Origin: a virus
Direction: 5' to 3' (one strand)
IMG/VR virus record: IMGVR_UViG_3300042402_003181
DNA: 64,000 bases
Part shown: one piece after another, positions 1 through 64,000 of the stretch
How positions within the stretch are numbered: the stretch's first letter is position 1
Layout: each line of letters starts with the position of its first letter
Program-made: the position numbers and the translations under genes
The notes under the pieces: generated by a model
Databases searched by the model: none
What the model was told of the DNA's origin: nothing
What the model saw: the letters and a program-made list of their open reading frames with translations, nothing else

Positions 1-1
1 T

Positions 2-1315
2 ACAACTATTACAGGAACAATCACTGCAGTATTTACTGGATCAATAACCGGAACTACGCTAACTGTAACTGGAATGACTTCTGGAGTTATTTCTGCAGGC
101 ATGGTGTTAACCGGTGGCGCTATACCTGCAGAAGTGTTTATTGTTTCAAATATAGCAGGAGCAGGGATCAATAGTACATGGTTAATCAATACAACTGTTA
201 GTCAATCTTCTACATTGATAACTGGAACAAAATACACAGTTGAAAATGGACAAATTAATGGTTCGCCAAGTCTAACAGTTACATTTAATGCAGTTAACTA
301 CACTATAAGTTTAACTCAAACGGTTGCGTCTGCTAATATGTTTGCGTACACATTAGGATCTGCAGTAGTAACTCTTACTGCACCAGATGCCATAACAACA
401 GTAATTGTAAATTGTAGAACTGCAGACGGTGTCTTAGGGAATCCTTCTTTTACAAATCGAGGAAATAATTATCAAACTTCAACTACAAGTTGTACAATTA
501 GCGGTAACGGATTTGCAGATATTCCAAGTATTTCTAAATATGTTTATGTTAGCGGGTTGGACGCAGCACCTAGTCCAGGAGCTAGTATTGCAATTTCCGG
601 AAACTCAACACAATTTAAAATTGTTAACATTACTCTAATTTCAACAGGTACTTATTATTTTCAAATTGCACCTGCACTTACTAGAATGACTGCTCCGGTT
701 CATGCCACTGCAGTTGAAATTAGACAAAAATACAGTCAAGTTCGGTTAACTGGTCACGACTTTTTGTTAATTGGAACCGGTAATAAAGAATCGACTAATT
801 TTCCTAATACTGATATTACGTTAGCATTACAGGCATATCAAGTTCAAGAAAATAATCAAGGACGGGTATTTGTAACTGCAACTGATCAAGACGGTAACTT
901 TAAAGTAGGTGGGCAATTTGCAGTACAACAAGCAACTGGTATTGTTACAATTTCGGCAGATTTATTTAACCTAGCAGGATTAAATCAAATTACATTAGGC
1001 GGCGTGCAAATTGGACAAAACACTGTTACAATTACGCAATTTTCAACCGACTCTTACTTTACTGCAAATAGTGATAACATTGTCCCTACACAAAAAGCTA
1101 TTAAATCTTATTTGGCTAGACTAATTAGTAGCGGTGGTGCAAATGCAATGACGTCTATTTTAACTGCTGGTACAGTCGGTATCGGCCCGCAACGCATTTT
1201 TTCATCGTCAAACGATACTATTGTAATGAATAACAATGTTAATTTCACAGGCGGGATTGCCGGTACTATGTTAGCATTGCAATATTTTATGCAATCACCT
1301 GGATCTACTGACTAA
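2..1315 (+). CDS. C-terminal part of a large virion structural (tail/baseplate-associated) protein; 5' end lies upstream of the window
   Basis: Frame is open from base 2 (ACA ACT ATT...) into the ATG at 74. Ends in YSQVRLTGHDFLLIGTG...GRVFVTATDQDGNF...NIVPTQKAIKSY, the same C-terminal module as the 1374-8867 protein. Confidence 0.8.
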   Translation, partial: TTITGTITAVFTGSITGTTLTVTGMTSGVISAGMVLTGGAIPAEVFIVSNIAGAGINSTWLINTTVSQSSTLITGTKYTVENGQINGSPSLTVTFNAVNYTISLTQTVASANMFAYTLGSAVVTLTAPDAITTVIVNCRTADGVLGNPSFTNRGNNYQTSTTSCTISGNGFADIPSISKYVYVSGLDAAPSPGASIAISGNSTQFKIVNITLISTGTYYFQIAPALTRMTAPVHATAVEIRQKYSQVRLTGHDFLLIGTGNKESTNFPNTDITLALQAYQVQENNQGRVFVTATDQDGNFKVGGQFAVQQATGIVTISADLFNLAGLNQITLGGVQIGQNTVTITQFSTDSYFTANSDNIVPTQKAIKSYLARLISSGGANAMTSILTAGTVGIGPQRIFSSSNDTIVMNNNVNFTGGIAGTMLALQYFMQSPGSTD

Positions 1316-1373
1316 ATATTGAAAATTAGTAATATCAAATGAATAAATATAATAAAGAATTTTGGAGCATTGA

Positions 1374-4300
1374 ATGGCTGAATTTAAACTAGGTAGAATA
1401 CGATTCATATGGAAAGATGAGTGGACTCCATCCACATCTTATCTACGAGATGATGTTGTTAGAAACGGTGGTAAAGCATACGTTTGTATAGCAGGGCATA
1501 CTAGCTCTGTTTTGTTTACAACTGATTTAACCGGTATTCCTACAAAATGGAATCAAGTATCTGACGGTACTACATGGAGATCAAACTGGACAGTTAACAC
1601 ATATTACAATTTAAATGATTTAGTAAAATATGGTGGAATTGTATATATCTGTAATAATAGTCACAACTCTGCAGCAACTCTTGTATTAGGCCTTGAAGCA
1701 AATCAAAGCAATTGGACATTATATGCAACTAGCTTTGATTGGAAATCAACTTGGACAGTATCAACAAGATATAAAAAGAATGATGTTGTAAAATATAGTG
1801 GTAGAAATTATGTGTGTAATGCTGGTCATACTTCTGCAGCAACATCTGCGCTGGGTCTTGAAAATGATCAAGGTAAATGGGATTTATTTACTGATGGTTT
1901 TACATGGTTAACTGATTGGACAGTATCAACAAGATATAAAGTAAATGATGTTGTAAAGTATGGAGGACAGACATATGTGTGTAATGCTGGTCATACTTCT
2001 GCAGCAACCGCTACGTTAGGTCTTGAAAATGATCAAGGTAAATGGGATTATTTCCATAAAGGTGTTAATTATTTAGGTCAATGGAGTGGAAGTTCTGTTC
2101 GTTATACAGTTAATGACTTAGTAAACTACGGTGCCGATGTTTGGATATGTACAACATACCATACATCATCTACACTATTTGAAGAATCAAACTGGGCAAG
2201 ATTTGTTGAAGGGTTAACTTATGAAGATTCATGGGATAACGCAACACTTTATCAGCCTGGAGATATTGTTGGGTACGGTGGTTATTCATATATTAGTAAA
2301 ACTAATAATTCAAATAAAACTCCTACTGCTAACGCAAGTGATTGGTCTTTATTTACAACCGGATTTTCGTTTATTGGAGATTGGGCATCTGGGCAATCAT
2401 ATTTAGTTGGTGATGTTTTACGAAATGGTGCGTACACTTACGTAGTTACAGCTGATCACACTTCTGCATCTAACAATCAACCACCAAATGTTACTTATTG
2501 GTCAAGATTAAACTCAGGGGTAAAATGGGCAAATACTAATAAGACATATACTGCATTAGCAGGTACAAACATAACAGCTGCTGGCAGCTCTGCAACATTT
2601 GATGTTAGTACAATTGGTACTTCTTACACTGTTACTAAAAATGCAGGTGGTACTGGATATGCTGCAAATACAACCATTAAGATATTAGGTACACAAGTTG
2701 GCGGGTTATCACCGTTTAATGACGTGTTAATTACTGTTGCTACTGTTTCGGGTAATGCAATTGCTACTATTACAGCAACTGGCTATGCAGCAACATGGGA
2801 TACTAGTGTTAACTATGTGTTAGGCGATACTATAAGTGTTGGACCAAACAGTTATATTTGTATTTTAGCACATACAAGTGCAAGTGGTAACAGACCGGAT
2901 GTTGATGTATCAGGACAGTACTGGAATGTGATTGCTGCGGGTGCGCAAGACTCGGTGTTAACAACAGCTGGTGATATACCATACATGAGTCAAAGTGGTC
3001 CTACACGATTAGCAATCGGTGACCCTGGTCAGGTGTTAAAAGTTTCACCAACGTTACTACCATCGTGGGGATATTTTGGTGTTATTGATCAAATTTATTA
3101 TGTTGGGCAGACTGGCTTAAATAATCCAGCACCAAGTTATGGCGCAACTTTAGATCGTCCGTGGTTAACTGTTAGATATGCAGCTGAACAAGTTACAAAC
3201 GGACCATTAAATCCAAATGCAAAATATTTCTTAACAAATAACCGGGCATATATTCAAAAAGAAGTTATTGGATGGATTAATTCACAAATAACTAATAATA
3301 CACTACCATTTACATCAGCATTTACTTATAATGAAAGTAAATGTGAGCGTGATATTGGCTATGTAGTTGATGCGTTAGCTTATGACTTATCGCATGGTGG
3401 CAATGCTAAAGTTGTAGAAGTTGCTCAATCGTATGTATCCGGAAGTTACACTGTATTAGGTACCCAATCAAGCCAAGATGTTGCTGGATATAACTATATG
3501 TTGTCTGTTATTAATTCAGTAATTGCAAGTACTTCACCAAATACTTCATATCAAGCAACAGTAACAAGAGTTTCAAATAATCTTAAACCTGTTGAACCTG
3601 GCGTAGTTACATTGTTATCAAATTTAGTAGGTGTTATCACAGCAGCAATTACTGCCGGTGTAAGTACAAATATTCCGGCGGTTGTTAGTACAACTTATTC
3701 TATTTTTGTTAAAACAGGGATTTACTATGAAACACTTCCAATTATTGTTCCAGATAATACGTCAATTATTGGAGACGAATTACGATCAACAAATATTAGA
3801 CCGTCCCCGTCGTTAATTGCAAGTAACGATATTGCAAAATCAATTTCAGCAGTTACATATATTCAATCAATTACGTCAGATATTATATCAAACACTACAG
3901 TTGCATCGCCGTATCAGGTTACAGTTTCTCAAGATGTGCATTTGCCAGCAGGATCTGTCGGTAGTACGTCTGCAGTAACTGCAGTATCGGAAAATGCCGA
4001 TGTAATGTACACAATTCTCAATGGCGGTACAGTGTCAGCACCTCCTTATACATACACCGACCCAACAAGTTATAATACTGGATTTTTAAATGCTAGACGA
4101 TTAATTAATGCTAACAAACAATTTTTAAAAGATGAAGTTACTGCATTTATGGTACTTAATTACAGTTCAATATGGACTATGTTAGGTCCAGCAGGTCAAG
4201 CATCATGTACGCGTGATATTGGCTATATTGTTGATGCAGTATACTACGATTTAACATACGGGACTACTCTTATTCCTTGTAATTTAGCTACAACAATTGT

Positions 4301-7300
4301 TGCAAGATCATATTATAGCAATAATAATTTTGTTGAATTAATTACTGAAAAACCTGCAGCATTGGCTGTTCAAGATAGAATTAAAACAATTATCGCAAGC
4401 ATTGCACAAGGCACTGCGATTACTAGAACTACCGGAAACACTACTACGCAAGATGTTAGTGGTTCGGGAGGTTCGACGAATGCTGGTACATTTGCACAAG
4501 ATCGTATTCAAGAAATTTATAATACTATAAACACCGGAATTACACCAACATTACTTGCACCAACAACAAGTTGGGTTGCTAGCGGTCTAGTTGCAGCAAA
4601 TACTGCATTACAAGCAGCAAAATCACAAATACAACTTGATTGTCTAGCGTATGTTAAAGCGCATAATGCAACATTATTGTTTAATCAAACTACGTGTTCG
4701 CGAGATGTTGGATATATGATTGACGCAATTGGGTATGATATGATGTTTGGAAGTAATTTCTTATCATGTCAAACTGGCATGTCGTATTACAGAGCAGTAG
4801 CGTCGGCACAAATTGTATTATCAGGACAAAAATCTGCAACTTTAGGAATGATAACGTTCTTAAAATATACTGCAAAATATATTGCAGCATCGGGATCAGC
4901 AGCACTTGCTAATGCATTGTGGACAGATGTTATTGCAAATATGAGCGGAACAAGTGTTCCAAATGCAGGCAGCAACTTTACAAATGCAAGTAATGACGCA
5001 ATTAATGGCGCATATCAGTTGCTTGCAAATGCTGATTTTCTTGCAGCTGAATCAGTTGCGTATATTAATACATTTAATACTACTGTTACTGCAAGTTCAA
5101 CTACTACATTCACATGTACAAGCACCAGTTGGATGGTAGCCGGAGACAAAATTACATTTACTGGATCAATATTTGGTGGAATTAATTTAAGTGTTAACTA
5201 TTATATTCATACAGTAGTTAACGGAGTTTCGTTTAAAATTTCATCTACAGTAGGTGGATCTGCAGAAACCTTAACTACTGGTACTGGATCTATGATTGTT
5301 TCTTATGTTTATGATCCAATTTCGTGTGCAAGAGATATGAAAATTTTAGTAACTTCAGTTGCTAATGACATTATTAATATTGGAAATTATTCATCTCAAT
5401 GGAGTGCAGCGTGTTATTCAACTGCAGTATCTGGTTCTCTGTTATCTGATATGTTCTATGTTAGAAATTCAACAGGTATTAGGAATTTAACAGTACAGGG
5501 ATTAACTGGCACTTTAGGACCTGTAAATAGCTATGGTACAAAACGTCCAACTGCTGGCGCATATGTTAGTTTAGACCCAGGTTGGGGACCAAATGATAGA
5601 CGTACCTGGATTACATCACGGTCACCGTATATTCAAAATGTTACAACATTTGGTACAGGGTGTATTGGGTTAAAGATTGATGGAACTATACACAGTGGCG
5701 GAAACCGTTCTGTTGTAGCAAACGACTTTACTCAAATTTTAAGTGACGGTATTGGTGTTTGGTGTACTGGTTCACAATCATTAACTGAATTAGTATCTGT
5801 GTTTTCGTACTACGGATATATGGGATACTTAGCTGAGAACGGCGGTAAAATTCGTGCTACTAATGGTAACAGCTCGTATGGTACGTATGGCACAGTTGCT
5901 GAAGGTGTTGATATTTATGAAACTCCATTGATTGCAACGGTTAACAATTATGCTAACCAAGCACTTATTACTAATGTAATAACTAACGCAGTTGATAGAA
6001 TTTACAGAGTTGAATTCTTAAATGCTGGTACAAAGTACAATACTGCTACATTTTCATTTAGTGGAACAGGTTACGGTGCAGTATCAGTTGCTAACGAATT
6101 TAGAGATAACGCAGTGTTTGAAACAAAATTGTTATCAAATGGTGAAAATTATGTAACATCTGCTAACACTGGACAGTCAGGCAATACTACATCAATAACC
6201 ATTGCTGCAGTTGATTTGGCAATTAATTCAACATATATTGGAATGAGCATTCAAATAACTAGTGGTTTAGGAACAGGACAATACGGCTATATTGTAAGAT
6301 ATAATTCAGGATCTAAAGTAGCAATGGTTGCAAAAGAAAGTTTCAGTGCAATAGTTGCAACCGGAACGACTGTTACTTCAAATCTAATCACAGTTCCGAG
6401 TACTGCTACATTATATGTTAACATGCCGGTTATATTTACCGGAACTGCAATTGGTGGATTAGCAGTTGGAACAGTGTACTATGTAATTTCTACAGGATTT
6501 ACATCAACTCAATTTTCAGTTAGCACAAGCGTTGGAGGATCAGCAGTTACTTTATCGACAATAACTGCAAGTACAATGACTTTAAATGCTGCAGGATGGG
6601 ATCATGTGGTATCAGGTACTCCAATTCTAGCAGCGTTAGATACTACCTCATCGTATATAATTGAACCAAGAGTACAATTTGCAAGTCCTGGTTATTCTGC
6701 AACGTCAGTAACACAACAAAATGCTGCATGGATTGATTCAATTTACGGGGATATTAATACTACGTATACAGCAGTATCACCGACTGGGGGTGCTGGTACA
6801 AGTGCAACATTTAATATAGTTAAAACTGGTGTATCATATGCAGTTACTTTAAATGCAGGCGGTATTAATTATGTTAAAGACAATGTATTAACTATATTAG
6901 GTACGAGTTTAGGCGGAGCTGCTCCATTAAACAACTTAACGATTACTGTAAATAACGTTGTAAACGGTGTTATTAGTAACTTTACATATAACGGTTTAGG
7001 AGCTGGCGGTAATTATGTTGCAATCGCAGGTTCAGGTACATTAACTCAATATAGTGTTGATGGTACTAATTGGGTCACAGGAGGAGCTCTTCCAGTTAGT
7101 TCGTCATGGACTGCAGTAACTTATGGTACATTAAGCGGAGTAGGTACATGGGTTGCAGTACAAAACGGATCATTAAATACTGCAAAAAGTGTAGATGGCG
7201 GCGCAACATGGTCAAGTGCAGGATCGTTATCAACAACAGGTAATTGGTCAGATGTTGCATACGGCAATAATAGATACATTGCAGTGTTATCCGGATCAGC

Positions 7301-8867
7301 TACTGCTAATATTACATCAAATGCTACTGTATGGACATCAACTGGTGCATTACCTACGCCTACTACGTGGACTAGTGTTGCATATGGAGCAGGTACATGG
7401 GTAGCAATTGCAAGTGGTGGCACATCTGCTGCATATTCAATTAATGACGGAACTTCATGGACACCTGCAGCATTACCAGTTGCTGCAACGTGGAAAAGTG
7501 TTACGTATGGTAATGGTAAATTTGTAGCAATTGCAAGTGGAAGTACTATTGCTGCATATTCGTTAAATGGTATCACATGGTACTCAAGTCAGCCGTTGCC
7601 AGCATCGCAAGCATGGACACAAGTAAAATACGGACAAGGTGTATTCTTTGCAGTAGCAACCGGTACTACAACTATTGCTGCATCGTCAGAAGATGGAATT
7701 GCATGGATTAGCAGAACGTTATTAACATCAACATCTTGGCCTACTGTATCATTTGGTAATCCAAATAGTACTCCAATTTGGGCAGCGTTATCAAGTGCAA
7801 CTACGACTGCTAACAATATTGTTACTGGTGCAACGGCTCAAGGTCGTGTTAAAGTATCGTCAGGTTCTATATCAGAATTTAGAATTGTTGAACCTGGAAG
7901 CGGTTACAATGCAATACCAATTGTAACTGTAACTGACTCAAACGTAACCGCTCCATTTACATGGCAAGTAAGAACAGGGGTAGGTGTATTAGCAAACCCG
8001 ACATTTAATAATAGAGGAACCCAGTATTCAGTTGCATCTGCAAGCGTAATTGGTAACGGATATGCTGATATGTTCCAACCAGGAAATTATGTTAATATTT
8101 CAGGTTTAGCATCAGCTCCAATTCCAGGTTCAAATGTTGTATTTACTGGGGATCCAACTTATTATAAATTGGTTGCAGTATTGAATTATATGGGGACTGG
8201 CGGAGGGCAATCCCCATATAACGCCACACTACAGCTAAGTCCTGCAGTACCAATTGCAAATGCGCCAGCACACGGAGTTATTGCAACTATGCGAATTCAA
8301 TATAGTCAAGTTCGATTAACAGGACACGACTTTTTAAATATTGGAACTGGTAATTTTCCAAGCACTAACTTCCCTGGTGCACCTGCATTAGCAGTTGATT
8401 CAGAAAAACAAACTGTGGCATTTGGCGGCGGACGGGTATTCTATACAAGCACTGACCAAGATGGTAACTTTACGGTAGGTAATTTGTTCTCAGTACAACA
8501 ATCAACTGGTGTTGCAACATTGAATGCAGATGCATTTAACATCGCAGGGTTAAATCAGTTAACATTAGGTTCAGTAACATTAGGCGGCACAAGTGCTACT
8601 ATTACTTCATTTTCAACTGATCCGTATTTTACAGCAAATAGCGATAATGTAATACCAACACAAAAAGCTATTAAATCATATATTAGTAGCCAAATCGGTG
8701 GAGGTGGTAGTTCTCTGAACGTAAATACAATAACCGCAGGTGTTGTGTATATTGCAGGCAACACTATTTCAACAACAACGGGTGTACAGATCAATGTAGC
8801 AAACACTATGAATTTCATAGGCGGTGTATCTGGATCACCGCTAGCAATGAACTTCTTATTATCTTAA
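1374..8867 (+). CDS. 2497-aa modular virion structural/tail-fibre-like protein: N-terminal carbohydrate-binding-like W..Y..D.V...G..Y.C...HTS repeats, helical CxRD repeats, beta-helix-like region, beta-propeller-like repeats, conserved C-terminal module
   Basis: ORF track; GGAG RBS and AATAAATA upstream; repeats visible in the translation (e.g. WTVSTRYKVNDVVKYGGQTYVCNAGHTS, WTSVAYGAGTWVAIASGG). Confidence 0.8.
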   Translation: MAEFKLGRIRFIWKDEWTPSTSYLRDDVVRNGGKAYVCIAGHTSSVLFTTDLTGIPTKWNQVSDGTTWRSNWTVNTYYNLNDLVKYGGIVYICNNSHNSAATLVLGLEANQSNWTLYATSFDWKSTWTVSTRYKKNDVVKYSGRNYVCNAGHTSAATSALGLENDQGKWDLFTDGFTWLTDWTVSTRYKVNDVVKYGGQTYVCNAGHTSAATATLGLENDQGKWDYFHKGVNYLGQWSGSSVRYTVNDLVNYGADVWICTTYHTSSTLFEESNWARFVEGLTYEDSWDNATLYQPGDIVGYGGYSYISKTNNSNKTPTANASDWSLFTTGFSFIGDWASGQSYLVGDVLRNGAYTYVVTADHTSASNNQPPNVTYWSRLNSGVKWANTNKTYTALAGTNITAAGSSATFDVSTIGTSYTVTKNAGGTGYAANTTIKILGTQVGGLSPFNDVLITVATVSGNAIATITATGYAATWDTSVNYVLGDTISVGPNSYICILAHTSASGNRPDVDVSGQYWNVIAAGAQDSVLTTAGDIPYMSQSGPTRLAIGDPGQVLKVSPTLLPSWGYFGVIDQIYYVGQTGLNNPAPSYGATLDRPWLTVRYAAEQVTNGPLNPNAKYFLTNNRAYIQKEVIGWINSQITNNTLPFTSAFTYNESKCERDIGYVVDALAYDLSHGGNAKVVEVAQSYVSGSYTVLGTQSSQDVAGYNYMLSVINSVIASTSPNTSYQATVTRVSNNLKPVEPGVVTLLSNLVGVITAAITAGVSTNIPAVVSTTYSIFVKTGIYYETLPIIVPDNTSIIGDELRSTNIRPSPSLIASNDIAKSISAVTYIQSITSDIISNTTVASPYQVTVSQDVHLPAGSVGSTSAVTAVSENADVMYTILNGGTVSAPPYTYTDPTSYNTGFLNARRLINANKQFLKDEVTAFMVLNYSSIWTMLGPAGQASCTRDIGYIVDAVYYDLTYGTTLIPCNLATTIVARSYYSNNNFVELITEKPAALAVQDRIKTIIASIAQGTAITRTTGNTTTQDVSGSGGSTNAGTFAQDRIQEIYNTINTGITPTLLAPTTSWVASGLVAANTALQAAKSQIQLDCLAYVKAHNATLLFNQTTCSRDVGYMIDAIGYDMMFGSNFLSCQTGMSYYRAVASAQIVLSGQKSATLGMITFLKYTAKYIAASGSAALANALWTDVIANMSGTSVPNAGSNFTNASNDAINGAYQLLANADFLAAESVAYINTFNTTVTASSTTTFTCTSTSWMVAGDKITFTGSIFGGINLSVNYYIHTVVNGVSFKISSTVGGSAETLTTGTGSMIVSYVYDPISCARDMKILVTSVANDIINIGNYSSQWSAACYSTAVSGSLLSDMFYVRNSTGIRNLTVQGLTGTLGPVNSYGTKRPTAGAYVSLDPGWGPNDRRTWITSRSPYIQNVTTFGTGCIGLKIDGTIHSGGNRSVVANDFTQILSDGIGVWCTGSQSLTELVSVFSYYGYMGYLAENGGKIRATNGNSSYGTYGTVAEGVDIYETPLIATVNNYANQALITNVITNAVDRIYRVEFLNAGTKYNTATFSFSGTGYGAVSVANEFRDNAVFETKLLSNGENYVTSANTGQSGNTTSITIAAVDLAINSTYIGMSIQITSGLGTGQYGYIVRYNSGSKVAMVAKESFSAIVATGTTVTSNLITVPSTATLYVNMPVIFTGTAIGGLAVGTVYYVISTGFTSTQFSVSTSVGGSAVTLSTITASTMTLNAAGWDHVVSGTPILAALDTTSSYIIEPRVQFASPGYSATSVTQQNAAWIDSIYGDINTTYTAVSPTGGAGTSATFNIVKTGVSYAVTLNAGGINYVKDNVLTILGTSLGGAAPLNNLTITVNNVVNGVISNFTYNGLGAGGNYVAIAGSGTLTQYSVDGTNWVTGGALPVSSSWTAVTYGTLSGVGTWVAVQNGSLNTAKSVDGGATWSSAGSLSTTGNWSDVAYGNNRYIAVLSGSATANITSNATVWTSTGALPTPTTWTSVAYGAGTWVAIASGGTSAAYSINDGTSWTPAALPVAATWKSVTYGNGKFVAIASGSTIAAYSLNGITWYSSQPLPASQAWTQVKYGQGVFFAVATGTTTIAASSEDGIAWISRTLLTSTSWPTVSFGNPNSTPIWAALSSATTTANNIVTGATAQGRVKVSSGSISEFRIVEPGSGYNAIPIVTVTDSNVTAPFTWQVRTGVGVLANPTFNNRGTQYSVASASVIGNGYADMFQPGNYVNISGLASAPIPGSNVVFTGDPTYYKLVAVLNYMGTGGGQSPYNATLQLSPAVPIANAPAHGVIATMRIQYSQVRLTGHDFLNIGTGNFPSTNFPGAPALAVDSEKQTVAFGGGRVFYTSTDQDGNFTVGNLFSVQQSTGVATLNADAFNIAGLNQLTLGSVTLGGTSATITSFSTDPYFTANSDNVIPTQKAIKSYISSQIGGGGSSLNVNTITAGVVYIAGNTISTTTGVQINVANTMNFIGGVSGSPLAMNFLLS
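1751..2048 (+). repeat. Intragenic tandem duplication, 165-nt (55-aa) period
   Basis: ttggacagtatcaacaagatataaa...tatgtgtgtaatgctggtcatacttctgcagcaac...ggtcttgaaaatgatcaaggtaaatgggatt occurs at 1751-1883 and 1916-2048 with high nucleotide identity. Confidence 0.9.
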
Positions 8868-8882
8868 CAAGGAAAAACAAAT

Positions 8883-9206
8883 ATGGCAACAGGAAGATTA
8901 GGCGCAGTGAATCTTGTAGCAGGAACAGATACGTTATTGTATACTGTTCCTGCTGGGACTTTCACAGTAGCAACAGTATCGATAGTAAATAGAAGTAACG
9001 TTTCGGTTACTGTGAGAATTGGTTTATCTACATCAACAACAACAATCGGTGCTTCTGAATTTATTGAGTATGACACTGAATTGCTACCAAAGGGTGTACT
9101 TGAACGAACAGGGTTAGTACTTGATGCAACTAAAACTATTTTAGTTAGATCAAGTACAGCAAACGTAAATGCAGTTGCATACGGAATTGAGACCCCAACG
9201 TCATAA
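8883..9206 (+). CDS. Small beta-rich virion structural protein (107 aa)
   Basis: ORF with AAGGA RBS; sequence type (LYTVPAG...VSIVNR...V.VR) typical of small tail-associated proteins of large myophages. Confidence 0.65.
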   Translation: MATGRLGAVNLVAGTDTLLYTVPAGTFTVATVSIVNRSNVSVTVRIGLSTSTTTIGASEFIEYDTELLPKGVLERTGLVLDATKTILVRSSTANVNAVAYGIETPTS

Positions 9207-9228
9207 ATACACTAACGAGGACATTTAA

Positions 9229-9555
9229 ATGGGAAGATATATAACAACAACAGGGACCGCAGGTGCAGTAAATAGATCAGTAAGTACTACATACACTGCA
9301 CAGGTAAATGATAGAATTATCTGTACAGCCGGCGGTTTTACAATTACATTACCAAATAGTGCAACTTGCATTGATGGTGATACAATTCAAATACTCGATG
9401 TTACTGGAGTATTTGGATCAAGTAACGTTACTGTAGCACGAAGCGGTGCTGCAAATATACAAAATTTAGCAGAAAATTTAATATTAAACATTAATAATGC
9501 ATCCATTACACTACTTTATACAGTATCAAATGGTTGGATTATTGCTGGCAAGTAA
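9229..9555 (+). CDS. Small tail-fibre/baseplate-associated protein (108 aa)
   Basis: GAGG RBS, CATAAATA upstream; FTITLP...GDTIQILDVTG.F...NVTVAR module common in T4-like fibre proteins. Confidence 0.65.
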   Translation: MGRYITTTGTAGAVNRSVSTTYTAQVNDRIICTAGGFTITLPNSATCIDGDTIQILDVTGVFGSSNVTVARSGAANIQNLAENLILNINNASITLLYTVSNGWIIAGK

Positions 9556-9565
9556 GGAGCAGTGA

Positions 9566-10342
9566 ATGGCAAATTTACGAGATTTATCGTTAATTGTTCC
9601 ACCAGTTTTTGCATCGTATGCGCCTAAACAATTAATGATTATGAACGGCAGAGAAGGGGTTGGTGTTACAACCGGAAACACTTGCTGTTGCTGGATAGTG
9701 CCGTCAGGTACAACTTGGGCTACATTTGAAGTATACGGGTCCGGCGGAGACGGCGCTGGTGGGTGTTGTTGTATGGGATCATGCATGGCATCCGGCAATG
9801 GTATGTACGTAGTAAAAACTATTCAAACATGCGGCTGCGCATTTTATAATATTTGTGTTGGTATGTCAGGTTGTTGTTCACCAAACTGTTGCGGCACATG
9901 TGGGTTTCCTAGTTATGTTACAAACACTGCAGGTTCTATGGTTGCGTGTGCTAGTGGAGGAGTAGGCGGTACTACCGGTTGTTGGATGATGTCACAAGCA
10001 AGCTATCAAGGAATTAACTGTGGTGGTAGAGTTTGCGGGTGTTGTGGTCTTGGAGATATGCAATATCCAAGTATGACTCAAGGATCCAAACATAGTAGCT
10101 ATTGTGCAAACCATAATTTTCCATTTTTGTCGGGTACTTATCAATATGCACCAAATACTAGACACGGGCAAGATGACTGTTCGGTTGGGTATGCAGGATC
10201 AGGTTGTATGAAATGGTGTGCATCACCGTCTAATGCAACATCATGGCCCGGCGGCGGCGGTGCAAACGGTCTCGGATGTGGTGGCGCTTGTTGTTGGGGA
10301 AGTTGGGGTACACCTGGAATGGTTTTAATTACATACGGATAA
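9566..10342 (+). CDS. Cys-rich/Gly-rich fibre-tip-like protein A (28 Cys in 258 aa)
   Basis: AAGGAG RBS; CCC motifs; W.VP.G.TWATFEVYG.GG.G and G..GMV.ITY framework of phage Gly-rich domains. Confidence 0.75.
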   Translation: MANLRDLSLIVPPVFASYAPKQLMIMNGREGVGVTTGNTCCCWIVPSGTTWATFEVYGSGGDGAGGCCCMGSCMASGNGMYVVKTIQTCGCAFYNICVGMSGCCSPNCCGTCGFPSYVTNTAGSMVACASGGVGGTTGCWMMSQASYQGINCGGRVCGCCGLGDMQYPSMTQGSKHSSYCANHNFPFLSGTYQYAPNTRHGQDDCSVGYAGSGCMKWCASPSNATSWPGGGGANGLGCGGACCWGSWGTPGMVLITYG

Positions 10343-10354
10343 AGAGGATATAGT

Positions 10355-11029
10355 ATGGCAGAAAATACAAATATAGAAAAAACGTTTACATATGATATTG
10401 CCGACCAATATTTATACCAAACAAATAAATTAAAAAGAAAAGCAGAATGGACGTATAAAGGTCCTGACAAGCTTTGGATTTTTATTGACAGTTCTACTAA
10501 TAAAATTAGTAGTAGATTTCATTATACTGAACGAGATGAGGGTGCAGATGTACCTACCCCAGACGGACAAATTAAAGTGTTAGTAGATGCAACAGTAAAT
10601 CCAGATATTGCAAGTTTAATTCATAACGAATGGGATTACGGATCATTGCCGCATACTACCGAAGAATTACCTAACGGTGCAGTGTATGGTCATCCGGATC
10701 CGATTCCGCCTGATCATACATACGAGTTAACTGAAATTACGTATGATACTAAAAAAAGTAAATTTGTTAAACCGTATCCATGGAAACAACCACATGTATC
10801 GTGGGATGACATTAGTGATCAACGTAATAATTGCTTATCATGGTCAGATCTTCAATATGTACAAGCACCTGAAAATAAAAAAATTGAATGGGAAGAATTT
10901 CGTCAAACGTTAAGAGACTTGCCAACAGTGTTTAAAGATATTGATCCATGGAAAGTTCCATTTCCACATCATCCGGGATCAGAGCCTCCTGTTTTTAGAG
11001 TTGGAGAACCAACTACTGGGAGTACATAA
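10355..11029 (+). CDS. Tail-fibre assembly chaperone-like protein A
   Basis: C-terminal WDDISDQRNNCLSWSD...W.EFRQTLRDLP resembles the phage tail assembly chaperone motif (R..RN.LL..SD...W..YRQ.LRDLP). Confidence 0.75.
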   Translation: MAENTNIEKTFTYDIADQYLYQTNKLKRKAEWTYKGPDKLWIFIDSSTNKISSRFHYTERDEGADVPTPDGQIKVLVDATVNPDIASLIHNEWDYGSLPHTTEELPNGAVYGHPDPIPPDHTYELTEITYDTKKSKFVKPYPWKQPHVSWDDISDQRNNCLSWSDLQYVQAPENKKIEWEEFRQTLRDLPTVFKDIDPWKVPFPHHPGSEPPVFRVGEPTTGST

Positions 11030-11790
11030 TGGCAAGTTTAACTACATTATTTCCCGATAGTAGGTATTCTATTTCAATTGGTGGTGTAACACAGTTATCT
11101 GTATTGTATGTGTACAATACTAATACAACATCTGTTACAAACGGTGGCATTTGTTGCGGATGGACAGTGCCCACAGGCGCTACGTGGGCACTGTTTGACG
11201 TATGGGGAGGCGGCGGCAGCGGCGCCGGGGCATGTTGTTGTCAACAGCCTTTTCAAGCAGGAGCATCGGGATCATATACAAGAAAATATACTCGAGTAAA
11301 TCCTGGTGAGGTTTATACAATCTGTGCAGCCGGATCTGGATGTTGTTCAACAACGTGTTGTGGCGTATGTGGGTATCCGTCGTACGTATGTAATGCATCT
11401 GCAACGTATCCAGTATGTTTGTGTGCAAGCGGCGGATGTGGTGGTCAGTCTCAGTGCTTTATAGCTAATGGAGGATGCTATCCATCATTAAGTTGTGTAA
11501 CTGGTACAACGTGCGGCGGCTCATTAAGTATGTGTGGACATTTTGCAAGCGACCACGGCGGAGGTTCATGTGCATTTGAGCACTGGCATTATGTTCCAGG
11601 TGCTCCTTATAAATCAAGCGGTGTTCGAGTGTCACGTGACAGCTGCGGTCTGCTTAGTGGATGTCAGATGATGGGAGACACTCCTCCATTATTTCCAGCC
11701 GGCGCTGGAGCAACTTCATCAGTACATGGTGGCGCCTGTTGTTGGGGACAATGGGGAGCCGGTGGCATGATAAAAATAACATACAGATAA
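11029..11790 (+). CDS. Cys-rich/Gly-rich fibre-tip-like protein B (25 Cys in 253 aa)
   Basis: Paralogue of 9566-10342; TAATG stop/start coupling to the upstream gene. Confidence 0.75.
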   Translation: MASLTTLFPDSRYSISIGGVTQLSVLYVYNTNTTSVTNGGICCGWTVPTGATWALFDVWGGGGSGAGACCCQQPFQAGASGSYTRKYTRVNPGEVYTICAAGSGCCSTTCCGVCGYPSYVCNASATYPVCLCASGGCGGQSQCFIANGGCYPSLSCVTGTTCGGSLSMCGHFASDHGGGSCAFEHWHYVPGAPYKSSGVRVSRDSCGLLSGCQMMGDTPPLFPAGAGATSSVHGGACCWGQWGAGGMIKITYR

Positions 11791-11799
11791 AGGAATAAT

Positions 11800-12531
11800 A
11801 TGTCAAATTTAAGATCACTAGCATATACTGCAACAACTACCCTTGTACCAAATTACCCAATTGAACTATTAGTGTATAATACATCAATGTCAGGGGCAAA
11901 TGGCGGATGCTGCTGTTTATGGACAGCACCAGCTGGTACTACTAATATAATATTTGAATTATGGGGTGGAGGAGGCGGTGGCGGTATGGCATGTTGTTGT
12001 CAATACGGACCAGGCGGTGGCGCCGGTGGGTATGCGAAAAAAACAATTTCTGGTAAGTTAGCCGGTTGCCAATATACTATATGCGCTGCTAGCAGTACCG
12101 GATGTTCTCAATCACTAACAGGTTGTACTGGATCAACTTCGTATGTGACAGGATACGGCTTATCAAATTTCTGCGGTGCAGGGGGTAGCGGCGGATGTAC
12201 ACAATGTTTTGCATTTGGAAGTTGTTATATTTGTAATGTATCCGGATGTTGTGCAATAGCAACTGGTGGAGATGTGTGTGCTGCTGGTTATACTGGTTCG
12301 GCAATACAAAATACATTTTGTTATTTCAAATCACAGCAATTTTCTGCTCTTGCGGCATCAACCGGATCCGGTGCGTGGGCAGGACCGGGAGGTTGCGGAC
12401 CAATGGGGGGTGGTGGCACATGGACTCCGTATTTTCCAGGCGGCGGCGGATGGAACGCAAATGTTTCTGGAAACGTTTGCTGTTACGGCGGATGGGGCGC
12501 AGGCGGGCTAGTATCAATTACTTACGGATAA
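11800..12531 (+). CDS. Cys-rich/Gly-rich fibre-tip-like protein C (22 Cys in 243 aa)
   Basis: Paralogue of A and B; AAGGA RBS. Confidence 0.75.
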   Translation: MSNLRSLAYTATTTLVPNYPIELLVYNTSMSGANGGCCCLWTAPAGTTNIIFELWGGGGGGGMACCCQYGPGGGAGGYAKKTISGKLAGCQYTICAASSTGCSQSLTGCTGSTSYVTGYGLSNFCGAGGSGGCTQCFAFGSCYICNVSGCCAIATGGDVCAAGYTGSAIQNTFCYFKSQQFSALAASTGSGAWAGPGGCGPMGGGGTWTPYFPGGGGWNANVSGNVCCYGGWGAGGLVSITYG

Positions 12532-12535
12532 TAAT

Positions 12536-13183
12536 ATGAATAAAATTACACATACATTTACATACGACTTACCGGATGATTACTTAGCACAAACTAATAT
12601 ACTCGGTAAAGTTGCAACTTGGACATATAATGGTCCAGATAAAATTTGGATTTTTTTAGACAAAGAAACTAATAAAATTGTTGGAAATTTTTTAACTGAA
12701 GATGATAAAGGCGGAGAAATACCAGTTCCATTAGATCAATATCGAATAGAAATTGATCCTACAGTTGATCCAATTATAGCAACATTAGTTGGTGCAGATG
12801 AACTGCCCGATTATGCAACTTTAGAACAATATACCGAAGAATTGCCGTGTGGTAATACGTATACTCGTCCATTATGTCCACCACCTGACCATACATATGA
12901 ATTATTAGACATTACGTACGATGTTGAAAATTCTACGTTTGTAACTCCACTTCCGTGGAAACAACCACATATAACATGGGATGGTATTAGACAATGGCGG
13001 AATCATTTATTAGATGGTTCTGATTATAATGAATTGCCAGATATGCCAGCTGCGGTGTTATCTAACTGGGTAGCGTATCGACAAGGATTGCGTGATTTAC
13101 CGCAAACATACGGTGCGTCAAGTGGTTCAACTATTCCACCGGTTGATCCGTGGAAAATCCAACCAATTAATCCACCAAATTAA
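12536..13183 (+). CDS. Tail-fibre assembly chaperone-like protein B
   Basis: Paralogue of 10355-11029 (TFTYD..D.YL.QTN, PPDHTYEL..ITYD, PWKQPH..WD, YRQGLRDLP, DPWK). Confidence 0.75.
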   Translation: MNKITHTFTYDLPDDYLAQTNILGKVATWTYNGPDKIWIFLDKETNKIVGNFLTEDDKGGEIPVPLDQYRIEIDPTVDPIIATLVGADELPDYATLEQYTEELPCGNTYTRPLCPPPDHTYELLDITYDVENSTFVTPLPWKQPHITWDGIRQWRNHLLDGSDYNELPDMPAAVLSNWVAYRQGLRDLPQTYGASSGSTIPPVDPWKIQPINPPN

Positions 13184-13191
13184 CAGTCATT

Positions 13192-13219
13192 AAAAAAGGA
13201 GCTAATAGCTCCTTTTTTA
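13192..13219. terminator. Bidirectional rho-independent terminator between convergent operons
   Basis: aaaaaa-ggagct-aat-agctcc-ttttttt: perfect stem flanked by A and T tracts. Confidence 0.85.
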
Positions 13220-15022
13220 TTAGTTAGCAACTTTGATTATTTTTTGTAATTCTGGAAGATAAACATATTCAATTTTACTATGGTATAACGTATGCACTGC
13301 ATCGTCTAAAGTTTCTACTAAGGGATCTCCACCTAGATTAAAACTAGTGTTAAATAATATTGGAACTCCTGTCTTTTCATAAAAGTCATTAATTAAATTG
13401 TAATAATGATAATTTTGTTCAGAAGTTACTGTTTGAATTCTGCAAGTATCATCAACATGAATAATACTTGGAATTTTTTCTTTAACACCCGGTTGGCAAT
13501 TTACAGCATACATCATATAAGGACTGTCTTCCATTCCTTTTAAATCAAACCATTCATGAACATGCTCTTGTAAGATTGAACCGGCAAACGGTCTAAAGTA
13601 TTCTCTGTTTTTAATTTGATTAACAAAGTCTTTTCCATCTTCATATGTTGGATTAAACATTAATGATCTGTTACCTAATGCACGAGGTCCATTTTCAGAT
13701 CTTCCTTGGAACATTGCAACGATATTTTTATTTAAAAGCAAATCAACTACTGTACTATTATCGGCATCTAATATTTCAGCTCCATACCAGTTAACATATT
13801 TTTGCAAATCGTCATCTGTATAATTGTATTCAAATCCAAGATATAATCTGTTTTTAGTATGATCAACATGCATGTGAGGATATTTTCTGTTAAACACTAA
13901 TAATGCTGCACCTATTGCAGTTCCTGCATCATTACTAATTGGTTCAACATATAATTTAATACCTTCTTCTGCTAATTGGTCTAAGTATGAATAATTTGCT
14001 ACGCAATTTAATCCATAACCCCCACTTAACACTACTTGCTTTTGACCAGTTTTCTTAACAGCTGATCGAATTAAATCTAATACTTGCTGTTGTGTTTCAG
14101 ACTGGCATGCCCATGCTAAATCTCTTCTATTATCATTTAATGTAACATCAGTTTCTGGCAAATCATTAAGATAATCGTACAACATATAGTTTACAGATGC
14201 GCCATTTGGATATGTTGGAACAATAATATTTCTATTTGCTAATGCTGCAATAGAAGTATCATCAAATAATTTAGGAATTTTATCAGTTGCTTTACCATAC
14301 GGAGCTAATCCCATAGTTTTACCAGCTTCAATAGATGACCATCCGCAATATTGTGTTACTGCTTCATAAACTTTTGTAATGCCTGCTCGATCAGTAATTA
14401 ATGCTTCATGGGTAGATTCCGGTTCTTCATACATTCCGCTATCAAACTCTGTAACTAATGCACCTGGTAACGGACCTCTAACACCAATATGTTTATACAC
14501 AGTTTTAAACCATGTAGGATATGCACAGTCAAAAACTGATTCAGTTTCCCAACCAGTCATTTGTTCACCATTGTTTGAAGTTAATGTAATAAACGTACCT
14601 GCACCGTCTACAATTACTGCAGTTGCTTCTCTAAATCCAGATCTATAAAATGCACATGCAGCATGCAATTTATGATGATAATGACTTAGATCAATCACTT
14701 GAGGGTGTTGATACATATTCTCAGTACGACTAATTAATCCTAACTTTCTTGCAAGACCAGTATAAATATCTTCACCAGTAAAATCAACTCTTCCAGCAGT
14801 ATCTGATAATTTTTGAGTATGTGCAATTACAATAAAATCTAATCTATCGGTATAATCTAAAATTTTTAAAAATGCAGCAAACGGCCCGCCGTCATACTTA
14901 TTACGACTAACTCGTTCTTCTTCAATACTAAAAACAATTTCACCGTTTTTAGTTAAGCATACACTACTATTATGTCCTCTAGCGATGCCTGCAATCCAAA
15001 TATCTTTGTTTATTAAATTCAT
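13220..15022 (-). CDS. Carbamoyltransferase, NodU/CmcH/TobZ family (full length: Kae1-like N-domain plus YrdC-like C-domain)
   Basis: GHNSSVCL...FSIEEERVSRNK, HHKLHAACAFY, VIVDGAG, GKTMGLAPYG, SGGYGLNC, GRSENGPRALGNRS, KNREYFRPFA, HVDDTCRIQTV, NTSFNLGG motifs. Confidence 0.93.
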   Translation of the reverse strand: MNLINKDIWIAGIARGHNSSVCLTKNGEIVFSIEEERVSRNKYDGGPFAAFLKILDYTDRLDFIVIAHTQKLSDTAGRVDFTGEDIYTGLARKLGLISRTENMYQHPQVIDLSHYHHKLHAACAFYRSGFREATAVIVDGAGTFITLTSNNGEQMTGWETESVFDCAYPTWFKTVYKHIGVRGPLPGALVTEFDSGMYEEPESTHEALITDRAGITKVYEAVTQYCGWSSIEAGKTMGLAPYGKATDKIPKLFDDTSIAALANRNIIVPTYPNGASVNYMLYDYLNDLPETDVTLNDNRRDLAWACQSETQQQVLDLIRSAVKKTGQKQVVLSGGYGLNCVANYSYLDQLAEEGIKLYVEPISNDAGTAIGAALLVFNRKYPHMHVDHTKNRLYLGFEYNYTDDDLQKYVNWYGAEILDADNSTVVDLLLNKNIVAMFQGRSENGPRALGNRSLMFNPTYEDGKDFVNQIKNREYFRPFAGSILQEHVHEWFDLKGMEDSPYMMYAVNCQPGVKEKIPSIIHVDDTCRIQTVTSEQNYHYYNLINDFYEKTGVPILFNTSFNLGGDPLVETLDDAVHTLYHSKIEYVYLPELQKIIKVAN

Positions 15023-15025
15023 TTT

Positions 15026-15943
15026 TTAAAATCCTTGCGGTGATCCGGGCCACGTTAATTTAGCAGCTTCGGGTGGAAATTTTTCTTTATTTGCAAGTGA
15101 AAAATCAAATGCATATCGATTAGTTCTATATTTTTGGTGTTGCTGATCAATGTAGTCAACTAATAAACCTACAGAATTAAAAAAGTTTTCTGATAACGAT
15201 ATTTTTTCTGATAATTCACTTTTTAACCATAACAAATGTTGCCTTGCTGACGGGTGTAAGTCAGGAAATTTAGAACCATCGGATGCAACGAACTCATAAG
15301 TTAATTCTAAGCAGGTTTGACAAAATTCTTCAAATGGCATTAACCAATGATCTTTGTGATCTTCCCATATTGGTTTTTCATATACCTGTAAATCAGGTAA
15401 AATTGCCCATCCAACGTACCCTGTTGCATGTTTAAGAGCGTTTTTAGTTAACTCAGTTTTTTCACCATAATCTTCTTTATCTCTCATATTAGAACCTAAA
15501 TTACGAATATCACTAATACTTGTCATATACCATTGGCATCCTGTTGATTTTAGTAACCCTTGAGTCATTGAAATAAAGTTTAAAGTATGCATAAAATATG
15601 CAGGTTCGTAAAAAAACGTGTTAACCCATTTTTTATCATATAATTTTACATTATGATAATTGAAGATACTACCGTATGTTTTCCAGCCGTCAACTCGTTC
15701 TGGCATACTTTCTTGATGCCACCAATCGTTTCTTAAATGAGATGACCATTGGACAATTACAATATCATCTTTTGTAAATTGAAATTTAGCATTTGCTTCT
15801 GAAATTCGTTCAGCAATTGCTTGGTTTCCAATACCGGATAACCCCCAATTATGCACTTCGTCAAATTCTAAGTCTAAAAAATTAGCCCATGTAGGCCAGG
15901 AGTAGCAAGTATAACTACATCCAAATGCAAATATTCTTTTCAT
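15026..15943 (-). CDS. SGNH/GDSL-like protein (putative esterase/acyltransferase); start likely MKRIFAFG at 15943
   Basis: FGCSYT block I-like, G.SG.GN block II-like and C-terminal DLHP motif; ATG 1 nt after upstream stop. Confidence 0.55.
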   Translation of the reverse strand: MKRIFAFGCSYTCYSWPTWANFLDLEFDEVHNWGLSGIGNQAIAERISEANAKFQFTKDDIVIVQWSSHLRNDWWHQESMPERVDGWKTYGSIFNYHNVKLYDKKWVNTFFYEPAYFMHTLNFISMTQGLLKSTGCQWYMTSISDIRNLGSNMRDKEDYGEKTELTKNALKHATGYVGWAILPDLQVYEKPIWEDHKDHWLMPFEEFCQTCLELTYEFVASDGSKFPDLHPSARQHLLWLKSELSEKISLSENFFNSVGLLVDYIDQQHQKYRTNRYAFDFSLANKEKFPPEAAKLTWPGSPQGF

Positions 15944-15944
15944 A

Positions 15945-16952
15945 TTATTTTGGGCAGCAAGCTGAAGTTGGAGCAGCAGATGATTCAATTGCTACTGTTG
16001 TATTAACTGGATTTTTAAATTTTCTACTACCTTTTATTACAGAATCAACAATTGCATCTTCAATTTTATCATTCATTATCATAATACCGTCATTACCTCG
16101 ATCAGCAACTTCATCCATTGTTATTCTAATCGGACTGTATCGTCTAATATCTCCACCCATATCTAAAACATCAAACTTATCATAATCCGGATAGGAAACG
16201 TTAATTGAGAATGTTGATCCTACTACAATAGTAGCTGGTTTATCTAACGAATATGCTAAATGTTGTCCTACAGAATCACAACCTAAGAAGTAGTCTGCAT
16301 TTGCAATAATGCCTGCCCATTTACGTAGATCAATGTTTTGTGGCATTGCAACTACGTCTTTACAACCATGTTTAGCAAATTCAATACCAAATTCTGCCAT
16401 TACTACTACTGCAAAATTTTTCTGTAATTTTTTAACAATATTCAGTAAATGAGTACTTTCAAAACTACGTCCAGATGCATCATATATAACACCGTCCTTG
16501 TTAGTTACGCCACGACCAAATGGTTGAAACACAACTACTTTGTCTTTTTTAGTTTTTTCTTTAACTTCTTTAATTGCAAAATAACCTGTAAGCATTTCGT
16601 CATTTGATAACCGCATTGTTGGTTTTTGTAATGTTCTAACGCCTTTATTGTTAATTGCAATATCATATGCTTGCGCAATTGAACATTTTTGATTATAATA
16701 TTCCCAAATACGATATGGTTCTGGAGATACTAAATCCATATTAATAAGTTTATCTTCAAATAAATTTTTGTGCCAATGATCGTACGCACGTTCGTGTAAT
16801 AACGGATGGCCTTTATAAAAGTCAGTGCCGCCTTCGCATACTATAATAAAATCTTTACTAACTTCTTCTGCGTATTTTTCTAATGCTGGTATAGAACAGA
16901 TTACTCTACCTGCTCCTCCATTGATAAAAAACGCTTTTGCTCTTTCTGTCAT
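15945..16952 (-). CDS. GT-B glycosyltransferase, GT9 (heptosyltransferase)-like
   Basis: N-terminal GGAGRVICSIPAL and C-terminal IIANADYFLGCDSVGQHLAYSLDKPATIVVGST match the GT9 D.G..HLA.AL..P...G.T pattern; AAGGAG RBS. Confidence 0.7.
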   Translation of the reverse strand: MTERAKAFFINGGAGRVICSIPALEKYAEEVSKDFIIVCEGGTDFYKGHPLLHERAYDHWHKNLFEDKLINMDLVSPEPYRIWEYYNQKCSIAQAYDIAINNKGVRTLQKPTMRLSNDEMLTGYFAIKEVKEKTKKDKVVVFQPFGRGVTNKDGVIYDASGRSFESTHLLNIVKKLQKNFAVVVMAEFGIEFAKHGCKDVVAMPQNIDLRKWAGIIANADYFLGCDSVGQHLAYSLDKPATIVVGSTFSINVSYPDYDKFDVLDMGGDIRRYSPIRITMDEVADRGNDGIMIMNDKIEDAIVDSVIKGSRKFKNPVNTTVAIESSAAPTSACCPK

Positions 16953-16981
16953 GTGTACTCCTTATTTTTGATTACTATAGT

Positions 16982-17010
16982 ATTTTAGCAGAAAACAAAC
17001 CATAAGTCAA
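16982..17010 (-). promoter_or_regulatory. sigma70-type promoter for the minus-strand modification cassette
   Basis: Minus strand TTGACT-17 nt-TAAAAT with TG extended -10. Confidence 0.65.
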
Positions 17011-17023
17011 TAGTTTTGAGTTA

Positions 17024-17031
17024 GATAAATA
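17024..17031 (+). promoter_or_regulatory. T4-type late promoter (GATAAATA)
   Basis: Variant of TATAAATA upstream of the 17050 structural gene; motif recurs before many structural genes. Confidence 0.6.
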
Positions 17032-17049
17032 TACAAAACGAGAACTATT

Positions 17050-18657
17050 ATGACAGATTTTTTAAGAGGTCCAAACAACACATTTCGATTAAATCATCGG
17101 TATCCATCTTTTGGTAGACCATGGACGCGAGTGTATGCCGATACGTTAATTGACAGTTGGTTTGTTGGCGATTTTTCAAGTGCTAACTACCTCATCACTG
17201 TGGAATTTGATTCAAATCAGAAAGAAACAATGCAGGTATTAGTAATAGCACGACCGGAACATGCAAGTTTTACAATCTACGGTCGTACAAGTATACAAGA
17301 CGAACTTATAACCTTATCAGCTACTGTAACAGCTAGTAAATTATATTTAACTGCGTCTTCTGCAAGTAGTGCATTTGACGGAGCAAAAGTAATTTTTACA
17401 GCAACTTATGCCGAAACAATTAGTCAACTTGGTAAACCTACTGTAGTTCCTGGAACATCGTCCGGCGGAAGTGCGTTAGATCCGATTGATAATGCTCATT
17501 CATTTGGAACTATTGCAGTACTTTCGCAAGAAAATGTAACAGCAGCTGCAGCATCTGATGAAATCACATTTTTAACTGGTAACGGTATTAATATTACTAC
17601 TAATAATACATCAAAGTCAATAACATTTAGTTCAGTTGTTGATCTTTTTAAAACTGTTACTGTTGGTAGTACAGTTATAACCGCATCAGATCCAAATGAT
17701 TCTATAAGATTTTCTGCAAGTAACGGCGTTGCAATAACTGCATCTACATTAACTAATACAATTTCATTATCAGCTACAGGTATACTAAGTAGTTTAGATG
17801 TGTCTGGTGATAGTACACTTAATACGTTAACTGTTTCCGGAAATACTATATTATCAAATTTAACAGTTAATGGTAATTTAATAATTAACGGGTCTACTAC
17901 ATCTGTAAATTCTACTGCATTAACTATTGCTGATTACAATATTACATTAGCACAAGGTGCAACAACATCTCAACTTGCAAATGGATCAGGTATTACTATT
18001 GCAGGCGCTCTTGCATCATTGAACTGGGATCATTCTACATCAAGTTGGCAATCAAATAAGATCATTACACCATCAGTAAACAATGCGCTAACATTAGGCA
18101 CATCTGGAATGTTATGGCAGAATGTATATGCTACTACATTAACTGGTACATTAGCTGCCGGAGCTCAACCTAATATTACTGCGTTAGGTTCATTGAGTAC
18201 ACTAACTGTAAATGGATTAGCATCATTTAATGGGACATCAACATTTACCGGCAGTGTATCTGCAGCTACAGTATCAGTTAGTGGAATATTAGATGTAACT
18301 TCAACAAGAGAAACTGTAGTTGATGTTACTAGTGCATCGACTGTTAATTACGATTATGCAGCATCATCAATATTTTATCATTCTACTAGTCCAGCTGTAG
18401 ATTGGATTGCAAATTTTGCAAATTTACCTAATACAGTAAATGGTAAATCGATTACACTTAATATTATTGTGCCACAAGGCAGTACTGCTTATAAAATTTC
18501 ATCGGTTACAATAGCCGGCGTATCGCAAACAATATTATGGTCGGGATCTTCATTGCCAGCTGGCACTGCAAGTAAAACTGATATATGGGCTTTTACATTT
18601 ATAAGACGAAGTAATGCATGGACATTGTTTGGTTCACGTTCGGCAAATTTTGGATAA
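17050..18657 (+). CDS. Tail fibre-like structural protein (535 aa)
   Basis: S/T-rich beta repeats; D.NITLA.G...A.G.GITI.G fibre motif; QPNITALGSL motif; C-terminal W.G...P....KTDIWAFTF domain. Confidence 0.7.
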   Translation: MTDFLRGPNNTFRLNHRYPSFGRPWTRVYADTLIDSWFVGDFSSANYLITVEFDSNQKETMQVLVIARPEHASFTIYGRTSIQDELITLSATVTASKLYLTASSASSAFDGAKVIFTATYAETISQLGKPTVVPGTSSGGSALDPIDNAHSFGTIAVLSQENVTAAAASDEITFLTGNGINITTNNTSKSITFSSVVDLFKTVTVGSTVITASDPNDSIRFSASNGVAITASTLTNTISLSATGILSSLDVSGDSTLNTLTVSGNTILSNLTVNGNLIINGSTTSVNSTALTIADYNITLAQGATTSQLANGSGITIAGALASLNWDHSTSSWQSNKIITPSVNNALTLGTSGMLWQNVYATTLTGTLAAGAQPNITALGSLSTLTVNGLASFNGTSTFTGSVSAATVSVSGILDVTSTRETVVDVTSASTVNYDYAASSIFYHSTSPAVDWIANFANLPNTVNGKSITLNIIVPQGSTAYKISSVTIAGVSQTILWSGSSLPAGTASKTDIWAFTFIRRSNAWTLFGSRSANFG

Positions 18658-18660
18658 ACT

Positions 18661-19467
18661 ATGACATTATTGTGTTCATTAAAATCAACTACGTTTTGGG
18701 TTTCTACTACTGGTTCGTTACCGTCTGCTGTTGGCCAACAGGCATATGCATCTGCCGGCACGTATTTTTGGACAGCGCCAATTGGCGTTACATCTGTATG
18801 TGTTGTGTGTGTCGGGGGCGGTGGCGGTGGAGGGTACGGTAATTCTGCTAATTGGAATGGGTCTGCAGGCGGCAATTTAAGATATGCTAACAATATACCA
18901 GTAGTTCCAGGTAATGCGTATACTGTTGTAGTCGGCGCAGGCGGAACTAACTACTTAACTACTGGTAACCCAAACGGAGGAGCTGGTGGTACTAGTTCAT
19001 TCAACGTATCATCTGTAATAGCAACTGGCGGTGGCGGTGGTGGAGCAGTAGCCGGTGTTTCAACATCTTCCGGTAACGTTGGATTCGGCGGTAATGGCGG
19101 TAATGGACTTGTAACTGTTGACGGCGGTGGTGGAGGGGCAGGCGGTTATTCCGGTAACGGCGGTGCCGGTGGCTCGGTTGCCCCTCCGGGAGGAGGCGGC
19201 GCAGGTGGTCGAAACGGGAGCGGTGGCCCAGGTGGGGGTGGGGTTGGAATTTACGGCGAAGGCCCGTCGGGGTCAGTTACAGGCGGCGGAGGGTCAGGCG
19301 GCGGTTCTACAGTCGACGGAAGCGGAGGCGGATCGTATCAAGCAGGCGGCTTGTTTGGTGGAGGCGGCGGTTCTGGATACAGCGGCGGACCAGGCGCAAG
19401 CGGCGCAGTTAGAATAATTTGGGGACCAAACAGATCATTCCCTTCAACTAATACTGGTAATTTATAA
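18661..19467 (+). CDS. Glycine-rich fibre-tip/adhesin-like protein (gp38-like polyglycine domain)
   Basis: WTAP.GVTSV.VV.VGGGGGG, VVPG..YTVVVGAGG, GASGAVRIIW framework; very Gly-rich. Confidence 0.75.
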   Translation: MTLLCSLKSTTFWVSTTGSLPSAVGQQAYASAGTYFWTAPIGVTSVCVVCVGGGGGGGYGNSANWNGSAGGNLRYANNIPVVPGNAYTVVVGAGGTNYLTTGNPNGGAGGTSSFNVSSVIATGGGGGGAVAGVSTSSGNVGFGGNGGNGLVTVDGGGGGAGGYSGNGGAGGSVAPPGGGGAGGRNGSGGPGGGGVGIYGEGPSGSVTGGGGSGGGSTVDGSGGGSYQAGGLFGGGGGSGYSGGPGASGAVRIIWGPNRSFPSTNTGNL

Positions 19468-19482
19468 CAACATGGAAAAAAT

Positions 19483-20097
19483 ATGTCAATAAGTCAAAAA
19501 CCTTTACGCTCTGAATTAGGATTTGTAAGTCCTGGTTTTGCAGTCGATGTATACGGAAATGTTAACATTGCCGGTGCATTTAAAATAAACGGTGTGTCTA
19601 TATCATCGTCATCTGGTACATTACCAAGCATGTATGTAAACAGTAGTTTAACAAGAGTAGGTACATTAACACAATTAACAGTTAACGGGAACACATCGGT
19701 ATCTGGCGGTACATTATCTGTATCATCGACTGGAACAGTTAGTATAACTGCAGGCACGACTGGAACCTTAAATAATATTACAATTGGTAACAATGTTGCA
19801 GCAGCTGGATCATTTACAGATTTAGCAGCTGACAATGCATCTTTTACTGCGTTAACTACATTAACTTTATCAGCAACGAGTGTATCAGCAACTAATCTAA
19901 CAAATACAGGAACGTTAAATATCAATCCCACTACTGTAGGTGCAATTAATCATGTAAATATAGGGTATACAACTCCTGGTACAGGAAAATTTACCACCTT
20001 ATCAATTACAACAACTCCATCTAATAACACAGATGCAACAACAAAACAATATGTCGATACAAGAATTTCAGCAATGGCTATTGCTCTTGGATCATAA
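19483..20097 (+). CDS. Fibre-associated structural protein (204 aa)
   Basis: S/T-rich; C-terminal DATTKQYVD...AMAIALG motif typical of phage fibre proteins. Confidence 0.65.
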   Translation: MSISQKPLRSELGFVSPGFAVDVYGNVNIAGAFKINGVSISSSSGTLPSMYVNSSLTRVGTLTQLTVNGNTSVSGGTLSVSSTGTVSITAGTTGTLNNITIGNNVAAAGSFTDLAADNASFTALTTLTLSATSVSATNLTNTGTLNINPTTVGAINHVNIGYTTPGTGKFTTLSITTTPSNNTDATTKQYVDTRISAMAIALGS

Positions 20098-20108
20098 CGG
20101 AGATATAA

Positions 20109-23100
20109 ATGGCAAAACAAAGAATACAAAATTACGTTTTTTTACCCGGTGTTTCGAGTAGCAGTAATGCTTATCCAAATGCGTATTCTCTATTATCAAC
20201 AAATAAAGAATTTTTAAAAGCAGAAACAAAAGCATATATTAATGCACAGATTGCAGTAGATACTGCATCAAACTTATACCCAAATGCAGTTACATTATTA
20301 ACTAATAATAAAGCATTTATTATTGATGAAATTATTGCGTGGGTTGCATATCGTGTAACTAATAATATTTCTCCATTTGTAGGATATACTTATAGCGTGG
20401 CATCTTGTAGACGTGATACTAGTTATCTCATAGATGCGCTTATTTATGACATTAGATACGGTGGCAATGAACAAACTATTGATATTTGTAAAAATATGTG
20501 GCAAGGTGGTGCAGCTCAGTTAATATCTCCTACACAAGAGATTGCAGGGTTTACTCAAATATTTACAATAATTACAAACTTTATTTTACCAAAGACTGCG
20601 TACACAAGCCAACAAAGTCCAGTAACTTCTACACAAAACATAACAGGTACTGCAGGCGAAGCAGCTGTTCCAAATCGTATAAATTCATTACGAGATTTGT
20701 TAACTAATTCAATTCCAAATGGCTTATCTGTATTACCACCAATAACTTATTCGTTAAGAAAGTTTGCAGGATATGCATACAATCAGTCACGTTGCGATCG
20801 TGATATTGGTATGTTATTAGATGCCTATCTATATGATTTAAGATACGGCGGCAATTTTAAAACTAGATACGTGTCGTCTAAATTTTGGAATGGAGTTATT
20901 CCTCAAATTGTAGGCGATAGACAACCTGAGATTACTGCACAGACCTTTTTAAGAGATTTAGTAATTAACACTGTGTTTACTCAAACTGCGTATACACCGT
21001 TGCAAACGACTATTGATATAGTAACTAACGGATTAACTATTGCAGAATCAGGTAGTTCGGCAAGAATAACGTCATTATCAAACGAATTTTTAGGTGTGCT
21101 TACTAACGGATTAACAAGTATGCCAGCGTTAACTACTGGTGTAACTACTATTAAACTACAAGGCAAGTATAAATTAGATTCGATATTGTTAATCACAAAT
21201 ACAACGTCTAATCAAATTTTATATAACTTTAGTGATCCGTCAATAGGCGGCAGTGTGTTTATTGACGATGGATATGTTAGTAACGATTTTTATACAGAAG
21301 AAGATTTTCCATCATTTAGACAAACTACTGACCATGTAACTACCTTAATTTTAGGCGTAGACACATCAACCGGATCGGTTGCAGATGACATTCAAATTTT
21401 TGTAGAAGCTAAAGAACAACGAACTCGTCCGTATGATTATGGTACTGATGCGATTGAACGTCAACGTGTTGCTCAACCGCAATCTATGCTTGACGCTGAC
21501 TTTGAATACGGATTACAACCTACTAAATGGCAAGCTATTGGTATTAGTAGAGGGTATCCATCAGTATACGAAGTGCCTGGCACCGATACTCCGGTATTAA
21601 ATGTTACAACAGACGCTAGTGCAGGAACAGGCGGAACTGGCGAATCAACAATTACGGTAACAACAAGCTCACCTCATGGTTTTACTGTAGGAATGCCATT
21701 TACAATTAAAGCATTAGCAAATAGTATTTCTGGTTTTTCGAGAGCAGAAGGCACGTTTTTAATTAACACAGTTCCAACAACTACAAGCTTTACATATTAT
21801 GCCGTATCTAAAGTTGGGTCAACTAATGGTCAAGTTCTTGCAACAACATATACACAATTAAGAAAAGGAAGTTTCTATACAGGCTCAGCAATCGGAACTC
21901 CGACATTTGCTGTATATAGTAACGGATCAACTACTACATTAACTACTCAATTCATAACTACAGTAGGATCTGATCAGCTTGCATTTACCGGAACTCCGCC
22001 GGCTGTAGGCGCGCCACTATCAGGGTCAGCATCTCTTACATCCGGATCTCAAGTCGCAGGTGTTGTAGGTCCAGGTGGCATTGCATTAACTGCAAACATA
22101 GAAACAAGTGTTAGTATAAACGATACGGTAGTTGTGTTAACGTCGGCATCTGGTGTATTAGAAGGAATGGCAATTGATAACGGCGCAGGTACTGCAATCT
22201 TTGTTAGTAATGTATCCGCAAACACAGTTAGTCTTACTGGTCCAATTGTTACTGCACGGTTAGGGAATACTGCAACTTACTCAAATATATCCGGCACTAA
22301 TATACTAGTTACTACAGCAAGTGCTACATTTAACGTAAGCCGTGTAGACGGTGAATATCAAGCTACTGTTATCGACGGCGGAACTGGTTACATTGAAGGA
22401 AATCGAATTGTAATTTTAGGTACATCAGTAGGAGGTGCTACTCCTTTAAACGATTTAACTATTACAGTATCAACAATATTAGCAGGGGTTATTCAAACAA
22501 TTTCTGTATCTGGAACTAGTATCTCAGGCAACGGATCATATACAAATGTTACTCCAAATACTACTACTTCAGTGTCTGGAGCAGGAGCAACTTTTGATGT
22601 AACACGGTCAAATGCAGGTTACGGATTGCTAATAAATCAATCAGGAACTGGGTTTTTAGTTAGCGAAACTTTAACTATTTTAGGTATAAGCTTAGACGGA
22701 CTAAGTCCGGATAATGATTTAGTTATTACTGTTGATAGTATTAATGTAGATGGGGGGATTGTTACATATTCACTTATTGGCGTTCCTGTTACTAGTAATG
22801 CAGTGTTTGGTACGTTGAGCGGGACAAATGTTGCTGCTGCGGGTACAAATGCGCAATTTAATATTACTAGATCAAATAGTGCATATTCATTAACTATTAA
22901 TGATCCAGGTATTGGGTACTTTGTTGGAGATCAAATACTAATACTAGGAACCAGTATTGGCGGAGCAACTTCTGCAAACGATGCAACTATACTTGTTACA
23001 GGAGTAACTAACAACACAATTACCTCAGCTACTATTTTAGGTACCTCGGTTACCGGTGTTACGTTACCGTTCTATTCAGCAATAACTATTAGTGAGTTAA

Positions 23101-25754
23101 CGTCTAATACTATTGCAAACGGAGTTACTCTTTCTGCATCAGCAATCGGAGTTATCGAAGTTACGTTTTTATATAATCACGGATTAGTACCAGGAGCTTC
23201 GATATCAGTTGATATTACTAGTACCGGTACAAATCATTCGTTTGCTAAAGGTCCATCTTATGTTGAATCTGTGCCAACACCGACAAGCCTACGATTTACT
23301 TCTCGTGCTTCTGGAACAATCGATACCGGTACTGCATTAACTGGCATTATATACACTCGATCAGATAGTTATTTTATTCATAGACCATACGACGGCGGCG
23401 TAATGTTAAGCACAGGCGGTCCGCAACACGGTGCTCAAGCAATTCGTATGAGTAAGAAGTATATTCGTTACCAATCAGGTAAAGGTATTAACTATTGTAC
23501 AGGTGCATTATTTGCTCCAAGTTTTAATATTCAAACTGCAGTATCGACTGGAATTACTATCGGTTCAGTTATCACAATTACTATGGATGATGTTGATCAT
23601 GGTTGCCAAATTGGTGGTGTTGTTAAAATTTCAAATATTGACACAATGGGATTTAATGGGGTATACACAGTTACTGACGTAATATCAGAACGTGTATTTA
23701 GAGTACAAGCCCAAACTGTATTAGCAAGAGCAACTGCTGAGATTACTACTGCGGCAGTTATGTCAATTTTAAAATGGCACGGTTCTACAGTAAGAGCAGG
23801 GACATTTGATGATCAGAATGGCATTTTTATGCAGTATGATGGACAAACTTTTGCAGTTGGTAAACGGACAAGTACGTTACAATTAGCAGGGGTTGCTAAC
23901 CTTGCACGTGATACTAATTTAATTATTGGAACAAATTCTCGATATAGAGATCAAGTAATTGCAGGCGATCGTATTGTTATTAAAGGTATGACCCATATTG
24001 TTACAAAAGTTATTAGTCAGACTCAAATGACAGTTAATCCGGATTATCGTGGTGCATCAAACGCAGTACAAGCTAAATTATGTTTAGTTCAGGAATATAT
24101 TACTCCTCAATCGCAATTTAACATTGACAAATTAGATGGGACTGGTCCAAGCGGATTTAACCTTGATATTACAAAAATGCAAATGATTGGTATGCAATGG
24201 TCATGGTACGCTGTGGGTTTTATTGATTATATGTTAAGAGGAAGTGACGGTAACTTTATTTTCTTCCACAGAATTAGAAACTCAAACGTTAATACCGAAG
24301 CATATATGCGTACAGGTAACCAAGCAGTTCGATATGAAGTTGTTAATGAAAGCGCAAAAAGTAAATTGCTTTCTTCAATCACAGCAAGCCAAACTACTAT
24401 ACCATTAGCCGATGCAACTAATTTTCCTAATGAAGCAGGATTAGTTTATATTGATAACGAGTTAATTAACTTTAGTGGAAAATCAAACAATAATTTAATT
24501 GGGTGTACGCGTGCAGCACCTCAGGTATTATTTACTGGGGGGGCACAACGTACATTTACAGCAGGACCTGCAGCAACACATGAATACAATACTGGAGTAA
24601 TATTAGTAAGTACGTCAATTAGTCCTATTATTAGTCATTGGGGGTCGGCTATGATGACCGACGGTAACTTTGATACTGATCGCGGGTACATTTTTAACTA
24701 CGCATCTACTGGTATTAGCGTATCTACTACTAAAGCAACTGCGTTTTTAATTCGATTAGCACCGAGCGTATCAAACGCTATTATAGGCGACTTAGGTGAT
24801 AGAGAATTATTAAATCGTGCGCAGTTATTATTACAAACGCTTGAAGTAACATCTGATACAGGAACCGGTGGTATTGTTGTTGAAGGCGTATTAAATCCTC
24901 AAAACTATCCAACTGATCCTGCTAACATTACATGGGGTGGTTTAGCCGGTCTTGCACAAGGTGGACAACCGAGTTTTGCTCAGATTGCACCGGGTGGTTC
25001 TGTAAGTTGGTCAACAGGCGCTACTCAAACTACTGCAACTGCAACTACTAGTGCAACAATGACTACAACAATAACTACACTATATGGTACAGGTAGCCAG
25101 TCATTTATGTATATTACATCGGCATCGTGGACAAGTTCTGGAGCAATTGTTGGAGCAACCTTAACTACTAATTTTCCTGCAGGTACGACTATCACTGGCG
25201 CAACTAATCAAGGACAATATTATTTCGTTACTACTTCACAGCAATCATCTGGAAATATCAATCCAAATATAAGCATTGGGATATCACTAGGGGGCACATT
25301 AACAAACACTAACTTCTTATATTTTACACAAGCATCGTGGGTTGCATTAGGTGCAACTGTTGGCCAATCTGTATCAGCTACTGATACCAAGTTCCCAGCT
25401 GGTACAAGGATTCAAACCATATCAACTCTATTAACATTTGGTGTAACAAATTATTATAAAGTAACATTTACCCAAACTTCAAATACTGGTGTTACTACAG
25501 GTGCAACAATTGCGTTTACATTTGGGCAACCGCCGTACGCATTGCCGGGTGAAACTGTATTTTCATTTATTGCAGCACCGGGTGCTACTGCAGCGTTAGA
25601 TTTAAGAGATTTGAAAGAGTTGACTAATACTACACTGGGCGGAAGAGGAACATATCCAAATGGCCCAGACGTGTTAGCTATTAATGTGTACAAGGTATCT
25701 GGTACACCAATTACAGCTAACTTAGTATTACGTTGGGGTGAAGCGCAGGCTTAG
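20109..25754 (+). CDS. 1881-aa virion structural protein (tail/baseplate-associated)
   Basis: ORF track; GGAG RBS; CxRD helical repeats, DADFEYGLQPTKW block, three copies of a beta-module shared with the 2497-aa protein. Confidence 0.75.
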   Translation: MAKQRIQNYVFLPGVSSSSNAYPNAYSLLSTNKEFLKAETKAYINAQIAVDTASNLYPNAVTLLTNNKAFIIDEIIAWVAYRVTNNISPFVGYTYSVASCRRDTSYLIDALIYDIRYGGNEQTIDICKNMWQGGAAQLISPTQEIAGFTQIFTIITNFILPKTAYTSQQSPVTSTQNITGTAGEAAVPNRINSLRDLLTNSIPNGLSVLPPITYSLRKFAGYAYNQSRCDRDIGMLLDAYLYDLRYGGNFKTRYVSSKFWNGVIPQIVGDRQPEITAQTFLRDLVINTVFTQTAYTPLQTTIDIVTNGLTIAESGSSARITSLSNEFLGVLTNGLTSMPALTTGVTTIKLQGKYKLDSILLITNTTSNQILYNFSDPSIGGSVFIDDGYVSNDFYTEEDFPSFRQTTDHVTTLILGVDTSTGSVADDIQIFVEAKEQRTRPYDYGTDAIERQRVAQPQSMLDADFEYGLQPTKWQAIGISRGYPSVYEVPGTDTPVLNVTTDASAGTGGTGESTITVTTSSPHGFTVGMPFTIKALANSISGFSRAEGTFLINTVPTTTSFTYYAVSKVGSTNGQVLATTYTQLRKGSFYTGSAIGTPTFAVYSNGSTTTLTTQFITTVGSDQLAFTGTPPAVGAPLSGSASLTSGSQVAGVVGPGGIALTANIETSVSINDTVVVLTSASGVLEGMAIDNGAGTAIFVSNVSANTVSLTGPIVTARLGNTATYSNISGTNILVTTASATFNVSRVDGEYQATVIDGGTGYIEGNRIVILGTSVGGATPLNDLTITVSTILAGVIQTISVSGTSISGNGSYTNVTPNTTTSVSGAGATFDVTRSNAGYGLLINQSGTGFLVSETLTILGISLDGLSPDNDLVITVDSINVDGGIVTYSLIGVPVTSNAVFGTLSGTNVAAAGTNAQFNITRSNSAYSLTINDPGIGYFVGDQILILGTSIGGATSANDATILVTGVTNNTITSATILGTSVTGVTLPFYSAITISELTSNTIANGVTLSASAIGVIEVTFLYNHGLVPGASISVDITSTGTNHSFAKGPSYVESVPTPTSLRFTSRASGTIDTGTALTGIIYTRSDSYFIHRPYDGGVMLSTGGPQHGAQAIRMSKKYIRYQSGKGINYCTGALFAPSFNIQTAVSTGITIGSVITITMDDVDHGCQIGGVVKISNIDTMGFNGVYTVTDVISERVFRVQAQTVLARATAEITTAAVMSILKWHGSTVRAGTFDDQNGIFMQYDGQTFAVGKRTSTLQLAGVANLARDTNLIIGTNSRYRDQVIAGDRIVIKGMTHIVTKVISQTQMTVNPDYRGASNAVQAKLCLVQEYITPQSQFNIDKLDGTGPSGFNLDITKMQMIGMQWSWYAVGFIDYMLRGSDGNFIFFHRIRNSNVNTEAYMRTGNQAVRYEVVNESAKSKLLSSITASQTTIPLADATNFPNEAGLVYIDNELINFSGKSNNNLIGCTRAAPQVLFTGGAQRTFTAGPAATHEYNTGVILVSTSISPIISHWGSAMMTDGNFDTDRGYIFNYASTGISVSTTKATAFLIRLAPSVSNAIIGDLGDRELLNRAQLLLQTLEVTSDTGTGGIVVEGVLNPQNYPTDPANITWGGLAGLAQGGQPSFAQIAPGGSVSWSTGATQTTATATTSATMTTTITTLYGTGSQSFMYITSASWTSSGAIVGATLTTNFPAGTTITGATNQGQYYFVTTSQQSSGNINPNISIGISLGGTLTNTNFLYFTQASWVALGATVGQSVSATDTKFPAGTRIQTISTLLTFGVTNYYKVTFTQTSNTGVTTGATIAFTFGQPPYALPGETVFSFIAAPGATAALDLRDLKELTNTTLGGRGTYPNGPDVLAINVYKVSGTPITANLVLRWGEAQA

Positions 25755-26200
25755 ATACTATCGATAATATCGATGAGTGTTTGAATCTTAGTTTGAATGA
25801 CTTTGTTACGCAAGCTAAGATTTAAGCCGCGGTGTATAGGTTTAGGAAGAACGTTAATATCAAACCAACCCCAAGCAATATGTTCATCGCTTAAAGTTGG
25901 TACAAATTCATTTTCAACTAAACAAAAATATGTATGAAAATTAAAGACACTATCGTTAGATACAAACTTTTCTAACGGTAGTGTTTTTTTAATGTCTGGA
26001 AGAAATCCAATTTCTTCTTCAATTTCTCTTGTAAGACCTTGCCACGGATTTTCGTTAACAAGGTTAGTTCCGCCTACTAACCCCCAAGTTCCTTGATGTT
26101 TACCTGAAGACTTTTGTATCAGTAAGAAGCGGTGTGTAGCACGAGAATACATTAACGCACCACTACAGATGATTTGATCTTTTACAGTTCCAATCGCCAT
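25751..26200 (-). CDS. Nudix hydrolase
   Basis: Nudix box GGTNLVNENPWQGLTREIEEEIG; exact start uncertain (overlaps gp15 3' end). Confidence 0.85.
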   Translation of the reverse strand: MAIGTVKDQIICSGALMYSRATHRFLLIQKSSGKHQGTWGLVGGTNLVNENPWQGLTREIEEEIGFLPDIKKTLPLEKFVSNDSVFNFHTYFCLVENEFVPTLSDEHIAWGWFDINVLPKPIHRGLNLSLRNKVIQTKIQTLIDIIDSI

Positions 26201-27657
26201 TTACCCACCTTATAAATTCCTTCAAAACTCTTAACCCATGCAACTCCATTCCACCTGTATTGTATACCTGTGTACGTGTTAGTTTGCCAAATTATAGTAT
26301 CAAATTCATTTTGAGAATCAAAAATTACGTTCCATCTAGTTCCAGACCATTCAATAATATCATTTGCATGTGCAACTAACTCGGCGTCGTTAATACCTTT
26401 CCATGCATCTGCACCGTCTTCGTTTACAATACTTCCAATATCTTCTATTAACAAATATCTTAACCCAATTGAAGGTAGTTGATCAGTTCCTTTGTTTAAC
26501 GGATCACGCGGATTATGTGTTAACGGATTTATGATTGCATCAAACGACCCTGGACTATTTGATCTATTATTGTTTGGATTATACGCAACATCAGTATCTA
26601 AGTTTCCAACACTGTCAATTCCTGTATTTGAATTGAGCGTATCTCTATCCCAATTTACATGTAAAATTGTTTCATCAAACTCGTCTGTAGACACAGTACC
26701 GTTAATTTCATTTCCGTTGTCTTGAATTAAGAATACTCTACTTACTCCTGAAATAAACTTATCAGGGAACATATCTAATAACTGCGGCCACTTTAATGGC
26801 GGCGATGCGGGCTCTGGCATATCGTACGACGTATTGTTGTTTAAATCGGATACATTAGAATCATATAACGTTAATTGACTGTTATATGCTTCAATTGTAA
26901 AATCTTCTAACACAGTAACTATTTCAGTTAGTAATGTTGACGGCTGATTATCTGCAACATCGTAGTCAGACCCAAATCCTGAAATATACGGTGAATTTGC
27001 ATCGTGTATACCTGTAATAATTTTTGTAATAACGCCAAGCTGTTTAACTTTTACTGGAGGACTAATCCATATTGGAGTATCAACTGTTAGCGTACCAATG
27101 TCAATTGGTGTATCAGTACCAACAGGCACTGCCTTACTTGACCAATTGATGCTAGTTAAATTTAATACAGTTATACTAGTCCAATCTACATAATTGTCAG
27201 TAGTTTGTAGTTCTATACTTGGATTAAAGAACATTAAAATCTGTTCCATAATTTGTAATTTTTGGTCAGTATTTGCAGTCCATATATCAACTTTCATAGT
27301 TAATTTAAAAGGAGTTGGCATTAACCGTTCAATTGTATAATTACGACCTGGTCCGGAATTATATTCAGATCCAACTATATCCCGTTCTCTAATATTCTTT
27401 TTACTAACAAATGTTGAATCTGATAGTCGATCTTTGTCTAATTCTAATCCATGGATGTAAACACTAATTCGTGGTATTGAATTAACTGTATTCTCTGAAT
27501 TTTGTCTAATTATAGTTGCAGCTTGTCTATCAGCATCGCCATACGCTACTGGTATACGATGCAATGTGCCGTCACTGTATCTTACAGTAAATTCACTAAA
27601 AAATCTAATTGTCTGTGTGACGTACCGTCTTATGGCACCGTCATAAAAATGTTGCAT
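26182..27657 (-). CDS. gp15: Tail completion/sheath stabiliser, T4 gp15-like, with C-terminal extension
   Basis: HFYDGAIRRYVTQTIRFFSEF, IPVAYG, PRISV, QKLQIMEQILMFFNPS motifs. Confidence 0.8.
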   Translation of the reverse strand: MQHFYDGAIRRYVTQTIRFFSEFTVRYSDGTLHRIPVAYGDADRQAATIIRQNSENTVNSIPRISVYIHGLELDKDRLSDSTFVSKKNIRERDIVGSEYNSGPGRNYTIERLMPTPFKLTMKVDIWTANTDQKLQIMEQILMFFNPSIELQTTDNYVDWTSITVLNLTSINWSSKAVPVGTDTPIDIGTLTVDTPIWISPPVKVKQLGVITKIITGIHDANSPYISGFGSDYDVADNQPSTLLTEIVTVLEDFTIEAYNSQLTLYDSNVSDLNNNTSYDMPEPASPPLKWPQLLDMFPDKFISGVSRVFLIQDNGNEINGTVSTDEFDETILHVNWDRDTLNSNTGIDSVGNLDTDVAYNPNNNRSNSPGSFDAIINPLTHNPRDPLNKGTDQLPSIGLRYLLIEDIGSIVNEDGADAWKGINDAELVAHANDIIEWSGTRWNVIFDSQNEFDTIIWQTNTYTGIQYRWNGVAWVKSFEGIYKVGKWRLEL

Positions 27658-27674
27658 ACATTCTCCTGTTCCAG

Positions 27675-27682
27675 TATTTATT
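27675..27682 (-). promoter_or_regulatory. T4-type late promoter (AATAAATA) for gp15
   Basis: Motif on minus strand ahead of AGGAG RBS and gp15 ATG. Confidence 0.55.
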
Positions 27683-27693
27683 GCAGTATAAAA

Positions 27694-29127
27694 TTACAAA
27701 TCTGCTTTTGGTTTAAGTGCCGTTGATAAACTTTGACGTTCTGATTCTCTATGATTATACAAACTAACTCGCCATGCACCACTATACGGTATTACAACTT
27801 GCTCATCATTTACAATAGGTAAGTTAATTTTAATCTTTGCAACGCCATCTACATCATACGACTCGACTATATTAGTATATTCTGCAACCGCAAAGTCTAA
27901 TCTAACAGTTTCTAATTTTAATACAACATAAATTGCAGGAATACTAAAATCAATATTTGTATTAATTACCGCTGCATCGTTAGTTAATCGTACATAATCA
28001 GTACCAACTTCGTCTGTGTACATAAATTTAGTATTGTTAACAAAACTAGTTTTTAATGTTTGTCTAGTATTGGTATTAGTCATAGTCATGCGTACATTAT
28101 CTTCAACCTTTAACCATCGTTGGCCATTAAACTTAAATAATCTGTTTGGTAAAAAGTCAAGTCTTAAAAAGTAATCATCTTTTGCAACTTCTTGCGGAAA
28201 ACGAATCCCTTGTCCAAATACATAGCCATTTGGTGGAAATCCGTCACCGAACAAATAACCAGTATACCCGGTGCGCAATGGCATTGCATTACGACTAGAT
28301 GCGTTTAAATTTGTTAAACCGTCAATTACTTGACCAGAATGACTTGCAGTAATTTCGTCTGAATCTACTGTAGTCAACAGTGTATGACCTGTATCGGGAT
28401 CAATTGCTAATGTATAGAAATGTCTAACTTGAAATCCGCTCATTGGAGAATCAAGTTCTGCTTGTTTTACAATTGCATCGCTAATTTCAAGTTCTTTAGT
28501 TCGGGTACTTAACAATTCACGCAATGCATAATTAGCATCTTCGCCCGCAGGTTGATCAAGGATATCGGCATATTGTTGACTATCTGTAAGTTTTTTAAGT
28601 TTTAATCTATATAAATGAGGATACCACGTGGCACTGTAGCCTTCACTAGGACGATCAACCTCTTCAATAACAAAGAACCTAGGCATGCTTAAATCTAAGT
28701 CGTTTAATGCAAAATCATCTTTTAGATGTGGCAATTCCATAACATCGCCGGCAAGTGGTTTACGACCAATTGTAGTGATTATGTCATTAATGTGTACAGT
28801 CATAAACACTGTATCGTTATCAATAAATAGACCAAACTGACTTAGGTTAAAATTAAGATTTTGAAGTTGATAATGACCACGAATACGATAAATTTCTTGC
28901 TCGTACTTACGATCACGGTTTTCTAAGAATAATAAATCTTGAATATTTGTTTCTTTTATTACATCATATATTGGTTGATCAGCAGTTCCTTCTAACGGAT
29001 TTTTAGGTCCTAAATATTTATGAACGTGAACATCTGTGCAACCGACTTGGAACATCATTGATATTTGACGATCGATAAATCTGTAGTTATTGCCTTTCTC
29101 GGGTTTATAAAGACTAAGCCTCGGCAT
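27694..29127 (-). CDS. gp14: Neck/head-closure protein, T4 gp14-like
   Basis: LFLENRDRKY...FNLSQFGLFI..D...GRKPLAGDVMELPH...WYPHLYRLK; position between gp13 and gp15. Confidence 0.7.
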   Translation of the reverse strand: MPRLSLYKPEKGNNYRFIDRQISMMFQVGCTDVHVHKYLGPKNPLEGTADQPIYDVIKETNIQDLLFLENRDRKYEQEIYRIRGHYQLQNLNFNLSQFGLFIDNDTVFMTVHINDIITTIGRKPLAGDVMELPHLKDDFALNDLDLSMPRFFVIEEVDRPSEGYSATWYPHLYRLKLKKLTDSQQYADILDQPAGEDANYALRELLSTRTKELEISDAIVKQAELDSPMSGFQVRHFYTLAIDPDTGHTLLTTVDSDEITASHSGQVIDGLTNLNASSRNAMPLRTGYTGYLFGDGFPPNGYVFGQGIRFPQEVAKDDYFLRLDFLPNRLFKFNGQRWLKVEDNVRMTMTNTNTRQTLKTSFVNNTKFMYTDEVGTDYVRLTNDAAVINTNIDFSIPAIYVVLKLETVRLDFAVAEYTNIVESYDVDGVAKIKINLPIVNDEQVVIPYSGAWRVSLYNHRESERQSLSTALKPKADL

Positions 29128-29151
29128 ATTACTTCTCCTTGAGTGTTATCA

Positions 29152-29171
29152 TATTTATCGTAAGATAAATA
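29152..29171. promoter_or_regulatory. Back-to-back divergent late promoters (GATAAATA on each strand) for gp14 and gp13
   Basis: Minus-strand GATAAATA at 29152-29159, plus-strand GATAAATA at 29164-29171; AGGAG RBS on each side. Confidence 0.7.
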
Positions 29172-29187
29172 TAGTAGGAGAACTATT

Positions 29188-29958
29188 ATGTCTGACGAAA
29201 CCACATCATTGATAGAAAGAAATAAAGTATTTGAATATGTAAGCACTATGTTAGGTGCGGGAATGATTGATTTGGACCTCGACCCAATTCATTACGAAAC
29301 TGCATTAGATAGAGCGTTAACTCGCTTTAGACAACGCAGTCCAAATGCAGTAGAAGAAAGTTATAGCTTTTTAGAACTAGTACAAGATCAAAACGATTAC
29401 AGATTACCTGACGAAATTATAGAAGTACAGAGTGTATTTAGACGTGCTATTGGTTCACGTTCCGGTATGGGTGCAGGTGGAACATTGTTTGAACCATTTA
29501 ACTTGGCGTATACTAATACATACATGATGAGTGGTAGTATGATGGGCGGACTTGCAACTTATGAATTGTTTGCAGGTTACCAAAAACTAGTTGGTAAAAT
29601 GTTTGGTAGTTATATTGAGTTTAAATGGAAACCTACTAGTCATGTGTTGACAATCTTACAACGTCCATTTGCACAAGGTGAACAGATTTTAATTAAGTCA
29701 CATAATTATCGACCTGACTTTGTATTATTAACTGACATCTATGCTAAACAATGGTTGCGTGACTATACACTTGCAACTTGTAAAATTATGTTAGGAGAAG
29801 CACGTAGTTTATTTTCAACTATTGCAGGACCAGGTGGCGGAATTACACTAAACGGTAATGATATGAAATCTGCAGGTAAAGAAGAACTTGTTGCACTTGA
29901 TAAAGAACTTGAAACACAAATATCTGGCGGTCAAGGCTATCATTTTATAATTGGTTAA
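29188..29958 (+). CDS. gp13: Neck protein/head-tail adaptor, T4 gp13-like
   Basis: LGAGMIDLDLD..HYETALDRAL, WLRDYTLA..K..LGEARS.F..I.GP.GG.TLNG motifs. Confidence 0.82.
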   Translation: MSDETTSLIERNKVFEYVSTMLGAGMIDLDLDPIHYETALDRALTRFRQRSPNAVEESYSFLELVQDQNDYRLPDEIIEVQSVFRRAIGSRSGMGAGGTLFEPFNLAYTNTYMMSGSMMGGLATYELFAGYQKLVGKMFGSYIEFKWKPTSHVLTILQRPFAQGEQILIKSHNYRPDFVLLTDIYAKQWLRDYTLATCKIMLGEARSLFSTIAGPGGGITLNGNDMKSAGKEELVALDKELETQISGGQGYHFIIG

Positions 29959-29959
29959 C

Positions 29960-29988
29960 TTGACATTTTCCTAAGATGAGCGTATAAT
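29960..29988 (+). promoter_or_regulatory. Consensus sigma70 promoter upstream of dNMP kinase
   Basis: TTGACA-17 nt-TATAAT, perfect consensus. Confidence 0.85.
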
Positions 29989-30007
29989 GCGTTTTTAGGA
30001 GAATAAA

Positions 30008-30625
30008 ATGATAATTGGAATCGTAGGAAATATAGGCGAAGGTAAAGACACTGTTGCAGAGTATTTAGAAACACAACATAGCTTTAACCGTGAAAGTTTT
30101 GCAGGTACTTTAAAAGATGCAGTGTCTGCAGTGTTTGGATGGGACAGAGAATTACTAGAAGGTAAAACTCTTGAGTCTAGAGAATGGCGAGAACAGATTG
30201 ATCAATGGTGGGCAGATAAATTAAACATGGCTAACCTAACACCTCGTTTAGTTTTACAACTTTGGGGGACTGAAGTAGGTAGAAAGGGCTTTCATAATGA
30301 CATTTGGGTCACTAGTTTAGAAAATAAACTAAGAAATATTAATACTAATATAGTAATAAGCGATTGTAGATTTCCAAACGAATTTACTGCTATTAAGAAT
30401 TCCGGCGGTATTATTGTTCGTGTAAAACGCGGTCCAGAACCAGAATGGCAACAATATGTCACAGGCGCATTGGCAGGTAATATAGACGATATACTAATGT
30501 TAACTCACAGTGGTGTTCATGAAAGTGAATGGGCATGGTACGGGTTAACGGTTGATCATACATTAGATAATAATGGAACTTTGGACGAGTTGTATAGCAA
30601 AATAGCAGGAATTATTAAAGTATAA
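30008..30625 (+). CDS. gp1: Deoxynucleoside monophosphate kinase (T4 gp1-like)
   Basis: IIGIVGNIGEGKDT P-loop, SFAGTLKDAV, TPRLVLQLWGTEVGR, ISDCRFPNE, HESE motifs. Confidence 0.9.
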   Translation: MIIGIVGNIGEGKDTVAEYLETQHSFNRESFAGTLKDAVSAVFGWDRELLEGKTLESREWREQIDQWWADKLNMANLTPRLVLQLWGTEVGRKGFHNDIWVTSLENKLRNINTNIVISDCRFPNEFTAIKNSGGIIVRVKRGPEPEWQQYVTGALAGNIDDILMLTHSGVHESEWAWYGLTVDHTLDNNGTLDELYSKIAGIIKV

Positions 30626-30646
30626 GGCTATAAAATTACAATTTCC

Positions 30647-30654
30647 TATAAATA
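30647..30654 (+). promoter_or_regulatory. T4 late promoter (TATAAATA) for tail sheath
   Basis: Exact T4 late consensus 32 nt before the sheath ATG. Confidence 0.8.
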
Positions 30655-30686
30655 CAGTTAGAACTTGTATATATGGAGATTATAAT

Positions 30687-33600
30687 ATGGCTCAACTTAG
30701 TTCACCAGGCGTTAGTGTATCTGTTATCGACGAAAGTTTTTACACAGCAGCAGGCGCTGGTACAATACCTTTAATTATTGTTGCTTCGGCTTCGAATAAA
30801 TTAACCGGGTCTGGAACAGGTATTGCTCCAGGCACAATATCAAAAAATGACGGTAAATTATGGTTGCTTACTAGTCAGAAAGATTTATCAGATACTTTTG
30901 GAACCCCGGTTTTCAAAACTGATACAAACAACAACCCAATACATGCTGGCGAGCAAAACGAATATGGTTTGCAAGCTGCATATAGTTATTTAGGTGTAAG
31001 TAATCGTGCATACGTTGCTCGCGCACCTATTGACTTAAATCAGTTAGATGGAAAAACTGCAATTCCGGGCGGACAACCAGAAGATGGAACAATGTGGTTA
31101 GAAACACATAGTACACATTGGGGTGTTTTTGTGTGGAATTCAGATGTATCTACTAATCCATCTGGTCAAACATTTACAAACATTGTTCCTACAGTTATTA
31201 CTGATTCTACCAAAGTAGTAAACTTTTCTGCACGAGATTATGCACCAAAATCAAGTATTGGTTCAGCAGGAACTTATGCAATAGTTGCAGTATCTAGTCT
31301 TACTAAATTATGGTATAAAAAATTCCAAACTCAGACAGCAGCAGGGTTATGGGTAGAAGTAGGGTCAGCTGAGTGGAAAGCTAGTTTCCCGACAGTACAA
31401 TCTACAATAGTTGAAAGTGCATTTGCAAAACCGTTGTATAACTTAGCAACTCCAGTTCAAACACGTAACGGTGATCCAGTTGATGCAATTACTATCAACG
31501 ATATTACGTTTACTGATTTTGACACATTGCAAGACTTGGTTGATAAAATTAATGCAGCTACTGAATTAGTTGATTATTTAGGCGACGTTGCAATTACTGC
31601 AGCAGTAATTAAAAATAAATTAGAACTATATTCAACCGGTATTGACATTGATTTAGCTGGTACACTTGAAGAAACTGCTGAAAAAATTGGGTTGTCTATT
31701 GATCCAGTTACACTTTATAAAGCACCTACGTTGCAAATATCATCACACACACAAGTTCCGTTATTTAAACGTAAAGATTTATCAACTACAAATAATGGTA
31801 GACCAACAGGTTCTGTTTGGATTAAAACTTCAAATGTAAATAGAGGTGCAGACTTTGTTGTAAGTAAATATAATGCAAAAACACAAACATGGGTTAGCAC
31901 AAAATCACCGTTGTATGCAAACGGTCAATCTGCATTAGCTGATCTTGACCCAACTGGTGGTGGTTTAAATTTAGCTGCAAATACATTGTATGTTAAATAT
32001 AATGATCCTGAATCAGTGTATGAAATTCGTAGCGGTAACGACGGTGAAGTTTTGGTTGAATCATCTCCATCATCGGCATCATTCAAATTGTATCGTCGTA
32101 GTGATGTTACTGCAACTGTCATCGAATCAGCACCAATTACTACTACTTTGTTTGCAAGCGGAACATACACATTTAACATTACAGAAAGTTTAATTGGTTC
32201 TACTGAATTATCTAGTCATGATATATCATTTGTGGTTAACGCAGGCGATTCATCTAGTACAATTATTGATACTATATTAGAAGCATTTAACAGCTTATCT
32301 TCTCTATCAAACATCGAAGCTGCACCAGTTGGCGACACTAAAATTAGCATTAGCCATAAAGCAGGTGGTGAACTTTTATTTGTTGACGCACCGCCTTACG
32401 CAATCCGTAAAATGTTTGATCCAACTAATACAACTAATTTCTATCACCAACAAACTAATAGTACGAATGCTGCTAACATGTACATTGCAAGTTTGTGGAC
32501 TGAATACAACATTGATCGGTCTGCATCGTTTGTAGTGTCAAGTGAAAATGCACCATTAGGTAATCCAGTTGATGGTCAATTATGGTATGATGCTAACAGA
32601 GATGATGTTGATATTATGATAAATGACGGGAATAAACGTTGGAAAGCGTATCGTAACTTTGATCACGGTCAAGGTGAAGGTGCAACTGATCCAAAAGGTC
32701 CAATCATTAGCGCAACAAAACCAACATTACAATCTGATAAAACTGCATTAGTAGAAGGTGATTTATGGATTGATTCTTCAGATACTGAAAATTATCCACA
32801 AATTTACAAATACATTAACTTTACTAAACAGTGGGAATTAGTTGACAAAACTGATCAAACTACTGAAAACGGTATTTTATTCGACGATGCAAGATGGAAC
32901 ACAAATGGTGTTTCACCAAATCCATCAACAATTGTTGAATTGTTAGGCGGGTCTGGTTTAAGTGACGAAGCTCGCGTAGCTGCAGATTTCTTAGACTTTG
33001 ATGCTCCAAATCCTGCATTATATCCAAAAGGTATGTTGTTGTGGAACTTGCGTAGAAGCGGATTTAACGTAAAACGTTATGCAAAAAAATATGTTAACAA
33101 ATTAGATCGTAACTTGAGAACCGGTAGCGAATCAATGATTAACTACAACGAAAATGTTTGGGTTAGTGAAGCTGCTAACAATGAAGATGGTTCAGGCGCA
33201 TTTGGCCGTCATGCACAGCGCAAAGTAGTTGTTCAATCTATGCAAGCGTTAGTAAACAAAAACCAAGCAATTCGTGAAGAAGAGTTAAATGTATTCAACT
33301 TAATTGCATGTCCGGGTTATCCAGAATTAGTAGGCGAAATGAAAATTTTAAACTACGATCGCGGAATTACTGCATTTGTTGTTGCTGATACACCTGCTCG
33401 TTTAACAGCAGATGCAACTTCATTAAGCAACTGGGGTAAAAACGTTGCACTAGCAGTTGAGGACAACGATTACGGTTTAGCATCAAGTGACGAATACATG
33501 GCGTTCTTTTATCCATGGGGTTACACAAGTGACAACATTGGAAATAACATTGTAGTTCCGCCAAGTTACATGATCTTACGTACTATTGCATTAAGTGATA

Positions 33601-34148
33601 ATATTAGCTATCCTTGGTTTGCACCTGCGGGTACTTCAAGAGGTGTTATTAATAACGCAACTGCAGTTGGGTATGTTGATGCCGGTGGTGAATTTAAAAC
33701 AGTTGCATTAAATGCCGGTCAACGTGATACATTAGCAGAAGTTAAAGTTAATCCAATTACATTTATTGCAGGTTCTGGATTAGTAAACTTTGGCCAATAT
33801 ACTCGTGCATCAAATGCAAGTTCATTAGATCGTATTAATGTTGCTCGTTTAGTAGTATTTTTACGTAGACAATTTAGTTTGCTAGCTAGACCGTACTTGT
33901 TTGAACCAAACGACGAAGCAACTCGTAAACAAATCAAACATGCTGCTGAAGCTATGTTACTTGAATTGATGGGACAACGTGCATTGTATGACTATGTTGT
34001 AGTATGTGATAGTTCTAATAATACACCTGCAAGAATCGATCGCAGCGAATTGTACCTTGATATCGCAATTGAACCGACAAAAGCAGTGGAATTCATTTAC
34101 ATTCCATTACGTTTGAAAAACACCGGTGAAATTAAAGGTCTTGGATAA
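30687..34148 (+). CDS. gp18: Contractile tail sheath protein (gp18-like), 1153 aa
   Basis: N-terminal L.SPGVSVSVIDES; C-terminal WFAPAG..RG, VNPI.F..G.G...FGQ.T, DRINVARL, IAIEPTKAVEFIYI. Confidence 0.93.
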   Translation: MAQLSSPGVSVSVIDESFYTAAGAGTIPLIIVASASNKLTGSGTGIAPGTISKNDGKLWLLTSQKDLSDTFGTPVFKTDTNNNPIHAGEQNEYGLQAAYSYLGVSNRAYVARAPIDLNQLDGKTAIPGGQPEDGTMWLETHSTHWGVFVWNSDVSTNPSGQTFTNIVPTVITDSTKVVNFSARDYAPKSSIGSAGTYAIVAVSSLTKLWYKKFQTQTAAGLWVEVGSAEWKASFPTVQSTIVESAFAKPLYNLATPVQTRNGDPVDAITINDITFTDFDTLQDLVDKINAATELVDYLGDVAITAAVIKNKLELYSTGIDIDLAGTLEETAEKIGLSIDPVTLYKAPTLQISSHTQVPLFKRKDLSTTNNGRPTGSVWIKTSNVNRGADFVVSKYNAKTQTWVSTKSPLYANGQSALADLDPTGGGLNLAANTLYVKYNDPESVYEIRSGNDGEVLVESSPSSASFKLYRRSDVTATVIESAPITTTLFASGTYTFNITESLIGSTELSSHDISFVVNAGDSSSTIIDTILEAFNSLSSLSNIEAAPVGDTKISISHKAGGELLFVDAPPYAIRKMFDPTNTTNFYHQQTNSTNAANMYIASLWTEYNIDRSASFVVSSENAPLGNPVDGQLWYDANRDDVDIMINDGNKRWKAYRNFDHGQGEGATDPKGPIISATKPTLQSDKTALVEGDLWIDSSDTENYPQIYKYINFTKQWELVDKTDQTTENGILFDDARWNTNGVSPNPSTIVELLGGSGLSDEARVAADFLDFDAPNPALYPKGMLLWNLRRSGFNVKRYAKKYVNKLDRNLRTGSESMINYNENVWVSEAANNEDGSGAFGRHAQRKVVVQSMQALVNKNQAIREEELNVFNLIACPGYPELVGEMKILNYDRGITAFVVADTPARLTADATSLSNWGKNVALAVEDNDYGLASSDEYMAFFYPWGYTSDNIGNNIVVPPSYMILRTIALSDNISYPWFAPAGTSRGVINNATAVGYVDAGGEFKTVALNAGQRDTLAEVKVNPITFIAGSGLVNFGQYTRASNASSLDRINVARLVVFLRRQFSLLARPYLFEPNDEATRKQIKHAAEAMLLELMGQRALYDYVVVCDSSNNTPARIDRSELYLDIAIEPTKAVEFIYIPLRLKNTGEIKGLG

Positions 34149-34161
34149 ACGGAGAAAATAA

Positions 34162-34794
34162 ATGTCAATTGCATCATTATCAAACTTTTCAGTTCCAATT
34201 AATGGGAGTGATAATACAGGCTTATTAATGCCTAAACTTAAATATAGATTCAAAGTATCTTTTGACGGCTTAGGCGTGTCTCAAGATACTACTGAGTTGA
34301 CAAAACAAATTGTAAAAGCTGCAAGACCACAAGTTGAATTTGAAAACAAAGTAATCGAAGTTTACAACAGTAAAATTAACTATGCAGGGAAACCTACATG
34401 GAAACCAATTTCGATTAACATACGTGACGATTCATCAGGTGTTGTTAACAAAGTTATTGGCGAACAAAATCAGAAACAATTTGACTTTTTTGAACAAAGT
34501 TCAGCTGCTGCTGCAGGTGATTATAAATTCAAAATGACCATTAGTGTTTTAGATGGTGGTAACGCAGGTAACTTTACAGAAGCTAACATCTTAGAAACTT
34601 GGGAATGTTACGGTTGTTATTTGCAATCAAGTAACTTTAACGAGTTAATTTATTCTGATGCTGGCGCAGTAGAAATTACAATTTCTGTACAACCAGATAA
34701 CTGTATTCAAACTGCAGGTGGTGCTATCGGTGATCCAAACACTGCGCGTGTTCCCGGAACAAGCCTTATGGGCGGTGGTGGCAGCGGTACTTAA
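34162..34794 (+). CDS. gp19: Tail tube protein (gp19-like)
   Basis: Directly after sheath; PKLKYRFKVSF, RPQVEF, YAGKPTWKPISINIRDD, W...GC. Confidence 0.85.
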   Translation: MSIASLSNFSVPINGSDNTGLLMPKLKYRFKVSFDGLGVSQDTTELTKQIVKAARPQVEFENKVIEVYNSKINYAGKPTWKPISINIRDDSSGVVNKVIGEQNQKQFDFFEQSSAAAAGDYKFKMTISVLDGGNAGNFTEANILETWECYGCYLQSSNFNELIYSDAGAVEITISVQPDNCIQTAGGAIGDPNTARVPGTSLMGGGGSGT

Positions 34795-34807
34795 TAAGCA
34801 ACCAATT

Positions 34808-34834
34808 AAAAAGCCCGTGCAAACGGGCTTTTTT
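34808..34834 (+). terminator. Rho-independent terminator after tail tube gene
   Basis: aaaaa-gcccgt-gcaa-acgggc-tttttt. Confidence 0.88.
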
Positions 34835-34869
34835 ATGACTAGTATATTAAGTATGCAGTTTATCAAATA

Positions 34870-34877
34870 GATAAATA
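34870..34877 (+). promoter_or_regulatory. Late promoter GATAAATA, 5 nt before ATG 34883
   Basis: GATAAATA-tatgt-ATG with no RBS. Confidence 0.65.
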
Positions 34878-34882
34878 TATGT

Positions 34883-35902
34883 ATGTCATTCATCGAAACC
34901 AAATACTTAACAGCCGATCCTGTTGAACAGATCAGATGCCAGCAACATGCATCACGGACGTTTGTTGACGACCAGTTCAGATTATTACCTAAAAACAAGT
35001 TCTTATTCCATGTTGCATTTAATATCAACTGGCCTGCACTTTCGGCTAAGAATATTAATATAAAAGTATTAAAAACATTAAAAGAAGAAATAAATCTGTT
35101 AGTTAAATCTGCAGATTTGCCTGGGTATACTGTTAGTTCAGAAGTACTTAATCAGTATAACCGAAAAAAAGTAGTCCAATATCAACATAAGTATAATGAT
35201 GTTAACATTTTATTTCATGACGATAATATGGGATTAATAAACCAAGTTTGGCAAGCATACTATCGATATCATTATGCTGATCCGTCGGTTGCAACAGCAA
35301 AGGGCGCATATAGTAAAAATGCTACAAAAGCATCGTCGGCTATAACTAGTCCATATGGTTACAACGGTCGAGTTGCTCCGTTCTTTAATTACATCACTAT
35401 ATATCAAATGGCTAGACATGAATATGTTAGTTATAGATTAGTTAATCCAATTATCGTAGGTTGGATGGGTAATAAATTAGAATATTCTCAAAATATAGCA
35501 CACAATTTTGATATGAAAATTGCATACGAAGCAGTGCATTACGATACTGGGTTTGTTGATAGTGGACAGATGGAAGGGTTTGGTGCAGTTCATTATGATT
35601 GGGTTCCGTCACCATTAACTTCAGAATACCCTCGCAACCTTAGTACGTCACCTACTTTTAGTAGATCGCCTGGGTTTTCAGCATCTACTGATAATGTAGC
35701 GGCTACTAATGTTGTTAAAACTACAGCAACTACAGCAGTAAATCCTACGTTATATCAAAATGTAGCAACTAATACTAATGGTGTTAATGTGCCACAGACT
35801 GGGTCAACTGCAACTACTGCAACTCAAACAAATACTACAACTACTGTTGCACCAACAACTACACCAACAGGAAGATCTCCGGGGTATGCAAACGTTATAT
35901 GA
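34883..35902 (+). CDS. Tube-fold baseplate/tail-tube initiator protein (gp54/gp48-like)
   Basis: VKSADLPGY...LNQYNRKK.VQ....Y..V.I.FHDD and F..I.IYQ...Y.LVNP.I pattern of tube-fold paralogues; T/S-rich tail. Confidence 0.65.
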   Translation: MSFIETKYLTADPVEQIRCQQHASRTFVDDQFRLLPKNKFLFHVAFNINWPALSAKNINIKVLKTLKEEINLLVKSADLPGYTVSSEVLNQYNRKKVVQYQHKYNDVNILFHDDNMGLINQVWQAYYRYHYADPSVATAKGAYSKNATKASSAITSPYGYNGRVAPFFNYITIYQMARHEYVSYRLVNPIIVGWMGNKLEYSQNIAHNFDMKIAYEAVHYDTGFVDSGQMEGFGAVHYDWVPSPLTSEYPRNLSTSPTFSRSPGFSASTDNVAATNVVKTTATTAVNPTLYQNVATNTNGVNVPQTGSTATTATQTNTTTTVAPTTTPTGRSPGYANVI

Positions 35903-36261
35903 TTACAAATTTACCATTAGACACTACTAAAGAAATAGAAATTAAACAATTCTTTGATAGGTACTATCAAACAGAAGTTACGTTTCCTGCAGGGGAAATC
36001 GATGCAGTTGTTGGCTTTTTCCAACGCAGAGATTTTGATATAACTAGTGCAAGAACTACTGCGATTGTGTTATTAAACCAAGCAAGGCTTGATAATGTAA
36101 ACGTATTTGAGTTACTTGATACACTTAAATCATTTCCGGCACTTCAACTAAATCAGATTGTAGCACAGGTTATTAATGCATACCGACAAAAGACAAGTTT
36201 AATTGGTTTTCGAATTGCAGTACCTGAAAATACTTATGAAATAAGAAATGTATTAGTATGA
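35899..36261 (+). CDS. Hypothetical protein (120 aa)
   Basis: ORF coupled by ATGA overlaps on both sides. Confidence 0.7.
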   Translation: MITNLPLDTTKEIEIKQFFDRYYQTEVTFPAGEIDAVVGFFQRRDFDITSARTTAIVLLNQARLDNVNVFELLDTLKSFPALQLNQIVAQVINAYRQKTSLIGFRIAVPENTYEIRNVLV

Positions 36262-36698
36262 GTAGTCGTAAATTTGCTAAAGGTAAATATACTCCGAAGA
36301 ATCCAGGAAAATATGTAGGAACTAAAATTCCATACTATCGAAGTTCTTGGGAAATGAGCTTTATGCAAATGTGTGACACTAATCCTGCTATACAAAAGTG
36401 GGCAAGTGAAGCAATAACTATACCATATAGAGATCCATTAACTAATCGTAACACAATCTATCTCCCAGATTTCTTTATTCAATATGTAGATAAAAATCAT
36501 ATAATACACAACGAAGTAATTGAAATAAAACCTGCAAGCCAGCATATTTTAGAACGAGTTGGTAAAAACAGATACAATCAAGCACAATATATCAAAAATC
36601 AAGCCAAGTGGGCTGCAGCAATGATATATTGCAAACAACATGGATTAGTATTTAGAGTTATAAATGAAAATGATATTTTTCATAACGGTTCTAAATAA
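36258..36698 (+). CDS. gp4: Head completion nuclease, T4 gp4-like (TnsA-like fold)
   Basis: PKNPGKYVG...YRSSWE..FM..CD..P.I..WASE...IPY...Y.PDF...EIKP...NQAKW.AA motif set. Confidence 0.9.
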   Translation: MSSRKFAKGKYTPKNPGKYVGTKIPYYRSSWEMSFMQMCDTNPAIQKWASEAITIPYRDPLTNRNTIYLPDFFIQYVDKNHIIHNEVIEIKPASQHILERVGKNRYNQAQYIKNQAKWAAAMIYCKQHGLVFRVINENDIFHNGSK

Positions 36699-36728
36699 CT
36701 TAAATAGTATACTATATGAGGATAATTC

Positions 36729-37208
36729 ATGACACGCAAATTGGAAGAGCTCCTAAATTTACCAGAAAGTAAGACTATTATAAAAGAAGCCGACGCACCC
36801 CCACCTCCAGCAACTGCAGTACCATTATTTAGAGACATTGATGAGTTTGATAAAATTTCAGCAGCCTTACCACAAGTAAAAGGATTAGGTGATGTAAGTG
36901 ACTCAGAATTTGATGCGTTAGCACAACGTGCAACTGATGCATATGACGACTTAATGGATTTAGGTATGAACGTTGAAGCTCGATATAGTGGTCGGGTTTT
37001 TGAAGTAGCAGCAAGTATGCTTAAAAATGCAATTGATGCTAAATCAGCAAAAATTGATAAAAAACTTAAAATGATCGAACTTCAACTTAAAAAACAAAAG
37101 ATGGATAACGATAGCCATCCGGAAGACAACGGCGTTAATATTTCAGGCGAAGGATTTATTGTTACAGACCGTAATAGTCTTATCGAAAAATTAAAGAATA
37201 TGAAATAA
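36729..37208 (+). CDS. Putative terminase small subunit
   Basis: Helical protein (DLMDLGMNVEARYSGRVFEVAA.MLK..ID.K) upstream of terL with C-terminal ...TDRNSLIEKLK; similarity to gp16-like proteins judged by eye. Confidence 0.5.
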   Translation: MTRKLEELLNLPESKTIIKEADAPPPPATAVPLFRDIDEFDKISAALPQVKGLGDVSDSEFDALAQRATDAYDDLMDLGMNVEARYSGRVFEVAASMLKNAIDAKSAKIDKKLKMIELQLKKQKMDNDSHPEDNGVNISGEGFIVTDRNSLIEKLKNMK

Positions 37209-37229
37209 ATATAATATCAAGGATACATT

Positions 37230-37853
37230 ATGAAATCATTTAGACAATATTTATTAGAATCAAAACAAGTGTACGAGTTTAAAATTAAAGTCGTTGAAGA
37301 ACTTGATGATTCAAAAATTAGTAAACTTAAAGGTGCTTTAGAAAGATTTACTGTAGAATCATTCTCTACAGGATCACGCACACCTATTCAGGAAACACAA
37401 GTTGACTTTCCTGATCACAAAAATATTGGCACTACAACATATGATGTAGTACTAACTTATCCTGCAACTAGTTTTCAAATAAGACAAATTGCAGCAGACT
37501 CATTAGGATTACATGAAAGCTGTATTAGAGTTCGTAATCTTAAAGAACAAGAAGAACAAGATCTTAATCATGCATATGATAACAAATCAGGCGAATCAAT
37601 ATTAGGTAAAGATTACGATAAAGAATGTAATCAAAACTTAGTTGGAGAGGCACAAAAAATGGCGTTGTTAAAAGAACTTGGAAAAGTTAAGCATCAAGGT
37701 GATCAATATAAAGGCGTTAACGACAAACTATTAGCAAAAAAAGCACCTGTTGATAAATCAGCAACTGTTAAAGTTGATAAAAAATCTAGCTCATCAAGTG
37801 TACTTGGTTCTAGAAGCGTTACATTGCCAACTTCTAAATTAGGGAAATTTTAA
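37230..37853 (+). CDS. Hypothetical protein, probable prohead/head-internal (N-terminus MKSFRQYLLE)
   Basis: AATAAATA and AAGGA upstream; N-terminus resembles T4 capsid-targeting sequences. Confidence 0.6.
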   Translation: MKSFRQYLLESKQVYEFKIKVVEELDDSKISKLKGALERFTVESFSTGSRTPIQETQVDFPDHKNIGTTTYDVVLTYPATSFQIRQIAADSLGLHESCIRVRNLKEQEEQDLNHAYDNKSGESILGKDYDKECNQNLVGEAQKMALLKELGKVKHQGDQYKGVNDKLLAKKAPVDKSATVKVDKKSSSSSVLGSRSVTLPTSKLGKF

Positions 37854-38329
37854 TGGATTTTAAAAAGTTAATGCAAACAATGCAAGACATTGATGAAGGG
37901 TGTGATCCTTCTATTCAAGAATGCGGCGATATGCCGGCAGCTATTATTCAAGGTGGACCTCCTCCTGAAGAATCATTAAACATGAACGTTACTATTAATA
38001 GTAAAGGTGCAGACGGCATTCGCGATTTAATGAATATATTAAAAGGCATTGGCGGAGATTCAGATACTGAACCTAAAGACATGCCAGATAATTCCGACGA
38101 TGCAGAAATTGTAATCGGTGATAGTTTTAAAAATTCTATACCCGGTGATCAAGGATCAAAAGTGTTTGATAGAGACGCAGTAATTTTTACTGGTGATGAT
38201 TTAGCAAGCAAAAAAGGCGGCGCTCTAAAAACAAATGGTGGAGAAAATCCACAACGTAATCATTTTCATGAATCATTAGTTACTAACTTGTTTTCGTTAT
38301 ATGAAGATGTAAAATCTCGAAAACACTAA
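37853..38329 (+). CDS. Hypothetical acidic protein, probable head-associated
   Basis: TAATG coupling; followed by terminator. Confidence 0.6.
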   Translation: MDFKKLMQTMQDIDEGCDPSIQECGDMPAAIIQGGPPPEESLNMNVTINSKGADGIRDLMNILKGIGGDSDTEPKDMPDNSDDAEIVIGDSFKNSIPGDQGSKVFDRDAVIFTGDDLASKKGGALKTNGGENPQRNHFHESLVTNLFSLYEDVKSRKH

Positions 38330-38351
38330 CAGCTACTTATAATATAATCAT

Positions 38352-38379
38352 AAAGCGGACATATTGTCCGCTTTTTTTT
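38352..38379 (+). terminator. Rho-independent terminator
   Basis: aaa-gcggaca-tat-tgtccgc-tttttttt. Confidence 0.85.
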
Positions 38380-38407
38380 GTAAATACATAATACAAAAAG
38401 GATTATT

Positions 38408-39334
38408 ATGGGTAAAAGTCTTGACGGTGTTTTAACAAAAAAAGCACATAAAACTGAACGATTTGAAGAACAACAGATTATTGATTTACAAATGTGCTCT
38501 GATCCAGCAGTTGGGTATCTTTATTTCTCAAGACACTTCTTTCACATTCAGCATTCAGTAAAAGGTAAATTATTATTTGAACCATTTGATTATCAAGTTA
38601 ACTTGTTAAATTGTTATCATGCACATCGGTTTAATATTAATATGTTACCTCGCCAAAGTGGTAAAACAACCTGTGCATCTGCGTACTTGTTATGGTTTGC
38701 AATGTTTCATCCAGATCAAACTATTCTAATTGCAGCGCACAAATATACTGGTGCTCAAGAGATTATGCAACGTATACGATACGGATACGAACTATGTCCG
38801 GACTTCTTACGTGCAGGGGTAGTAAGTTATAATAAAGGGTCTATGGAGTTTGATAACGGTTCTCGTATTGTAAGTCAAACTACTACTGGTACTACAGGAC
38901 GAGGTATGTCTATTTCGTTATTGTATTGCGATGAGTTTGCGTTCTTACAACCTAACATTGCTGAAGAATTTTGGACTTCTATATCACCCACACTAGCAAC
39001 TGGTGGACGTTGTATTATTACATCTACACCAAATAGTGACGAAGATCAATTTGCTACTATATGGAAAGAAAGTCAACAGTTTTTTGACGAGTTTGGCAAT
39101 GAGAAAGCAGACAAAGTTGGCATTAACGGTTTTTCTGGATTTAGATCAGATTGGTGGGATCATCCAGATCGTGACGATGCATGGAAACAAGAAGAGCTTG
39201 GTCGTATAGGTGAGGAAAAATTTAGACGTGAATACGGTTGTATTGTGCATGATTCAGTTGTAACTGTTAAATGGCCATCTGGAAAAATTGAAAAACTAAC
39301 AATGGGCGATATTATGCGATTATTAAGTTCATAG
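38408..39334 (+). CDS. gp17: Terminase large subunit N-terminal (ATPase) part fused to a 31-aa N-intein
   Basis: PRQSGKTT Walker A, GRGMSISLLYCDEFAF Walker B, ITSTPN motif III; ends FRREYG|CIVHDSVVTV...stop. Confidence 0.93.
   Translation: MGKSLDGVLTKKAHKTERFEEQQIIDLQMCSDPAVGYLYFSRHFFHIQHSVKGKLLFEPFDYQVNLLNCYHAHRFNINMLPRQSGKTTCASAYLLWFAMFHPDQTILIAAHKYTGAQEIMQRIRYGYELCPDFLRAGVVSYNKGSMEFDNGSRIVSQTTTGTTGRGMSISLLYCDEFAFLQPNIAEEFWTSISPTLATGGRCIITSTPNSDEDQFATIWKESQQFFDEFGNEKADKVGINGFSGFRSDWWDHPDRDDAWKQEELGRIGEEKFRREYGCIVHDSVVTVKWPSGKIEKLTMGDIMRLLSS
39239..39331 (+). mobile_element. Split intein N-fragment (31 aa, Cys1 at 39239)
   Basis: CIVHDSVVTVKWPSGKIEKLTMGDIMRLLSS fits intein block A (C..g.t.V.....G...i.dl) and is followed by TAG. 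Confidence 0.85.
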
Positions 39335-39347
39335 TATATGACGAAAT

Positions 39348-39355
39348 GATAAATA
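39348..39355 (+). promoter_or_regulatory. Late promoter GATAAATA for the homing endonuclease
   Basis: GATAAATA-ctagc-ATG(39361). Confidence 0.6.
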
Positions 39356-39360
39356 CTAGC

Positions 39361-40140
39361 ATGTATTATGTATATATTTATAAAACCCCAATTAACATCA
39401 CAGTAAGTTATATGAGTATTTTAGCAAATCAACCGTTTTATATTGGGAAGGGCCACGGTAGGCGATATAAAGATCATTTATCAGAAACTGCAGAAACTAC
39501 GTGTAATCATTTAAAAGTTGCGGTAATTTCTAGATTAGTCGCGCAAAATCTAACTCCGGTTATAGAAATGTATCAAACTGAGTTAACAGATGCTGCAGCA
39601 AAGGCTCTTGAAACTGATCTGATTAACCAGTACGGCCGATTAATTGATCATGCCGGCCCGTTAACAAATAAAACACTAGGCGGAGATGGGTGTACTGGAT
39701 TTAAACATACTGAAGAAACCAAACAATTAATGAGTATTCAGAGAAAAGGAACTATTCCATATAATAAAGGTATCGCTCGTCCAGGAATTGGTGGACGTAC
39801 ATTAGGTACTAAATGGTCTGAATCTGAAAGAGAAACTCAACTGTTAGTTAGAAGCCAACCAGGTTATTATGAGTTTAACAAATGTCCTATAAGAGCAAAA
39901 AAAATAAGTGACTCCAAAAAAGGAAAACCTGGATCAGCAAAAGACAAACAATGGTTTAATAATGGAGTTATTGAGACCTATAAAGATATATGCCCTGACG
40001 GATTTGTTAAGGGAAGACTTCCTAGATTACAAATATCAAAGAGAGGCATGTGTTGGTATAATAATGGAGTAATTAACAAACAATTTAAAGAAGGAACAGA
40101 ACTTGATGGATTTACACGCGGAAGAATTAATAAAAAATAA
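39361..40140 (+). CDS. Free-standing GIY-YIG homing endonuclease with NUMOD3-like and C-terminal WxNNG repeats
   Basis: YYVYIY...PFYIGKG..RR...H...E..LI...G...L.N; GFKHTEETKQLMS (NUMOD3-like); two W(F/Y)NNG...DGF..GR repeats. Likely start at 39361 rather than 39346. Confidence 0.85.
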   Translation: MYYVYIYKTPINITVSYMSILANQPFYIGKGHGRRYKDHLSETAETTCNHLKVAVISRLVAQNLTPVIEMYQTELTDAAAKALETDLINQYGRLIDHAGPLTNKTLGGDGCTGFKHTEETKQLMSIQRKGTIPYNKGIARPGIGGRTLGTKWSESERETQLLVRSQPGYYEFNKCPIRAKKISDSKKGKPGSAKDKQWFNNGVIETYKDICPDGFVKGRLPRLQISKRGMCWYNNGVINKQFKEGTELDGFTRGRINKK

Positions 40141-41215
40141 GTTAGGATTAACAGTGCTAACTGACACCGGCTGGAGCAAGTTTGACGGAATCTTAGTTAA
40201 AGGTGTTAAAAAGATACTTCATGTAACTACACAACGTCATTCACTTAAAAGCACTCCTGATCATAAATATTTTCTTAATGGGTTTAAACCGATAGAAGGT
40301 AGATTATTATTGCCTAAACAAAAAATTTTAGTTAATGGCAAACTTGATAATGTCGTGTCTGTTAAGTGGCTGTTAGATGAAGAACCAGTATACGATCTGT
40401 TTAATGTTGAACAGAATCACAGGTATTATGCAAATAACGTTCTAATCAAAAATTGCGAATTTTTAGTATACGACGAAACTCTTATAAACAGTTTGAAGTT
40501 AGTTGAGCTGTATGGTAAAGAACCTATGATGAAAATGGGGCAAGTGCGATGGTATAAAACACCAACTGCAGGTAATTTATATTTAATTGCATTAGATCCT
40601 AGTTTAGGTACAGGAGGCGACTATTCGGCTATTACTGTTTTTGAATTACCATCAATGGTGCAAGTTGCAGAATGGCATCATAACATTACTCCTATACAAG
40701 GACAGGTAAAGTTATTTAGAGATATATTATTATATGTACAAGACGAAATTGGTGCTGATCAATATAATTCAATATATTGGTCGGTAGAAAATAATACAGT
40801 AGGCGAAAGCGCATTAGTAGTAATTGACAACTTAGGAGAAGAAACATTTCCGGGATTATTTGTGAGCGAGCCGGGCAGAAAAGGGCATGTTCGAAAATTC
40901 CGCAAAGGATTTAATACAACCTTTAATAATAAAATTGCTGCATGTTCAAAATTAAAATTTTTTGTTGAAGAAGATAAGATGGTAATTAATAGCAAACCGT
41001 TAATAACCGAATTAAAATCTTTCATTGCACATGGAATTAGTTTTAAAGGTAAACCGGGACAACACGACGATTTAGTAGCAGCATTATTATTAATAGTAAG
41101 AATGATTGATATACTAGCAGAATGGGATCCTTTAGTATTTGAAAAAATGCGGATTGAAGATCGAATTGAGGACTGGGAAGCACCTCTACCAATATTTGTT
41201 TCCTCTAATATGTGA
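40106..41215 (+). CDS. gp17: 116-aa C-intein fused to terminase large subunit C-terminal (nuclease) part
   Basis: KSTPDH (block B TxxH), EPVYDLFNVEQNHRYYANNVLIKN|CEF (blocks F/G); nuclease motifs ALDPSLGTGGDYSA, VENNTVG, HDDLVAAL. Confidence 0.9.
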   Translation: MDLHAEELIKNKLGLTVLTDTGWSKFDGILVKGVKKILHVTTQRHSLKSTPDHKYFLNGFKPIEGRLLLPKQKILVNGKLDNVVSVKWLLDEEPVYDLFNVEQNHRYYANNVLIKNCEFLVYDETLINSLKLVELYGKEPMMKMGQVRWYKTPTAGNLYLIALDPSLGTGGDYSAITVFELPSMVQVAEWHHNITPIQGQVKLFRDILLYVQDEIGADQYNSIYWSVENNTVGESALVVIDNLGEETFPGLFVSEPGRKGHVRKFRKGFNTTFNNKIAACSKLKFFVEEDKMVINSKPLITELKSFIAHGISFKGKPGQHDDLVAALLLIVRMIDILAEWDPLVFEKMRIEDRIEDWEAPLPIFVSSNM

Positions 41216-41221
41216 TAAATA
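41214..41221 (+). promoter_or_regulatory. Late promoter GATAAATA, 5 nt before ATG 41227
   Basis: GATAAATA-taaac-ATG with no RBS. Confidence 0.65.
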
Positions 41222-41226
41222 TAAAC

Positions 41227-43554
41227 ATGGACAATAATTTAGATAAAATTGCTTTAGACCTTTATGGTAAAATACAAACACGTTTTTCAGACATTACGAT
41301 GGGAGACGAGAACGCAGCAGTACTGAGTAAAAAAGTTGATATTCCAAAAGCACGATTCTTTGAGTTTGAGTATACTGAAGATGACAAACCACTTGGAACT
41401 ATTACTATTACTTTAGATAAAGACGACGGAGTTGTAGTGCAAGTTAGTGGGGATTTAGTAGACAACGATTCTGATACGACCCACCATAACGCATACAAAT
41501 TCATTCGATCATTTAGAAACTTTGCTAAACATCGCTTATTAAACTTTGATGTACAAAACATTGGAAAAAGCAACTTAGACAAACGAGACTACCAGTTTCA
41601 AGCAAAACCCAAGGAACAACAAATGATGGAAAGTAAAATGTTTGGTACTTCTAGAATAAGTTACCAAGACTTAGGCGAGGCTCGTTTAATAGTTAAACAT
41701 ACTCAACCTGTTAATCCAGAGTTAGCTGCAGGCCGTACAATGCATATTGAATGTATATACATTGAAAATGCAGACGGCGAACGATTCAAATATCCATATA
41801 AACACTTACCCGGTGCTCGTGCATTAGCAGAACACATTAAACACGGTGGTATCCCGTATGATGATATTGGTAAACATATTACTAAACTTAGCGAAGAATT
41901 AGCAAGTTTACGTAAGTTTAAAGGATATGTTAGTCGCCAATCACAAATATCAGAAGCAATGGGCGACGTTACAACGCGTGTAATTGAACGCATTGATGCA
42001 GTTAAAAAAGAAATTGTTAGCTTACAACGTCCGGCTTACTATCAACAATTTGCAGAATCATTTACTACAACAGAAGAAAGAGTAATACCGGAAACTGTTA
42101 TGAACGATTGGATTGAACGCCTAACTGTTCGCACATTTAATGAAGAAATGAAAACAGTATTTCCGTTCTTATATAACATTGTAGACGAAAGTGAGTTGCC
42201 AGTTTGTGAATTATCTTCAGATTACTTTATGGATGAAGCTGCACCTAAAGGATGGGAAGGTACTGTTAAAGCAATGAAAAAACACAAGGAAATTGATAAT
42301 CCTTGGGCATTAGCACACTCAATGAAAAACAAAGGCTATAAAAGTCATAAGAAAGAAGAACTTGATCCAGAGCTTGCATTTGAGTCATTTATTAATCATC
42401 TTATGAATGAAGACAAAGATGAATTGTTTAGTCAGTCGTTAACATCTAAGCATGCTGCAATTGAAAAGTTGAATGATCTACTAGCACAACCGTTGCTTAA
42501 CGGTGCGTATGGAGAAGGTGCAGCCGAAGAATTAGAAGGGTTAATTAATGATCCTGCTTTTTTTGATTCTCTCAAAACAGTTGACGCAGATTTAGATATA
42601 CGTGCAATACTTCAAAATTATATTACGCAACGAGATCCAGACGTAGCAATTCAATTAAAAATTGGTCCTGATGCAGACAGCACCCCTGCGGTACCGACTG
42701 AACCTAGTGCTCCAATGCCGGATGCAGGTGCTCCGATGCCAGATGCAGGTGCTCCAATGCCGGATGCAGGTGGCGGGTTAGGTGGCGGGTTAGGTGGTAT
42801 GCCTCCAGACTTAGGTGGCGGTATGCCTCCAGAAGGTGAATTAGGCGCAGAAGGTGAAGTGCCTCCAGCAGCACCGGGTGAAGAAGGTGAAGTACCTCCA
42901 GCAGCACCGGGTGAAGAACCACCAGCAGCACCGGTTGCAGAAGGAATTAATCCTAAAAAATCTAAAATGAAAGCTAAGTTTATTAAAGCTAAAGCTGCGG
43001 GTGCTAACTTAGATACTCCAATTGCAGAAGGTATGACAATCCGTGATCTTATTAGAGAAAGTGGAATGACACCTAGTGAAGCGGGATTTGGCGAGTATGA
43101 AGTAGAAGATAATGATCAAGAAGGTGGTGAACCGGAAGAAGAAAACATTTCAGGTGTTAATCAAATTTTAAGATCAATTATAGGATTTTGGAATGCAGAA
43201 GACCGTAACTTTACAGTTGGCGGAACACGCGTTAAAATTATTATTAAGAAAAACTATGAAGATGACGAATACAGCAATGCATCAGACGACGATGTAAAAT
43301 ATGTAATGCAAAAAGTTAATAAATTAGATCCAAGTTCAGACGATCAAGAACAGACTGATGTATTAAGACTAGCCGGATTAGGCAACCAAGAACCTGAAGA
43401 TGATGACGGTCAAGACATTGCAATGTTGATGAAAGAGCTACAGGGATTTGGTGGCAGACGTAAATTTGATAGCATTGATAAACATAAAATGCACAAAACA
43501 ATGAGAAATAATTATGAAAAAAACTTTAGAAACCGCTCTTCTAAATTCCGTTAA
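41227..43554 (+). CDS. Large acidic hypothetical protein with Pro/Gly/Ala-rich linker, probable head/core protein
   Basis: ORF track (start moved to 41227); low-complexity repeats; contains PKGWEGTVKAMKKH..IDNPWALA motif. Confidence 0.7.
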   Translation: MDNNLDKIALDLYGKIQTRFSDITMGDENAAVLSKKVDIPKARFFEFEYTEDDKPLGTITITLDKDDGVVVQVSGDLVDNDSDTTHHNAYKFIRSFRNFAKHRLLNFDVQNIGKSNLDKRDYQFQAKPKEQQMMESKMFGTSRISYQDLGEARLIVKHTQPVNPELAAGRTMHIECIYIENADGERFKYPYKHLPGARALAEHIKHGGIPYDDIGKHITKLSEELASLRKFKGYVSRQSQISEAMGDVTTRVIERIDAVKKEIVSLQRPAYYQQFAESFTTTEERVIPETVMNDWIERLTVRTFNEEMKTVFPFLYNIVDESELPVCELSSDYFMDEAAPKGWEGTVKAMKKHKEIDNPWALAHSMKNKGYKSHKKEELDPELAFESFINHLMNEDKDELFSQSLTSKHAAIEKLNDLLAQPLLNGAYGEGAAEELEGLINDPAFFDSLKTVDADLDIRAILQNYITQRDPDVAIQLKIGPDADSTPAVPTEPSAPMPDAGAPMPDAGAPMPDAGGGLGGGLGGMPPDLGGGMPPEGELGAEGEVPPAAPGEEGEVPPAAPGEEPPAAPVAEGINPKKSKMKAKFIKAKAAGANLDTPIAEGMTIRDLIRESGMTPSEAGFGEYEVEDNDQEGGEPEEENISGVNQILRSIIGFWNAEDRNFTVGGTRVKIIIKKNYEDDEYSNASDDDVKYVMQKVNKLDPSSDDQEQTDVLRLAGLGNQEPEDDDGQDIAMLMKELQGFGGRRKFDSIDKHKMHKTMRNNYEKNFRNRSSKFR
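42709..42930 (+). repeat. Intragenic tandem repeats: 3x21 nt (APMPDAG), 2x12 nt (GGLG), about 2.5x33 nt (EGEVPPAAPGE)
   Basis: gctccaatgccggatgcaggt x3 at 42709-42771; ggcgggttaggt x2; gaaggtgaagt.cctccagcagcaccgggtgaa x2 plus partial. Confidence 0.9.
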
Positions 43555-44119
43555 GTCGTTATTAGAATCGATACACATACATGAAGGTGAACGCGTAGGG
43601 TCACAGGCTGAATTGAAACAGTTATTCGGTCGATCTCAAAATCAACCAGCTAACGGTGTAGCTCCAAATGGACGAGCAGCTACACCTGCTGATATAGACA
43701 CAATACGTCGAGCGTTTGGTAATGCTCCGCCTGCAACATCGCAACCAGCACCACAGCAATTAGATGAACCAGAAAGTCTAGACGATACTGCAAAGCAACG
43801 TGCATTCGAACGTCCATTTATGCCTCCTAATCCTAAAGGTGAAAGACCTTTCCAACCAAGTAAAGAAGATGCATTCTACGACCCGTATTACAGCCCTGAA
43901 ACATTCAATGGAGACTTTACTAACAATCCACAAGATTCTGATCGTACATCACAGTTTAGACGTAAATTTAATGGAGAACCGGCATATCCGAGACAGTTCT
44001 TTCAAACACCGCATGGACCACGTAGCACTGTTCTTAAGCCGACTGATAGCGTAGCAGAGGATGTTACATTTAAACAAGAAGAAAGTTTAGCTAGAATCAT
44101 TCAGCTAGCACGAGGATAA
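43514..44119 (+). CDS. Hypothetical Pro-rich protein with C-terminal ESLARIIQL motif
   Basis: ORF track; shares C-terminal motif with the next gene. Confidence 0.65.
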   Translation: MKKTLETALLNSVKSLLESIHIHEGERVGSQAELKQLFGRSQNQPANGVAPNGRAATPADIDTIRRAFGNAPPATSQPAPQQLDEPESLDDTAKQRAFERPFMPPNPKGERPFQPSKEDAFYDPYYSPETFNGDFTNNPQDSDRTSQFRRKFNGEPAYPRQFFQTPHGPRSTVLKPTDSVAEDVTFKQEESLARIIQLARG

Positions 44120-44122
44120 CAG

Positions 44123-44968
44123 ATGAAAAAGATTACAGAAAACTCGCTCTTATCAAGGGTTAATAAATTAAACGAATCATTAGCGTTGTATGAACTTGCA
44201 CGTACAGACGCAAATGGAAACGAATACAAAAGTAGAGAAGATGACATTAGAGGTAGAGAAAATGACCTTAGAGGTAGAGAAAACGAGTTTAAATCCAAAT
44301 GGCCGCAAACTGATGCAGAAGTTAGCGCATTCCAGACAAGCCATAAACAACTTGACGGACAGCCATTAGTTGTCGACGGTGACATTGGACCGCAAACTAT
44401 GCAGGCACTGGCTGCTGCAGGAATTCAACCCCCGCCTGGTTGGACTGGTTTAAAACCAGCTGCGCCAAAAGTTACTCCGCCAACTGGAAATACTGCTCCA
44501 AAAGTTACTCCGCCAACTGGAAATACTGCTCCAAAAGTAACTCCGCCGACAATGCAGCGTCAACAATCAGATCCTAAAGTAGTTGCTATTCAGCAAGCGT
44601 TAATGGCAAAAGGTTGGCCGTTGCAACCGACTGGAATTATGGATCAAAATACTAGTGATGCATATGAAGCACAATTTAAAACCGATTCAATGAATAATTC
44701 GTTAAATCAATCGGTTGCTACTAATAGACAAACTGAACCGGCACCTAATTTAAATAACCCAACTGCACAGCCATTTAACAACGTATTGTCACCTACTACG
44801 ACTGCACAGGCATATGACAAGGTGTTACCAACTTCACCGGATGCATATGCTCCAAAAACAGATTACTTAAATAATCCACCTGCTTCATTAACAACACCTG
44901 TAAAAGAATCTGTTACATTTGGTGAAGACGAAAGTTTAGCTAGAATAGTACAATTAGTGAATTGGTAA
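44123..44968 (+). CDS. Protein with two peptidoglycan-binding (PG_binding_1-like) domains
   Basis: VSAFQ......L.VDGDIGPQTM.AL and VVAIQQALMAKGW.L..TGIMDQNT motifs separated by a repeat linker. Confidence 0.72.
   Translation: MKKITENSLLSRVNKLNESLALYELARTDANGNEYKSREDDIRGRENDLRGRENEFKSKWPQTDAEVSAFQTSHKQLDGQPLVVDGDIGPQTMQALAAAGIQPPPGWTGLKPAAPKVTPPTGNTAPKVTPPTGNTAPKVTPPTMQRQQSDPKVVAIQQALMAKGWPLQPTGIMDQNTSDAYEAQFKTDSMNNSLNQSVATNRQTEPAPNLNNPTAQPFNNVLSPTTTAQAYDKVLPTSPDAYAPKTDYLNNPPASLTTPVKESVTFGEDESLARIVQLVNW
44462..44551 (+). repeat. 33-nt tandem repeat (APKVTPPTGNT) about 2.7 copies
   Basis: gc.ccaaaagttactccgccaactggaaatact repeated; also a 21-nt duplication (gac.ttagaggtagagaaaa.) near 44243-44284. 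Confidence 0.9.
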
Positions 44969-44980
44969 AATAAATTGAAA

Positions 44981-45025
44981 AAGTGAAAGATTTCACTTGC
45001 TCATATAAATAATAGAGTATATAAT
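44981..45025 (+). promoter_or_regulatory. Composite promoter for gp32: palindrome, sigma70 promoter and late promoter
   Basis: aagtgaaa-ga-tttcactt (44981-44998); TTGCTC-17-TATAAT (44997-45025); TATAAATA (45004-45011). Confidence 0.7.
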
Positions 45026-45108
45026 ATGCACATACTTTAAAAGTAAGGTATTATATATTAAAGTATAAAACATAAAAAAATATTAGTAATAAAACACATA
45101 GGCTATAT

Positions 45109-45134
45109 AACACACAGGGTAAAACCTGTGTGTT
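45109..45134 (+). promoter_or_regulatory. Hairpin in the gp32 5' leader
   Basis: aacacacagg-gtaaaa-cctgtgtgtt, perfect 10-bp stem, 28 nt before ATG 45163. Confidence 0.65.
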
Positions 45135-45162
45135 AACTCAAAACACAATAGGAAATTATAAT

Positions 45163-46158
45163 ATGGCAACTTTAGCAGAAATCAGAGCAAAATTAAAAGC
45201 GGCAGAAACACGTAGCACAGATAGCAACACAGGCGGTGATAAATCAATTTATCCTTTCTGGACTATTAAAAATGGCGGTGAAGCAGTTTTTAGATTCTTA
45301 CCAGACGGCAACCCAAACAATACTTTTTTCTGGGCTGAACGTTCTGTAATCAAATTACCTTTCGCAGGTATCAAAGGTCGTACCGATAGCAAACCAGTAG
45401 TAGTAAATGTTCCATGCGTTGAAATGTACAACGACGGTGCAGTATGTCCAATTCTTTCAGAAGTTCGTCCTTGGTTTAAAGATCCTTCATTAGAAGAAAT
45501 GGGCCGTAAATACTGGAAAAAGAAGTCATATATCTTCCACGGCTTTGTTCCTGAAGATGGCTTAGACGAAAAAGAAAAACCAGAAAATCCAATCCGCAGA
45601 TTTGTTATTGGACCACAAATTTATAAATTAATTCATGCAGCATTACTTGATGACGAGTTTACAGAATTACCTACAGACTACGTTAACGGCTTTGACTTCC
45701 GTTTAAAAGTTGGTTCTAAAGGTGGTTATGCAGATTACTCTACATCAACATGGAGCAGACGCACACGTCCATTGAGTGAAGAAGAACGTGCAGCAATTGA
45801 TAAATTTGGTTTAACTGACTTATCAGAATACTTACCTAAAAAACCAAATGAAGTTGAACTCAAAGTTATGATGGAAATGTTTGAAGCATCAGTAAATGGT
45901 GAAGCATATGATGTCGAACGTTGGGGCAAATACTTTAGACCGTATGGTATTTCAGCAGACGAATCTACATCATCTGCAACTCCTACTGCTACAGTAGCTC
46001 CAGTTGTTGCACCCGTAGTACATGCACCCGAAGAAGCTATGCCTTGGGATGAACCTGCTACTACCTATACTCCACAGCCTGCAGTAGCTGAATCAGCACC
46101 TGCAAGTGATTCAAGAGCAGCTGATATCTTAGCAAAAATTAGAAATCGCGGCGCTTAA
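45163..46158 (+). CDS. gp32: Single-stranded DNA-binding protein, T4 gp32-like
   Basis: MATLAEIRAKL, AVFRFLPDG, CVEMY....CPI, YWKKKSYI, GFDFRLK...KGGYADYSTS; acidic C-tail; AGGA RBS. Confidence 0.88.
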   Translation: MATLAEIRAKLKAAETRSTDSNTGGDKSIYPFWTIKNGGEAVFRFLPDGNPNNTFFWAERSVIKLPFAGIKGRTDSKPVVVNVPCVEMYNDGAVCPILSEVRPWFKDPSLEEMGRKYWKKKSYIFHGFVPEDGLDEKEKPENPIRRFVIGPQIYKLIHAALLDDEFTELPTDYVNGFDFRLKVGSKGGYADYSTSTWSRRTRPLSEEERAAIDKFGLTDLSEYLPKKPNEVELKVMMEMFEASVNGEAYDVERWGKYFRPYGISADESTSSATPTATVAPVVAPVVHAPEEAMPWDEPATTYTPQPAVAESAPASDSRAADILAKIRNRGA

Positions 46159-46170
46159 CACAACAGTGAT

Positions 46171-46198
46171 TAACGTAGCAAGGGGTCTTGCTACGTTA
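46171..46198 (+). other. Perfect 12-bp hairpin between gp32 and uvsX (no U-tract)
   Basis: taacgtagcaag-gggt-cttgctacgtta. Confidence 0.7.
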
Positions 46199-46217
46199 CA
46201 TTATTAGGAGTATAACC

Positions 46218-47306
46218 ATGGCAACAAAACCCTTTGATTTAACAAAATTTCGAAAAACTCTAACAAAAAGTATTGACGGCTTAGGCGTAGGCTTTAATGA
46301 TCCTACTGATTGGGTTGGTACCGGCAATTATGCACTTAACTACCTTATTAGTTCAGACTTCCATAAAGGCATTCCACTAGGTAAAGTAACTGTGTTTGCA
46401 GGCGAGTCAGGTGCAGGCAAAAGTTATATTTGTTCAGGTAACATTGTTAAAAATGCACAAGAACAAGGAATATACGTAGTACTAATTGATTCAGAAAACG
46501 CACTTGACGAATCATGGCTACACGCATTAGGTGTAGATACTACTGAAGAAAAACTTCTTAAACTTAATATGGCTATGATTGACGATGTAGCTAAAACTAT
46601 TAGTGAGTTTATGAAAGAATACAAAGCAATGGAAGACAAACCAAAAGTATTATTTGTAGTAGATTCTTTAGGTATGTTACTAACTCCGACTGATATTAAT
46701 CAATTTGAAGCAGGTGATTTAAAAGGTGATATGGGTCGTAAACCTAAAGCACTTACTGCACTTGTTCGTAATTGTGTTAATATGTTTGGTAGTCACAACG
46801 TTGGATTAGTATGTACTAATCATACGTATGCAAGTCAAGATATGTTTGATCCTGATGATAAAATATCAGGTGGTCAAGGATTTGTTTATGCATCAAGCAT
46901 TGTAGTAGCAATGAAAAAACTTAAACTAAAAGAAGACGAAGACGGTAACAAAGTTAGTGAAGTAAATGGTATTCGTGCCTCTTGTAAGATTATGAAAACA
47001 CGTTATGCTAAACCATTTGAAACACTACAAATTAAAATTCCATATACAACCGGTATGAATCCATTTAGCGGATTAGTTGATTTATTTGAAAAAAAGAACA
47101 TTTTGAAAAAAGATGGTAATAGACTTAAATACGTGGCTACTGACGGTACTGAAATTAAACAATACCGTAAAGAGTGGGAAAGTAATGCTAACGGCGCCCT
47201 TGAACGAGCAATGGCCGAATTTACTGACGAACCTGTATTATTAGATATTATTGATGATGCAGACGATATTGACAATTACGTTACGGAGGACGATAATGTT
47301 GAATGA
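46218..47306 (+). CDS. uvsX: RecA-like recombinase UvsX
   Basis: FAGESGAGKS Walker A, IDSENA, VVDSLGML, CTNHTY, ISGGQG..YASS; AGGAG RBS before ATG 46218. Confidence 0.93.
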   Translation: MATKPFDLTKFRKTLTKSIDGLGVGFNDPTDWVGTGNYALNYLISSDFHKGIPLGKVTVFAGESGAGKSYICSGNIVKNAQEQGIYVVLIDSENALDESWLHALGVDTTEEKLLKLNMAMIDDVAKTISEFMKEYKAMEDKPKVLFVVDSLGMLLTPTDINQFEAGDLKGDMGRKPKALTALVRNCVNMFGSHNVGLVCTNHTYASQDMFDPDDKISGGQGFVYASSIVVAMKKLKLKEDEDGNKVSEVNGIRASCKIMKTRYAKPFETLQIKIPYTTGMNPFSGLVDLFEKKNILKKDGNRLKYVATDGTEIKQYRKEWESNANGALERAMAEFTDEPVLLDIIDDADDIDNYVTEDDNVE

Positions 47307-47529
47307 AACACAAATTGCTGATGTATGGTTATTATTTGCAGATTACATTGATAAGAAACAAGCAGAAATTGCTGCTGAAAGATTTATTGAATTATTAGCA
47401 GACTTTGGATCAACTGATCGCACCTTTTTAGGTGCTACTGGAATTGATCCTACGTTAGACCAAGCAATTAACTATTATTTAGAAGACAATGAAGACGAAG
47501 ATGACGGCTACAATGACTTGGAGTTTTAA
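47296..47529 (+). CDS. Small acidic hypothetical protein (77 aa)
   Basis: GGAGG RBS at 47285-47289 supports ATG 47296. Confidence 0.65.
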   Translation: MLNETQIADVWLLFADYIDKKQAEIAAERFIELLADFGSTDRTFLGATGIDPTLDQAINYYLEDNEDEDDGYNDLEF

Positions 47530-47984
47530 TGAGTTGGTACGGTATAATTACTAGAGACATTACTAGACTACCGGATGGTATTTTGCACTTTGAATCAGAA
47601 TTGACAGATGCCAAAAAAGAATGTAAAATAGCAGGAAACGTAGAAAAGGCATCTGCAGCAATGCCTGGCATTGTAGAACACAGATATGGACAGCTTCAAG
47701 AAATTGAAGCTATCCTAGAGTTCCTTAATATTGAACTTAAACGATTAAAGAGTTATCACTTTAGAAAGTATTTAGAAACATACGCAAGGGCATTAAGCAG
47801 TCGTGATTGTGAAAAATATGTAGAAGGCGAAGATGAAGTAATCGAGTATGAAAAAATTATAAATGAATTTGCGTTAATAAGAAATCAATGGTTGGGTATT
47901 ACAAAAGCCTTAGATCAAAAATCGTATGCATTAAGTAATATTATACGATTAAGATGTGCAGGCATGGAAGACGCAACCCTTTAA
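47529..47984 (+). CDS. uvsY: Recombination mediator UvsY-like
   Basis: FRKYLETYARALSSRDCEKYVEGE.EV...I....W..I.K.LD.K...LSNI pattern; position after uvsX. Confidence 0.78.
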   Translation: MSWYGIITRDITRLPDGILHFESELTDAKKECKIAGNVEKASAAMPGIVEHRYGQLQEIEAILEFLNIELKRLKSYHFRKYLETYARALSSRDCEKYVEGEDEVIEYEKIINEFALIRNQWLGITKALDQKSYALSNIIRLRCAGMEDATL

Positions 47985-47991
47985 ACTAACA

Positions 47992-48012
47992 TGACGGGCT
48001 TAGTGCCCGTCA
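47992..48012 (+). terminator. Hairpin after uvsY (weak terminator or processing site)
   Basis: tgacgggc-ttagt-gcccgtca followed by ctacttt. Confidence 0.5.
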
Positions 48013-48032
48013 CTACTTTAGGTGTATAACAC

Positions 48033-49247
48033 ATGAACACAATTGACAATCTGCTTCATTTTGTATTTCTCGAAGCTATGACAACCCCTCTTCCGTTCTC
48101 ATCAAGAGATAGCCGTACATTGCAAAGTTTACATACTGCAATGCAAACTGATACATACATTACCGAAAAACAAGGTAATTTATTACTTCAAATAATAAGC
48201 AATGAAATTTACGCGCCATTTATGCTGTTAGCTAATGAACACTATGCAGATTATATCAATAACCCGGTATGGAAGAAATCATTTCGTATATTACCAGAGG
48301 TAAAACGCATATATCATATTCCTGCAGGATCTGACCAAATTAACATTAATGTGTTAAAAGAAAACTATACTGGTGTAATTGCAATTGATTTTACGTTTTC
48401 AAGTACGATTCGTAATGAATTAAAACCGCTGTCTGATGTGTTATGGCAAGTTAAATCCGGATCGTTATACTATGCAGATTTTACTGAATCTAATCTTGTA
48501 ACTATTATACAACTATTAGATCCTTATAAGTTTGAAGTTGAATTAGAGTTACGAGATTACTACAACACAATTAGACTATGGGATAAACAAGATTTTAAAG
48601 ATATGTACGATGTACACAAATTAGAACATACTAGATTTCAAACCCTTATTTCAAAAGATTTAGAATCTAATGATCCTACCATCATAGTTGATAGACGACT
48701 AAGATATCAATATTCAACAACTGTTGAATGCCAGACTACTAATGAATTAACTAAACAAATTGCAACCCGTGAAAAATCTAAAGTTTGGATTGATAGTAAT
48801 ACATATTCAATATCCAATGTAGTTGCATCATTAGTAGAGCTACAACGATTTCCGTTATTAGTAGTATTTGAACAATCAACTGATTTTACAACCATAACAC
48901 AGTTTAACGAGTTATCTCAGGCGCTAACTGATCACGGCATCACTGATAACATTGGATTCCATTTTAGATTAGATAATACACCCGATGGAAAAATGTTTAA
49001 TGACGGGATTGGAAAAAGACAGTATAATAGTGTACTAAACAATAATACAAAGGTTGCAGCAGTGCTTGGTGGTAAATTACCAAAATTCTTCCTTAAAGAA
49101 ACTTGGAGACCAATGAGTGTTCTTTGTATTAAAAATACACTAAGACATAGCAAAACTGCAGTGTATGCGAATAGCAGTGATTTAATCATATCGTATACGC
49201 ACGTAGAACCAATTATAGAAACGAGGAACAAATGGGAGTCAAACTAA
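48033..49247 (+). CDS. Hypothetical protein (404 aa)
   Basis: ORF track; AGGT RBS; no motif recognised. Confidence 0.7.
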   Translation: MNTIDNLLHFVFLEAMTTPLPFSSRDSRTLQSLHTAMQTDTYITEKQGNLLLQIISNEIYAPFMLLANEHYADYINNPVWKKSFRILPEVKRIYHIPAGSDQININVLKENYTGVIAIDFTFSSTIRNELKPLSDVLWQVKSGSLYYADFTESNLVTIIQLLDPYKFEVELELRDYYNTIRLWDKQDFKDMYDVHKLEHTRFQTLISKDLESNDPTIIVDRRLRYQYSTTVECQTTNELTKQIATREKSKVWIDSNTYSISNVVASLVELQRFPLLVVFEQSTDFTTITQFNELSQALTDHGITDNIGFHFRLDNTPDGKMFNDGIGKRQYNSVLNNNTKVAAVLGGKLPKFFLKETWRPMSVLCIKNTLRHSKTAVYANSSDLIISYTHVEPIIETRNKWESN

Positions 49248-50695
49248 TTATAAAAGATGAAGTTAATATTAAGTTTGAACATTTACCATTAGATGCAAGG
49301 AAGAAGCTAGCAAGTGCATTCAAATATGAAGTGCCGTATGCTAGATATCAACCTTCGTTTAAGTTGGGCAGATGGGATGGTACAGTTAGCTTATTTGGTA
49401 TAGGCGGTACCGGTTACTTAAACAACTTAGAATCGATACTTGCAATACTTAATAAGATGGGAGTTGCAATAGACGACATTGAAGATTTGCGTAAACCATT
49501 TAATTTAGATTTTACACCAATTACTGAAACATATTGGGCAGACTTAGGCAAAGTATGGCCAGTAGGACATAATGATGTTGGTAAACCTATTATGTTAAGA
49601 GATTATCAAGTAGACGCCGTTAACAAGTTTTTACAACAACCGCAGGCATTACAAGAAATTGCAACAGGTGCAGGTAAGACAATTACAACTGCTACACTGG
49701 CACATATATGCGAGTCACAAGGTCGTACAATAGTCATTGTACCAAACAAAAGTTTAGTTGAACAAACTCATGAAGATTTTGTAAACGTTGATTTAGATGT
49801 AGGTATGTATTATGGCGATAAAAAAGATTTAAACAAAACACATACTATATGCACCTGGCAAAGTCTTAATATATTAGATAAGAAAAGTAAAAACTTAGAA
49901 CACGATATTATAACATTAGCAGAATTTTTAGACGGTGTTTGTGCAGTAATTGTAGACGAAGTGCATATGGCAAAAGCTGATGTGTTAAAGAATTTACTTA
50001 CTCACAACTTATGTAATGCACCAATCCGGTGGGGATTAACTGGTACTATACCTAAAGAAAAGTTTGAATACGAACAAATATTTGCAAGTATAGGTCCTGT
50101 CATTGGAGGCATTAAAGCACACGAATTACAAGATGCAGGTGTGCTATCAGCGTGCCATGTTAAGGTATTACAACTGATCGACTTGCCATCATTTAGATCT
50201 TATTCGGATGAAATAACATATCAAGTTACTAATAAAGATCGAATGATGTTTATTAGCGATACTATTAAGACTATTGCAGAAACTGGCAATACGTTAGTGT
50301 TAGTTGGTAGAATTGAAAGTGGCAAGTTGTTAATTGAAAATATCCCAGATGCAGTATTTGTATCAGGTAATGTAAAAACAAAAGATAGAAAAACAGAGTA
50401 CGACGAAATTAAAACATCAACAAACAAAATTATCGTAGCAACGTATGGGGTAGCAGCAGTAGGTATTAACATTCCAAGAATTTTTAATTTGGTGTTAATT
50501 GAATCGGGTAAAAGTTTTACACGAGTTATTCAAAGTATTGGTAGAGGAATTAGAAAGGCACATGATAAAGATTTTGTGCAAATTTATGATATTACTAGTA
50601 CCTGCAAGTATGCTAAAAAACACTTAACAGAAAGAAAGAAATTCTATAAAGATGCAAAATATGAATTTGAAATTAATAAGGTAGATTGGAAATGA
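49232..50695 (+). CDS. uvsW: SF2 DNA helicase UvsW
   Basis: LRDYQ, ATGAGKT, IVDEVH, GLTGT, ATYGVAAVGINIP, QSIGRGIR motifs. Confidence 0.93.
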   Translation: MGVKLIIKDEVNIKFEHLPLDARKKLASAFKYEVPYARYQPSFKLGRWDGTVSLFGIGGTGYLNNLESILAILNKMGVAIDDIEDLRKPFNLDFTPITETYWADLGKVWPVGHNDVGKPIMLRDYQVDAVNKFLQQPQALQEIATGAGKTITTATLAHICESQGRTIVIVPNKSLVEQTHEDFVNVDLDVGMYYGDKKDLNKTHTICTWQSLNILDKKSKNLEHDIITLAEFLDGVCAVIVDEVHMAKADVLKNLLTHNLCNAPIRWGLTGTIPKEKFEYEQIFASIGPVIGGIKAHELQDAGVLSACHVKVLQLIDLPSFRSYSDEITYQVTNKDRMMFISDTIKTIAETGNTLVLVGRIESGKLLIENIPDAVFVSGNVKTKDRKTEYDEIKTSTNKIIVATYGVAAVGINIPRIFNLVLIESGKSFTRVIQSIGRGIRKAHDKDFVQIYDITSTCKYAKKHLTERKKFYKDAKYEFEINKVDWK

Positions 50696-51198
50696 ATATA
50701 CTCACAGTAAATAATCAATCGTTTTCTTTAAATAACCTGCCTGACGAAGTAGACGACAGTATGCGATTTGGCATTTTAGATAATAGCAATCCGCAAGAAC
50801 CGGATTTCTTTTTTATGCCGCTAATATATTTAGAATCGTTTAACGCTCCGGCTATTGTATTAAAGATTGGTGACAGCGAAGTAACTATGCCAATTGATTG
50901 GTGCATTGCAGTAGGTGATGGTAGTAGTGCAACTCACATTGAAATATTACCATTAACTAGTTTAAATGATAGAGGATTTGATGCACTTGTGTTTAATCCA
51001 ATATCTGATTTTAGAATTGAATTTAAAAAAATTGAAATTATAAATTTTTACAATGATGTTAAATGGTACTTTCCAAAAATGAAAGTTGGCCATTTATTAG
51101 CAACTCCTTTACAGAATAAAGATCAACCAGAATGTGTATATTTTGTTAAAGAAGTTTCTCGTCAGAGTGAGATGATACATTTAGATAAATTATTATAG
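50692..51198 (+). CDS. Hypothetical protein (about 168 aa)
   Basis: ATGA overlap with uvsW stop; no motif confidently recognised. Confidence 0.65.
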   Translation: MNILTVNNQSFSLNNLPDEVDDSMRFGILDNSNPQEPDFFFMPLIYLESFNAPAIVLKIGDSEVTMPIDWCIAVGDGSSATHIEILPLTSLNDRGFDALVFNPISDFRIEFKKIEIINFYNDVKWYFPKMKVGHLLATPLQNKDQPECVYFVKEVSRQSEMIHLDKLL

Positions 51199-51206
51199 GA
51201 TTATAT

Positions 51207-51848
51207 ATGGCATTTAAAGTAGCGTATTTTGCCCCAACTATTATTGCAGCGGATCAAGTTCCGCCTGTTGAATTTAGCAAGTTATTTAATTTAACCAATC
51301 AATTACATTTGCATCCCGAGTTACACGAAGCTGATAATCCATTTGTTAGTTTAGTGGGCGGATCTCATATTCAAATGTACCCTGCAAAAGTTGAACTTGA
51401 TATTAATTGGCTTATTGTTTGGTTAGAGACAGTGTGTCAAGAGTACATGGATTTAGTAACTGTGCAAACTGGTACAACTGATTTGAAAATATGTAAACCA
51501 GTAATTACAAATGTATGGACTACCCAGCAAACATCAGGAAATTATCAAACCATGCATAGCCATCTAGGTAGTAATATTAGTGGCAACATTTATATTAGCA
51601 CACCTAGTCTTGATGCTAACAGTAACCCTTCCGACGGTCAATTTGTTTTAAAAATGCCGCAAATTAAAGATATATCTAGATTTGTTATGCAAGATACATG
51701 GAAAACTGATACATCGCCTGGTACCCTTGTAGTGTTTCCAAGTTGTTTAGCACATCTTACATATCCATGGAACGGAACCGGTACTAGGACCGTTGTGTCT
51801 TTTGAAGCGGCAATAGTACCAATTATTGATGACGAGGATGCAGCATGA
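51207..51848 (+). CDS. 2OG-Fe(II) oxygenase superfamily protein (HxH type, TIGR02466-like)
   Basis: W......NYQTMHSH...ISGNIYI...PGTLVVFPS.L.H...P....R..VSF. Confidence 0.8.
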   Translation: MAFKVAYFAPTIIAADQVPPVEFSKLFNLTNQLHLHPELHEADNPFVSLVGGSHIQMYPAKVELDINWLIVWLETVCQEYMDLVTVQTGTTDLKICKPVITNVWTTQQTSGNYQTMHSHLGSNISGNIYISTPSLDANSNPSDGQFVLKMPQIKDISRFVMQDTWKTDTSPGTLVVFPSCLAHLTYPWNGTGTRTVVSFEAAIVPIIDDEDAA

Positions 51849-52327
51849 GTGATAAAGTAGAACTAAAAGAAAAGATTCAAGCAGTAGATATGAACATTCG
51901 CGAGTTATGGGACGAACTTGATGAAGTAAATCAAAAAGGCCTTAAGGGTGAATTGTTTATTTTAAATAGATACATTAGCAATGTTAAAGGTCAATCATCG
52001 GAAATACAAAAACACTTTGTAATATCAGTAAACGAATACTATAACAAAAATTGGTTCTTGTTGTCAAAAGAACATTCAAAATTATTATGGTTATTGTTAT
52101 GTATGTGTAGTTTTAACGGAGAGAAAACATTCTTTCATGAATGGCTTGGCAACAAAAAGAAAGACGGTAACGATAATAAGAAAGTACAGTTTTTAGCCGA
52201 GCTTAATCCTGCTATGAAGATGCAAGAAGTTGAAATGTTAGCAAAACTAACACCGACTAAAGAAATAACTAAGTTAGCTAAAGACTACGGATTTGAAGAT
52301 AAAGATATTAAAAAGAAACTTAAATGA
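51845..52327 (+). CDS. Hypothetical protein, possibly clamp-loader small subunit (gp62)-like
   Basis: FILNRYIS...VNEYYN.N weakly resembles gp62; judged by eye only. Confidence 0.4.
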   Translation: MSDKVELKEKIQAVDMNIRELWDELDEVNQKGLKGELFILNRYISNVKGQSSEIQKHFVISVNEYYNKNWFLLSKEHSKLLWLLLCMCSFNGEKTFFHEWLGNKKKDGNDNKKVQFLAELNPAMKMQEVEMLAKLTPTKEITKLAKDYGFEDKDIKKKLK

Positions 52328-53016
52328 TGAGTTTACAGCCTAAACCATTTGAATGCCAGTACTGCAAGAGTAAATTTGTAAAAGAATCTACTCTTATGGT
52401 TCATGTATGTGAATCAAAGCGTAGAGCATTGGCACAAAAAGAAAAACATGTAGTGATAGGGTTCGAAACATACAACATATTTTTTCAAAAAACACAAAGC
52501 TTTCATGGTGTAAAGACATACGAAAACTTTTGCAAAAGTCCGTATTATAATGCGTTTGTTAAGTTTGGAAGTTTTGTTAGTAACGTAAAACCGTTGTATC
52601 CTGACAAGTTTATTGTGTTTGTAGTAACTAGTGGCACTAAGTTAGATCATTGGTGTAGAGATGAGTTATACGACAAGTATGTTGTAGATTTAATTAAAAC
52701 TGAATCAGTAGAAACTGCGTTAGAACGTAGCATTAATCACATGTTAGATTGGGGTGATGCAAATAACGCACAATGGAATCATTACTTTTCATATGTAAGT
52801 TTAAATAGAGCAATGTATGATATTAAAGATGGAAAGATTAGTCCGTGGATTGTGTTAAATTCAAATACTGGCAAATTAATGATAAAACGATTTAACGATG
52901 AACAACTTGCAGCAGTGAGCAGTGTATTAGATATACCGTTTTGGTTTAACAAGTTTAAACATAGATCAGCTGACGTAGAGCTTGTAAAAACTGTAGTTAA
53001 GGAGAGTAATCTATGA
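52324..53016 (+). CDS. Hypothetical protein with N-terminal zinc finger
   Basis: FECQYCKSKFVKESTLMVHVC = F.C.2C.3F.5L.2H.C. Confidence 0.7.
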   Translation: MMSLQPKPFECQYCKSKFVKESTLMVHVCESKRRALAQKEKHVVIGFETYNIFFQKTQSFHGVKTYENFCKSPYYNAFVKFGSFVSNVKPLYPDKFIVFVVTSGTKLDHWCRDELYDKYVVDLIKTESVETALERSINHMLDWGDANNAQWNHYFSYVSLNRAMYDIKDGKISPWIVLNSNTGKLMIKRFNDEQLAAVSSVLDIPFWFNKFKHRSADVELVKTVVKESNL

Positions 53017-53084
53017 GCATAAATATTGCGATTGAAACAAAACCAGATTATCATTGGAGGTTCATCACCTATGCCGGATATTGA
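53013..53084 (+). CDS. 23-aa small ORF MSINIAIETKPDYHWRFITYAGY
   Basis: AAGGAG RBS, ATGA overlap with upstream stop, 14-nt overlap with downstream ATG 53071; not in ORF track. Confidence 0.4.
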   Translation: MSINIAIETKPDYHWRFITYAGY

Positions 53085-53628
53085 CATTGACTTTGCTAAT
53101 AGAGATCTAGCACTGTCAAAATTAAAACATGTTACGGCAGCTATTAGTATTCAAAAAAAACACAATACAGGCATCTACTGTCACAATATACCACACAATC
53201 CAGTAACTGGGGTGAGTACAATTGACTATAAAGAAGCTGAAGACAGAGGTTATTTTAAAATTGATTTTCTCAATGTTATGATATATAAAGACATTCGAGA
53301 TAACGACCATCTACTACATTTAATGGGAACTGAACCAATATGGGAACTATTACTTCAAGAAGACTTTGTAAATCTACTATTTCATATAAACGGGCACATA
53401 GATATTCTGAAACAGATGCAGCCGACTTCCGTGGAACAATTAGCTGCAGTCCTGGCGATGATAAGGCCAGCGAAACGCTATTTGATTGGGAAAGAATGGA
53501 CTACGGTGATGACAGACATATGGGAACACTCAGACGCTGACGCCGGGTATGCATTCCGTAAATCGCATGCAATTGCTTATGCAATGGCGATTGTAGTGCA
53601 GATGAATTTAATTTGTGAAGAGGTTTAA
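53071..53628 (+). CDS. Miniature DNA polymerase III alpha (DnaE)-like catalytic core, 185 aa
   Basis: PDIDIDF, KHNTG, GYFKIDFL, AMIRP, YAFRKSHAIAY motifs; GGAGG RBS before ATG 53071. Confidence 0.82.
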   Translation: MPDIDIDFANRDLALSKLKHVTAAISIQKKHNTGIYCHNIPHNPVTGVSTIDYKEAEDRGYFKIDFLNVMIYKDIRDNDHLLHLMGTEPIWELLLQEDFVNLLFHINGHIDILKQMQPTSVEQLAAVLAMIRPAKRYLIGKEWTTVMTDIWEHSDADAGYAFRKSHAIAYAMAIVVQMNLICEEV

Positions 53629-53996
53629 GGTTTTCGGACGAGTTGAACAGATTTACGTTTAACTCGTTTAACTGTTAGGTTCATTAAATTAACTACTGGA
53701 CCTAATATTATACGAGTATCTTTGCTATTAAATGTTTTAATTGCATAACTAAATGGTTGCAGTTCTTCTCTGCAAAATATAGATATTGGAAATTGTCGAT
53801 TAGATTCCCACCACCATATCTCGCCTATCTCTAAAAACGTTACTTTATCGTCAGCTGATAGTATTGCGTTTAAGTCGTAGAAACTTGTTACGTACTGATC
53901 TTGGTTGGTAATTATACCAACATATTCATCGTTGCCGTAAGTAATCACACTAATAAACGGTAAATTTTGTTCTATGTTATCTCTTAAGTTTGCCAT
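53625..53996 (-). CDS. Hypothetical protein (123 aa), isolated minus-strand gene
   Basis: ORF track; likely start MANLRDNIEQ at 53996; stop overlaps the dnaE-like stop (TTAA). Confidence 0.65.
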   Translation of the reverse strand: MANLRDNIEQNLPFISVITYGNDEYVGIITNQDQYVTSFYDLNAILSADDKVTFLEIGEIWWWESNRQFPISIFCREELQPFSYAIKTFNSKDTRIILGPVVNLMNLTVKRVKRKSVQLVRKP

Positions 53997-54020
53997 AAAT
54001 ATATATAAAGGATATTGCCA

Positions 54021-54827
54021 ATGCAAAAAATATCAAGTTATTTATACCCAAACCGAATCGAACTTATCGCCGATCTGGTTGGATTTACAGTGGAGTTCAC
54101 ATCAGTGTATCAAAGAAATGTAAAAATTTATAATGGTATTGATAATACCATTGAGTTCGATATTAAGAACGCAGATCAAAAACGAATTGACTTAACTACG
54201 TTAAGTGTAATTGAACTAAACCTTATGGATGTTTCTGGCAATGCCCTACCTAACAGTCCATACGCAGTTGCTCCAATTGTTGATAAAAAAGGAATTGCTA
54301 AAGTTACTATACCACAAGAAGATCTTGTTGATCTTACTCCCCAATTTTTAACATATAGTGTTAGTGCAGTTAAGGATGGCGCCGATGTTATGCTGTATGC
54401 TGATACTAAGTTTGGCGCAGTTGGTACAGTTGAACTTATTGGCAACGCAATGCCAACTTTCCGAAATGAAAAAATTTATAATACGTTTAGCGGCGAAATT
54501 GATTATATGGGCAATGTTGTAAAACATACTAGTTCAATTCCTGCTACGTTTTACGAAGCAGTGCCAACTACACAATTATCATTTGAAATTTCAATAACTG
54601 GGTTTATTGGTAAAGTATGGTTAGAAGCTACTACTGCATCAACTATTAGTGTTAATTCGTACCTACACGCAGTTAAGTTAGCAGAACGAACTATTGTTGC
54701 ACCAAGCTCAACTCCTATCACATTTGACAACGTTGATGTTGCAGATTTTAAATATTTTAGAGTATTATACCAAGGCAATAGTCCAATCAATCCAACCGGT
54801 ACTGTTGACAAAGTAACCGTTTGGTAG
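54021..54827 (+). CDS. Hypothetical beta-rich protein, possibly structural
   Basis: CATAAATA (53994-54001) and AAGGA upstream of ATG 54021. Confidence 0.6.
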   Translation: MQKISSYLYPNRIELIADLVGFTVEFTSVYQRNVKIYNGIDNTIEFDIKNADQKRIDLTTLSVIELNLMDVSGNALPNSPYAVAPIVDKKGIAKVTIPQEDLVDLTPQFLTYSVSAVKDGADVMLYADTKFGAVGTVELIGNAMPTFRNEKIYNTFSGEIDYMGNVVKHTSSIPATFYEAVPTTQLSFEISITGFIGKVWLEATTASTISVNSYLHAVKLAERTIVAPSSTPITFDNVDVADFKYFRVLYQGNSPINPTGTVDKVTVW

Positions 54828-54833
54828 TATAAT
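54805..54833 (+). promoter_or_regulatory. Consensus sigma70 promoter upstream of primase
   Basis: TTGACA-17 nt-TATAAT; -35 lies inside the upstream CDS. Confidence 0.85.
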
Positions 54834-54859
54834 ATACTTTTAAACTAAACATACCTATT

Positions 54860-55843
54860 ATGAACCTTATTACAGATACATTGTTAATGTACTGGCAATC
54901 TGGTAGACGAACTAAAAAAACTCCAAGTGGATGGATAACTGGCAACGCTCCGTGTTGCCAGGATACCCGGTATCGTGGCGGATTTATTGTAAACGATGGC
55001 GATGCAGTTACATTTCACTGCTTCAATTGTAGCTTTAAAGCTAGTTGGCAACCAGGTCGGCACATTAGTAAAAATATGAAAGACTTTATGCGGTACTTGC
55101 ATATGAGCGATTCAGAAATTTCTAAACTTAGTTTAGAAGCTTTTAGACTAGAAGCATCTGAAACTGTACTACTAGAAACAATGTTACCTAAGTTTGAAAA
55201 TCGCACACTGCCAATTGATGCAGCACCGATTGGGTCATTCTTAAATAACATTCCTAAACCATTATTTCCGGTGTTAGAATATATGGCCAACCGTAACTTA
55301 TGTATAGACGATTACCCGTTTCATTGGACTCCTAAAACTGGATTTAATGATCGATTGATTATCCCGTACTACTACGAAAACAGACTAGTAGGATACACTG
55401 CAAGACGCATTGGTTCAAATAAGAACCCACGGTACTTCTCAGAGCAACAACCAAATTTTGTTTTTAACTTAGATAGACAATCTTATGAACGTACATTTGT
55501 TATTGTATGCGAAGGCCCAATTGATGCAATTAGTATAGACGGCTGTGCTATACTTGGTTCACAAATTAAAGATAAACAAGATTGGCTACTTAAACGATTA
55601 AACAAGGAAATTATATTAGTACCAGATAGGGATCACGAAGGCCCAGCTACTGTAGAACAGGCTATTGAATATGGTTGGTCTGTTAGTATGCCAGAATGGC
55701 CTGTAGGGATTAAAGATGTAAATGACGCTGTCATTAAACTAGGTAGACTAACTACACTGTGGCTAATTATTAATGCAAAACAAAGCTACGCACTTAAGAT
55801 TCAATTAAGAGCAAAACAATTTTTTAAAGAGGTAACACTATGA
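54860..55843 (+). CDS. gp61: DNA primase (gp61/DnaG-like; Zn-binding domain plus TOPRIM)
   Basis: APCC...FHCFNC zinc domain; RLIIPYY...GYTAR; VCEGPIDA; VPDRD.EG; KDVNDA. Confidence 0.88.
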   Translation: MNLITDTLLMYWQSGRRTKKTPSGWITGNAPCCQDTRYRGGFIVNDGDAVTFHCFNCSFKASWQPGRHISKNMKDFMRYLHMSDSEISKLSLEAFRLEASETVLLETMLPKFENRTLPIDAAPIGSFLNNIPKPLFPVLEYMANRNLCIDDYPFHWTPKTGFNDRLIIPYYYENRLVGYTARRIGSNKNPRYFSEQQPNFVFNLDRQSYERTFVIVCEGPIDAISIDGCAILGSQIKDKQDWLLKRLNKEIILVPDRDHEGPATVEQAIEYGWSVSMPEWPVGIKDVNDAVIKLGRLTTLWLIINAKQSYALKIQLRAKQFFKEVTL

Positions 55844-55953
55844 AAAAACTTTTAGAGATTATACTACGACCATACACTAAGTGGAAAGAAGATCGTGCAT
55901 ACAATAAACGTATTGAAGAACTCCGTAAACGAGACCCGTTTATATACAAATGA
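55840..55953 (+). CDS. 37-aa small ORF MKKLLEIILRPYTKWKEDRAYNKRIEELRKRDPFIYK
   Basis: GAGG RBS, ATGA overlaps at both ends; not in ORF track. Confidence 0.7.
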   Translation: MKKLLEIILRPYTKWKEDRAYNKRIEELRKRDPFIYK

Positions 55954-56891
55954 TTAGTTGGGGCATAAACGCATTAAATCATGGCTCTAGCATAGCAGTT
56001 ATTACTGATAAGCTAGAGTTCTTCCAAATTGATAATTCTAACGATATACTTGAATCAAGTATAGATCTTGCACTAATGCACGGAAGACCTGATCGTATCT
56101 ATTGGTACGAAAATCCATGGATTAAGAAAGGTCGACAACTATATGCAGGACAATACAGTACAGCATTTGATATGTCATCATTACCGACTGCGCATTTAAA
56201 GAAGGTCGGCCTTAGTCATATTCCACTTACGTATACTAAACACCATGCTAGTCATGCTGCAGCCGGTTATTATACCAGTCCGTTTACTGATGCTGCAGTA
56301 GTGGTGTTAGATGCAATTGGTGAGTTTGAATGTGCTACTATTTGGCACGGCAAAGGTGATAACTTAACAAAAGTTTGGTCAGCATCTTATCCAAATAGTT
56401 TAGGTTTATTCTACTCAGCATTTACACAACTAATTGGGTTTACGCCAATACAACAAGAGCATCTATTACAATTGTCTGCAGAAGTTGGAGACCCGGCTAG
56501 ATATTATAATACAGTAAAGAGTTATTTTAATGGAACAGTTAAACTTACTCGCAACTTACACAGAGGTGTACTAGATTGGCCACATCCTATAAAGAACTTA
56601 CAAGATCAAACTGATATCGCAGCAGCAGTACAAAAGGTATTTGAAGAACAACTATATGGAGTTCTTGAGGTTGCATTTCAACTCACAAAGTCGTATAATT
56701 TAGTATACATGGGCGGCTGTGCAATGAACAGTTCAGCTAATAAAAAATCGTTACACAATTGGGAAAAAGTTTGGAGTTTACCTAATCCAGGTGACCCTAG
56801 TAGTGCAATTGGTGCAATATTGTGGCACACAAAACAACGGCTTGTTTGGGGTAATAATACTTCTAAACATATTGAAATTAAAGGATATTAA
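55950..56891 (+). CDS. Carbamoyltransferase N-terminal (Kae1-like) domain only; C-terminal YrdC-like domain absent
   Basis: HHASHAAAGYYTSPF, VVLDAIGE, SLGLFYSAFT..IGF, LVYMGGCAMN, NPGDPSSAIGA; ends at 313 aa immediately before the helicase ATG. Confidence 0.82.
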   Translation: MISWGINALNHGSSIAVITDKLEFFQIDNSNDILESSIDLALMHGRPDRIYWYENPWIKKGRQLYAGQYSTAFDMSSLPTAHLKKVGLSHIPLTYTKHHASHAAAGYYTSPFTDAAVVVLDAIGEFECATIWHGKGDNLTKVWSASYPNSLGLFYSAFTQLIGFTPIQQEHLLQLSAEVGDPARYYNTVKSYFNGTVKLTRNLHRGVLDWPHPIKNLQDQTDIAAAVQKVFEEQLYGVLEVAFQLTKSYNLVYMGGCAMNSSANKKSLHNWEKVWSLPNPGDPSSAIGAILWHTKQRLVWGNNTSKHIEIKGY

Positions 56892-58292
56892 ATGGCACAA
56901 AACGTAGACTATGGTTATGATATACAAAAGTTATATTTAGAAATGATGATAAGTGATGCCGCTACATTTGTTAGATGCCAATCTATTTTTGATCATAGAT
57001 TATTTGATCGCAAATTACAAAAACCGGCAGACTTTATAAACAGCTATGTTGACGAACATAACGTAATGCCAACACTTGAAATTGTTAATGCTGCTACACA
57101 AGGTGACTTTAAACCTGTAGAAGGACTTAAAGAAGAACATTATGATTGGTTACTTAATGACTTTGAAACGTTTATTAGACACAAAGGTCTTGAACGTGCG
57201 ATTAATGAATCAGCTGACTTACTTGAAAAAGGCGAGTATGGTCCAGTTGAAGACAAAATTAAACAAGCAGTGCAAATTGGTTTGCAAAAAGACTTAGGTA
57301 CCGATTACTTTGCTAATCCACGTGAACGACTTATGAAGATTAAGGATAAGAATGGCCAAGTATCTACTGGTTGGAAGAACATGGATGACAAACTGTTTGG
57401 TGGTATGAACAGAGGTGAGCTTAATATATTTGCAGGTGGTTCAGGTGCAGGTAAAAGTTTATTCCTAGCTAACTTAGGTGTTAACTGGGCACTAGCAGGA
57501 CTTAATGTAGTTTACCTTACACTAGAGCTTAGTGAAGAACTTGTATCAATGCGTATTGATAGTATGATAACAGGTATTTCAACTAGAGAAGTATTTAAGA
57601 ACATTGAAGATGTAGAACTTAAAGTTAGAATGATTGGTAAGAAGTCCGGGTCATTACAAGTAAAATATATGCCATCAGGTAAGACTGCTAACGATATTAG
57701 ATCATACTTAAAAGAGTATGAAATTAAAACAGATAGAAAAGTTGACGTATTGCTAGTAGATTACTTAGACTTGTTAATGCCAATGAGTAAAAAGATTAGC
57801 CCGGCAGACTTATTCATTAAAGACAAATATGTATCAGAAGAACTTAGAAACTTAGCAGTAGAAAAACAATGTGTGTTTGTTACTGCGGCACAGCTTAATA
57901 GAGGTGCAGTAGAAGAAGTAGAATTTGACCATAGTCATATCTCAGGCGGGTTAAGTAAAATTCAAACTGCAGATAACGTGTTTGGTATCTTTACAAGTAG
58001 AGCAATGCGTGAGCGTGGTAGATATCAAATTCAGCTTATGAAAACACGTAGTAGTTCCGGCGTTGGCATGAAGATTGATTTAGAATATGACATCGATACA
58101 TTGCGCATTACAGACTTAGAAGAAGATCAAGGCTATGGTAATGCTAGTACATTATCAGCGGGTAGTTCACTTTTAAACTCTATTAAAAACAGAAATACAG
58201 TAGAAGCAGAAAGCAGTCCAAAAGTAACAGCAGGAATACAAAGCACTGCATTAAGAGACCTAATAAACAATTTAGACGTAGACGATTTTTAG
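56892..58292 (+). CDS. gp41: Replicative DnaB-family helicase, T4 gp41-like
   Basis: AGGSGAGKS Walker A, TLELSEE, LLVDYLDL, TAAQLNR, TADNVFGI, MKTR. Confidence 0.93.
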   Translation: MAQNVDYGYDIQKLYLEMMISDAATFVRCQSIFDHRLFDRKLQKPADFINSYVDEHNVMPTLEIVNAATQGDFKPVEGLKEEHYDWLLNDFETFIRHKGLERAINESADLLEKGEYGPVEDKIKQAVQIGLQKDLGTDYFANPRERLMKIKDKNGQVSTGWKNMDDKLFGGMNRGELNIFAGGSGAGKSLFLANLGVNWALAGLNVVYLTLELSEELVSMRIDSMITGISTREVFKNIEDVELKVRMIGKKSGSLQVKYMPSGKTANDIRSYLKEYEIKTDRKVDVLLVDYLDLLMPMSKKISPADLFIKDKYVSEELRNLAVEKQCVFVTAAQLNRGAVEEVEFDHSHISGGLSKIQTADNVFGIFTSRAMRERGRYQIQLMKTRSSSGVGMKIDLEYDIDTLRITDLEEDQGYGNASTLSAGSSLLNSIKNRNTVEAESSPKVTAGIQSTALRDLINNLDVDDF

Positions 58293-58300
58293 CATAAATA
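58293..58300 (+). promoter_or_regulatory. Late promoter variant CATAAATA
   Basis: Immediately after helicase stop, ahead of AAGGA RBS and ATG 58328. Confidence 0.55.
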
Positions 58301-58327
58301 CTAAAAATATATTTTAAAGGATTTACG

Positions 58328-61306
58328 ATGCGGTTACGCGAATTATACGAAACAATAAATCTGTTTGAAGCATACGATACTAAAGTTGCTAAACTACATA
58401 AAGAATTTGCTCAAATGCGAGCAGGCTTTCCAGAAAAGCCAGAAACACAATGGGGGCCTGCAGTACCTGCAATTCCGGGCGATCCAAGTGTACTTGATGA
58501 AACTCAATTAGCAGCATTAGTTGGTTTTGCCGAACAAGCATTTAAGTCGGGTGCAAAACCATCTGAACAAGCAATGCAATGGTACTTGTCATTACTTGAA
58601 ACTTATTATAAACAGAACGATCCTAAGTTTGCAGGTAAGTTTGCTGCAATGATTGGCCAGTATCAATTTACTGATTTTAATTCATTAAACAATGAACTAG
58701 CACATTTCTTTACATCAGAATATGCTGATTCACAGTATATGAAGGATTTAGTTAAAGCAATTAGACCAGCTACTACACAAATTGATAATCTTATTACTAA
58801 TGCAACTGCAGCTGAACAAAGAATACATGCAGAAAACGAAGCAGCTCGTAAATTAGCAGGTCGTCCGGATATTAAATTAATGGAAGGCGATCAAGTAATA
58901 TTACCAGTAGATAACAAATATGATTGGTGGTGGTTACCATATAGAACACACGAGTTTGAATCAGCAGCTATGGGACATTGTGGTAACTGTCAAACATCTG
59001 ATGGGAATATGTTAAGTCTTCGTACTAAAAAACCTATATGGCCTGAATTAACATTTGAATGGAATCCGCAAGATAAAATGTTATATCAAACAAAAGGCCC
59101 TCATAATTCAAAACCTGCTCATAGATATCGTCCGGCTATTTTAAAATTAATGCTTAGTGATTTAATAAGCGGCATTGGTAATGATTCATATCAACCAGCT
59201 AACGACTTTTCTATATTTGATTTTGAACCAGCAGATGTAAAAACAATTGCAGATCAAAAACCAAATTTGATTACTAGCCAAATAGAAAAGTATCCAATTG
59301 ACTTTTTAAGAGCTCCTGAATTTATTAGAGCTATTCCTGAATTTAGAGATATTGCAGTACAAAACGCACGCGGATTAGCGGCACTAGTTGACAATACTGG
59401 CAAAGTCAACACATCACTAGATGCATGGGAAGATGCAATCGAAGCTGACAGAAGTATTATTATTTACGCTCCAGAAGATCTTAAAGATTATGAAGACCGA
59501 ATTATTGATGCGTTAAAACGTGATTCATCATTGCTAGGATTTGCAAGTGCTAAGATTCGCGGTAATCACAAAATTATGTCTGAAGTAATTAGATGGAATC
59601 CTAACTCAATTGAACTAGTTCCTCTTAGAGCACCCGCATATGAAGAACTAGCACTACAAGCAGTTACAAAAAGAGGTGAGCTGTTAAAGGCTATTCCTGT
59701 AGAAAAAAGAACATATGAAATGTGTCTTACAGCTGCAAAAAATCGCCAGCTATGGGATGAAACTCCATTGAGAGAGTTTTACGAATTGTTTAATACACTA
59801 CCCTTTACTAAAGACCAACATAGTGAATTAGCTTCATTGGTATTACAATACGATACAGAAAATAAATTATTAGATTTACTACCGGCTGAAATTAGAACAT
59901 TCGTATCCACAATGGCTCGTCTTAAACTCAGTGAGCGTAACTATTATGGTGACGACCGCGCAGCACACGTAAAAGAACTAGTTGATTCAGTTACTCCTGG
60001 TTCAGTATCTGATGAAGAATATATGAAAATCTGTTTAAAGGCAGGTGAATTATCATTCCACCGCGCAGTACCAACAGAATTCCAAACATATGAATATTTT
60101 AAAAAATATATACTTACTATAGAACCAACTGCAAACCGTATTATTACACCGGTCTTTACTCCCGCTTTTAAACAATTACTACCTGAACAACGAGAAGAAT
60201 TAGTATCAATTGCTGTAAAGTTATGTCCTGAATCGTATTTTGAATTACCATACGAGTATAAACTTAACTTATCTAGAACACTGAAGCTGATACAAAAAAC
60301 TGATAGACCGTTAACTCATGGCATCGTTGCTGATATTACACTAGCGGCAATTGAACATGGTGTATCCGACGAAGACTATGATAAGTTAATTGCGTATTAC
60401 AAACACTCACTTAAAACTAGCAGTGGTTCAACAATAAACCTTTTGAATAACTATGCATTGACGCAAGCTAAAAAATATAATAACGATGATTGGTTTGACG
60501 TGTTAGCGTATGGCGCTAAACTTAACTTAACAGAATTTATAAATATGTTAACTCCTGATTTTGTTGATAATAACTTTGAATGGGTTGTTGATATTATATG
60601 TAAAGAATTTAGTCAGTCTAGATCAAATTTGCACTTTAGTACATTAACCAACCGATATCCTGAAATTGTTGTTGAATTATTCAAACGCCTACCAACTAGT
60701 GAGCTAGGTAAACTACAATACCCGCATTATATAGCTCAGATGTATGAACTTGATCCTCGCAAGTTTAAACGAGTATTAGAGATTATGGTAGATCGAGAAC
60801 CGCATTTAATTGCAGAAATACAAAATTTAGTACCGGACTATATTCCAGAAACAGAACAATCTTGGGTAGATAGATTGACCTATAAAGGATTTACTAATGG
60901 TGGAATTGCGGCATTAATATATAACTTCCCAATGGAGCTACTAACTCCTGAACTATTAAATACTGCAATCCTTGGTGCAAATAGAATGGATGCTAATATT
61001 GAAAGAAAAATAGAGGAGTTATACAAATACTATAAAGATAAACCGGAATACGACGCCGTACTAGAAAATATGTTAGATCTTGTACCTAACATCATTACAA
61101 TGTTATCTCCTCAAGAGATTGAGCTTTTTCATGTAAAACGCTTTATAACGTATTTAGAAAACAAAAAACACTCACCAGAAACTATACTGCTACAGCTTAG
61201 AAGAGAACCATTTCCGTCAGCTGCATACCTAAAACCAGACATTGCAGCATATCTAAACAAATATAAAGCAGAGAAAGCACCTAACCTTAGCTCAATCTCT
61301 TTTTAA
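58328..61306 (+). CDS. 992-aa protein with PcfJ-like domain and DUF4116-like helical repeats
   Basis: ESAAMGHC...LSLR...LTFEW...QTKGPHNSKP (PcfJ-like); LALQAVTKRGELLKAIP.EKRTYEMCL.A (DUF4116-like). Confidence 0.7.
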   Translation: MRLRELYETINLFEAYDTKVAKLHKEFAQMRAGFPEKPETQWGPAVPAIPGDPSVLDETQLAALVGFAEQAFKSGAKPSEQAMQWYLSLLETYYKQNDPKFAGKFAAMIGQYQFTDFNSLNNELAHFFTSEYADSQYMKDLVKAIRPATTQIDNLITNATAAEQRIHAENEAARKLAGRPDIKLMEGDQVILPVDNKYDWWWLPYRTHEFESAAMGHCGNCQTSDGNMLSLRTKKPIWPELTFEWNPQDKMLYQTKGPHNSKPAHRYRPAILKLMLSDLISGIGNDSYQPANDFSIFDFEPADVKTIADQKPNLITSQIEKYPIDFLRAPEFIRAIPEFRDIAVQNARGLAALVDNTGKVNTSLDAWEDAIEADRSIIIYAPEDLKDYEDRIIDALKRDSSLLGFASAKIRGNHKIMSEVIRWNPNSIELVPLRAPAYEELALQAVTKRGELLKAIPVEKRTYEMCLTAAKNRQLWDETPLREFYELFNTLPFTKDQHSELASLVLQYDTENKLLDLLPAEIRTFVSTMARLKLSERNYYGDDRAAHVKELVDSVTPGSVSDEEYMKICLKAGELSFHRAVPTEFQTYEYFKKYILTIEPTANRIITPVFTPAFKQLLPEQREELVSIAVKLCPESYFELPYEYKLNLSRTLKLIQKTDRPLTHGIVADITLAAIEHGVSDEDYDKLIAYYKHSLKTSSGSTINLLNNYALTQAKKYNNDDWFDVLAYGAKLNLTEFINMLTPDFVDNNFEWVVDIICKEFSQSRSNLHFSTLTNRYPEIVVELFKRLPTSELGKLQYPHYIAQMYELDPRKFKRVLEIMVDREPHLIAEIQNLVPDYIPETEQSWVDRLTYKGFTNGGIAALIYNFPMELLTPELLNTAILGANRMDANIERKIEELYKYYKDKPEYDAVLENMLDLVPNIITMLSPQEIELFHVKRFITYLENKKHSPETILLQLRREPFPSAAYLKPDIAAYLNKYKAEKAPNLSSISF

Positions 61307-61315
61307 GGAAAATTA

Positions 61316-64000
61316 ATGAAACTAAGAGAATTATACGAAACAATACAACTAGATGAAAACTATAATGGTAAGGTAAACAAACTTAAAAACTCACCGTTGT
61401 TTGCACAACACCCTGATCTACTACAAGACTTTGATGCACGCCTTGAATGGGCTAAACAAGTGTTCAGTGATAAGAATCAACCTATGCTTTGGTATATCAC
61501 ACTATACGAAGCTTGGCTGTTGCAAAAACAAGACCCTAATGCAAAAGCAAAATATGAAACGATGTTAGGCGGTTATCCACCGTTTGACTTTGCTGCATTT
61601 GAAGAAACATTAAATCACTGGCTGTCTAGTGCATACGCAGAAAGAAATCAGATTAAAGACGTAGTTAAAAAGATTAACGCCCAAACTACAACTGTTGATG
61701 CATTAATTAAAAACTTAGAAGCAGCTGAAGCAGTTATTAAAAAAGAAGATGAAGCTAAAGCTAAGAACGCAACTCCGATTGAAATACTCGAAGGCGACCA
61801 TATCATATTGCCGCTTGGTAATCAAGGAGATTGGTGGTTACTACCTACTAGTTCTCATAAGGCAGAATCTAAGATTATGGGACATTGCGGTACAGCAGGA
61901 AACAACAAAAACGTACTATTGAGCTTACGTGATAAAACTCCAATACCTTGGGTTACTATGGAATACAGTGCTGACAACAAAGAACTCCATCAAATGAAAG
62001 GAAGATCTAATTCTAAACCTGCAAATAAATTCCATCATGCAATACTTGTATTATTAAAAAGCGATTTAGTTGACGGAATGTTCACTGGTCAAACATACCA
62101 ACCAGCAAGTGACTTTTCTATATTTGATATGAACCCTGCAATGATAGAAGATATCGCCGCTACTAAACCAAATCTTATAATGACTCAAATTAAAAAGTAT
62201 CCAATTGACTTCTTAAGAGCACCTCAAACTCTACGTGCAAATCCCGACTATAGAAACTTTGCTATATCATGCTTACCGGGTATTGCTGTAATCTTAGACG
62301 AAGCTGGCGTTACTTCAACAGATAACGACACTTGGGAAGAAGCAATTAACCAAGATCCTGGTATGATTATCTATTCACCAACTACATTAAAAGATTGGGA
62401 AAACCGTGTTACTAAGTATTTGGTAAAAAATCATAGAAACTTAGGCTATTGCGGTAATCATATCCGTAGTAATTATAATATAATGAAAGAAGTAATTACA
62501 CACGGAGATGCAGCTGCAATTGAATTAGTACCATATAGAGCACCTCAGTATAAAGAACTAGCATTACTTGCTATTGGACAATCGCCAATATTGATTAAAT
62601 CAGTAAACACAGAAGGCTGGTCTAAAGAGGAAATGAGAAAAGCATGGATGAATGCAGCTCATAAATATTTAGATACAGAAGATTGGCCAAATGAGTTATT
62701 TACACCCGAAGACGACAAAGAAATTTGGCGTACACAGGTTAAAAATAATAGATATTCAATTTCAAAAATTCCACCTGGATTGTTTGATGAACAAGAATTA
62801 ATTGAGGTATGGAGTGATGCAACTAAAGCACATCCTTCGTTAATAAAGTCATCAGGGTTTATCAACTTAAATATCCCAGCAGAAACAAAAGATCAAATAA
62901 GAATTGCTGCAATATTTGAACACCCAGAATATATTGCTGACTGTAGACCTGACTTAATTGAAGATGAAAATGATAGAATTGAACTTTGGACTAAGGCATG
63001 TGATAGCTATCCTAACTTAATTACTGTACTTAAGAACGCAGCAATACCTGATGAAGTTAAAATAGAATTAACTGTTAAGACAGTACGTGATAATCCTACA
63101 TATATTACAAATATTGATCAACGCTTAATACCTGATGAAAACGAAAGAATTGAACTTTGGATTAAAGCATGCAAAGTTCAACCAAAATATAAAAATGATC
63201 CGAAATTTCCAACAGACGCATTTGATAGAAACCCTGCAAAACTAAAAGAATTATGGATTAGTATGTTCGAAACCAACTTACCTCATGATTGCCCTCGGTT
63301 GAATGAAATTCCAGAAGGACTATTTACTCTAGAAGAATTAACTACATTAGCACGTAAAGTAATTGATAAAGACCCAAGCCAACTAATGTACGCGCCGCCC
63401 TCTATGACAACTACTGAAGAAAAATTAACTACTATTAAAGATCTTATGAATAGTGACCCATGGAAGGTGATGAGCTCACCACATAATCCAACTCCGCCTG
63501 ATCTATATACTAGAGAACAAATTAAAGAAGTTTGGGATTATGCGCTTAGTAATGTTACTGACCCAGAATCAGATAGTAACGATGGATATATCGTAACGTC
63601 CGATTGGCTGCCATATCATATCGTTGATCAAGACTTGTTAAAGAGTACTATACAACACGGTGCAATAAACGACTATTTTGAGAACGATTCTATATTAGCT
63701 AGAATAAATTATAATTTGCTTGAACGACTATTTACTCCAGCAGAAATAAGAAAGTTACATAAAGATGTGATAGTAAATGCCGATTGCTATAATGAAGTCG
63801 GCGGACCGTTTGCTGCTATACCTTTAAAGTATAGAACTTATGAGTTATGTAGATTTGCACTTGATCATGACCCGTCTTATATAAACGTAGTAGTAGCATC
63901 AAAAGAAAACTTTACCGAACGTGAATTTGAAGAATTGCGGGCAATGTCTAATGACCCAATTGATGAAGAGTTCGTTAGAGATATACAACAACATACCGCA
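61316..64000 (+). CDS. Paralogue of 58328-61306 (PcfJ-like plus helical repeats), 3' end beyond window
   Basis: AAGGA RBS; ATG AAA CTA AGA GAA (MKLRELYETIQLDE); ESKIMGHC...LSLR...VTMEY...QMKGRSNSKP; reading frame appears open to the window end; absent from ORF track. Confidence 0.8.
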   Translation, partial: MKLRELYETIQLDENYNGKVNKLKNSPLFAQHPDLLQDFDARLEWAKQVFSDKNQPMLWYITLYEAWLLQKQDPNAKAKYETMLGGYPPFDFAAFEETLNHWLSSAYAERNQIKDVVKKINAQTTTVDALIKNLEAAEAVIKKEDEAKAKNATPIEILEGDHIILPLGNQGDWWLLPTSSHKAESKIMGHCGTAGNNKNVLLSLRDKTPIPWVTMEYSADNKELHQMKGRSNSKPANKFHHAILVLLKSDLVDGMFTGQTYQPASDFSIFDMNPAMIEDIAATKPNLIMTQIKKYPIDFLRAPQTLRANPDYRNFAISCLPGIAVILDEAGVTSTDNDTWEEAINQDPGMIIYSPTTLKDWENRVTKYLVKNHRNLGYCGNHIRSNYNIMKEVITHGDAAAIELVPYRAPQYKELALLAIGQSPILIKSVNTEGWSKEEMRKAWMNAAHKYLDTEDWPNELFTPEDDKEIWRTQVKNNRYSISKIPPGLFDEQELIEVWSDATKAHPSLIKSSGFINLNIPAETKDQIRIAAIFEHPEYIADCRPDLIEDENDRIELWTKACDSYPNLITVLKNAAIPDEVKIELTVKTVRDNPTYITNIDQRLIPDENERIELWIKACKVQPKYKNDPKFPTDAFDRNPAKLKELWISMFETNLPHDCPRLNEIPEGLFTLEELTTLARKVIDKDPSQLMYAPPSMTTTEEKLTTIKDLMNSDPWKVMSSPHNPTPPDLYTREQIKEVWDYALSNVTDPESDSNDGYIVTSDWLPYHIVDQDLLKSTIQHGAINDYFENDSILARINYNLLERLFTPAEIRKLHKDVIVNADCYNEVGGPFAAIPLKYRTYELCRFALDHDPSYINVVVASKENFTEREFEELRAMSNDPIDEEFVRDIQQHTA

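Follow-up and report, generated by a model that had tools for sequence, protein, structure and literature searches.

We find that an uncultured T4-like marine phage carries, at positions 9566–13183 of the window (the whole 64,000-nt stretch of DNA that was analysed), three cysteine-packed paralogues, here called tip proteins A, B and C, interleaved with two Tfa-type chaperones. The three are predicted to share the TNF-like plus glycine-rich head of gp24, a fibre protein of cyanophage Pam3. This fold is known, from Pam3; what is new is its cysteine-packed form, which usually occurs in threes and is widespread yet undescribed. We read A, B and C, with a probability of about 0.55, as the distal host-recognising heads of the long tail fibre, chaperoned by Tfa-type proteins and with cysteines that would serve as structural cross-links.

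A putative tip-gene block at the end of a fibre operon

The operon is headed by the gene for a giant fibre protein of 2497 aa (1374–8867, + strand). In nearly every related locus a homologue of its C-terminal part immediately precedes the Cys-rich genes, and S-SSM7, S-CAM3, S-CAM1 and P-SSM2 carry it under the annotation 'tail fiber protein'. Two small conserved genes follow on the same strand. The product of the first, p107 (8883–9206), matches PHROG tail-fibre families, is possibly a fibre adaptor and is encoded upstream in 31 of 32 loci of the window type as well as in S-CAM3, S-CAM1 and P-SSM2. The product of the second, p108 (9229–9555), resembles a fibre C-terminal domain, its PHROG matches falling in the C-terminal parts of fibre families; its best match in S-SSM7-like loci sits inside the ORF carrying the fibre C-terminus. 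The block itself, also on the + strand, encodes A (9566–10342, 258 aa; PHROG 4205, E 9.5e-24), chapA (10355–11029, 224 aa, 1 Cys), B (11029–11790, 253 aa; PHROG 4205, E 3.8e-25), C (11800–12531, 243 aa; PHROG 4205, E 6.5e-42) and chapB (12536–13183, 215 aa, 2 Cys). A begins 10 nt past the upstream gene and the gaps that follow are 12, −1, 9 and 4 nt, a spacing tight enough for the block to read as one operon running on from the 2497-aa fibre gene.

A reading of the letters alone, the sequence-only reading, had already described three Cys-loaded paralogues and two interleaved, mutually paralogous assembly chaperones. Its ORFs and counts agree exactly with ours: 28, 25 and 22 Cys in A, B and C, or 10.9, 9.9 and 9.1% of residues, compared with a mean of 1.06% in the 46 ORFs of the window that are 150 aa or longer. 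The CCC triplets that it reported are present (A40–42, A67–69, B69–71, C37–39 and C65–67, plus a CC at B42–43), as is the CC near each C-terminus (A242–243, B237–238 and C227–228). The chaperones, which are 48% identical to each other, are of the Tfa type: both match PHROG tail fibre assembly families (chapA also PHROG 9740), and chapB passes the Phage_tail_APC cut-off of 26.6 bits (44.6 bits, E 1.3e-11, residues 151–195), whereas chapA falls below it (E 1.8e-4). The terminator reported to close the block corresponds to a hairpin between convergent operons (13191–13219), recognised by sequence and folding, with a 13-bp, A/T-flanked stem and the core GGAGCT-AAT-AGCTCC (−15.6 kcal/mol, z −6.2; none of 200 shuffles as good). 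With an A run 5′ of the stem and a T run 3′, it could serve both strands.

The genes belong to a large viral family, with at least 227 IMG/VR loci and 2166 clusters at 50% identity. Members occur in the cultured phages P-SSM2, S-SSM7, S-CAM1 and S-CAM3, labelled 'hypothetical protein', and the gene order is conserved in these four and in 80 IMG/VR loci. The module is thus widespread, cultured cyanophages included, and not peculiar to the window phage. Cysteine makes up 5.9–12.5% of all 120 homologues in one set and 4.9–12.2% of 148 of 149 cluster representatives in another. The sequence-only reading had staked its idea in advance on cysteine positions being conserved among homologues, and the idea survived comparison of 327 proteins: conservation reaches at least 88% in ten Cys columns and at least 93% in seven of these, with values of 88–98% at C38, C39, C65, C67, C95, C125, C136, C174 and C199; variable Cys columns are numerous in the C-terminal half. 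Since more than 300 homologues retain both frame and cysteines, A, B and C are genuine genes and no artefact of composition.

Predicted fold and oligomeric state

Structure prediction of a monomer, a check proposed with the original observation, was run for C and returned a glycine-rich head fold (AF2; pLDDT 84.5, pTM 0.82), with low confidence in the first 20 residues (pLDDT 58) and the least confident parts of the remainder at residues 131–150, 171–180 and 191–210. Its best fold match is Pam3 gp24 (Z 18.3, rmsd 3.0 Å over 191 residues), followed by Bxb1 tail-tip chains (Z 13.6–13.8) and ALK/LTK domains (Z 8–10). The sequence-only reading had proposed a gp38-type polyglycine adhesin; the glycine-rich, adhesin-type fold held up, but S16 gp38 was absent from the matches of all three fold searches with the C model and gave no sequence match either, and we replaced it with the TNF-like plus glycine-rich head of the Pam3 gp24 type that the model of C shows. 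Sequence profiles gave no link between the Pam3 gp24 family and the Cys-rich family.

A framework shared with a nearly Cys-free protein elsewhere in the window, also noticed early, is borne out. This glycine-rich paralogue (18661–19467, + strand; 268 aa, 3 Cys, 34% Gly) matches Pfam Gly_rich_2 (E 3.3e-12), as does C below the curated cut-off (E 3.2e-4). A four-way alignment gives it 24% identity with A, and hhalign aligns it with the Cys-rich family profile at E 1e-4 over 92 columns, at a probability of just 57%. Since the same phage also encodes a Cys-poor head with this fold, the cysteines are a property of the module and not of the fold or the host.

Copy number bears on how the heads might assemble. 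Among 83 loci with a family match, 72 have three copies and seven have one; P-SSM2 has two, each with an N-terminal extension of about 85 residues that includes an Ala/Glu/Leu-rich stretch. Across diverged phages with window-type loci, the copies sort by their position (1, 2 or 3), with position 2, B among its members, a single clade in both trees. Position 1 is a single clade in one tree and split into two in the other, as is position 3; A groups with the position-1 copies (one clade, SH-aLRT 76, in one tree; two clades in the other). Other lineages have their three copies in one cluster (support 100 for S-SSM7-like loci, 99 for S-CAM3-like loci and 99 for locus L068), and the three copies of locus L048 adjoin a single-copy relative (support 100). 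Such clustering by phage lineage means that three was reached repeatedly, or that copies were homogenised yet kept at three.

Either history fits a mixed 1:1:1 trimer of A, B and C, an asymmetric three-part knob replacing the gp24 homotrimer, for which the chaperones might form a matching trimer of one chapA and two chapB. We regard this as a serious possibility, if short of an even chance; being a proposal about oligomeric state, it can hold alongside our preferred reading of the proteins as fibre heads. The prevalence of three copies, their sorting by position, the trimeric state of gp24 with its 3:3 chaperone, the translational coupling of the genes and a short conserved N-terminal peptide common to all three paralogues (M-x-x-L-R-x-L-L) all argue for it. 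The two extended copies of P-SSM2 argue against it, gene conversion could imitate repeated triplication, and the phage has several giant fibre-like proteins, each of which could carry a different homotrimeric tip. Three separate homotrimeric tips with differing receptor specificities, widening or hedging host range as alternative tail fibres do elsewhere, would accord with a pairwise identity of only 33–40% among A, B and C, with the low-confidence regions of the model and the many variable Cys columns in the C-terminal half, with two chaperones if these mean separate assembly lines, and with the existence of phages with one or two copies. We hold this arrangement to be somewhat doubtful, because it leaves unexplained both the constancy of three, with four or more copies almost never seen in the sampled loci, and the arrival of independent lineages at that number.

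What the cysteines may do

CC and CxC spacings are enriched in the family (2.1-fold and 1.5-fold) and CxxC is not (1.16-fold), and no conserved His, Asp or Glu partner was seen in the family; cystine frameworks fit this pattern better than Zn or Fe-S sites. Fixed intrachain pairs for all cysteines would give even counts and paired changes. The counts in 327 proteins are instead even in 166 and odd in 161 (triplet sums, 33 even and 39 odd), and a variable Cys column and its partner almost never change together (at best about 5 of 25 phylogenetically independent contrasts, a test weakened by alignment uncertainty in the loops). With no even/odd bias, single Cys changes and no CxxC enrichment, the family's sequences make both complete intrachain pairing and classical Zn or Fe-S sites unlikely, and our best guess is partial or interchain cross-linking.

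Metallothionein-like thiolate clusters in place of disulfides would share the enriched CC and CxC spacings, and redundant ligand sets would accommodate the unbiased even and odd counts and the cysteines gained or lost one at a time. The T4 fibre proteins gp37 and gp12 do bind metal ions. Metallothioneins, however, are typically about 30% Cys, compared with 10% in the tip proteins, which are rich in aromatics and have a well-defined predicted β fold; the missing His, Asp and Glu partners and unenriched CxxC count against metal here too, and about 75 thiols per set would place a heavy metal demand on a phage in metal-poor sea water. We consider metal clusters quite improbable.

Disulfide formation in virions has precedents: disulfides between the Pam3 fibre and wedge, detected by mass spectrometry and sensitive to DTT, are made without a known phage oxidase (PMC9942802), as are the virion disulfides of phages Jabs and Milano (bioRxiv 10.64898/2026.07.24.740622). 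A sulfhydryl oxidase (Erv1/ALR) was not found in the 176-kb contig by a search that was equally empty in control genomes.

A companion enzyme cassette

Three genes on the − strand face the block: a NodU/CmcH-type carbamoyltransferase (13220–15022; Carbam_trans_C E 3.6e-57, Carbam_trans_N E 2.4e-26), a conserved 320-aa protein with neither a Pfam nor an NCBIfam match (15026–15988) and a GT9-fold, heptosyltransferase-like glycosyltransferase (15945–16952; AF2 pLDDT 91.4). Foldseek matches the model of the last to a Veillonella GT9 enzyme (E 1.5e-10, TM 0.63), to the adhesin heptosyltransferase TibC (E 5e-9) and to WaaC and heptosyltransferase II, and the protein has a weak NCBIfam heptosyltransferase III match (E 3e-4). 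A survey of the cassette's co-occurrence, suggested at the outset, found the GT9-fold gene after the module in 32 of 32, 35 of 40 and 7 of 7 loci of three architectures, the misses being mostly short flanks. The carbamoyltransferase lies downstream in 31 of the 32 window-type loci and, where the flank is long enough, in almost all of the others; the 320-aa protein is in 30 of 32 window-type loci and was not found in the other architectures. The cassette occurs in either orientation.

The tip proteins could be substrates of these enzymes: the GT9-fold protein would add heptose, possibly to Cys, Ser or Thr, and the carbamoyltransferase, joined in window-type loci by the 320-aa protein, would decorate it to give a glycosylated tip. 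In favour of this, the GT9-fold gene is a near-constant companion of the module, and TibC itself heptosylates an adhesin. In the phage collection, moreover, the cyanophages with a GT9-like gene are those with Cys-rich tips (P-SSM2 by HMM, P-SSM5 left out), two single-cell virus contigs carry other proteins of about 10% Cys in the corresponding slot next to these enzymes, and genes for ADP-heptose synthesis follow in P-SSM2, S-CAM1 and S-CAM3. We nevertheless judge such modification unlikely. The window's enzymes lie on the opposite strand behind their own sigma-70-like promoter (TTGACT-17-TAAAAT), which suggests a timing unlike that of the fibre operon, and they could be modifying host lipopolysaccharide (the likely receptor) instead, in which case linkage to a receptor-binding gene would be expected as well. 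Sullivan et al. 2010 read larger clusters that include heptose-pathway genes (T4-GC 304, 305, 307 and 308) as lipopolysaccharide genes of unknown use (PMC3037559).

A proposed disulfide-hardened fibre head and its known relatives

In the arrangement that we favour, host-recognising fibre heads with structural cysteines, each tip protein would consist of a TNF-like β-sandwich and a reduced glycine-rich lattice, without the long N-terminal helix of gp24. The N-terminal peptide probably docks the head onto the fibre encoded by the upstream genes. The two chaperones would act in the cytoplasm, folding and assembling the heads, and, like gp25 of Pam3, are probably not retained in the virion. About ten near-invariant and 12–18 variable cysteines may take the place of roughly half the glycine motifs; we infer that they are structural cross-links, reduced inside the cell, which in the oxygenated water met by the particle would form a partly redundant disulfide network, some of it probably interchain. 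If so, this network would harden a tip that needs to survive for long in the open. The published cyanomyovirus proteomes that we found are those of S-SM1, S-PM2 and Syn9 (PMC3037559), and none of the three phages matched in our phage-collection searches.

The family resources that recognise these proteins, Pfam PF21722 (Gly_rich_2), present in many homologues, and PHROG 4205, matched strongly by A, B and C, have no assigned function; C lies under the Pfam cut-off and A and B are unmatched, owing to the reduced lattice. The extracellular TNF-like plus glycine-rich (TG) domain of ALK/LTK is the same supradomain, but it is the ligand-binding domain of an animal receptor kinase, functionally unrelated to phage fibres. 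Bxb1 Qa/Qb (PDB 9D93) and mycobacteriophage polyglycine-rich domains have the same head fold (186–188 residues, 23% identity) as part of an adhesion device, although these are siphophage baseplate accessory proteins from an unrelated phage group. The gp38 adhesin of Salmonella phage S16 and the T2 type (PDB 6F45) is likewise a small, separate polyglycine-lattice protein sitting at the end of a long fibre of T4 type, with distal loops that bind the receptor (as described in PMC9608196), but it caps gp37 as a monomer, its lattice has three layers and 10 motifs, and its middle domain is a β-helix.

The closest system is Pam3 gp24/gp25 (PDB 7YPX and 7YFW; PMC9608196, PMC9942802). Pam3 gp24 is a virion fibre with distal glycine-rich loops proposed to bind the host, and it requires the Mu-Tfa-like chaperone gp25, which binds it 3:3 and is absent from virions (PMC9608196). 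Besides the head, the two systems share GGGGxGG-type motifs (past the second strand and again C-terminally), a Tfa-type chaperone gene directly downstream and an aquatic host, and the Pam3 virion employs disulfides. They differ in that the gp24 lattice is about 39% Gly with 12 motifs, compared with 18–23% Gly overall, about 5–6 motifs and 9–11% Cys in A, B and C; in that gp24 trimerises and docks on the baseplate through its long N-terminal helix, whereas A, B and C have just about 30 residues before the head and lie behind a giant fibre gene; and in that Pam3 has a single gene where the window phage has three paralogues and two chaperones.

A fibre operon ending in Cys-rich heads and their chaperones

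Five tightly packed plus-strand genes fill positions 9566–13183 of the window, which comes from a 175.9-kb IMG/VR virus contig. Three of them encode Cys-rich paralogues, A (258 amino acids, 28 Cys, 10.9%), B (253 amino acids, 25 Cys, 9.9%) and C (243 amino acids, 22 Cys, 9.1%), and these are interleaved with two chaperone genes of the Tfa type, chapA between A and B (224 amino acids, 1 Cys) and chapB after C (215 amino acids, 2 Cys). The mean Cys content across the window's 46 open reading frames of at least 150 amino acids is 1.06%. The CCC motifs and the C-terminal CC of A, B and C fall at equivalent alignment positions, and the triplicated, Cys-loaded genes had been described correctly in every particular by the sequence-only reading, from open reading frames, Cys counts and motifs to chaperones and terminator. 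Spacing within the block is 12, −1, 9 and 4 nt, and A starts 10 nt past the preceding gene with an AAGGAG site ahead of it. Because of these tight gaps and the position of the A start, we regard the block as the continuation of a fibre-gene operon that is headed by a plus-strand gene for a 2497-amino-acid fibre protein (1374–8867). Two small proteins of 107 and 108 amino acids are encoded between the fibre gene and the tip genes (8883–9555), and most related loci keep them; the 108-amino-acid protein has its best match in S-SSM7-like loci within the open reading frame that also encodes the fibre C terminus. These two proteins may be an adaptor for docking of the tips. A 13-bp hairpin with flanking runs of A and T (13191–13219; −15.6 kcal/mol, z −6.2) marks the end of the operon and also closes a convergent minus-strand operon. 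The T4 late-promoter motif TATAAATA showed no enrichment, and no copy was found upstream of the tip operon.

All three paralogues match PHROG 4205, a family without assigned function (E 1e-23 to 1e-41). C also matches Pfam Gly_rich_2 (PF21722) at 21.2 bits (E 3e-4), under the curated cut-off of 24.3; A and B gave no match to this family, which roughly one in two of the closer homologues carries. For C, an AF2 model based on 114 homologues (pLDDT 84.5, pTM 0.82) has two five-stranded sheets running into a glycine-rich lattice, and we compared it with known structures using Foldseek and two VIA-align runs. The fibre protein gp24 of cyanophage Pam3 (7ypx_A) scored highest (Z 18.3; rmsd 3.0 Å over 191 aligned residues), followed by tail-tip chains of mycobacteriophage Bxb1 (Z 13.6–13.8; 186–188 residues) and by the TNF-like plus glycine-rich domains of ALK/LTK (Z 8–10), with the next, unrelated folds at Z about 5 or less. 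S16 gp38 (6F45) was missing from all three fold searches, although a missing match is no proof of a different fold, and searching PDB sequences with the profile of the Cys-rich family returned only a chance match to RACK1 (E 1).

The chaperone assignment comes from chapB, residues 151–195 of which match Pfam Phage_tail_APC (PF16778) at 44.6 bits (cut-off 26.6). chapA, 48% identical to chapB, scores 21.7 bits, under the cut-off. Searched against PDB sequences, chapB returned only a weak match (E 0.09), in which the Tfa motif aligns with 2KZ6, an uncharacterised protein. A chaperone-family gene lies 3′ of the tip genes in 81 of 83 loci carrying the family, and both exceptions end at a contig edge. 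The proposal of adhesin heads with dedicated chaperones is therefore upheld by the fold and by the Phage_tail_APC match, and the best match in the fold searches is Pam3 gp24, not the gp38 first named. We conclude that A, B and C represent a known fibre-head fold in a Cys-rich form, one that is usually triplicated and comes with chaperones of its own. Homology and context lend good support to their putative role as the tip that recognises the host.

The same phage encodes a Cys-poor, glycine-rich head of the same fold (18661–19467; 3 Cys, 34% Gly), which matches Gly_rich_2 at 47.4 bits (E 3e-12) and lies 5.5 kb downstream of the module between other fibre-like genes. Alignment of the Cys-rich profile to this protein with hhalign covered the first 92 columns (E 1e-4, probability 57%). 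In the flanks of those related loci that were sampled, no counterpart of the Cys-poor paralogue turned up. Separately, the family profile matches seven separate stretches of P0175, a metagenomic protein of 5418 amino acids with 11 Cys, so the head domain exists also as tandem copies in one chain.

Distribution and copy number

A word-indexed search returned 126 homologues, and all 120 that were listed contain 5.9–12.5% Cys. In an exhaustive profile search, the family extended to 2166 clusters at 50% identity (E up to 1e-3), 377 of them at E up to 1e-10; among the best 149 clusters, 148 have 4.9–12.2% Cys. The ESM Atlas clusters of the Cys-rich family are 100% viral, and the family occurs at no fewer than 227 IMG/VR loci. 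Its members in cultured phages are labelled "hypothetical protein". Three copies are present in S-SSM7 and S-SSM6a (28–30 Cys each), in S-CAM3 (24–36 Cys each) and in S-CAM1 (25–36 Cys each), and Sf-FS3 also carries the family. P-SSM2 has two copies, PSSM2_304 and PSSM2_306 (L086:3988–6854; 355–356 amino acids, 36 Cys each), on either side of a chaperone-like gene; each has an N-terminal extension of ~85 residues with an Ala/Glu/Leu-rich stretch, at the position where Pam3 gp24 carries its docking helix. The phage collection gave no match to the region by Megablast or to A by tblastn; for the latter, the low-complexity filter is a probable cause. We found no description in the literature of Cys richness or triplication of cyanophage fibre tips. 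The cyanomyovirus virion proteomes that we found published are those of S-SM1, S-PM2 and Syn9 (PMC3037559), three phages unmatched by the family searches of the phage collection. A receptor-binding protein (ORF45) with homologues in S-SSM7 has been reported in S-SCSM2R virions, and no tie to the Cys-rich family was made. The Cys-rich module, a real and strongly non-random feature, is thus widespread among T4-like marine phages, and the searchable literature has no description of it.

We examined copy number at 83 loci with a family match (80 from IMG/VR, two from cultured phages and the window). The commonest order is tip-tip-tip-chaperone (40 loci), followed by the tip-chaperone-tip-tip-chaperone order of the window (32 loci) and by tip-chaperone (7 loci, single copy confirmed); the other 4 loci are fragments at contig ends. 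In trees built with FastTree (173 rows) and IQ-TREE (54 rows), the copies of window-type loci from diverged phages sort by their position, 1, 2 or 3: position 2 is a single clade in both trees, and positions 1 and 3 are each a single clade in one of the trees but split into two clades in the other. Elsewhere the three copies form a clade of their own, as in S-SSM7-like loci (support 100), S-CAM3-like loci (99) and locus L068 (99), and the three similar copies of locus L048 adjoin a gene that a related phage has in single copy (support 100). This lineage-wise clustering indicates that triplication happened several times, or that the copies were homogenised while their number stayed at three.

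A mixed A:B:C trimer is attractive because the nearest solved relative, Pam3 gp24, is itself a trimer, but the two copies of P-SSM2 speak against it; the paralogues might instead form separate homotrimers on different fibres. If the paralogues do co-assemble, the repeated arrival at three would be one of the rare instances in which a phage fibre breaks symmetry.

The neighbouring enzyme cassette and the phage

Facing the tip operon on the minus strand is a cassette (13220–16952) that comprises genes for a 335-amino-acid GT9-fold transferase (15945–16952), a 320-amino-acid protein (15026–15988) and a carbamoyltransferase (13220–15022); in most relatives, these genes are on the plus strand. The carbamoyltransferase is of the NodU/CmcH type (Pfam E 3.6e-57), and the 320-amino-acid protein belongs to no known family. 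Pfam gave no match to the 335-amino-acid protein. With its model (pLDDT 91.4) as query, Foldseek returned a GT9 enzyme from Veillonella along with WaaC, heptosyltransferase II and TibC, which attaches heptose to the adhesin TibA (E 1.5e-10 to 5e-9). Co-occurrence with this cassette, raised in the sequence-only reading, proved to be a linkage: the GT9-fold gene follows the tip module in 32/32, 35/40 and 7/7 loci of the three architectures, the misses being mostly short-flank loci, and GT9-fold and carbamoyltransferase genes lie beside Cys-rich tips, in either orientation, in nearly every related locus. Among cultured cyanophages (P-SSM5 not included), the set with the GT9-fold gene is the set with Cys-rich tips, and ADP-heptose synthesis genes come next in P-SSM2, S-CAM1 and S-CAM3.

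Two single-cell contigs of marine viruses, AG-345-P14 (L087:5117–5965) and AG-345-O18 (L088:3027–6172), carry other Cys-rich proteins in the tip slot. These proteins, of 282, 758 and 290 amino acids with 9–11% Cys, are undetected by the family profile, and their slot lies between a small fibre-associated protein and a chaperone, a GT9-like gene and a carbamoyltransferase. Cys richness seems to be tied to the slot and not to the fold alone.

The strict linkage of GT9-like and carbamoyltransferase genes to the tips hints either at a glycosylated fibre or at a coupling of receptor-binding to receptor-modifying genes. The linked enzymes could glycosylate the fibre tip; they could equally be a receptor-modifying cassette that travels with the receptor-binding genes. 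The cassette in the window has a separate sigma-70-like promoter (TTGACT-17-TAAAAT), which decides for neither.

CheckV estimates the 176-kb contig to be 48% complete. Since psbA was not found in a contig of this completeness, we call the phage T4-like, marine and related to Kyanoviridae by its module, and not a proven cyanophage. A 780-amino-acid structural protein matches distant jumbo phage proteins only, and these do not place the phage. Its host may not be a cyanobacterium, and its genome may be much larger than 176 kb. Marine T4-like cyanophages shape Prochlorococcus and Synechococcus populations, and their host recognition is poorly known. The module offers concrete candidates for host recognition that are present in the cultured model phages P-SSM2, S-SSM7, S-CAM1 and S-CAM3 and can therefore be tested at the bench.

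Cysteine chemistry and comparison with known systems

Cys positions are conserved among homologues, as the sequence-only reading needed them to be. Across 327 distinct family members, nine alignment columns (C38, C39, C65, C67, C95, C125, C136, C174 and C199, numbered by the residues of protein C) show 88–98% conservation of Cys. The C-terminal CC is split over columns C227/C228 at 73–76%, with C227 at 91% in a smaller alignment, and at another ~15 columns Cys is present in 30–80% of members. The number of Cys is even in 166 proteins and odd in 161, and sums over triplets are even in 33 cases and odd in 39. Independent contrasts on the tree indicated that variable Cys columns switch state many times (up to 31 contrasts), and that the best partner column tracks a variable column in a small minority of contrasts only. 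Reciprocal column pairs considered as candidate disulfides, such as T172 with an insert column (r 0.96), follow clade structure, largely vanish in the contrasts and were not taken as disulfide pairs. Among Cys spacings, CC is enriched 2.1-fold, CxC 1.5-fold and gaps of 5–6 residues 1.4-fold; CxxC is not enriched in the family (1.16-fold). We sought and did not find the three-residue periodicity expected for Cys on one face of polyglycine helices, and the family has no conserved His. Taken together, parity, contrasts, spacing and the lack of His speak against a disulfide map in which every Cys has a fixed partner within its own chain, and likewise against Zn or Fe–S sites of the classical kind. 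The same data would fit a cystine network that is dense and in part redundant, with some thiols free or interchain; they would also fit metal-thiolate clusters or partly free thiols.

We favour, with only moderate confidence, a mechanism in which the Cys would cross-link upon release. We do so because virion disulfides occur in other phages, because the heads have a defined β-fold rich in aromatics and because the phage also has a Cys-poor head; a Cys-poor head of the same fold in the same phage suggests that the Cys add something specific to the module. Disulfides have been detected in Pam3 virions by mass spectrometry and are DTT-sensitive (PMC9942802), and they are documented in phages Jabs and Milano as well (bioRxiv 10.64898/2026.07.24.740622). 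A search of the 176-kb contig for Erv1/ALR gave no match and is uninformative, as the control genomes likewise gave none. A putative virion protein with 10% Cys from a reducing cytoplasm is unusual, and bears on how and when phage disulfides form.

A more far-reaching reading would join these strands, and we give it about one chance in five. The paralogues would form an obligate, asymmetric A:B:C receptor-binding knob in place of a homotrimeric head, evolved several times independently from single-copy ancestors. With its Cys cross-linked, or decorated by the linked heptosyltransferase-like enzyme and carbamoyltransferase, this would be a covalently hardened, sugar-coated tip for host recognition in many marine T4-like phages, including P-SSM2 and S-SSM7.

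Metallothionein-like proteins combine CC, CxC and CxxC motifs with about 30% Cys, few aromatics and a metal-dependent fold. A, B and C are enriched in CC and CxC, yet Cys makes up about 10% of them, the tip family conserves columns of Trp, Tyr and Phe, and a β-fold is confidently predicted, which sets them apart from that class.

The closer comparison is with Pam3. gp24 forms a homotrimeric fibre of the virion, and its distal glycine-rich loops are the proposed contact with the host; it requires gp25, a Mu-Tfa-like chaperone that grips the head in a 3:3 complex and is not present in virions (PMC9608196). gp24 has 12 glycine-rich motifs and about 39% Gly in its lattice, whereas Gly makes up 18–23% of the whole protein in A, B and C; C has ~5–6 Gly-rich stretches, and the rest of its C-terminal half carries Cys. 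The long N-terminal helical domain by which the gp24 fibre trimerises and docks to the baseplate is also lacking in A, B and C. Ahead of the head are ~30 residues, with a single five-residue helix in the C model that aligns with the end of the gp24 helical domain in 7yfw, and all three paralogue groups have in common a conserved N-terminal peptide, M-x-x-L-R-x-L-L. The GGGGxGG motifs of gp24 (loops L1 and L6) are present as WGGGGGGG after strand 2 and GGWGAGG before the last strand, with invariant or nearly invariant Gly columns, and the window module shares with Pam3 an immediately downstream chaperone gene of the Tfa type, in the form of chapA and chapB.

Follow-up and report, generated by a model that had tools for sequence, protein, structure and literature searches.

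A candidate sugar-tailoring operon linked to Cys-rich fibre-tip genes in a phage fibre module

The locus and its transcription signals

The window, the whole stretch of 64,000 nucleotides of DNA from an uncultured T4-like phage analysed here, carries a three-gene operon on its minus strand (16952-13220), preceded by a sigma70-type promoter and closed by a strong terminator that works in both directions (Table 1). The initial annotation described three coupled genes on the opposite strand, for a GT9-like protein (hereafter GT) ending in SACCPK, an SGNH protein and a carbamoyltransferase (CT), and this description holds. The open reading frames are confirmed, and the gene junctions, TAA-N-ATG and TAA-AAA-ATG, make the genes tightly coupled; the SACCPK terminus is seen in ORF 16952-15945; and the families are borne out by fold and weak profile matches (GT), by fold (SGNH) and by Pfam (CT). 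For the SGNH gene, ATG 15943 is a likelier start than TTG 15988, because homologues start at MKR. No signal peptide is apparent in the sequence of any of the three proteins.

Table 1. Features of the operon and its surroundings in the window
Feature	Position	Strand	Basis or remark
Giant Ser/Thr-rich fibres flanking the cassette	1374-8867 and 20109-25754		
Two small conserved proteins, 107 and 108 aa	8883..9555	+	ahead of Cys-rich array in nearly all relatives
Cys-rich glycine-rich fibre-tip protein 1, 258 aa, 10.9% Cys	9566..10342	+	phrog_4205, composition, alignment A4
Tail-fibre assembly chaperone-like protein 1, 224 aa	10355..11029	+	Phage_tail_APC (weak); phrog_9740, phrog_4912
Cys-rich fibre-tip protein 2, 253 aa, 9.9% Cys	11029..11790	+	composition, alignment A4
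Cys-rich fibre-tip protein 3, 243 aa, 9.1% Cys	11800..12531	+	weak Gly_rich_2 member
Tail-fibre assembly chaperone-like protein 2, 215 aa	12536..13183	+	Phage_tail_APC 44.6 bits, above cut-off
Bidirectional intrinsic terminator of operon and fibre-tip array	13191..13219	.	13-bp stem, -15.6 kcal/mol, z -5.4
NodU/CmcH/TobZ-type O-carbamoyltransferase, 600 aa	13220..15022	-	Pfam, phrog_1601, PDB matches
SGNH-fold esterase/acyltransferase-like protein, 305 aa	15026..15943	-	homologue alignment, model
GT9-fold heptosyltransferase-like protein, 335 aa	15945..16952	-	phrog_8954, AF2 model, structure matches
Sigma70-type promoter TTGACT-17-(TG)cTAAAAT, TG extended -10	16982..17010	-	kept in relatives
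Late-type ATAAATA of divergent fibre gene 17050-18657	17025..17031	+	back to back with operon promoter
Further Gly_rich_2 protein flanking the cassette	18661-19467		profile match

The operon promoter is followed by AAGGAG and then ATG. Sigma70-type consensus sites number 49 in the region against 45 expected, so a single match means little alone; this one, however, keeps its position in 21 of 21 distinct upstream regions from the window's clade, taken as relatives whose GT is at least 70% identical (shuffle mean 4.2). A late-type gATAAATA lies 24 nt ahead of the divergent fibre gene at 17050; the cyanomyovirus late promoter is given as NATAAATA (PMC2984593). A scan of up to 60 nt upstream of the window genes finds TAAATA at 15 of 52 and none ahead of the operon. 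Among distant relatives, the motif precedes the GT gene in 34 of 41 (shuffle mean 5). The contrast originally drawn, of a sigma70 instead of a late promoter, is therefore correct for the window's own clade, where the operon is an insulated sigma70-type unit, but does not extend to the module, which is late-driven in most distant relatives. The terminator is a perfect 13-bp hairpin with an A run and a T run at its flanks. It is bidirectional as proposed, but the gene that shares it with the operon is the chaperone-like gene closing the Cys-rich array, not a Cys-rich gene.

Folds, families and conserved residues

By sequence, the carbamoyltransferase is a full-length O-carbamoyltransferase of the NodU/TobZ type. 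Its Kae1-like N domain (PF02543, Carbam_trans_N, 93.4 bits, cut-off 24) and YrdC-like C domain (PF16861, Carbam_trans_C, 193.1 bits, cut-off 27) are both present above Pfam thresholds; it matches phrog_1601 (3e-164) and, in the PDB, 7xb6 (8e-58), TobZ (2e-41), NovN and GdmN. Assignment as a NodU equivalog was rejected (140 bits vs 1000).

The AF2 model of the GT (pLDDT 76.7) has a GT9, or heptosyltransferase, fold. VIA Z is 20.7 for 3tov (rmsd 3.7, 277 aligned), 18.8 for WaaF, 17.6 for TibC and 17.2 for WaaC, against 12.9 for the best non-GT9 GT-B match, so that the modelled fold is well separated from other GT-B folds; Foldseek gives E 2e-9. The window protein scores 14.4 bits against PF01075, under the cut-off of 22. 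Weak PF01075 matches occur in 30 of 44 diverse family members (best E 1.9e-7), and hhalign places alignment A3 with WaaC/WaaF at Prob 90%, E 1.8e-7. The donor-site motif is D226-S-x-G-x-H231, with D226 invariant and aligned with WaaC D261; R162 (at least 90% conserved) aligns with WaaC K192, a conservative change. Together with S227, H231, G245 and T247, these residues are invariant or nearly so over 25-50% identity.

The catalytic base is a different matter. The family hallmark NGGAGR has Arg16 where GT9 enzymes have the catalytic Asp (WaaC D13, TibC D110), G15-R16 aligning with WaaC G12-D13 by hhalign, and this position is Arg in 74 and Lys in 2 of 79 family representatives. All characterised heptosyltransferases share the catalytic-base Asp (PMC5713226, PMC4358343); D13 is conserved in all of them, and D13A cuts activity 4688-fold (PMC5713226). 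Catalysis by the GT is thus only putative, a complication that the initial annotation overlooked.

The SGNH protein has no Pfam or PHROG match; its 383 homologues belong to a family found only in viruses, and its atlas neighbours are viral GDSL-like/DUF6071 clusters. Its model (pLDDT 83.9) shows the flavodoxin-like SGNH fold and matches TesA over residues 1-250 (VIA Z 12.6, rmsd 3.4, 164 aligned). Foldseek returns TesA and other GDSL proteins at E about 1e-4, and the top 50 structure matches listed are nearly all GDSL/SGNH, with two designed scaffolds among them. Alignment A2 shows conserved FGCS(10)xT, G39-N40, R-N72-D and H230-P; across 27 homologues, S10, G39, N40, N72 and H230 vary little or not at all. 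S10 stands at the place of TesA Ser10, and these residues are candidates for the catalytic Ser (block I), Gly, Asn and His (block V) of SGNH hydrolases.

Linkage to the fibre-tip array and the candidate acceptor

Conserved linkage of the cassette with the Cys-rich genes had been put forward as a check, and the two are inseparable in both search directions and in cultured phages. The array beside the cassette combines fibre chaperones with 2-3 fibre-tip proteins rich in glycine and in Cys (about 10%). Direct adjacency is found at all 55 informative loci reached from the transferase and at all 73 reached from the Cys-rich proteins; in a set of 50,697 cultured phage records, every record with a Cys-rich homologue has the GT as well. 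The linkage persists to 44% identity (P-SSM2, S-SSM7, S-CAM1), and outlasts at least 2-3 inversions; Cys content stays at 7-12% as far as 44% GT identity. Because structural modules of T4-like phages tend to keep their gene order, and because the relatives could all belong to one lineage, the linkage may represent only a small number of independent events. In Vibrio and Aeromonas phages, remote homologues are likewise found among genes for virion and tail proteins.

In S-CAM1, S-SSM7, P-SSM2 and at least 11 IMG/VR loci, genes for heptose kinase, adenylyltransferase, GmhA and epimerase come after GT and CT. These phage ADP-heptose genes make heptose the probable sugar. In marine relatives they stand where the SGNH gene stands, and the two occur together in 0 of 47 loci. 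The 176-kb record (estimated 48% complete) yielded no ADP-heptose genes, so the donor would come from the host or from an unsampled part of the genome.

Since the cassette always lies beside the Cys-rich fibre-tip genes, we tentatively suggest that it modifies the phage's own host-recognition proteins, the operon encoding carbamoylated, possibly acylated, sugar tailoring of fibre tips. The three proteins would be cytoplasmic sugar-tailoring enzymes acting in a presumed order. The divergent GT9-fold transferase would bind a nucleotide-sugar, most likely ADP-heptose, and transfer the sugar to the acceptor; the TobZ/NodU-type enzyme would O-carbamoylate a sugar hydroxyl with carbamoyl phosphate and ATP, by analogy with the Pseudomonas LPS core; and the SGNH protein may put on or take off an O-acyl group. 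Candidate acceptors, by S- or O-linkage, are the Cys-rich, glycine-rich proteins made next door, which would fold with the adjacent chaperones, and the phage would then bear the finished sugar on its host-recognition tips. Among possible acceptors we place virion fibre proteins foremost, with restrained confidence, the host envelope next, and DNA as unlikely. The pathway as initially read keeps its enzyme identities, operon anatomy and linkage, but finds no support for its DNA-base option or, for the module, its promoter contrast.

It is rather doubtful, though next in likelihood, that the enzymes instead remodel the host envelope, adding a carbamoylated or acylated sugar to LPS core or a lipid-linked glycan at the cytoplasmic face and so altering the infected-cell surface, for example in superinfection exclusion or to block re-adsorption of progeny. 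The literature has read cyanophage 'LPS genes' in terms of such a host-surface role, including those of P-SSM2, S-SSM7 and S-SM2 (PMC3037559, PMC2984593), among which T4-GC 304-308 adjoin the orthologous GT and CT; GT9 plus a WapO-type carbamoyltransferase is the Pseudomonas LPS inner-core pair (PMC8005017); and an early function directed at the host would agree with the conserved sigma70-type, probably early, promoter in the window's clade. Envelope remodelling leaves unexplained both the strict linkage to fibre-tip genes and the late-type motif of most distant relatives, and Arg replaces the catalytic Asp that acts on the Kdo acceptor. Marine Synechococcus LPS reportedly lacks heptose, which also counts against this role. 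Less probable again is another cytoplasmic acceptor (a lipid carrier, a small metabolite or some other virion protein, for instance the giant fibres), with the cassette's position as inherited synteny only: the cassette always has its own promoter, a terminator separates it from the array, the giant fibres and a further Gly_rich_2 protein flank it, and TobZ, NovN and GdmN work on small molecules, but the adjacency, seen from either search direction, retained between deeply diverged relatives and unbroken by inversions, speaks against it.

We consider it improbable that the GT has no catalytic role and instead serves the fibre-tip proteins as a scaffold, a chaperone or a structural partner, with the other two enzymes acting independently. 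The prevalent Arg would suit such a role, for which PnsB1, a GT9-fold subunit of chloroplast NDH, is a precedent (GT9-fold NDH subunits match at Z about 17), as would the short Vibrio phage homologues (246 aa), which have giant virion proteins on either side and no accompanying sugar genes. The conserved donor-site residues, the constant carbamoyltransferase pairing and the dedicated ADP-heptose pathway of marine relatives oppose it. Modified DNA bases, among the targets first proposed, now seem very improbable. Phage carbamoyltransferases acting on 5hmC exist, as in 5-carbamoyloxymethylcytosine phages, but they co-occur with thymidylate-synthase homologues, and carbamoyltransferases adjoining glycosyltransferases are on unmodified contigs (PMC8670742). 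In the 176-kb record, which may be incomplete, a search with PF00303 (Thymidylat_synt) found no thymidylate-synthase/hydroxymethylase homologue, and the window enzyme is orthologous (46-74% identity) to the GT-linked one in all relatives.

Comparison with known systems

For the favoured fibre-tip tailoring, the chemical precedent is the 7-O-carbamoyl-heptose of the Pseudomonas core, made by WapO (PMC8005017). WaaC/WaaF (CAZy GT9) and WapO (PA5005) represent the same two enzyme families as the GT and CT, and the window's chemistry may likewise be ADP-heptose transfer followed by O-carbamoylation; the GT differs in its ~12-15% identity, in Arg for Asp13 and in its origin from a phage fibre module. 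Protein-heptosylating GT9 enzymes are known: the BAHT enzymes TibC and AAH are encoded beside the adhesins they decorate, TibA and AIDA-I (PMC4358343). BAHT enzymes are recognised by an N-terminal beta-barrel, a four-Cys iron finger and a dodecamer. The GT model matches TibC at Z 17.6 over 262 residues and spans its catalytic domain only (TibC 91-393); the barrel, the iron finger (no inserted four-Cys module in the sequence) and an Asp110 equivalent are missing, and the candidate substrates are Cys/Gly-rich instead of Ser-rich beta-helices. The SGNH protein shares its fold, and apparently the S-G-N-H-type residue pattern, with SGNH/GDSL esterases and O-acyltransferases (TesA, carbohydrate acetylesterases, PatB), but is a cytoplasmic member of a virus-only family with a ~55-residue C-terminal helical extension and no Pfam match.

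Actinobacteriophages are described as an established case of phage-encoded virion glycosylation (Freeman et al. 2023, PMC10527164, cited in PMC13313380), in which, by that citing account, phage glycosyltransferases near structural genes act on virion proteins. Hosts and, as far as known, enzyme families are others there; compared with that account, the window would add carbamoyl and acyl tailoring, with fibre tips in place of capsid or tail tube as candidate targets.

Among the closest counterparts is the cyanomyovirus 'LPS gene' cassette, T4-GC 302/303 onward (P-SSM2 PSSM2_307-313, S-SSM7 SSSM7_120-131, S-CAM1 SXBG_00222-216), whose genes have been so named since 2005-2010. The cluster has no assigned function (PMC3037559), and the GT is only a 'hypothetical protein' in GenBank. 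Relative to it, the window's cassette is inverted, has a sigma70-type instead of a late-type promoter, and carries an SGNH gene between GT and CT without heptose genes. In both, orthologous GT-like (44-58% identity) and carbamoyltransferase (46-63%) genes are adjacent and occupy the corresponding place in the tail-fibre module, following a fibre chaperone and 2-3 Cys-rich proteins.

Locus layout and promoters

The window is part of an IMG/VR record of 175,916 bases, estimated to be 48% complete, from a T4-like phage that has not been cultured. Its fibre-module genes are kin to those of Kyanoviridae; despite this kinship, we do not call the phage a cyanophage, and a cyanobacterial host is not established, because Photo_RC (psbA) had no match in the whole record. 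The cassette region gave no megablast match among 50,697 phage records.

A plus-strand array of Cys-rich, glycine-rich fibre-tip genes and genes resembling tail-fibre assembly chaperones meets a minus-strand operon encoding a GT9-like glycosyltransferase (GT, gene 1), an SGNH-fold protein (gene 2), and a carbamoyltransferase (gene 3). A terminator hairpin marks the boundary, and the operon genes join at TAA-N-ATG and TAA-AAA-ATG. The initial annotation, which described a translationally coupled operon sharing its terminator with the Cys-rich genes, was correct overall; two details are revised, in that the middle gene starts at ATG 15943 (TTG 15988 was rejected) and the gene across the terminator is chaperone-like.

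On the far side of the cassette, a 535-aa fibre-like protein is followed by a Gly_rich_2 protein that is poor in Cys and very rich in Gly, so glycine-rich-domain proteins occupy both flanks. Where the first Cys-rich gene gives way to the chaperone-like gene, a Pro-rich ORF runs antisense to both; most probably it reflects nothing more than the Gly/Cys-rich codons of the opposite strand.

Features of the cassette region and examples of late-promoter-like motifs (window coordinates)
Feature	Position	Strand	Remarks
Fibre protein, 2497 aa		+	Precedes two small proteins and the array
Two small proteins, 107 and 108 aa		+	Between the 2497-aa fibre protein and the array
Array: Cys-rich 258 aa, chaperone-like 224 aa, Cys-rich 253 aa, Cys-rich 243 aa, chaperone-like 215 aa	Ends 13183	+	
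Antisense ORF, 109 aa	10141-10470	-	
Terminator	13191-13219		Perfect 13-bp hairpin between A run and T run; -15.6 kcal/mol, z -5.4
Gene 1, GT9-like	16952-15945	-	C-terminal Cys-pair tail at 15945-15965
Gene 2, SGNH-fold	15943-15026	-	
Gene 3, carbamoyltransferase	15022-13220	-	
Gly_rich_2 protein	18661-19467		Pfam 47 bits
TAAATA/ATAAATA	1343, 9203, 17025, 29165, 30648, 37205, 58294	+	
TAAATA/ATAAATA	27675, 29152	-	

The operon promoter, TTGACT-17-TAAAAT, has a TG extension and AAGGAG downstream of it; gATAAATA, in the same 97-bp spacer, precedes the divergent fibre gene (17050) by 24 nt. The cyanomyovirus late-promoter motif NATAAATA (PMC2984593) precedes 15 of the 52 window genes. At these 15 gene starts TAAATA or ATAAATA stands 11-38 nt ahead, mostly heading runs of structural genes, as would be expected if the phage uses T4-type late promoters.

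The window clade, taken as relatives with GT identity of 70% or more, supplies 21 distinct upstream regions; every one has a conserved sigma70-type element, TTGcTT-17-TGCTAAATT, placed after a terminator in the co-directional members, and none has TAAATA. Among 41 more distant upstream regions, TAAATA is present in 34 (shuffle mean 5) and a sigma70-like site in 4. Because 34/41 distant regions carry TAAATA versus 0/21 in the clade, the module appears usually to be a late unit of its own, with sigma70 drive a clade-specific change. The earlier view that the operon is driven by sigma70 rather than by a late promoter thus holds for the window clade and not for most distant relatives.

Enzymes of the cassette

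Gene 1 has no significant match in Pfam; its family is viral and large, numbering 4135 clusters at 90% identity and 527 representatives at 50%. Against the PDB, neither the GT nor the SGNH family rose above chance level in sequence or profile searches, so fold comparison was needed for both. The top fold matches of the gene 1 model (pLDDT 76.7) are exclusively GT9 (3tov, WaaF, TibC, WaaC, and a GT9-fold NDH subunit; Z 20.7 to 16.2), and all other GT-B folds score Z 12.9 or lower. Weak PF01075 matches come from 30 of 44 diverse relatives, and the deep family profile (A3) gives a full-length hhalign alignment to WaaC/WaaF (Prob 90%, E 1.8e-7); this depth was required, as a shallow profile (A1) aligned with single WaaC or WaaF at the donor motif alone.

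In the deep alignment, the invariant D226 pairs with WaaC D261 and R162 with K192. R16, within the hallmark NGGAGR motif, falls on the WaaC catalytic base D13, and Arg occupies this position in 74/79 family representatives. D13 is conserved in all heptosyltransferases, where D13A lowers activity 4688-fold (PMC5713226), and TibC uses the equivalent D110 (PMC4358343). On these grounds we regard gene 1 as a distinct GT9 branch, one that retains the donor site and differs at the residue that activates the acceptor; an Asp-to-Arg clade of this fold is of enzymological interest. One may speculate that the change suits acceptors for which no general base is required, thiolates, carboxylates, and phosphates among them. 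Membership in BAHT was rejected, the defining modules being absent.

The protein ends in a Cys-pair tail, ...SACCPK, which recurs as ...KSCCSK in a 27%-identical homologue from Aeromonas phage HJ05 (L084:7995-8918). Such tails occur in 50 of 120 close relatives and 6 of 79 diverse representatives; the tail might bind metal, act as a disulphide tether, or mimic a substrate.

Gene 2 (305 aa) adopts an SGNH fold (residues 1-250 match TesA at Z 12.6) with conserved FGCS(10)xT, G39/N40, N72, and H230, and has no signal peptide; hhalign of the family against TesA was unsuccessful. Its homologues lie in viral clusters only, and the gene appears absent from cultured phages, because tblastn against phage records gave no match. 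It is single-copy in the window, present as two tandem diverged copies downstream of the GT in several relatives (loci compared: L014, L016, L019, L022, L025, L029, L052-L054), and missing from other relatives. Gene 3 encodes an O-carbamoyltransferase, with scores far above threshold for both of its Pfam domains and matches to the solved enzymes 7xb6 (8e-58), NovN, TobZ, and GdmN.

In marine relatives, among them S-CAM1, S-SSM7, and P-SSM2, the cassette continues into heptose kinase, adenylyltransferase, GmhA, and epimerase genes, which ties the GT to ADP-heptose. The 7-O-carbamoyl-heptose of the Pseudomonas core (WapO) is a chemical precedent for a GT9-carbamoyltransferase pair (PMC8005017). 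SGNH and heptose genes never co-occur across 47 loci (29 with SGNH only, 9 with heptose only, 9 with neither), and the window's 175,916-base record has no match to SIS_2, CTP_transf_like, Epimerase, or PfkB. A small cupin annotated 'cysteine dioxygenase' (L001:13223-13576, L003:13364-13720, and equivalents) constantly accompanies the phage heptose genes, and both adjoin Cys-rich proteins in the marine relatives; this cupin might act on cysteine or be of the sugar-epimerase type.

Linkage of cassette and Cys-rich array

The initial annotation had paired the cassette with the Cys-rich genes, and this pairing is borne out in both directions. A GT-based survey of 80 IMG/VR loci and 3 cultured phages, with all neighbours mapped by tblastn, yielded 62 loci with distinct GT sequences, 55 with enough flank to judge. 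IMG/VR offers at least 567 GT loci and at least 392 Cys-rich loci. The array lies directly beside the cassette in all 55; given the synteny of structural modules in T4-like phages and the possibility that all carriers form a single lineage, these stand for few independent linkage events. Searching in reverse from the Cys-rich proteins, we found the GT in 73 of 79 loci, the other 6 ending within about 1 kb of the array. Cys-rich homologues among the 50,697 cultured phage records occur only in GT-carrying records. In the GT-based set, the carbamoyltransferase is found wherever contig extent allows.

The arrangement is co-directional (array, GT, carbamoyltransferase) in 44 of the 55 loci and convergent, like the window, in 11. 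A rough FastTree phylogeny of the GT needs at least 2-3 orientation flips, with adjacency kept every time. Cys content stays at 7-12% as far as P-SSM2 (44% GT identity).

Remote homologues in Vibrio and Aeromonas phages (25-27% identity) keep GGxGR, PEPY, and CDSxGxH and again have virion and tail genes as neighbours; two remote members (P0364, P0339) found no match when scanned against IMG/VR. Vibrio phage D505 (L085:8001-8738) and about 28 sister records carry a short 246-aa member with GGLGR and CDSSGLH; a 2109-aa protein lies on one side of it and a 1756-aa 'tail protein' on the other, with no sugar or carbamoyl genes nearby.

Candidate targets

The data show the enzyme identities and the linkage; the target is an inference. 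Tentatively, we favour virion fibre proteins as what is decorated, the Cys-rich tip proteins next door in particular. The linkage seen from both sides, the late motif usual in the module, the cytoplasmic location of the enzymes, and two precedents, TibC/AAH and the virion glycosylation reported for actinobacteriophages, speak for it. A more specific proposal, which we consider improbable, is that this phage-only GT9 branch, its catalytic Asp swapped for an invariant Arg, glycosylates the Cys-rich adhesins with carbamoylated or acylated heptose, possibly S-linked on Cys thiolates or on another acceptor without need of a general base.

The published 'LPS gene' idea, in which such genes remodel the host envelope (PMC3037559, PMC2984593), is a serious rival, fitting the sigma70 promoter of the window clade, even if on balance rather doubtful. 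It is possible that the GT-like protein is non-catalytic, against which the invariant donor site argues. DNA bases, another target offered initially, are unlikely: a search for a hydroxymethylase homologue (Thymidylat_synt) found none in the whole 175,916-base record, and the published DNA-modifying carbamoyltransferases are thymidylate-synthase-linked (PMC8670742).

Orthologues in P-SSM2, S-SSM7, and S-CAM1 have stood in the literature for about twenty years as unexplained 'LPS genes', catalogued from 2005-2010 on without function; the window adds a variant that is SGNH-bearing, heptose-gene-free, inverted, and sigma70-driven. Because these three relatives are in culture, the question is directly testable. 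Were the Arg-bearing GT9 to act on Cys-rich tips, T4-like aquatic phages would have chemically decorated receptor-binding tips, the first heptose/carbamoyl virion glycosylation, and the purpose of the cyanophage 'LPS genes' would be answered. Decorated fibre tips would make phage host recognition in lakes and oceans hinge on a post-translational sugar code. TibC/AAH provides the precedent of protein heptosylation, and actinobacteriophages reportedly that of virion decoration; decorated tips would add T4-like phages to the actinobacteriophages as bearers of virion glycosylation, with a different chemistry.

Follow-up and report, generated by a model that had tools for sequence, protein, structure and literature searches.

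A terminase gene that is fractured at an unusual break point was found in Global Ocean Sampling data (Dassa, London, Stoddard, Schueler-Furman, and Pietrokovski 2009; PMC2677866). According to a review (PMC11766414), the intein of this gene was later characterised as GOS-TerL (Bachmann and Mootz 2015), and both GOS-TerL and the related AceL-TerL are experimentally active. The literature already covers the arrangement that we discuss below, its break point and its mechanism; the layout dates from 2009 in print and many environmental phages have it, and the locus opens no new question.

We found that terL of an uncultured giant phage is very probably a fractured gene of this kind, cut at the boundary between its ATPase and nuclease domains by a mobile cassette of 1.2 kb, with TerL restored by protein trans-splicing. 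The source is a metagenome-assembled virus record of 176 kb with an estimated completeness of 48%, and the window is the stretch of 64,000 nucleotides that we analysed. Three neighbouring ORFs, all on the + strand, span positions 38408-41215 and encode TerL-N with the N-intein (IntN), an endonuclease, and the C-intein (IntC) with TerL-C (Table 1). This is the three-gene anatomy, at the same coordinates, that an earlier note on this DNA had described. By its ORFs and its Pfam and PHROG matches, the locus is a fractured gene as defined by Dassa et al. (2009; PMC2677866). Because a mobile insert divides terL between two genes, the two parts of the motor would have to be joined post-translationally.

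Table 1. Features of the terL locus (positions in the window).
Feature	Positions	Strand	Basis
Terminator-like hairpin of the upstream gene and late-promoter-like box	38352-38386	+	10-bp stem, T-run; box seen
TerL N-extein, 277 aa, ATPase domain, last residues FRREYG	38408-39238	+	Pfam, PHROG, colinearity
N-intein fragment, 31 aa from Cys1, block A only, then TAG	39239-39334	+	alignment of relatives
Free-standing homing endonuclease, 264 aa, probable GIY-YIG head and NUMOD3 tail	39346-40140	+	Pfam, PHROG, relatives
RBS GAAGGA (40090-40095) and 35-nt dual-coding overlap (40106-40140)	40090-40140	+	sequence
C-intein fragment, 116 aa: TPDH block B, VYDL block F, IKN end (Asn116)	40106-40453	+	sequence, fold
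TerL C-extein, 253 aa from Cys+1 (CEF...), nuclease domain, plus stop	40454-41215	+	PHROG, colinearity

The two exteins are the halves of one terminase. Positions 38408-39334 code for 308 aa, the first 277 of which match Terminase_6N (Pfam, E 2.5e-18) and phrog_36964 (E 1e-67). The C-extein is the nuclease half of TerL; it matches the same PHROG (phrog_36964, E 1.3e-51) and, weakly, Terminase_6C in Pfam. Together the exteins are colinear, residue by residue, with TerL proteins that have no intein, from phage MIJ3 and from metagenomic relatives. Intein-less alleles run without a gap through the junction, reading FRREYGCEFLVYDE (P0167, P0170-P0197), and three loci with 93-98% amino acid identity (L011-L013) also have an intein-less terL with FRREYGCEFLVYDE at the junction. 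These alleles fix the N-boundary of the intein at the Cys that follows FRREYG (39239-39241). The predicted spliced junction, FRREYG-CEFLVYDE, is exactly what the intein-less relatives read, as the earlier note had proposed in stating that removal of the intein restores FRREYG-CEFL. That is, in-frame excision leaves a sequence colinear with intein-less TerL, and its product is predicted to be a functional host protein.

The residues expected of a class-1 intein are present on both fragments. TerL-N ends in FRREYG and continues directly with Cys, the first-residue nucleophile, at the head of a 31-aa N-intein that ends in TAG. The 116-aa C-intein carries TPDH, VYDL and the terminal IKN, followed by CEF. 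All of these residues and lengths are as first noted. Block B (residues 50-53) has its His, H53, in 204 of 206 aligned homologues and its Thr in 158 of 206; the block F Asp, D97, is found in 187/207, the terminal Asn, N116, in 196/202, and Cys+1 in 155/162. The penultimate residue is Lys115, not His, in agreement with the initial reading. Across the family this position is His in 142 proteins, Ser in 45, Lys in 13 and Ala in 3, and the nearest subclade has Lys, Ser or Ala there throughout. A penultimate His is common in class-1 inteins, where it usually assists Asn cyclisation, and is not obligatory.

The intein likeness of the 116-aa piece is not due to chance, because it has 278 protein matches in the library at E <= 1e-3, of which 34 reach E <= 1e-10, and matches solved inteins both by sequence and by fold. 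By sequence, the solved inteins matched are 4o1r (E 0.0025), 7cfv, gp41-1 and CatC (6dsl_B); the CatC alignment covers residues 11-116 of the fragment, with CatC residue 13 opposite residue 11. We modelled the C-fragment with AlphaFold2 (pLDDT 91, pTM 0.81). In the model, the C-intein alone adopts a HINT fold whose nearest counterparts are the VidaL, NpuDnaB and Cat inteins: the best Foldseek matches are the inteins 6vgv, 4o1r and 6dsl_B, each with probability 1.00, and the TM score to CatC is 0.73. Among the 49 Foldseek matches listed at E <= 1e-3, nearly all are inteins, and the rest (2lwy, 6y75 and 6tmm) are intein-like BIL domains, also of the HINT superfamily. A search of PDB sequences with the N-fragment gave no relevant match, and Intein_splicing (Pfam) had no further match elsewhere in the 176-kb record. 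A second C-intein-like match, antisense within the tail-sheath gene (33772-33879), contains many stop codons and was rejected as chance.

The short N-fragment is supported by its relatives. It hardly varies and has the same last residue in more than 15 of them, P0152-P0166 included, whose exteins are ~80% identical. At the same terL site, P0011, P0046 and P0030 have contiguous mini-inteins (137-143 aa), the first ~30 residues of which align with the 31-aa N-fragment. Based on this alignment, the break falls in the loop before the V-L-T-x-x-G strand. As had been suggested, the two fragments add up to a complete mini-intein (31 + 116 = 147 aa), close in size to these contiguous homologues. The earlier note had also called a split near the intein N-terminus rare. 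The short-N, long-C geometry stands, with the break of Cat at the same structural position, but it is common in nature and not rare; the library contains dozens of N-terminal C-inteins on TerL-C halves, at three or more sites in terL.

It is possible in principle that the intein halves no longer splice, or serve only to keep the two TerL chains associated without a covalent bond, so that the terminase works as two chains, like the HNH-fractured NrdA of phage Aeh1. The break does sit at the ATPase/nuclease domain boundary, Lys replaces the penultimate His, and intein-free fractured genes that are still functional have been documented (PMC2677866; PMC3045599). However, Cys1, T50/H53, D97, Asn116 and Cys+1 are all kept, here and across deep divergence, and the replacement of the penultimate His by Lys, Ser or Ala is shared by the whole clade and not a private lesion. 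In addition, the related AceL-TerL and GOS-TerL inteins splice in vitro, according to the review (PMC11766414). We consider the two-chain terminase unlikely. Each element of the trans-splicing reading of TerL that could be checked holds, and these sequence features argue for splicing as the means by which the protein is made whole.

The gene between the intein halves encodes a homing endonuclease. Its 264-aa product matches NUMOD3 in Pfam (27.1 bits, cut-off 20.4) and PHROG 314, 'homing endonuclease' (6e-10). The earlier note had the gap filled by a GIY-YIG gene. An endonuclease gene with NUMOD3 is there, but the GIY-YIG domain itself, seen as LEM-3_GIY-YIG (PF22945), falls below the Pfam cut-off (23.3 bits vs 27). 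The motifs Y-I-Y and Y-I-G-K-G are visible by eye, and the GIY-YIG part of the relative P0006, which passes Pfam at 33 bits, is 37% identical to the endonuclease over its full length. The DNA-binding tail carries repeated W(F/Y)NNG and is 47% (L060) and 38% (L057) identical to the tails of HNH-headed endonucleases from the same site. Among relatives, GIY-YIG and HNH heads seem to have been exchanged on one DNA-binding tail. A PDB sequence search with the endonuclease gave no match. An alternative start, ATG 39361, has an ATAAATA box ahead of it, and there is no recognisable Shine-Dalgarno sequence for the gene. An RNA hairpin hiding the endonuclease start was considered and rejected (z-score -0.05).

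Phage group I introns often house GIY-YIG genes, as in td of phage T4, and one could imagine that RNA splicing takes the interval out and that the intein-like residues are coincidental. In a permissive Rfam scan of 38000-41600, neither a group I intron nor any other RNA family matched at the junctions; the sole matches were four weak, sub-threshold matches to sRNAs and leaders upstream, at 38298-38454. Clear intein halves flank the endonuclease gene on both sides, in frame with the exteins. We give removal as RNA almost no credence, and regard the insert as an intein split around an endonuclease gene. It is plausible that insertion of the endonuclease gene caused the split, and this is the published hypothesis.

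The third gene has its own translation signals. It starts at ATG 40106, 10 nt downstream of GAAGGA, and its C-intein 5' end overlaps the 3' end of the endonuclease gene by 35 nt, with both frames coding. The distant relatives L057, L060 and L063 have retained a similar overlap that uses another frame. At the end of the overlap is an A6-TAA run (40132-40140), and a +1 shift there could yield some endonuclease fused to the C-intein and TerL-C. With one A deleted, the two frames would run on into each other, and the junction would resemble the one in P0006 and P0017, two relatives that have the endonuclease and the C-intein as an in-frame fusion. Such frameshifting is very improbable, given that the C-intein has its own ATG and RBS and that the overlap persists in unfused relatives such as L057, which have no A-run at this place; a conserved slippery site is therefore lacking. 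Upstream of terL-N, a hairpin of the preceding gene (38352-38374) has a 10-bp stem followed by a T-run, and a late-promoter-like box, TGTAAATA, lies at 38379-38386. Late-promoter boxes of the forms TATAAATA, TGTAAATA and ATAAATA-N3-7-ATG were not enriched over shuffles, so any promoter role of these boxes is putative. We found no terminators between the three genes.

The insert is 1215 nt long and is 99.2-100% identical at the nucleotide level in six other phage contigs. In these contigs the flanking terL is 87-94% identical and the upstream DNA ~73% identical. Empty (intein-less) terL alleles coexist with occupied ones. A near-identical cassette in diverged terL genes suggests, from these sequence comparisons, a homing element that has spread recently. 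The same contigs bear on whether the locus arose in assembly or is a terL that has decayed into a pseudogene, as might be feared of a metagenome-assembled record estimated to be 48% complete. The identical arrangement occurs in all six, which come from different samples, more distant versions are present in JGI, ENA and Logan assemblies, and the three ORFs are intact and conserved. An artefact or a pseudogene is hardly credible.

The most probable reading is that the three genes are functional parts of one trans-splicing system. They are probably transcribed together late in infection, with no terminator intervening, and the C-half would be translated from its own start codon and RBS, which lie within the 3' end of the endonuclease gene. 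The short N-intein carried by TerL-N would associate with the nearly complete HINT domain at the head of TerL-C, and class-1 trans-splicing, using Cys1, the block B Thr and His, the block F Asp, Asn116 and Cys+1, would join ...FRREYG to CEFLVYDE... and give a normal TerL of 530 aa. The endonuclease may cut intein-less terL in co-infecting phages, and the whole cassette would then be copied into the cut alleles. For phage biology, the locus would be a clean natural case in which protein trans-splicing is needed to make the product of an essential late gene. That diverged terL genes share a nearly identical cassette, and that empty alleles exist beside them, suggests that spread by homing is ongoing. 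For protein engineering, short N-inteins permit semisynthesis, and a natural 31-aa fragment with Cys1, far from AceL, GOS and Cat, could reasonably be tried as one half of an orthogonal pair; there are many comparable candidates in the same data.

Several known inteins resemble this one in part. In structure, VidaL (PDB 6VGV) matches the C-fragment model best, with E 2.3e-07 and an rmsd of 1.2 Å over 101 columns, and it is likewise an atypically split phage intein. In contrast, it has a shorter N-fragment, is 21% identical, and lies in other host genes (T4Lh and UvsX). The phage genes with gp41-1, NrdJ-1 and IMPDH-1 (PMC2677866) also have intein halves around a gene for a GIY-YIG or other homing endonuclease, but these have the usual break of endonuclease insertion (N-fragments of 88-105 aa and C-fragments of 33-54 aa), whereas the break here comes after ~31 aa.

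The atypically split TerL inteins are closer in design. Their N-fragments are 25-37 aa and their C-fragments more than 100 aa with blocks B, F and G, a pattern into which the 31/116 split falls. The host gene, judged from Pfam, PHROG and colinearity with MIJ3, is the large terminase, as in GOS-TerL, AceL-TerL and Cat. AceL-TerL was reportedly described by Thiel et al. in 2014, and its consensus derivative Cat by Stevens et al. in 2018 (PDB 6DSL). Like the present intein, AceL-TerL and Cat are class-1 inteins in terL with Cys1 and Cys+1; their fragments are 25-30 aa and ~104 aa, compared to 31 and 116 aa in the present one. Our C-fragment and CatC can be aligned end to end, beginning at the same strand. 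However, identity to Cat is ~21% (Foldseek) and the sequence E value 0.22 (phmmer to CatC), the present C-fragment has a leader longer by 12 aa and insertions, and it ends in Lys-Asn where the commonest ending in the family is His-Asn. Among the library matches, an AceL-like motif expression found only one loosely similar fragment (P0113).

The resemblance to AceL-TerL and GOS-TerL noted earlier thus holds for the position of the split, but in sequence the likeness is only distant. Kinship to the characterised TerL inteins is at the level of the superfamily or wider family and is not close. With such low identity and an insignificant E value, the present intein is by sequence a distinct subfamily and not an orthologue of AceL-TerL or Cat, contrary to the earlier proposal of a new ortholog. 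Tentatively, this Lys-penultimate 31/116 intein might be a distinct terL 'site-c' subfamily that is sweeping large environmental phages as one IntN-endonuclease-IntC cassette, that records with its relatives the entry of an endonuclease at a non-canonical position, and that is perhaps orthogonal to AceL, GOS and Cat; we hold this combined view as a possibility that is somewhat doubtful. GOS-TerL, compared here by its description, also comes from phage, keeps the order and orientation of the terL halves, and breaks near the intein N-terminus, with a C-part that has all motifs except N1 (122 aa in GOS-TerL, 116 aa here). The two differ in that GOS-TerL begins with Ser1 and has an N-fragment of 37 aa, whereas the present intein begins with Cys1, has an N-fragment of 31 aa, and carries the penultimate Lys.

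The source of the window is a large phage. The IMG/VR record is 175,916 bp (completeness estimate 48%), and the jumbo phages PA5oct, MIJ3 and RaK2 are among the carriers of the nearest TerL relatives. We found three adjacent ORFs on the + strand at 38408-41215 (see table). ORF1 ends with FRREYG, 31 residues beginning with Cys, and then TAG. The score of ORF2 against the GIY-YIG model was slightly under threshold. ORF3, with GAAGGA 10 nt upstream of its ATG, overlaps the 3' end of ORF2 by 35 nt in a different frame. Its N-terminal 116 residues contain TPDH and VYDL and end in IKN; the TerL nuclease half, opening with CEF, follows. A strong terminator-like hairpin lies upstream of ORF1; none was found between the three genes.

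Features of the split terL locus, its neighbors and its relatives
Feature	Location	Strand	Description
ORF1	begins 38408	+	308 aa; Terminase_6N ATPase half, Pfam E 2.5e-18; phrog_36964 E 1e-67
ORF2	39346-40140	+	264 aa; NUMOD3 match above threshold; PHROG 'homing endonuclease' family match
ORF3	ATG 40106 through 41215	+	C-intein, then TerL nuclease half; phrog_36964 E 1.3e-51
Other gene	36258-36698	+	146 aa; TnsA-like endonuclease N-terminal domain, Pfam E 6e-20; labelled 'head closure' by PHROGs (phrog_218, E 8.5e-41)
Gene directly downstream of terL	41212-43554	+	780-aa virion structural protein, phrog_13484
ATAAATA + 3-7 nt + ATG	34871, 39349, 41215	+	three occurrences in the window
HNH-headed endonuclease, same terL site	L060:1925-2620		NUMOD3 / W(F/Y)NNG tail 47% identical to that of the window's GIY-YIG protein
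HNH-headed endonuclease, same terL site	L057:3385-4053		NUMOD3 / W(F/Y)NNG tail 38% identical to that of the window's GIY-YIG protein
GIY-YIG fused in frame to C-intein and TerL-C	L058:3001-4935 (P0006; L058/L059), and P0017		644 and 618 aa
Extra intein insertions, terL ATPase half, extein residues ~84 and ~172	P0155-P0163; L015:1834-3392; L036		close relatives

The 116-aa piece matched solved inteins in sequence (NpuDnaB 4o1r, E 0.0025; also DnaX, gp41-1 and CatC, the C-fragment of the AceL-TerL consensus derivative Cat). It had 278 matches at E <= 1e-3 among 1.84 billion representative proteins. In the alignment of these matches, the block B His (204/206), block F Asp (187/207), terminal Asn (196/202) and Cys+1 (155/162) were near-invariant, and all four are present in the window's intein. 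Modelled by itself with AlphaFold2, the piece gave a confident structure (pLDDT 91), whose best Foldseek matches were inteins, in order VidaL 6vgv, NpuDnaB and Cat 6dsl_B (TM 0.73, normalised to CatC); two of these three are atypically split.

Comparison with intein-less relatives is the decisive test of the predicted boundaries. Dozens of these relatives (526-532 aa) run through FRREYGCEFLVYDE without a gap, three viral contigs with an empty site have 93-98% amino acid identity to the window's exteins, and the TerL of phage MIJ3 is colinear through the splice junction. Removal of the intein restores a colinear TerL, as the earlier note had proposed. A permissive Rfam scan found no intron.

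The position of the break was also as proposed. The 31-aa N-fragment aligns with the initial ~30 residues of contiguous mini-inteins (P0011, P0046 and P0030; 137-143 aa) at the same terL site, placing the break in the loop directly preceding the V-L-T-x-x-G strand. The alignment to CatC starts at its residue 13, at residue 11 of the window's C-fragment; thus, the break point matches the AceL-TerL/GOS-TerL consensus. The N-fragment is nearly invariant, with the same last residue, in >15 relatives in which the adjoining extein is ~80% identical, a pattern that fits selection on a functional piece. The penultimate residue across the family is His in 142/204, Ser in 45, Lys in 13 and Ala in 3, and in the nearest subclade it is Lys, Ser or Ala only. 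Judging from this alignment, the penultimate Lys is a clade trait, not a lesion.

This geometry had been called rare, and that did not hold up. Among the 150 best representatives, C-inteins at the protein N-terminus stand ahead of TerL at three positions: 30 before extein residue 278 (the window's site), 18 before ~172 and 6 before ~84. Some close relatives have a three-piece TerL, with a 245-aa middle piece that begins with a C-intein and ends with a window-type N-intein. Thus, the 'atypical' geometry is common in environmental phages. An ORF was present between the intein halves in every context examined. Both L060, the locus with the closest C-intein relative (59% identity), and L057, with a distant one, encode HNH-headed endonucleases with a DNA-binding tail like that of the GIY-YIG protein, which indicates a swap of catalytic heads on one targeting module. 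Between the P0006/P0017 fusion and the window's layout, the difference is a frame offset of a single nucleotide, located at an A6 run (40132-40137).

Of the new results, that on mobility is the most informative. The 1215-nt IntN-endonuclease-IntC cassette (39239-40453) was 99.2-100% identical in nucleotide sequence in six other IMG/VR contigs. Identity in these contigs was lower outside the cassette, at 87-94% for the flanking terL exteins and ~73% for the 600 nt upstream. Empty alleles coexist (88-91% nucleotide identity), and perfect identity extends only a short way beyond the insert (10-59 nt). Such a pattern would be expected after recent homing of the entire unit into diverged phages. 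Separately, all occupied alleles have GGT as the Gly(-1) codon (window 39236-39241), and the three empty alleles (L011-L013) have GGC; the endonuclease could have left this difference as a sign of co-conversion or target immunity.

The endonuclease might have a late, leaderless start of its own, provided by an ATAAATA box five nt ahead of the ORF2-internal ATG 39361. Two of the three occurrences of this pattern are at apparent gene starts and one is 15 nt within the endonuclease ORF; their number in the window was not enriched relative to shuffles. Leaderless late starts via ATAAATA are a lead only. The true start of the phrog_13484 gene may be ATG 41227, with such a box ahead. Its product has a Pro/Gly/Ala-rich tandem-repeat tract, and GC in 42600-42899 reaches 0.54, versus ~0.34 around it.

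We infer that, very probably, the two TerL products would meet through their intein halves and trans-splice to a 530-aa TerL, and that an active endonuclease would spread the cassette; the structure of the transcript is likewise an inference.

Loci of this kind are already known. Dassa et al. 2009 (PMC2677866) defined fractured genes, and one locus that they described is a gp17-like terminase 'fractured at an unusual point'. Its C-part, of 122 residues, contains all motifs but N1, and both GIY-YIG and Vsr-like endonucleases occur between the halves. Biochemical work has characterised AceL-TerL (25/104 aa), GOS-TerL (37/115 aa, Ser1) and Cat (reviewed in PMC11766414). In sequence, the window's intein lies far from those characterised (~21% identity to Cat, sequence E-value 0.22). 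Because these systems precede it, the window adds another case of a known kind.

Follow-up and report, generated by a model that had tools for sequence, protein, structure and literature searches.

The reading frame at 53071–53628 of the window analysed here, a 64,000-nt stretch of viral DNA from IMG/VR record IMGVR_UViG_3300042402_003181, encodes the C-terminal subunit of a split, minimal DNA polymerase III alpha. The family was already published in 2021, when Iyer, Anantharaman, Krishnan, Burroughs and Aravind described such a split enzyme in group 2.2 jumbo phages by comparative genomics (Viruses 13:63; PMC7824862), and the present gene, referred to below as the C-half, is one more member of it, conserved and real. 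The best explanation of its function is that it acts together with a second, separately encoded protein (the N-half) as a heterodimeric DNA polymerase, a reading to which we assign a probability of roughly 80%. New here are a naturally fused 375-aa form of the two halves and the occurrence of both halves in 141-kb Alishewanella phages.

Read from the sequence, the C-half opens with ATG at 53071 and ends with a TAA stop (Table 1). An alternative TTG at 53026 would extend the product by 15 residues to 200 aa; relatives start at M-P-D, in contrast to this upstream TTG. All motifs that the initial annotation had listed are present at their places: MPDIDIDF (D3, D5 and D7), KHNTG (residues 30–34), KIDFL (K63 and D65), the R132–P133 pair and YAFRKSHAIAY (residues 160–170, with K164-S165-H166 inside it). 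Its estimate of about 58 residues between the second and third aspartate was likewise borne out, D7 and D65 being 58 residues apart versus 152 in E. coli. The protein matches PHROG 11778 (‘DNA polymerase’) over the full length of the profile, with residues 3–183 on positions 8–193 of 197 (E 3.1e-66).

Table 1 Features of the C-half gene and its replication-module neighbourhood (positions in the window).
Feature	Position	Strand	Basis and remarks
UvsW-type helicase, 487 aa	49232–50695	+	Pfam ResIII, DEAD, Helicase_C; upstream anchor of the conserved module
2OG-Fe(II) oxygenase	51207–51848	+	PF13759, E 6e-16; between UvsW and C-half
230-aa conserved upstream neighbour	52324–53016	+	PHROG 11058; one N-terminal C2H2-like zinc finger
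GGAGG ribosome-binding site	53056–53060	+	10 nt before the ATG at 53071; read from sequence
C-terminal (Mg2+- and template-binding) subunit of split minimal Pol III alpha (C-half)	53071–53628	+	185 aa; PHROG 11778, fold, conservation
Conserved small convergent gene	53625–54026	-	PHROG 11637; overlaps the C-half stop by 4 nt
gp61-type Toprim primase, 327 aa	54860–55843	+	Pfam Toprim_2; synteny with relatives’ annotated primase
313-aa protein between primase and helicase	55950–56891	+	Pfam Carbam_trans_N, matched in its C-terminal two-thirds only (E 1.5e-29)
gp41/DnaB-type replicative helicase, 466 aa	56892–58292	+	Pfam DnaB_C; synteny

Sequence comparison places the C-half among C-family polymerases. 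Pfam returned a sub-threshold DNA_pol3_finger match only, and no PHP, OB or clamp-binding domain was found in the C-half with these profiles. A phmmer search of the PDB sequences matched DnaE chains only, weakly but in strict collinearity. On Mycobacterium tuberculosis (Mtb) DnaE1 (5lew, E 2e-4), C-half residues 1–11 correspond to 413–423, 52–134 to 568–663 and 150–173 to 765–788; on E. coli alpha (2hnh), residues 34–69 correspond to 527–559, 105–134 to 612–641, and the YAFRKSH segment to 754–760. Because these matches are collinear, D5, D7 and D65 can be equated with E. coli D401, D403 and D555, and H166 with H760, so that the catalytic triad proposed earlier is kept. The roles of these residues in Pol III alpha, including that of H760 as the proposed steric gate, have been described (PMC8485763).

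The fold leads to the same assignment. An AlphaFold2 model of the C-half built on 78 diverse relatives was highly confident (pLDDT 95.8, pTM 0.88), and the best 18 Foldseek matches to it in the PDB were all C-family polymerases. Superposition with VIA-align gave Z 9.7 for Taq DnaE (3e0d_A, chain residues 461–836; 183 of the 185 C-half residues at an rmsd of 3.5 Å), Z 9.7 for PolC (3f2b, 971–1294) and Z 8.8 for E. coli alpha (2hnh, 400–780). Only C-family polymerases scored above the next chain, an unrelated one with Z 3.5. According to the model, about 380 residues of E. coli alpha (400–780) are compressed into 185, the thumb having been lost along with most of the fingers. The structure prediction against DnaE palm and fingers that had been suggested as a check, together with the collinear matches, thus upholds the description of this protein as a drastically reduced palm/fingers piece; the lack of Pfam matches and the span of 185 residues over alpha 400–780 agree with the claim that thumb, PHP, OB and clamp-binding parts are missing.

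The missing first part of the palm is encoded elsewhere in phages that carry the C-half. In Atu_ph07 it is gp316 (177 aa), which ends ...GVGRGS...FSEFLE; this C-terminal end is the GS-motif segment that directly precedes MPDFDVDF in DnaE. N-halves of the relatives, about 170 aa in size and bearing the GRGS NTP-binding motif, end likewise in ...GVGRGS...(20–25 residues)...EFL(E/R), and they match Pfam PF07733 (positions 12–94) above the gathering score. The residues at which the N-half ends are homologous to DnaE ...FERFLN, the very point from which the C-half continues with MPDIDIDF. Trans-splicing of the two halves was considered and rejected, as they end exactly at DnaE-homologous residues and leave no spare length for intein halves.

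The two halves also occur together. The C-half was found in 96 sequenced phage records, nearly all of them jumbo myoviruses or partial records of such phages, which are relatives of Atu_ph07, PA5oct, RaK2, 121Q and XacN1; Phosso and XacN1 are themselves among the carriers. Identity to the present copy is 55% for Atu_ph07, 46% for the PA5oct group and about 40% for the RaK2 and 121Q groups. Numbers of records with either half pair up by host genus: Escherichia 34/34, Pseudomonas 11/11, Klebsiella 11/10, Erwinia 8/8, Salmonella 8/8 and Xanthomonas 4/4. A fused query matched 186 places in the 96 phage records, which is about two in each, and in none of them were the halves joined. The distance between the halves is 31–43 kb in 121Q, RaK2 and PA5oct and about 183 kb in Atu_ph07. 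Among five large IMG/VR contigs with a C-half 63–82% identical to ours, three (G001–G003) carry an N-half of 166–168 aa at 159–185 kb from the C-half; the two without it are 23% and 42% complete. The C-half is also present in Alishewanella phage Slickus01 (OQ508957.1, 141.6 kb), and the N-half in its sister Slicko01 (OQ508956.1). The split mini polymerase occurs, then, also below jumbo size, in genomes of about 141 kb (<200 kb).

A natural fusion of the halves was found on a 2.4-kb contig of ENA assembly ERZ28653423 (scaffold_211374; L091:1066-2193). The encoded protein of 375 aa (P0256) runs from an N-half (...GVGRGSS...KEFIK) through a linker of about 10 residues into a C-half (ADFDIDT...), and PF07733 aligns straight across the joint (residues 97–207). 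With larger numbers of C-halves, MAFFT wrongly set the N-halves against them, and the model was built on an unpaired alignment with five C-half rows only. One of five AlphaFold models was confident (pLDDT 85.9, pTM 0.81, with residues 80–375 mostly >85), the other four having pLDDT 61–66. This best model superimposes on Mtb DnaE1 over 292 residues at an rmsd of 3.3 (Z 20.8) and on Taq DnaE with Z 19.6, twice the DnaE score of the C-half alone, although the way it packs like DnaE may reflect solved structures known to the predictor. The next matches are Pol-beta-type transferases (CCA-adding enzyme, Cid1 and CutA; Z 3–4) over residues 102–267. As this region spans both halves, the nucleotidyltransferase fold is, judging from the models, divided between two genes, and neither half alone has a complete active site. 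The fused protein could represent the ancestral unsplit state or a secondary fusion; either way it offers a convenient single-chain construct for biochemistry. The only ‘longer’ match of the word search, an ENA protein of 335 aa (P0122), was rejected as an assembly chimera: between its C-half and the C-terminus of a UvsW helicase stands DVYKRQ, the translation of the Nextera adapter.

The window lies on an IMG/VR record of 175,916 bp that CheckV estimates to be 48% complete. On this contig no N-half was detected by PF07733, by a search with Atu_ph07 gp316, by tblastn or by a scan for the GRGS motif, and no family B polymerase by PF00136. The best tblastn match of the N-half (E 1.5) proved false, falling inside a proline-rich structural gene. 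The relatives G002 and G003 do carry a family B polymerase of about 890 aa, so the proposal to look for such an enzyme elsewhere in the genome came back empty for the contig itself and positive for these two relatives. By tblastx, the left end of our contig aligns with G003 at about 38.9 kb; in that relative the N-half is at 8.6–9.0 kb and the family B polymerase at about 33–34 kb. Given this synteny, both genes plausibly lie just beyond the contig end, and an N-half of the present phage itself is predicted from its relatives. The regions flanking the N-half genes of relatives had no counterpart on the 175.9-kb contig.

Around the C-half, the window holds a T4-type replication set of UvsW, primase and DnaB helicase, and the Pfam assignments confirmed the initial view that the gene sits in such a module. 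The window shares the order UvsW, small genes, C-half, convergent small gene, virion structural protein, primase and DnaB helicase with Atu_ph07, Phosso, PA5oct, RaK2 and Slickus01. The UvsW helicase occupies the same position in RaK2 and Phosso, and the convergent arrangement of the small gene is common to Atu_ph07, Phosso, PA5oct, RaK2 and Slickus01. In PA5oct, a gene of similar size to our 230-aa neighbour is found directly upstream of the C-half. The zinc finger of this neighbour comprises residues of about 6–30 (best PDB sequence match E 5e-4), and the protein is possibly a DNA-binding accessory. A 91%-identical relative (L092) shares the 2OG-Fe(II) oxygenase gene. In the same relative the helicase directly follows the primase without the 313-aa gene, which therefore looks like a recent insertion in our phage. 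Just upstream of the convergent gene, a TATAAATA box is present at 54039–54046 on the minus strand; the Atlas copy of the protein encoded by this gene begins at residue 11, read as M. T4-late-type TATAAATA boxes, sigma-70 patterns and terminator patterns were not enriched around the C-half gene.

Of the four functions offered by the initial annotation (stand-alone nucleotidyltransferase, primer-extension or repair enzyme, one subunit of a split polymerase, mimic of host Pol III), that of a subunit of a split polymerase is the one supported by the analysis. The choice of neighbours as partners did not: the products of 51845 (PHROG 11758), 52324 and 53625 showed no DnaE similarity. The C-half supplies the palm strands with the metal-binding D5, D7 and D65 plus K63, as well as trimmed fingers that retain the RP motif and a KSH helix with its histidine as the proposed deoxyribose steric gate. 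The first half of a Pol-beta-type fold, with the GRGS triphosphate-binding loop, is on the separate protein of about 170 aa from a distant gene. In the mechanism that we propose, both proteins would join non-covalently to form an enzyme of about 350 residues, capable of templated DNA synthesis from dNTPs. Such synthesis would probably be short and non-processive (repair, gap filling or primer extension), next to the family B replicase; low processivity is to be expected of an enzyme lacking the thumb, clamp-binding, OB and PHP parts.

The most likely reading is thus an obligate, DNA-synthesising heterodimer. It is backed by homology, fold, conserved residues, purifying selection, the joint occurrence of both halves and the fused protein, with association, templated synthesis from dNTPs and low processivity as predictions. 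Its possible use for repair, gap filling or primer extension, alongside the family B replicase, is speculation in keeping with the fixed place of the gene by primase and helicase. More specifically, and only tentatively, the two-piece templated polymerase of about 350 residues might be a primer-extension or gap-filling partner of gp61 and gp41 that hands over to the family B replicase. A point against the heterodimeric polymerase is the loss of the thumb and most of the fingers, which bears on how DNA would be held.

A related reading, which we consider rather unlikely, keeps the heterodimer and makes it a specialised nucleotidyltransferase working with primase and helicase, for example in lengthening RNA primers by a few nucleotides that the family B replicase would then take over, or in the addition of untemplated nucleotides. 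It draws on the constant position of the C-half gene, always between the UvsW and the gp61/gp41 genes, and on the absent thumb, clamp-binding and OB parts, which predict low processivity. In addition, B. subtilis DnaE is reported to lengthen primers briefly and then hand off to PolC (PMC5627055). However, the steric-gate histidine (77 of 78 representatives) and the conserved finger helix on the template side point to templated use of dNTPs, and the N-half gene lies outside the primase/helicase module. This reading refines the heterodimeric DNA polymerase and does not contradict it.

That the 185-aa protein is a self-sufficient minimal nucleotidyltransferase, perhaps as a homo-oligomer, is in our view improbable. 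All three catalytic aspartates, K63 and the steric-gate histidine are indeed on this one protein, its model is confident on its own (pLDDT 95.8), and the 175.9-kb contig holds no partner gene. Yet the protein lacks the half of the fold that binds the triphosphate through GRGS, the fused form could be aligned with Pol-beta-type transferases only over a region that takes in both halves, and the N-half co-occurs with the C-half throughout the cultured phages, besides the existence of the fused form itself. The apparent lack of a partner is also weakened by the 48% completeness of the contig and by the synteny that would place the partner gene off its end. The terms ‘minimal core’ and ‘stand-alone nucleotidyltransferase’ used for the C-half were hence overstated, since only both halves complete the Pol-beta-type fold.

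The C-half is both strongly conserved and abundant. In a set of 78 full-length representatives clustered at 50% identity, D3, D5, K63, D65 and P133 are each conserved in all 78 and R132 and H166 each in 77, as is D7 (77/78), for which one sequence has Glu; the catalytic aspartates thus passed the conservation check that had been recommended. Nei–Gojobori estimates against relatives of 63–94% identity gave dN/dS of 0.05–0.13 where dS was unsaturated. This purifying selection refutes the reading as a decayed dnaE fragment, which the dN/dS comparison had been meant to probe. At least 8000 clusters (90% identity) of C-half proteins of the same length came up in a word-based search, and the N-half is likewise abundant in metagenomes, where it too forms at least 8000 such clusters. 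Searched exhaustively with HMMER, the 50%-identity representatives yielded 404 C-half clusters, 265 of them at E <= 1e-10, and IMG/VR contains at least 547 C-half loci. A catalytically dead protein, whether left over from the decay of dnaE or acting as a decoy or mimic of host Pol III by binding host replisome parts, is the least credible reading and very hard to uphold: the length of less than a fifth of DnaE speaks for it, against the low dN/dS, catalytic residues invariant or nearly so in 78 sequences sampling 404 clusters, the thousands of clusters of equal length and, for a mimic, the absence of all beta-, tau- and epsilon-binding regions of alpha, which leaves little to mimic.

If the heterodimeric DNA polymerase is real, no other C-family polymerase would come near the two-piece enzyme in smallness. 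The gene shows how far the active site of a C-family polymerase can be reduced, namely to about 350 residues divided between two genes that lie far apart, which bears on the evolution of Pol III and on the needs of giant T4-like phages in addition to a family B replicase. Iyer et al. proposed that the minimal state is close to the ancestral Pol III core (PMC7824862), and the enzyme could preserve such a near-ancestral state. The split mini polymerase is also present in phages studied for therapy (PA5oct, Callisto and the RaK2 group). Our search of the literature found no experimental paper on the activity of any mini Pol III alpha member.

Compared with known systems, the likeness to Pol-beta-type nucleotidyltransferases is weak and at the level of the fold only, concerning the core of the fused form; the fingers module and the steric-gate helix are C-family-specific and set it apart from those enzymes. 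Full-length DnaE (2hnh, 3e0d and 5lew) shares with the C-half the catalytic aspartate triad (D401, D403 and D555), K553, the RP motif and the K758-S759-H760 helix with its steric-gate histidine. Unlike DnaE, the C-half has no PHP, thumb, beta- or tau-binding and OB parts, and the palm with its GS motif is not complete on one polypeptide, its first half being located on another. PolC of Firmicutes (3f2b) matches the C-half as well as DnaE does (Z 9.7), with the same losses, and structure alone does not discriminate whether the mini form is nearer to DnaE or to PolC. The closest system is the split Pol III alpha of the group 2.2 jumbo phages described by Iyer et al., with Atu_ph07 gp74 and gp316, PA5oct gp264 and RaK2 ORF124 as examples. 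Our copy, from an uncultured phage and an incomplete contig, shows no difference in kind from these. It belongs to the same family, with the Mg2+-binding palm strands, the template-binding part, the DxD and KxD aspartates and the full-length PHROG 11778 match of the C-terminal subunit, the same minimal size free of other Pol III alpha domains, the same DxD start and the same replication-module neighbourhood.
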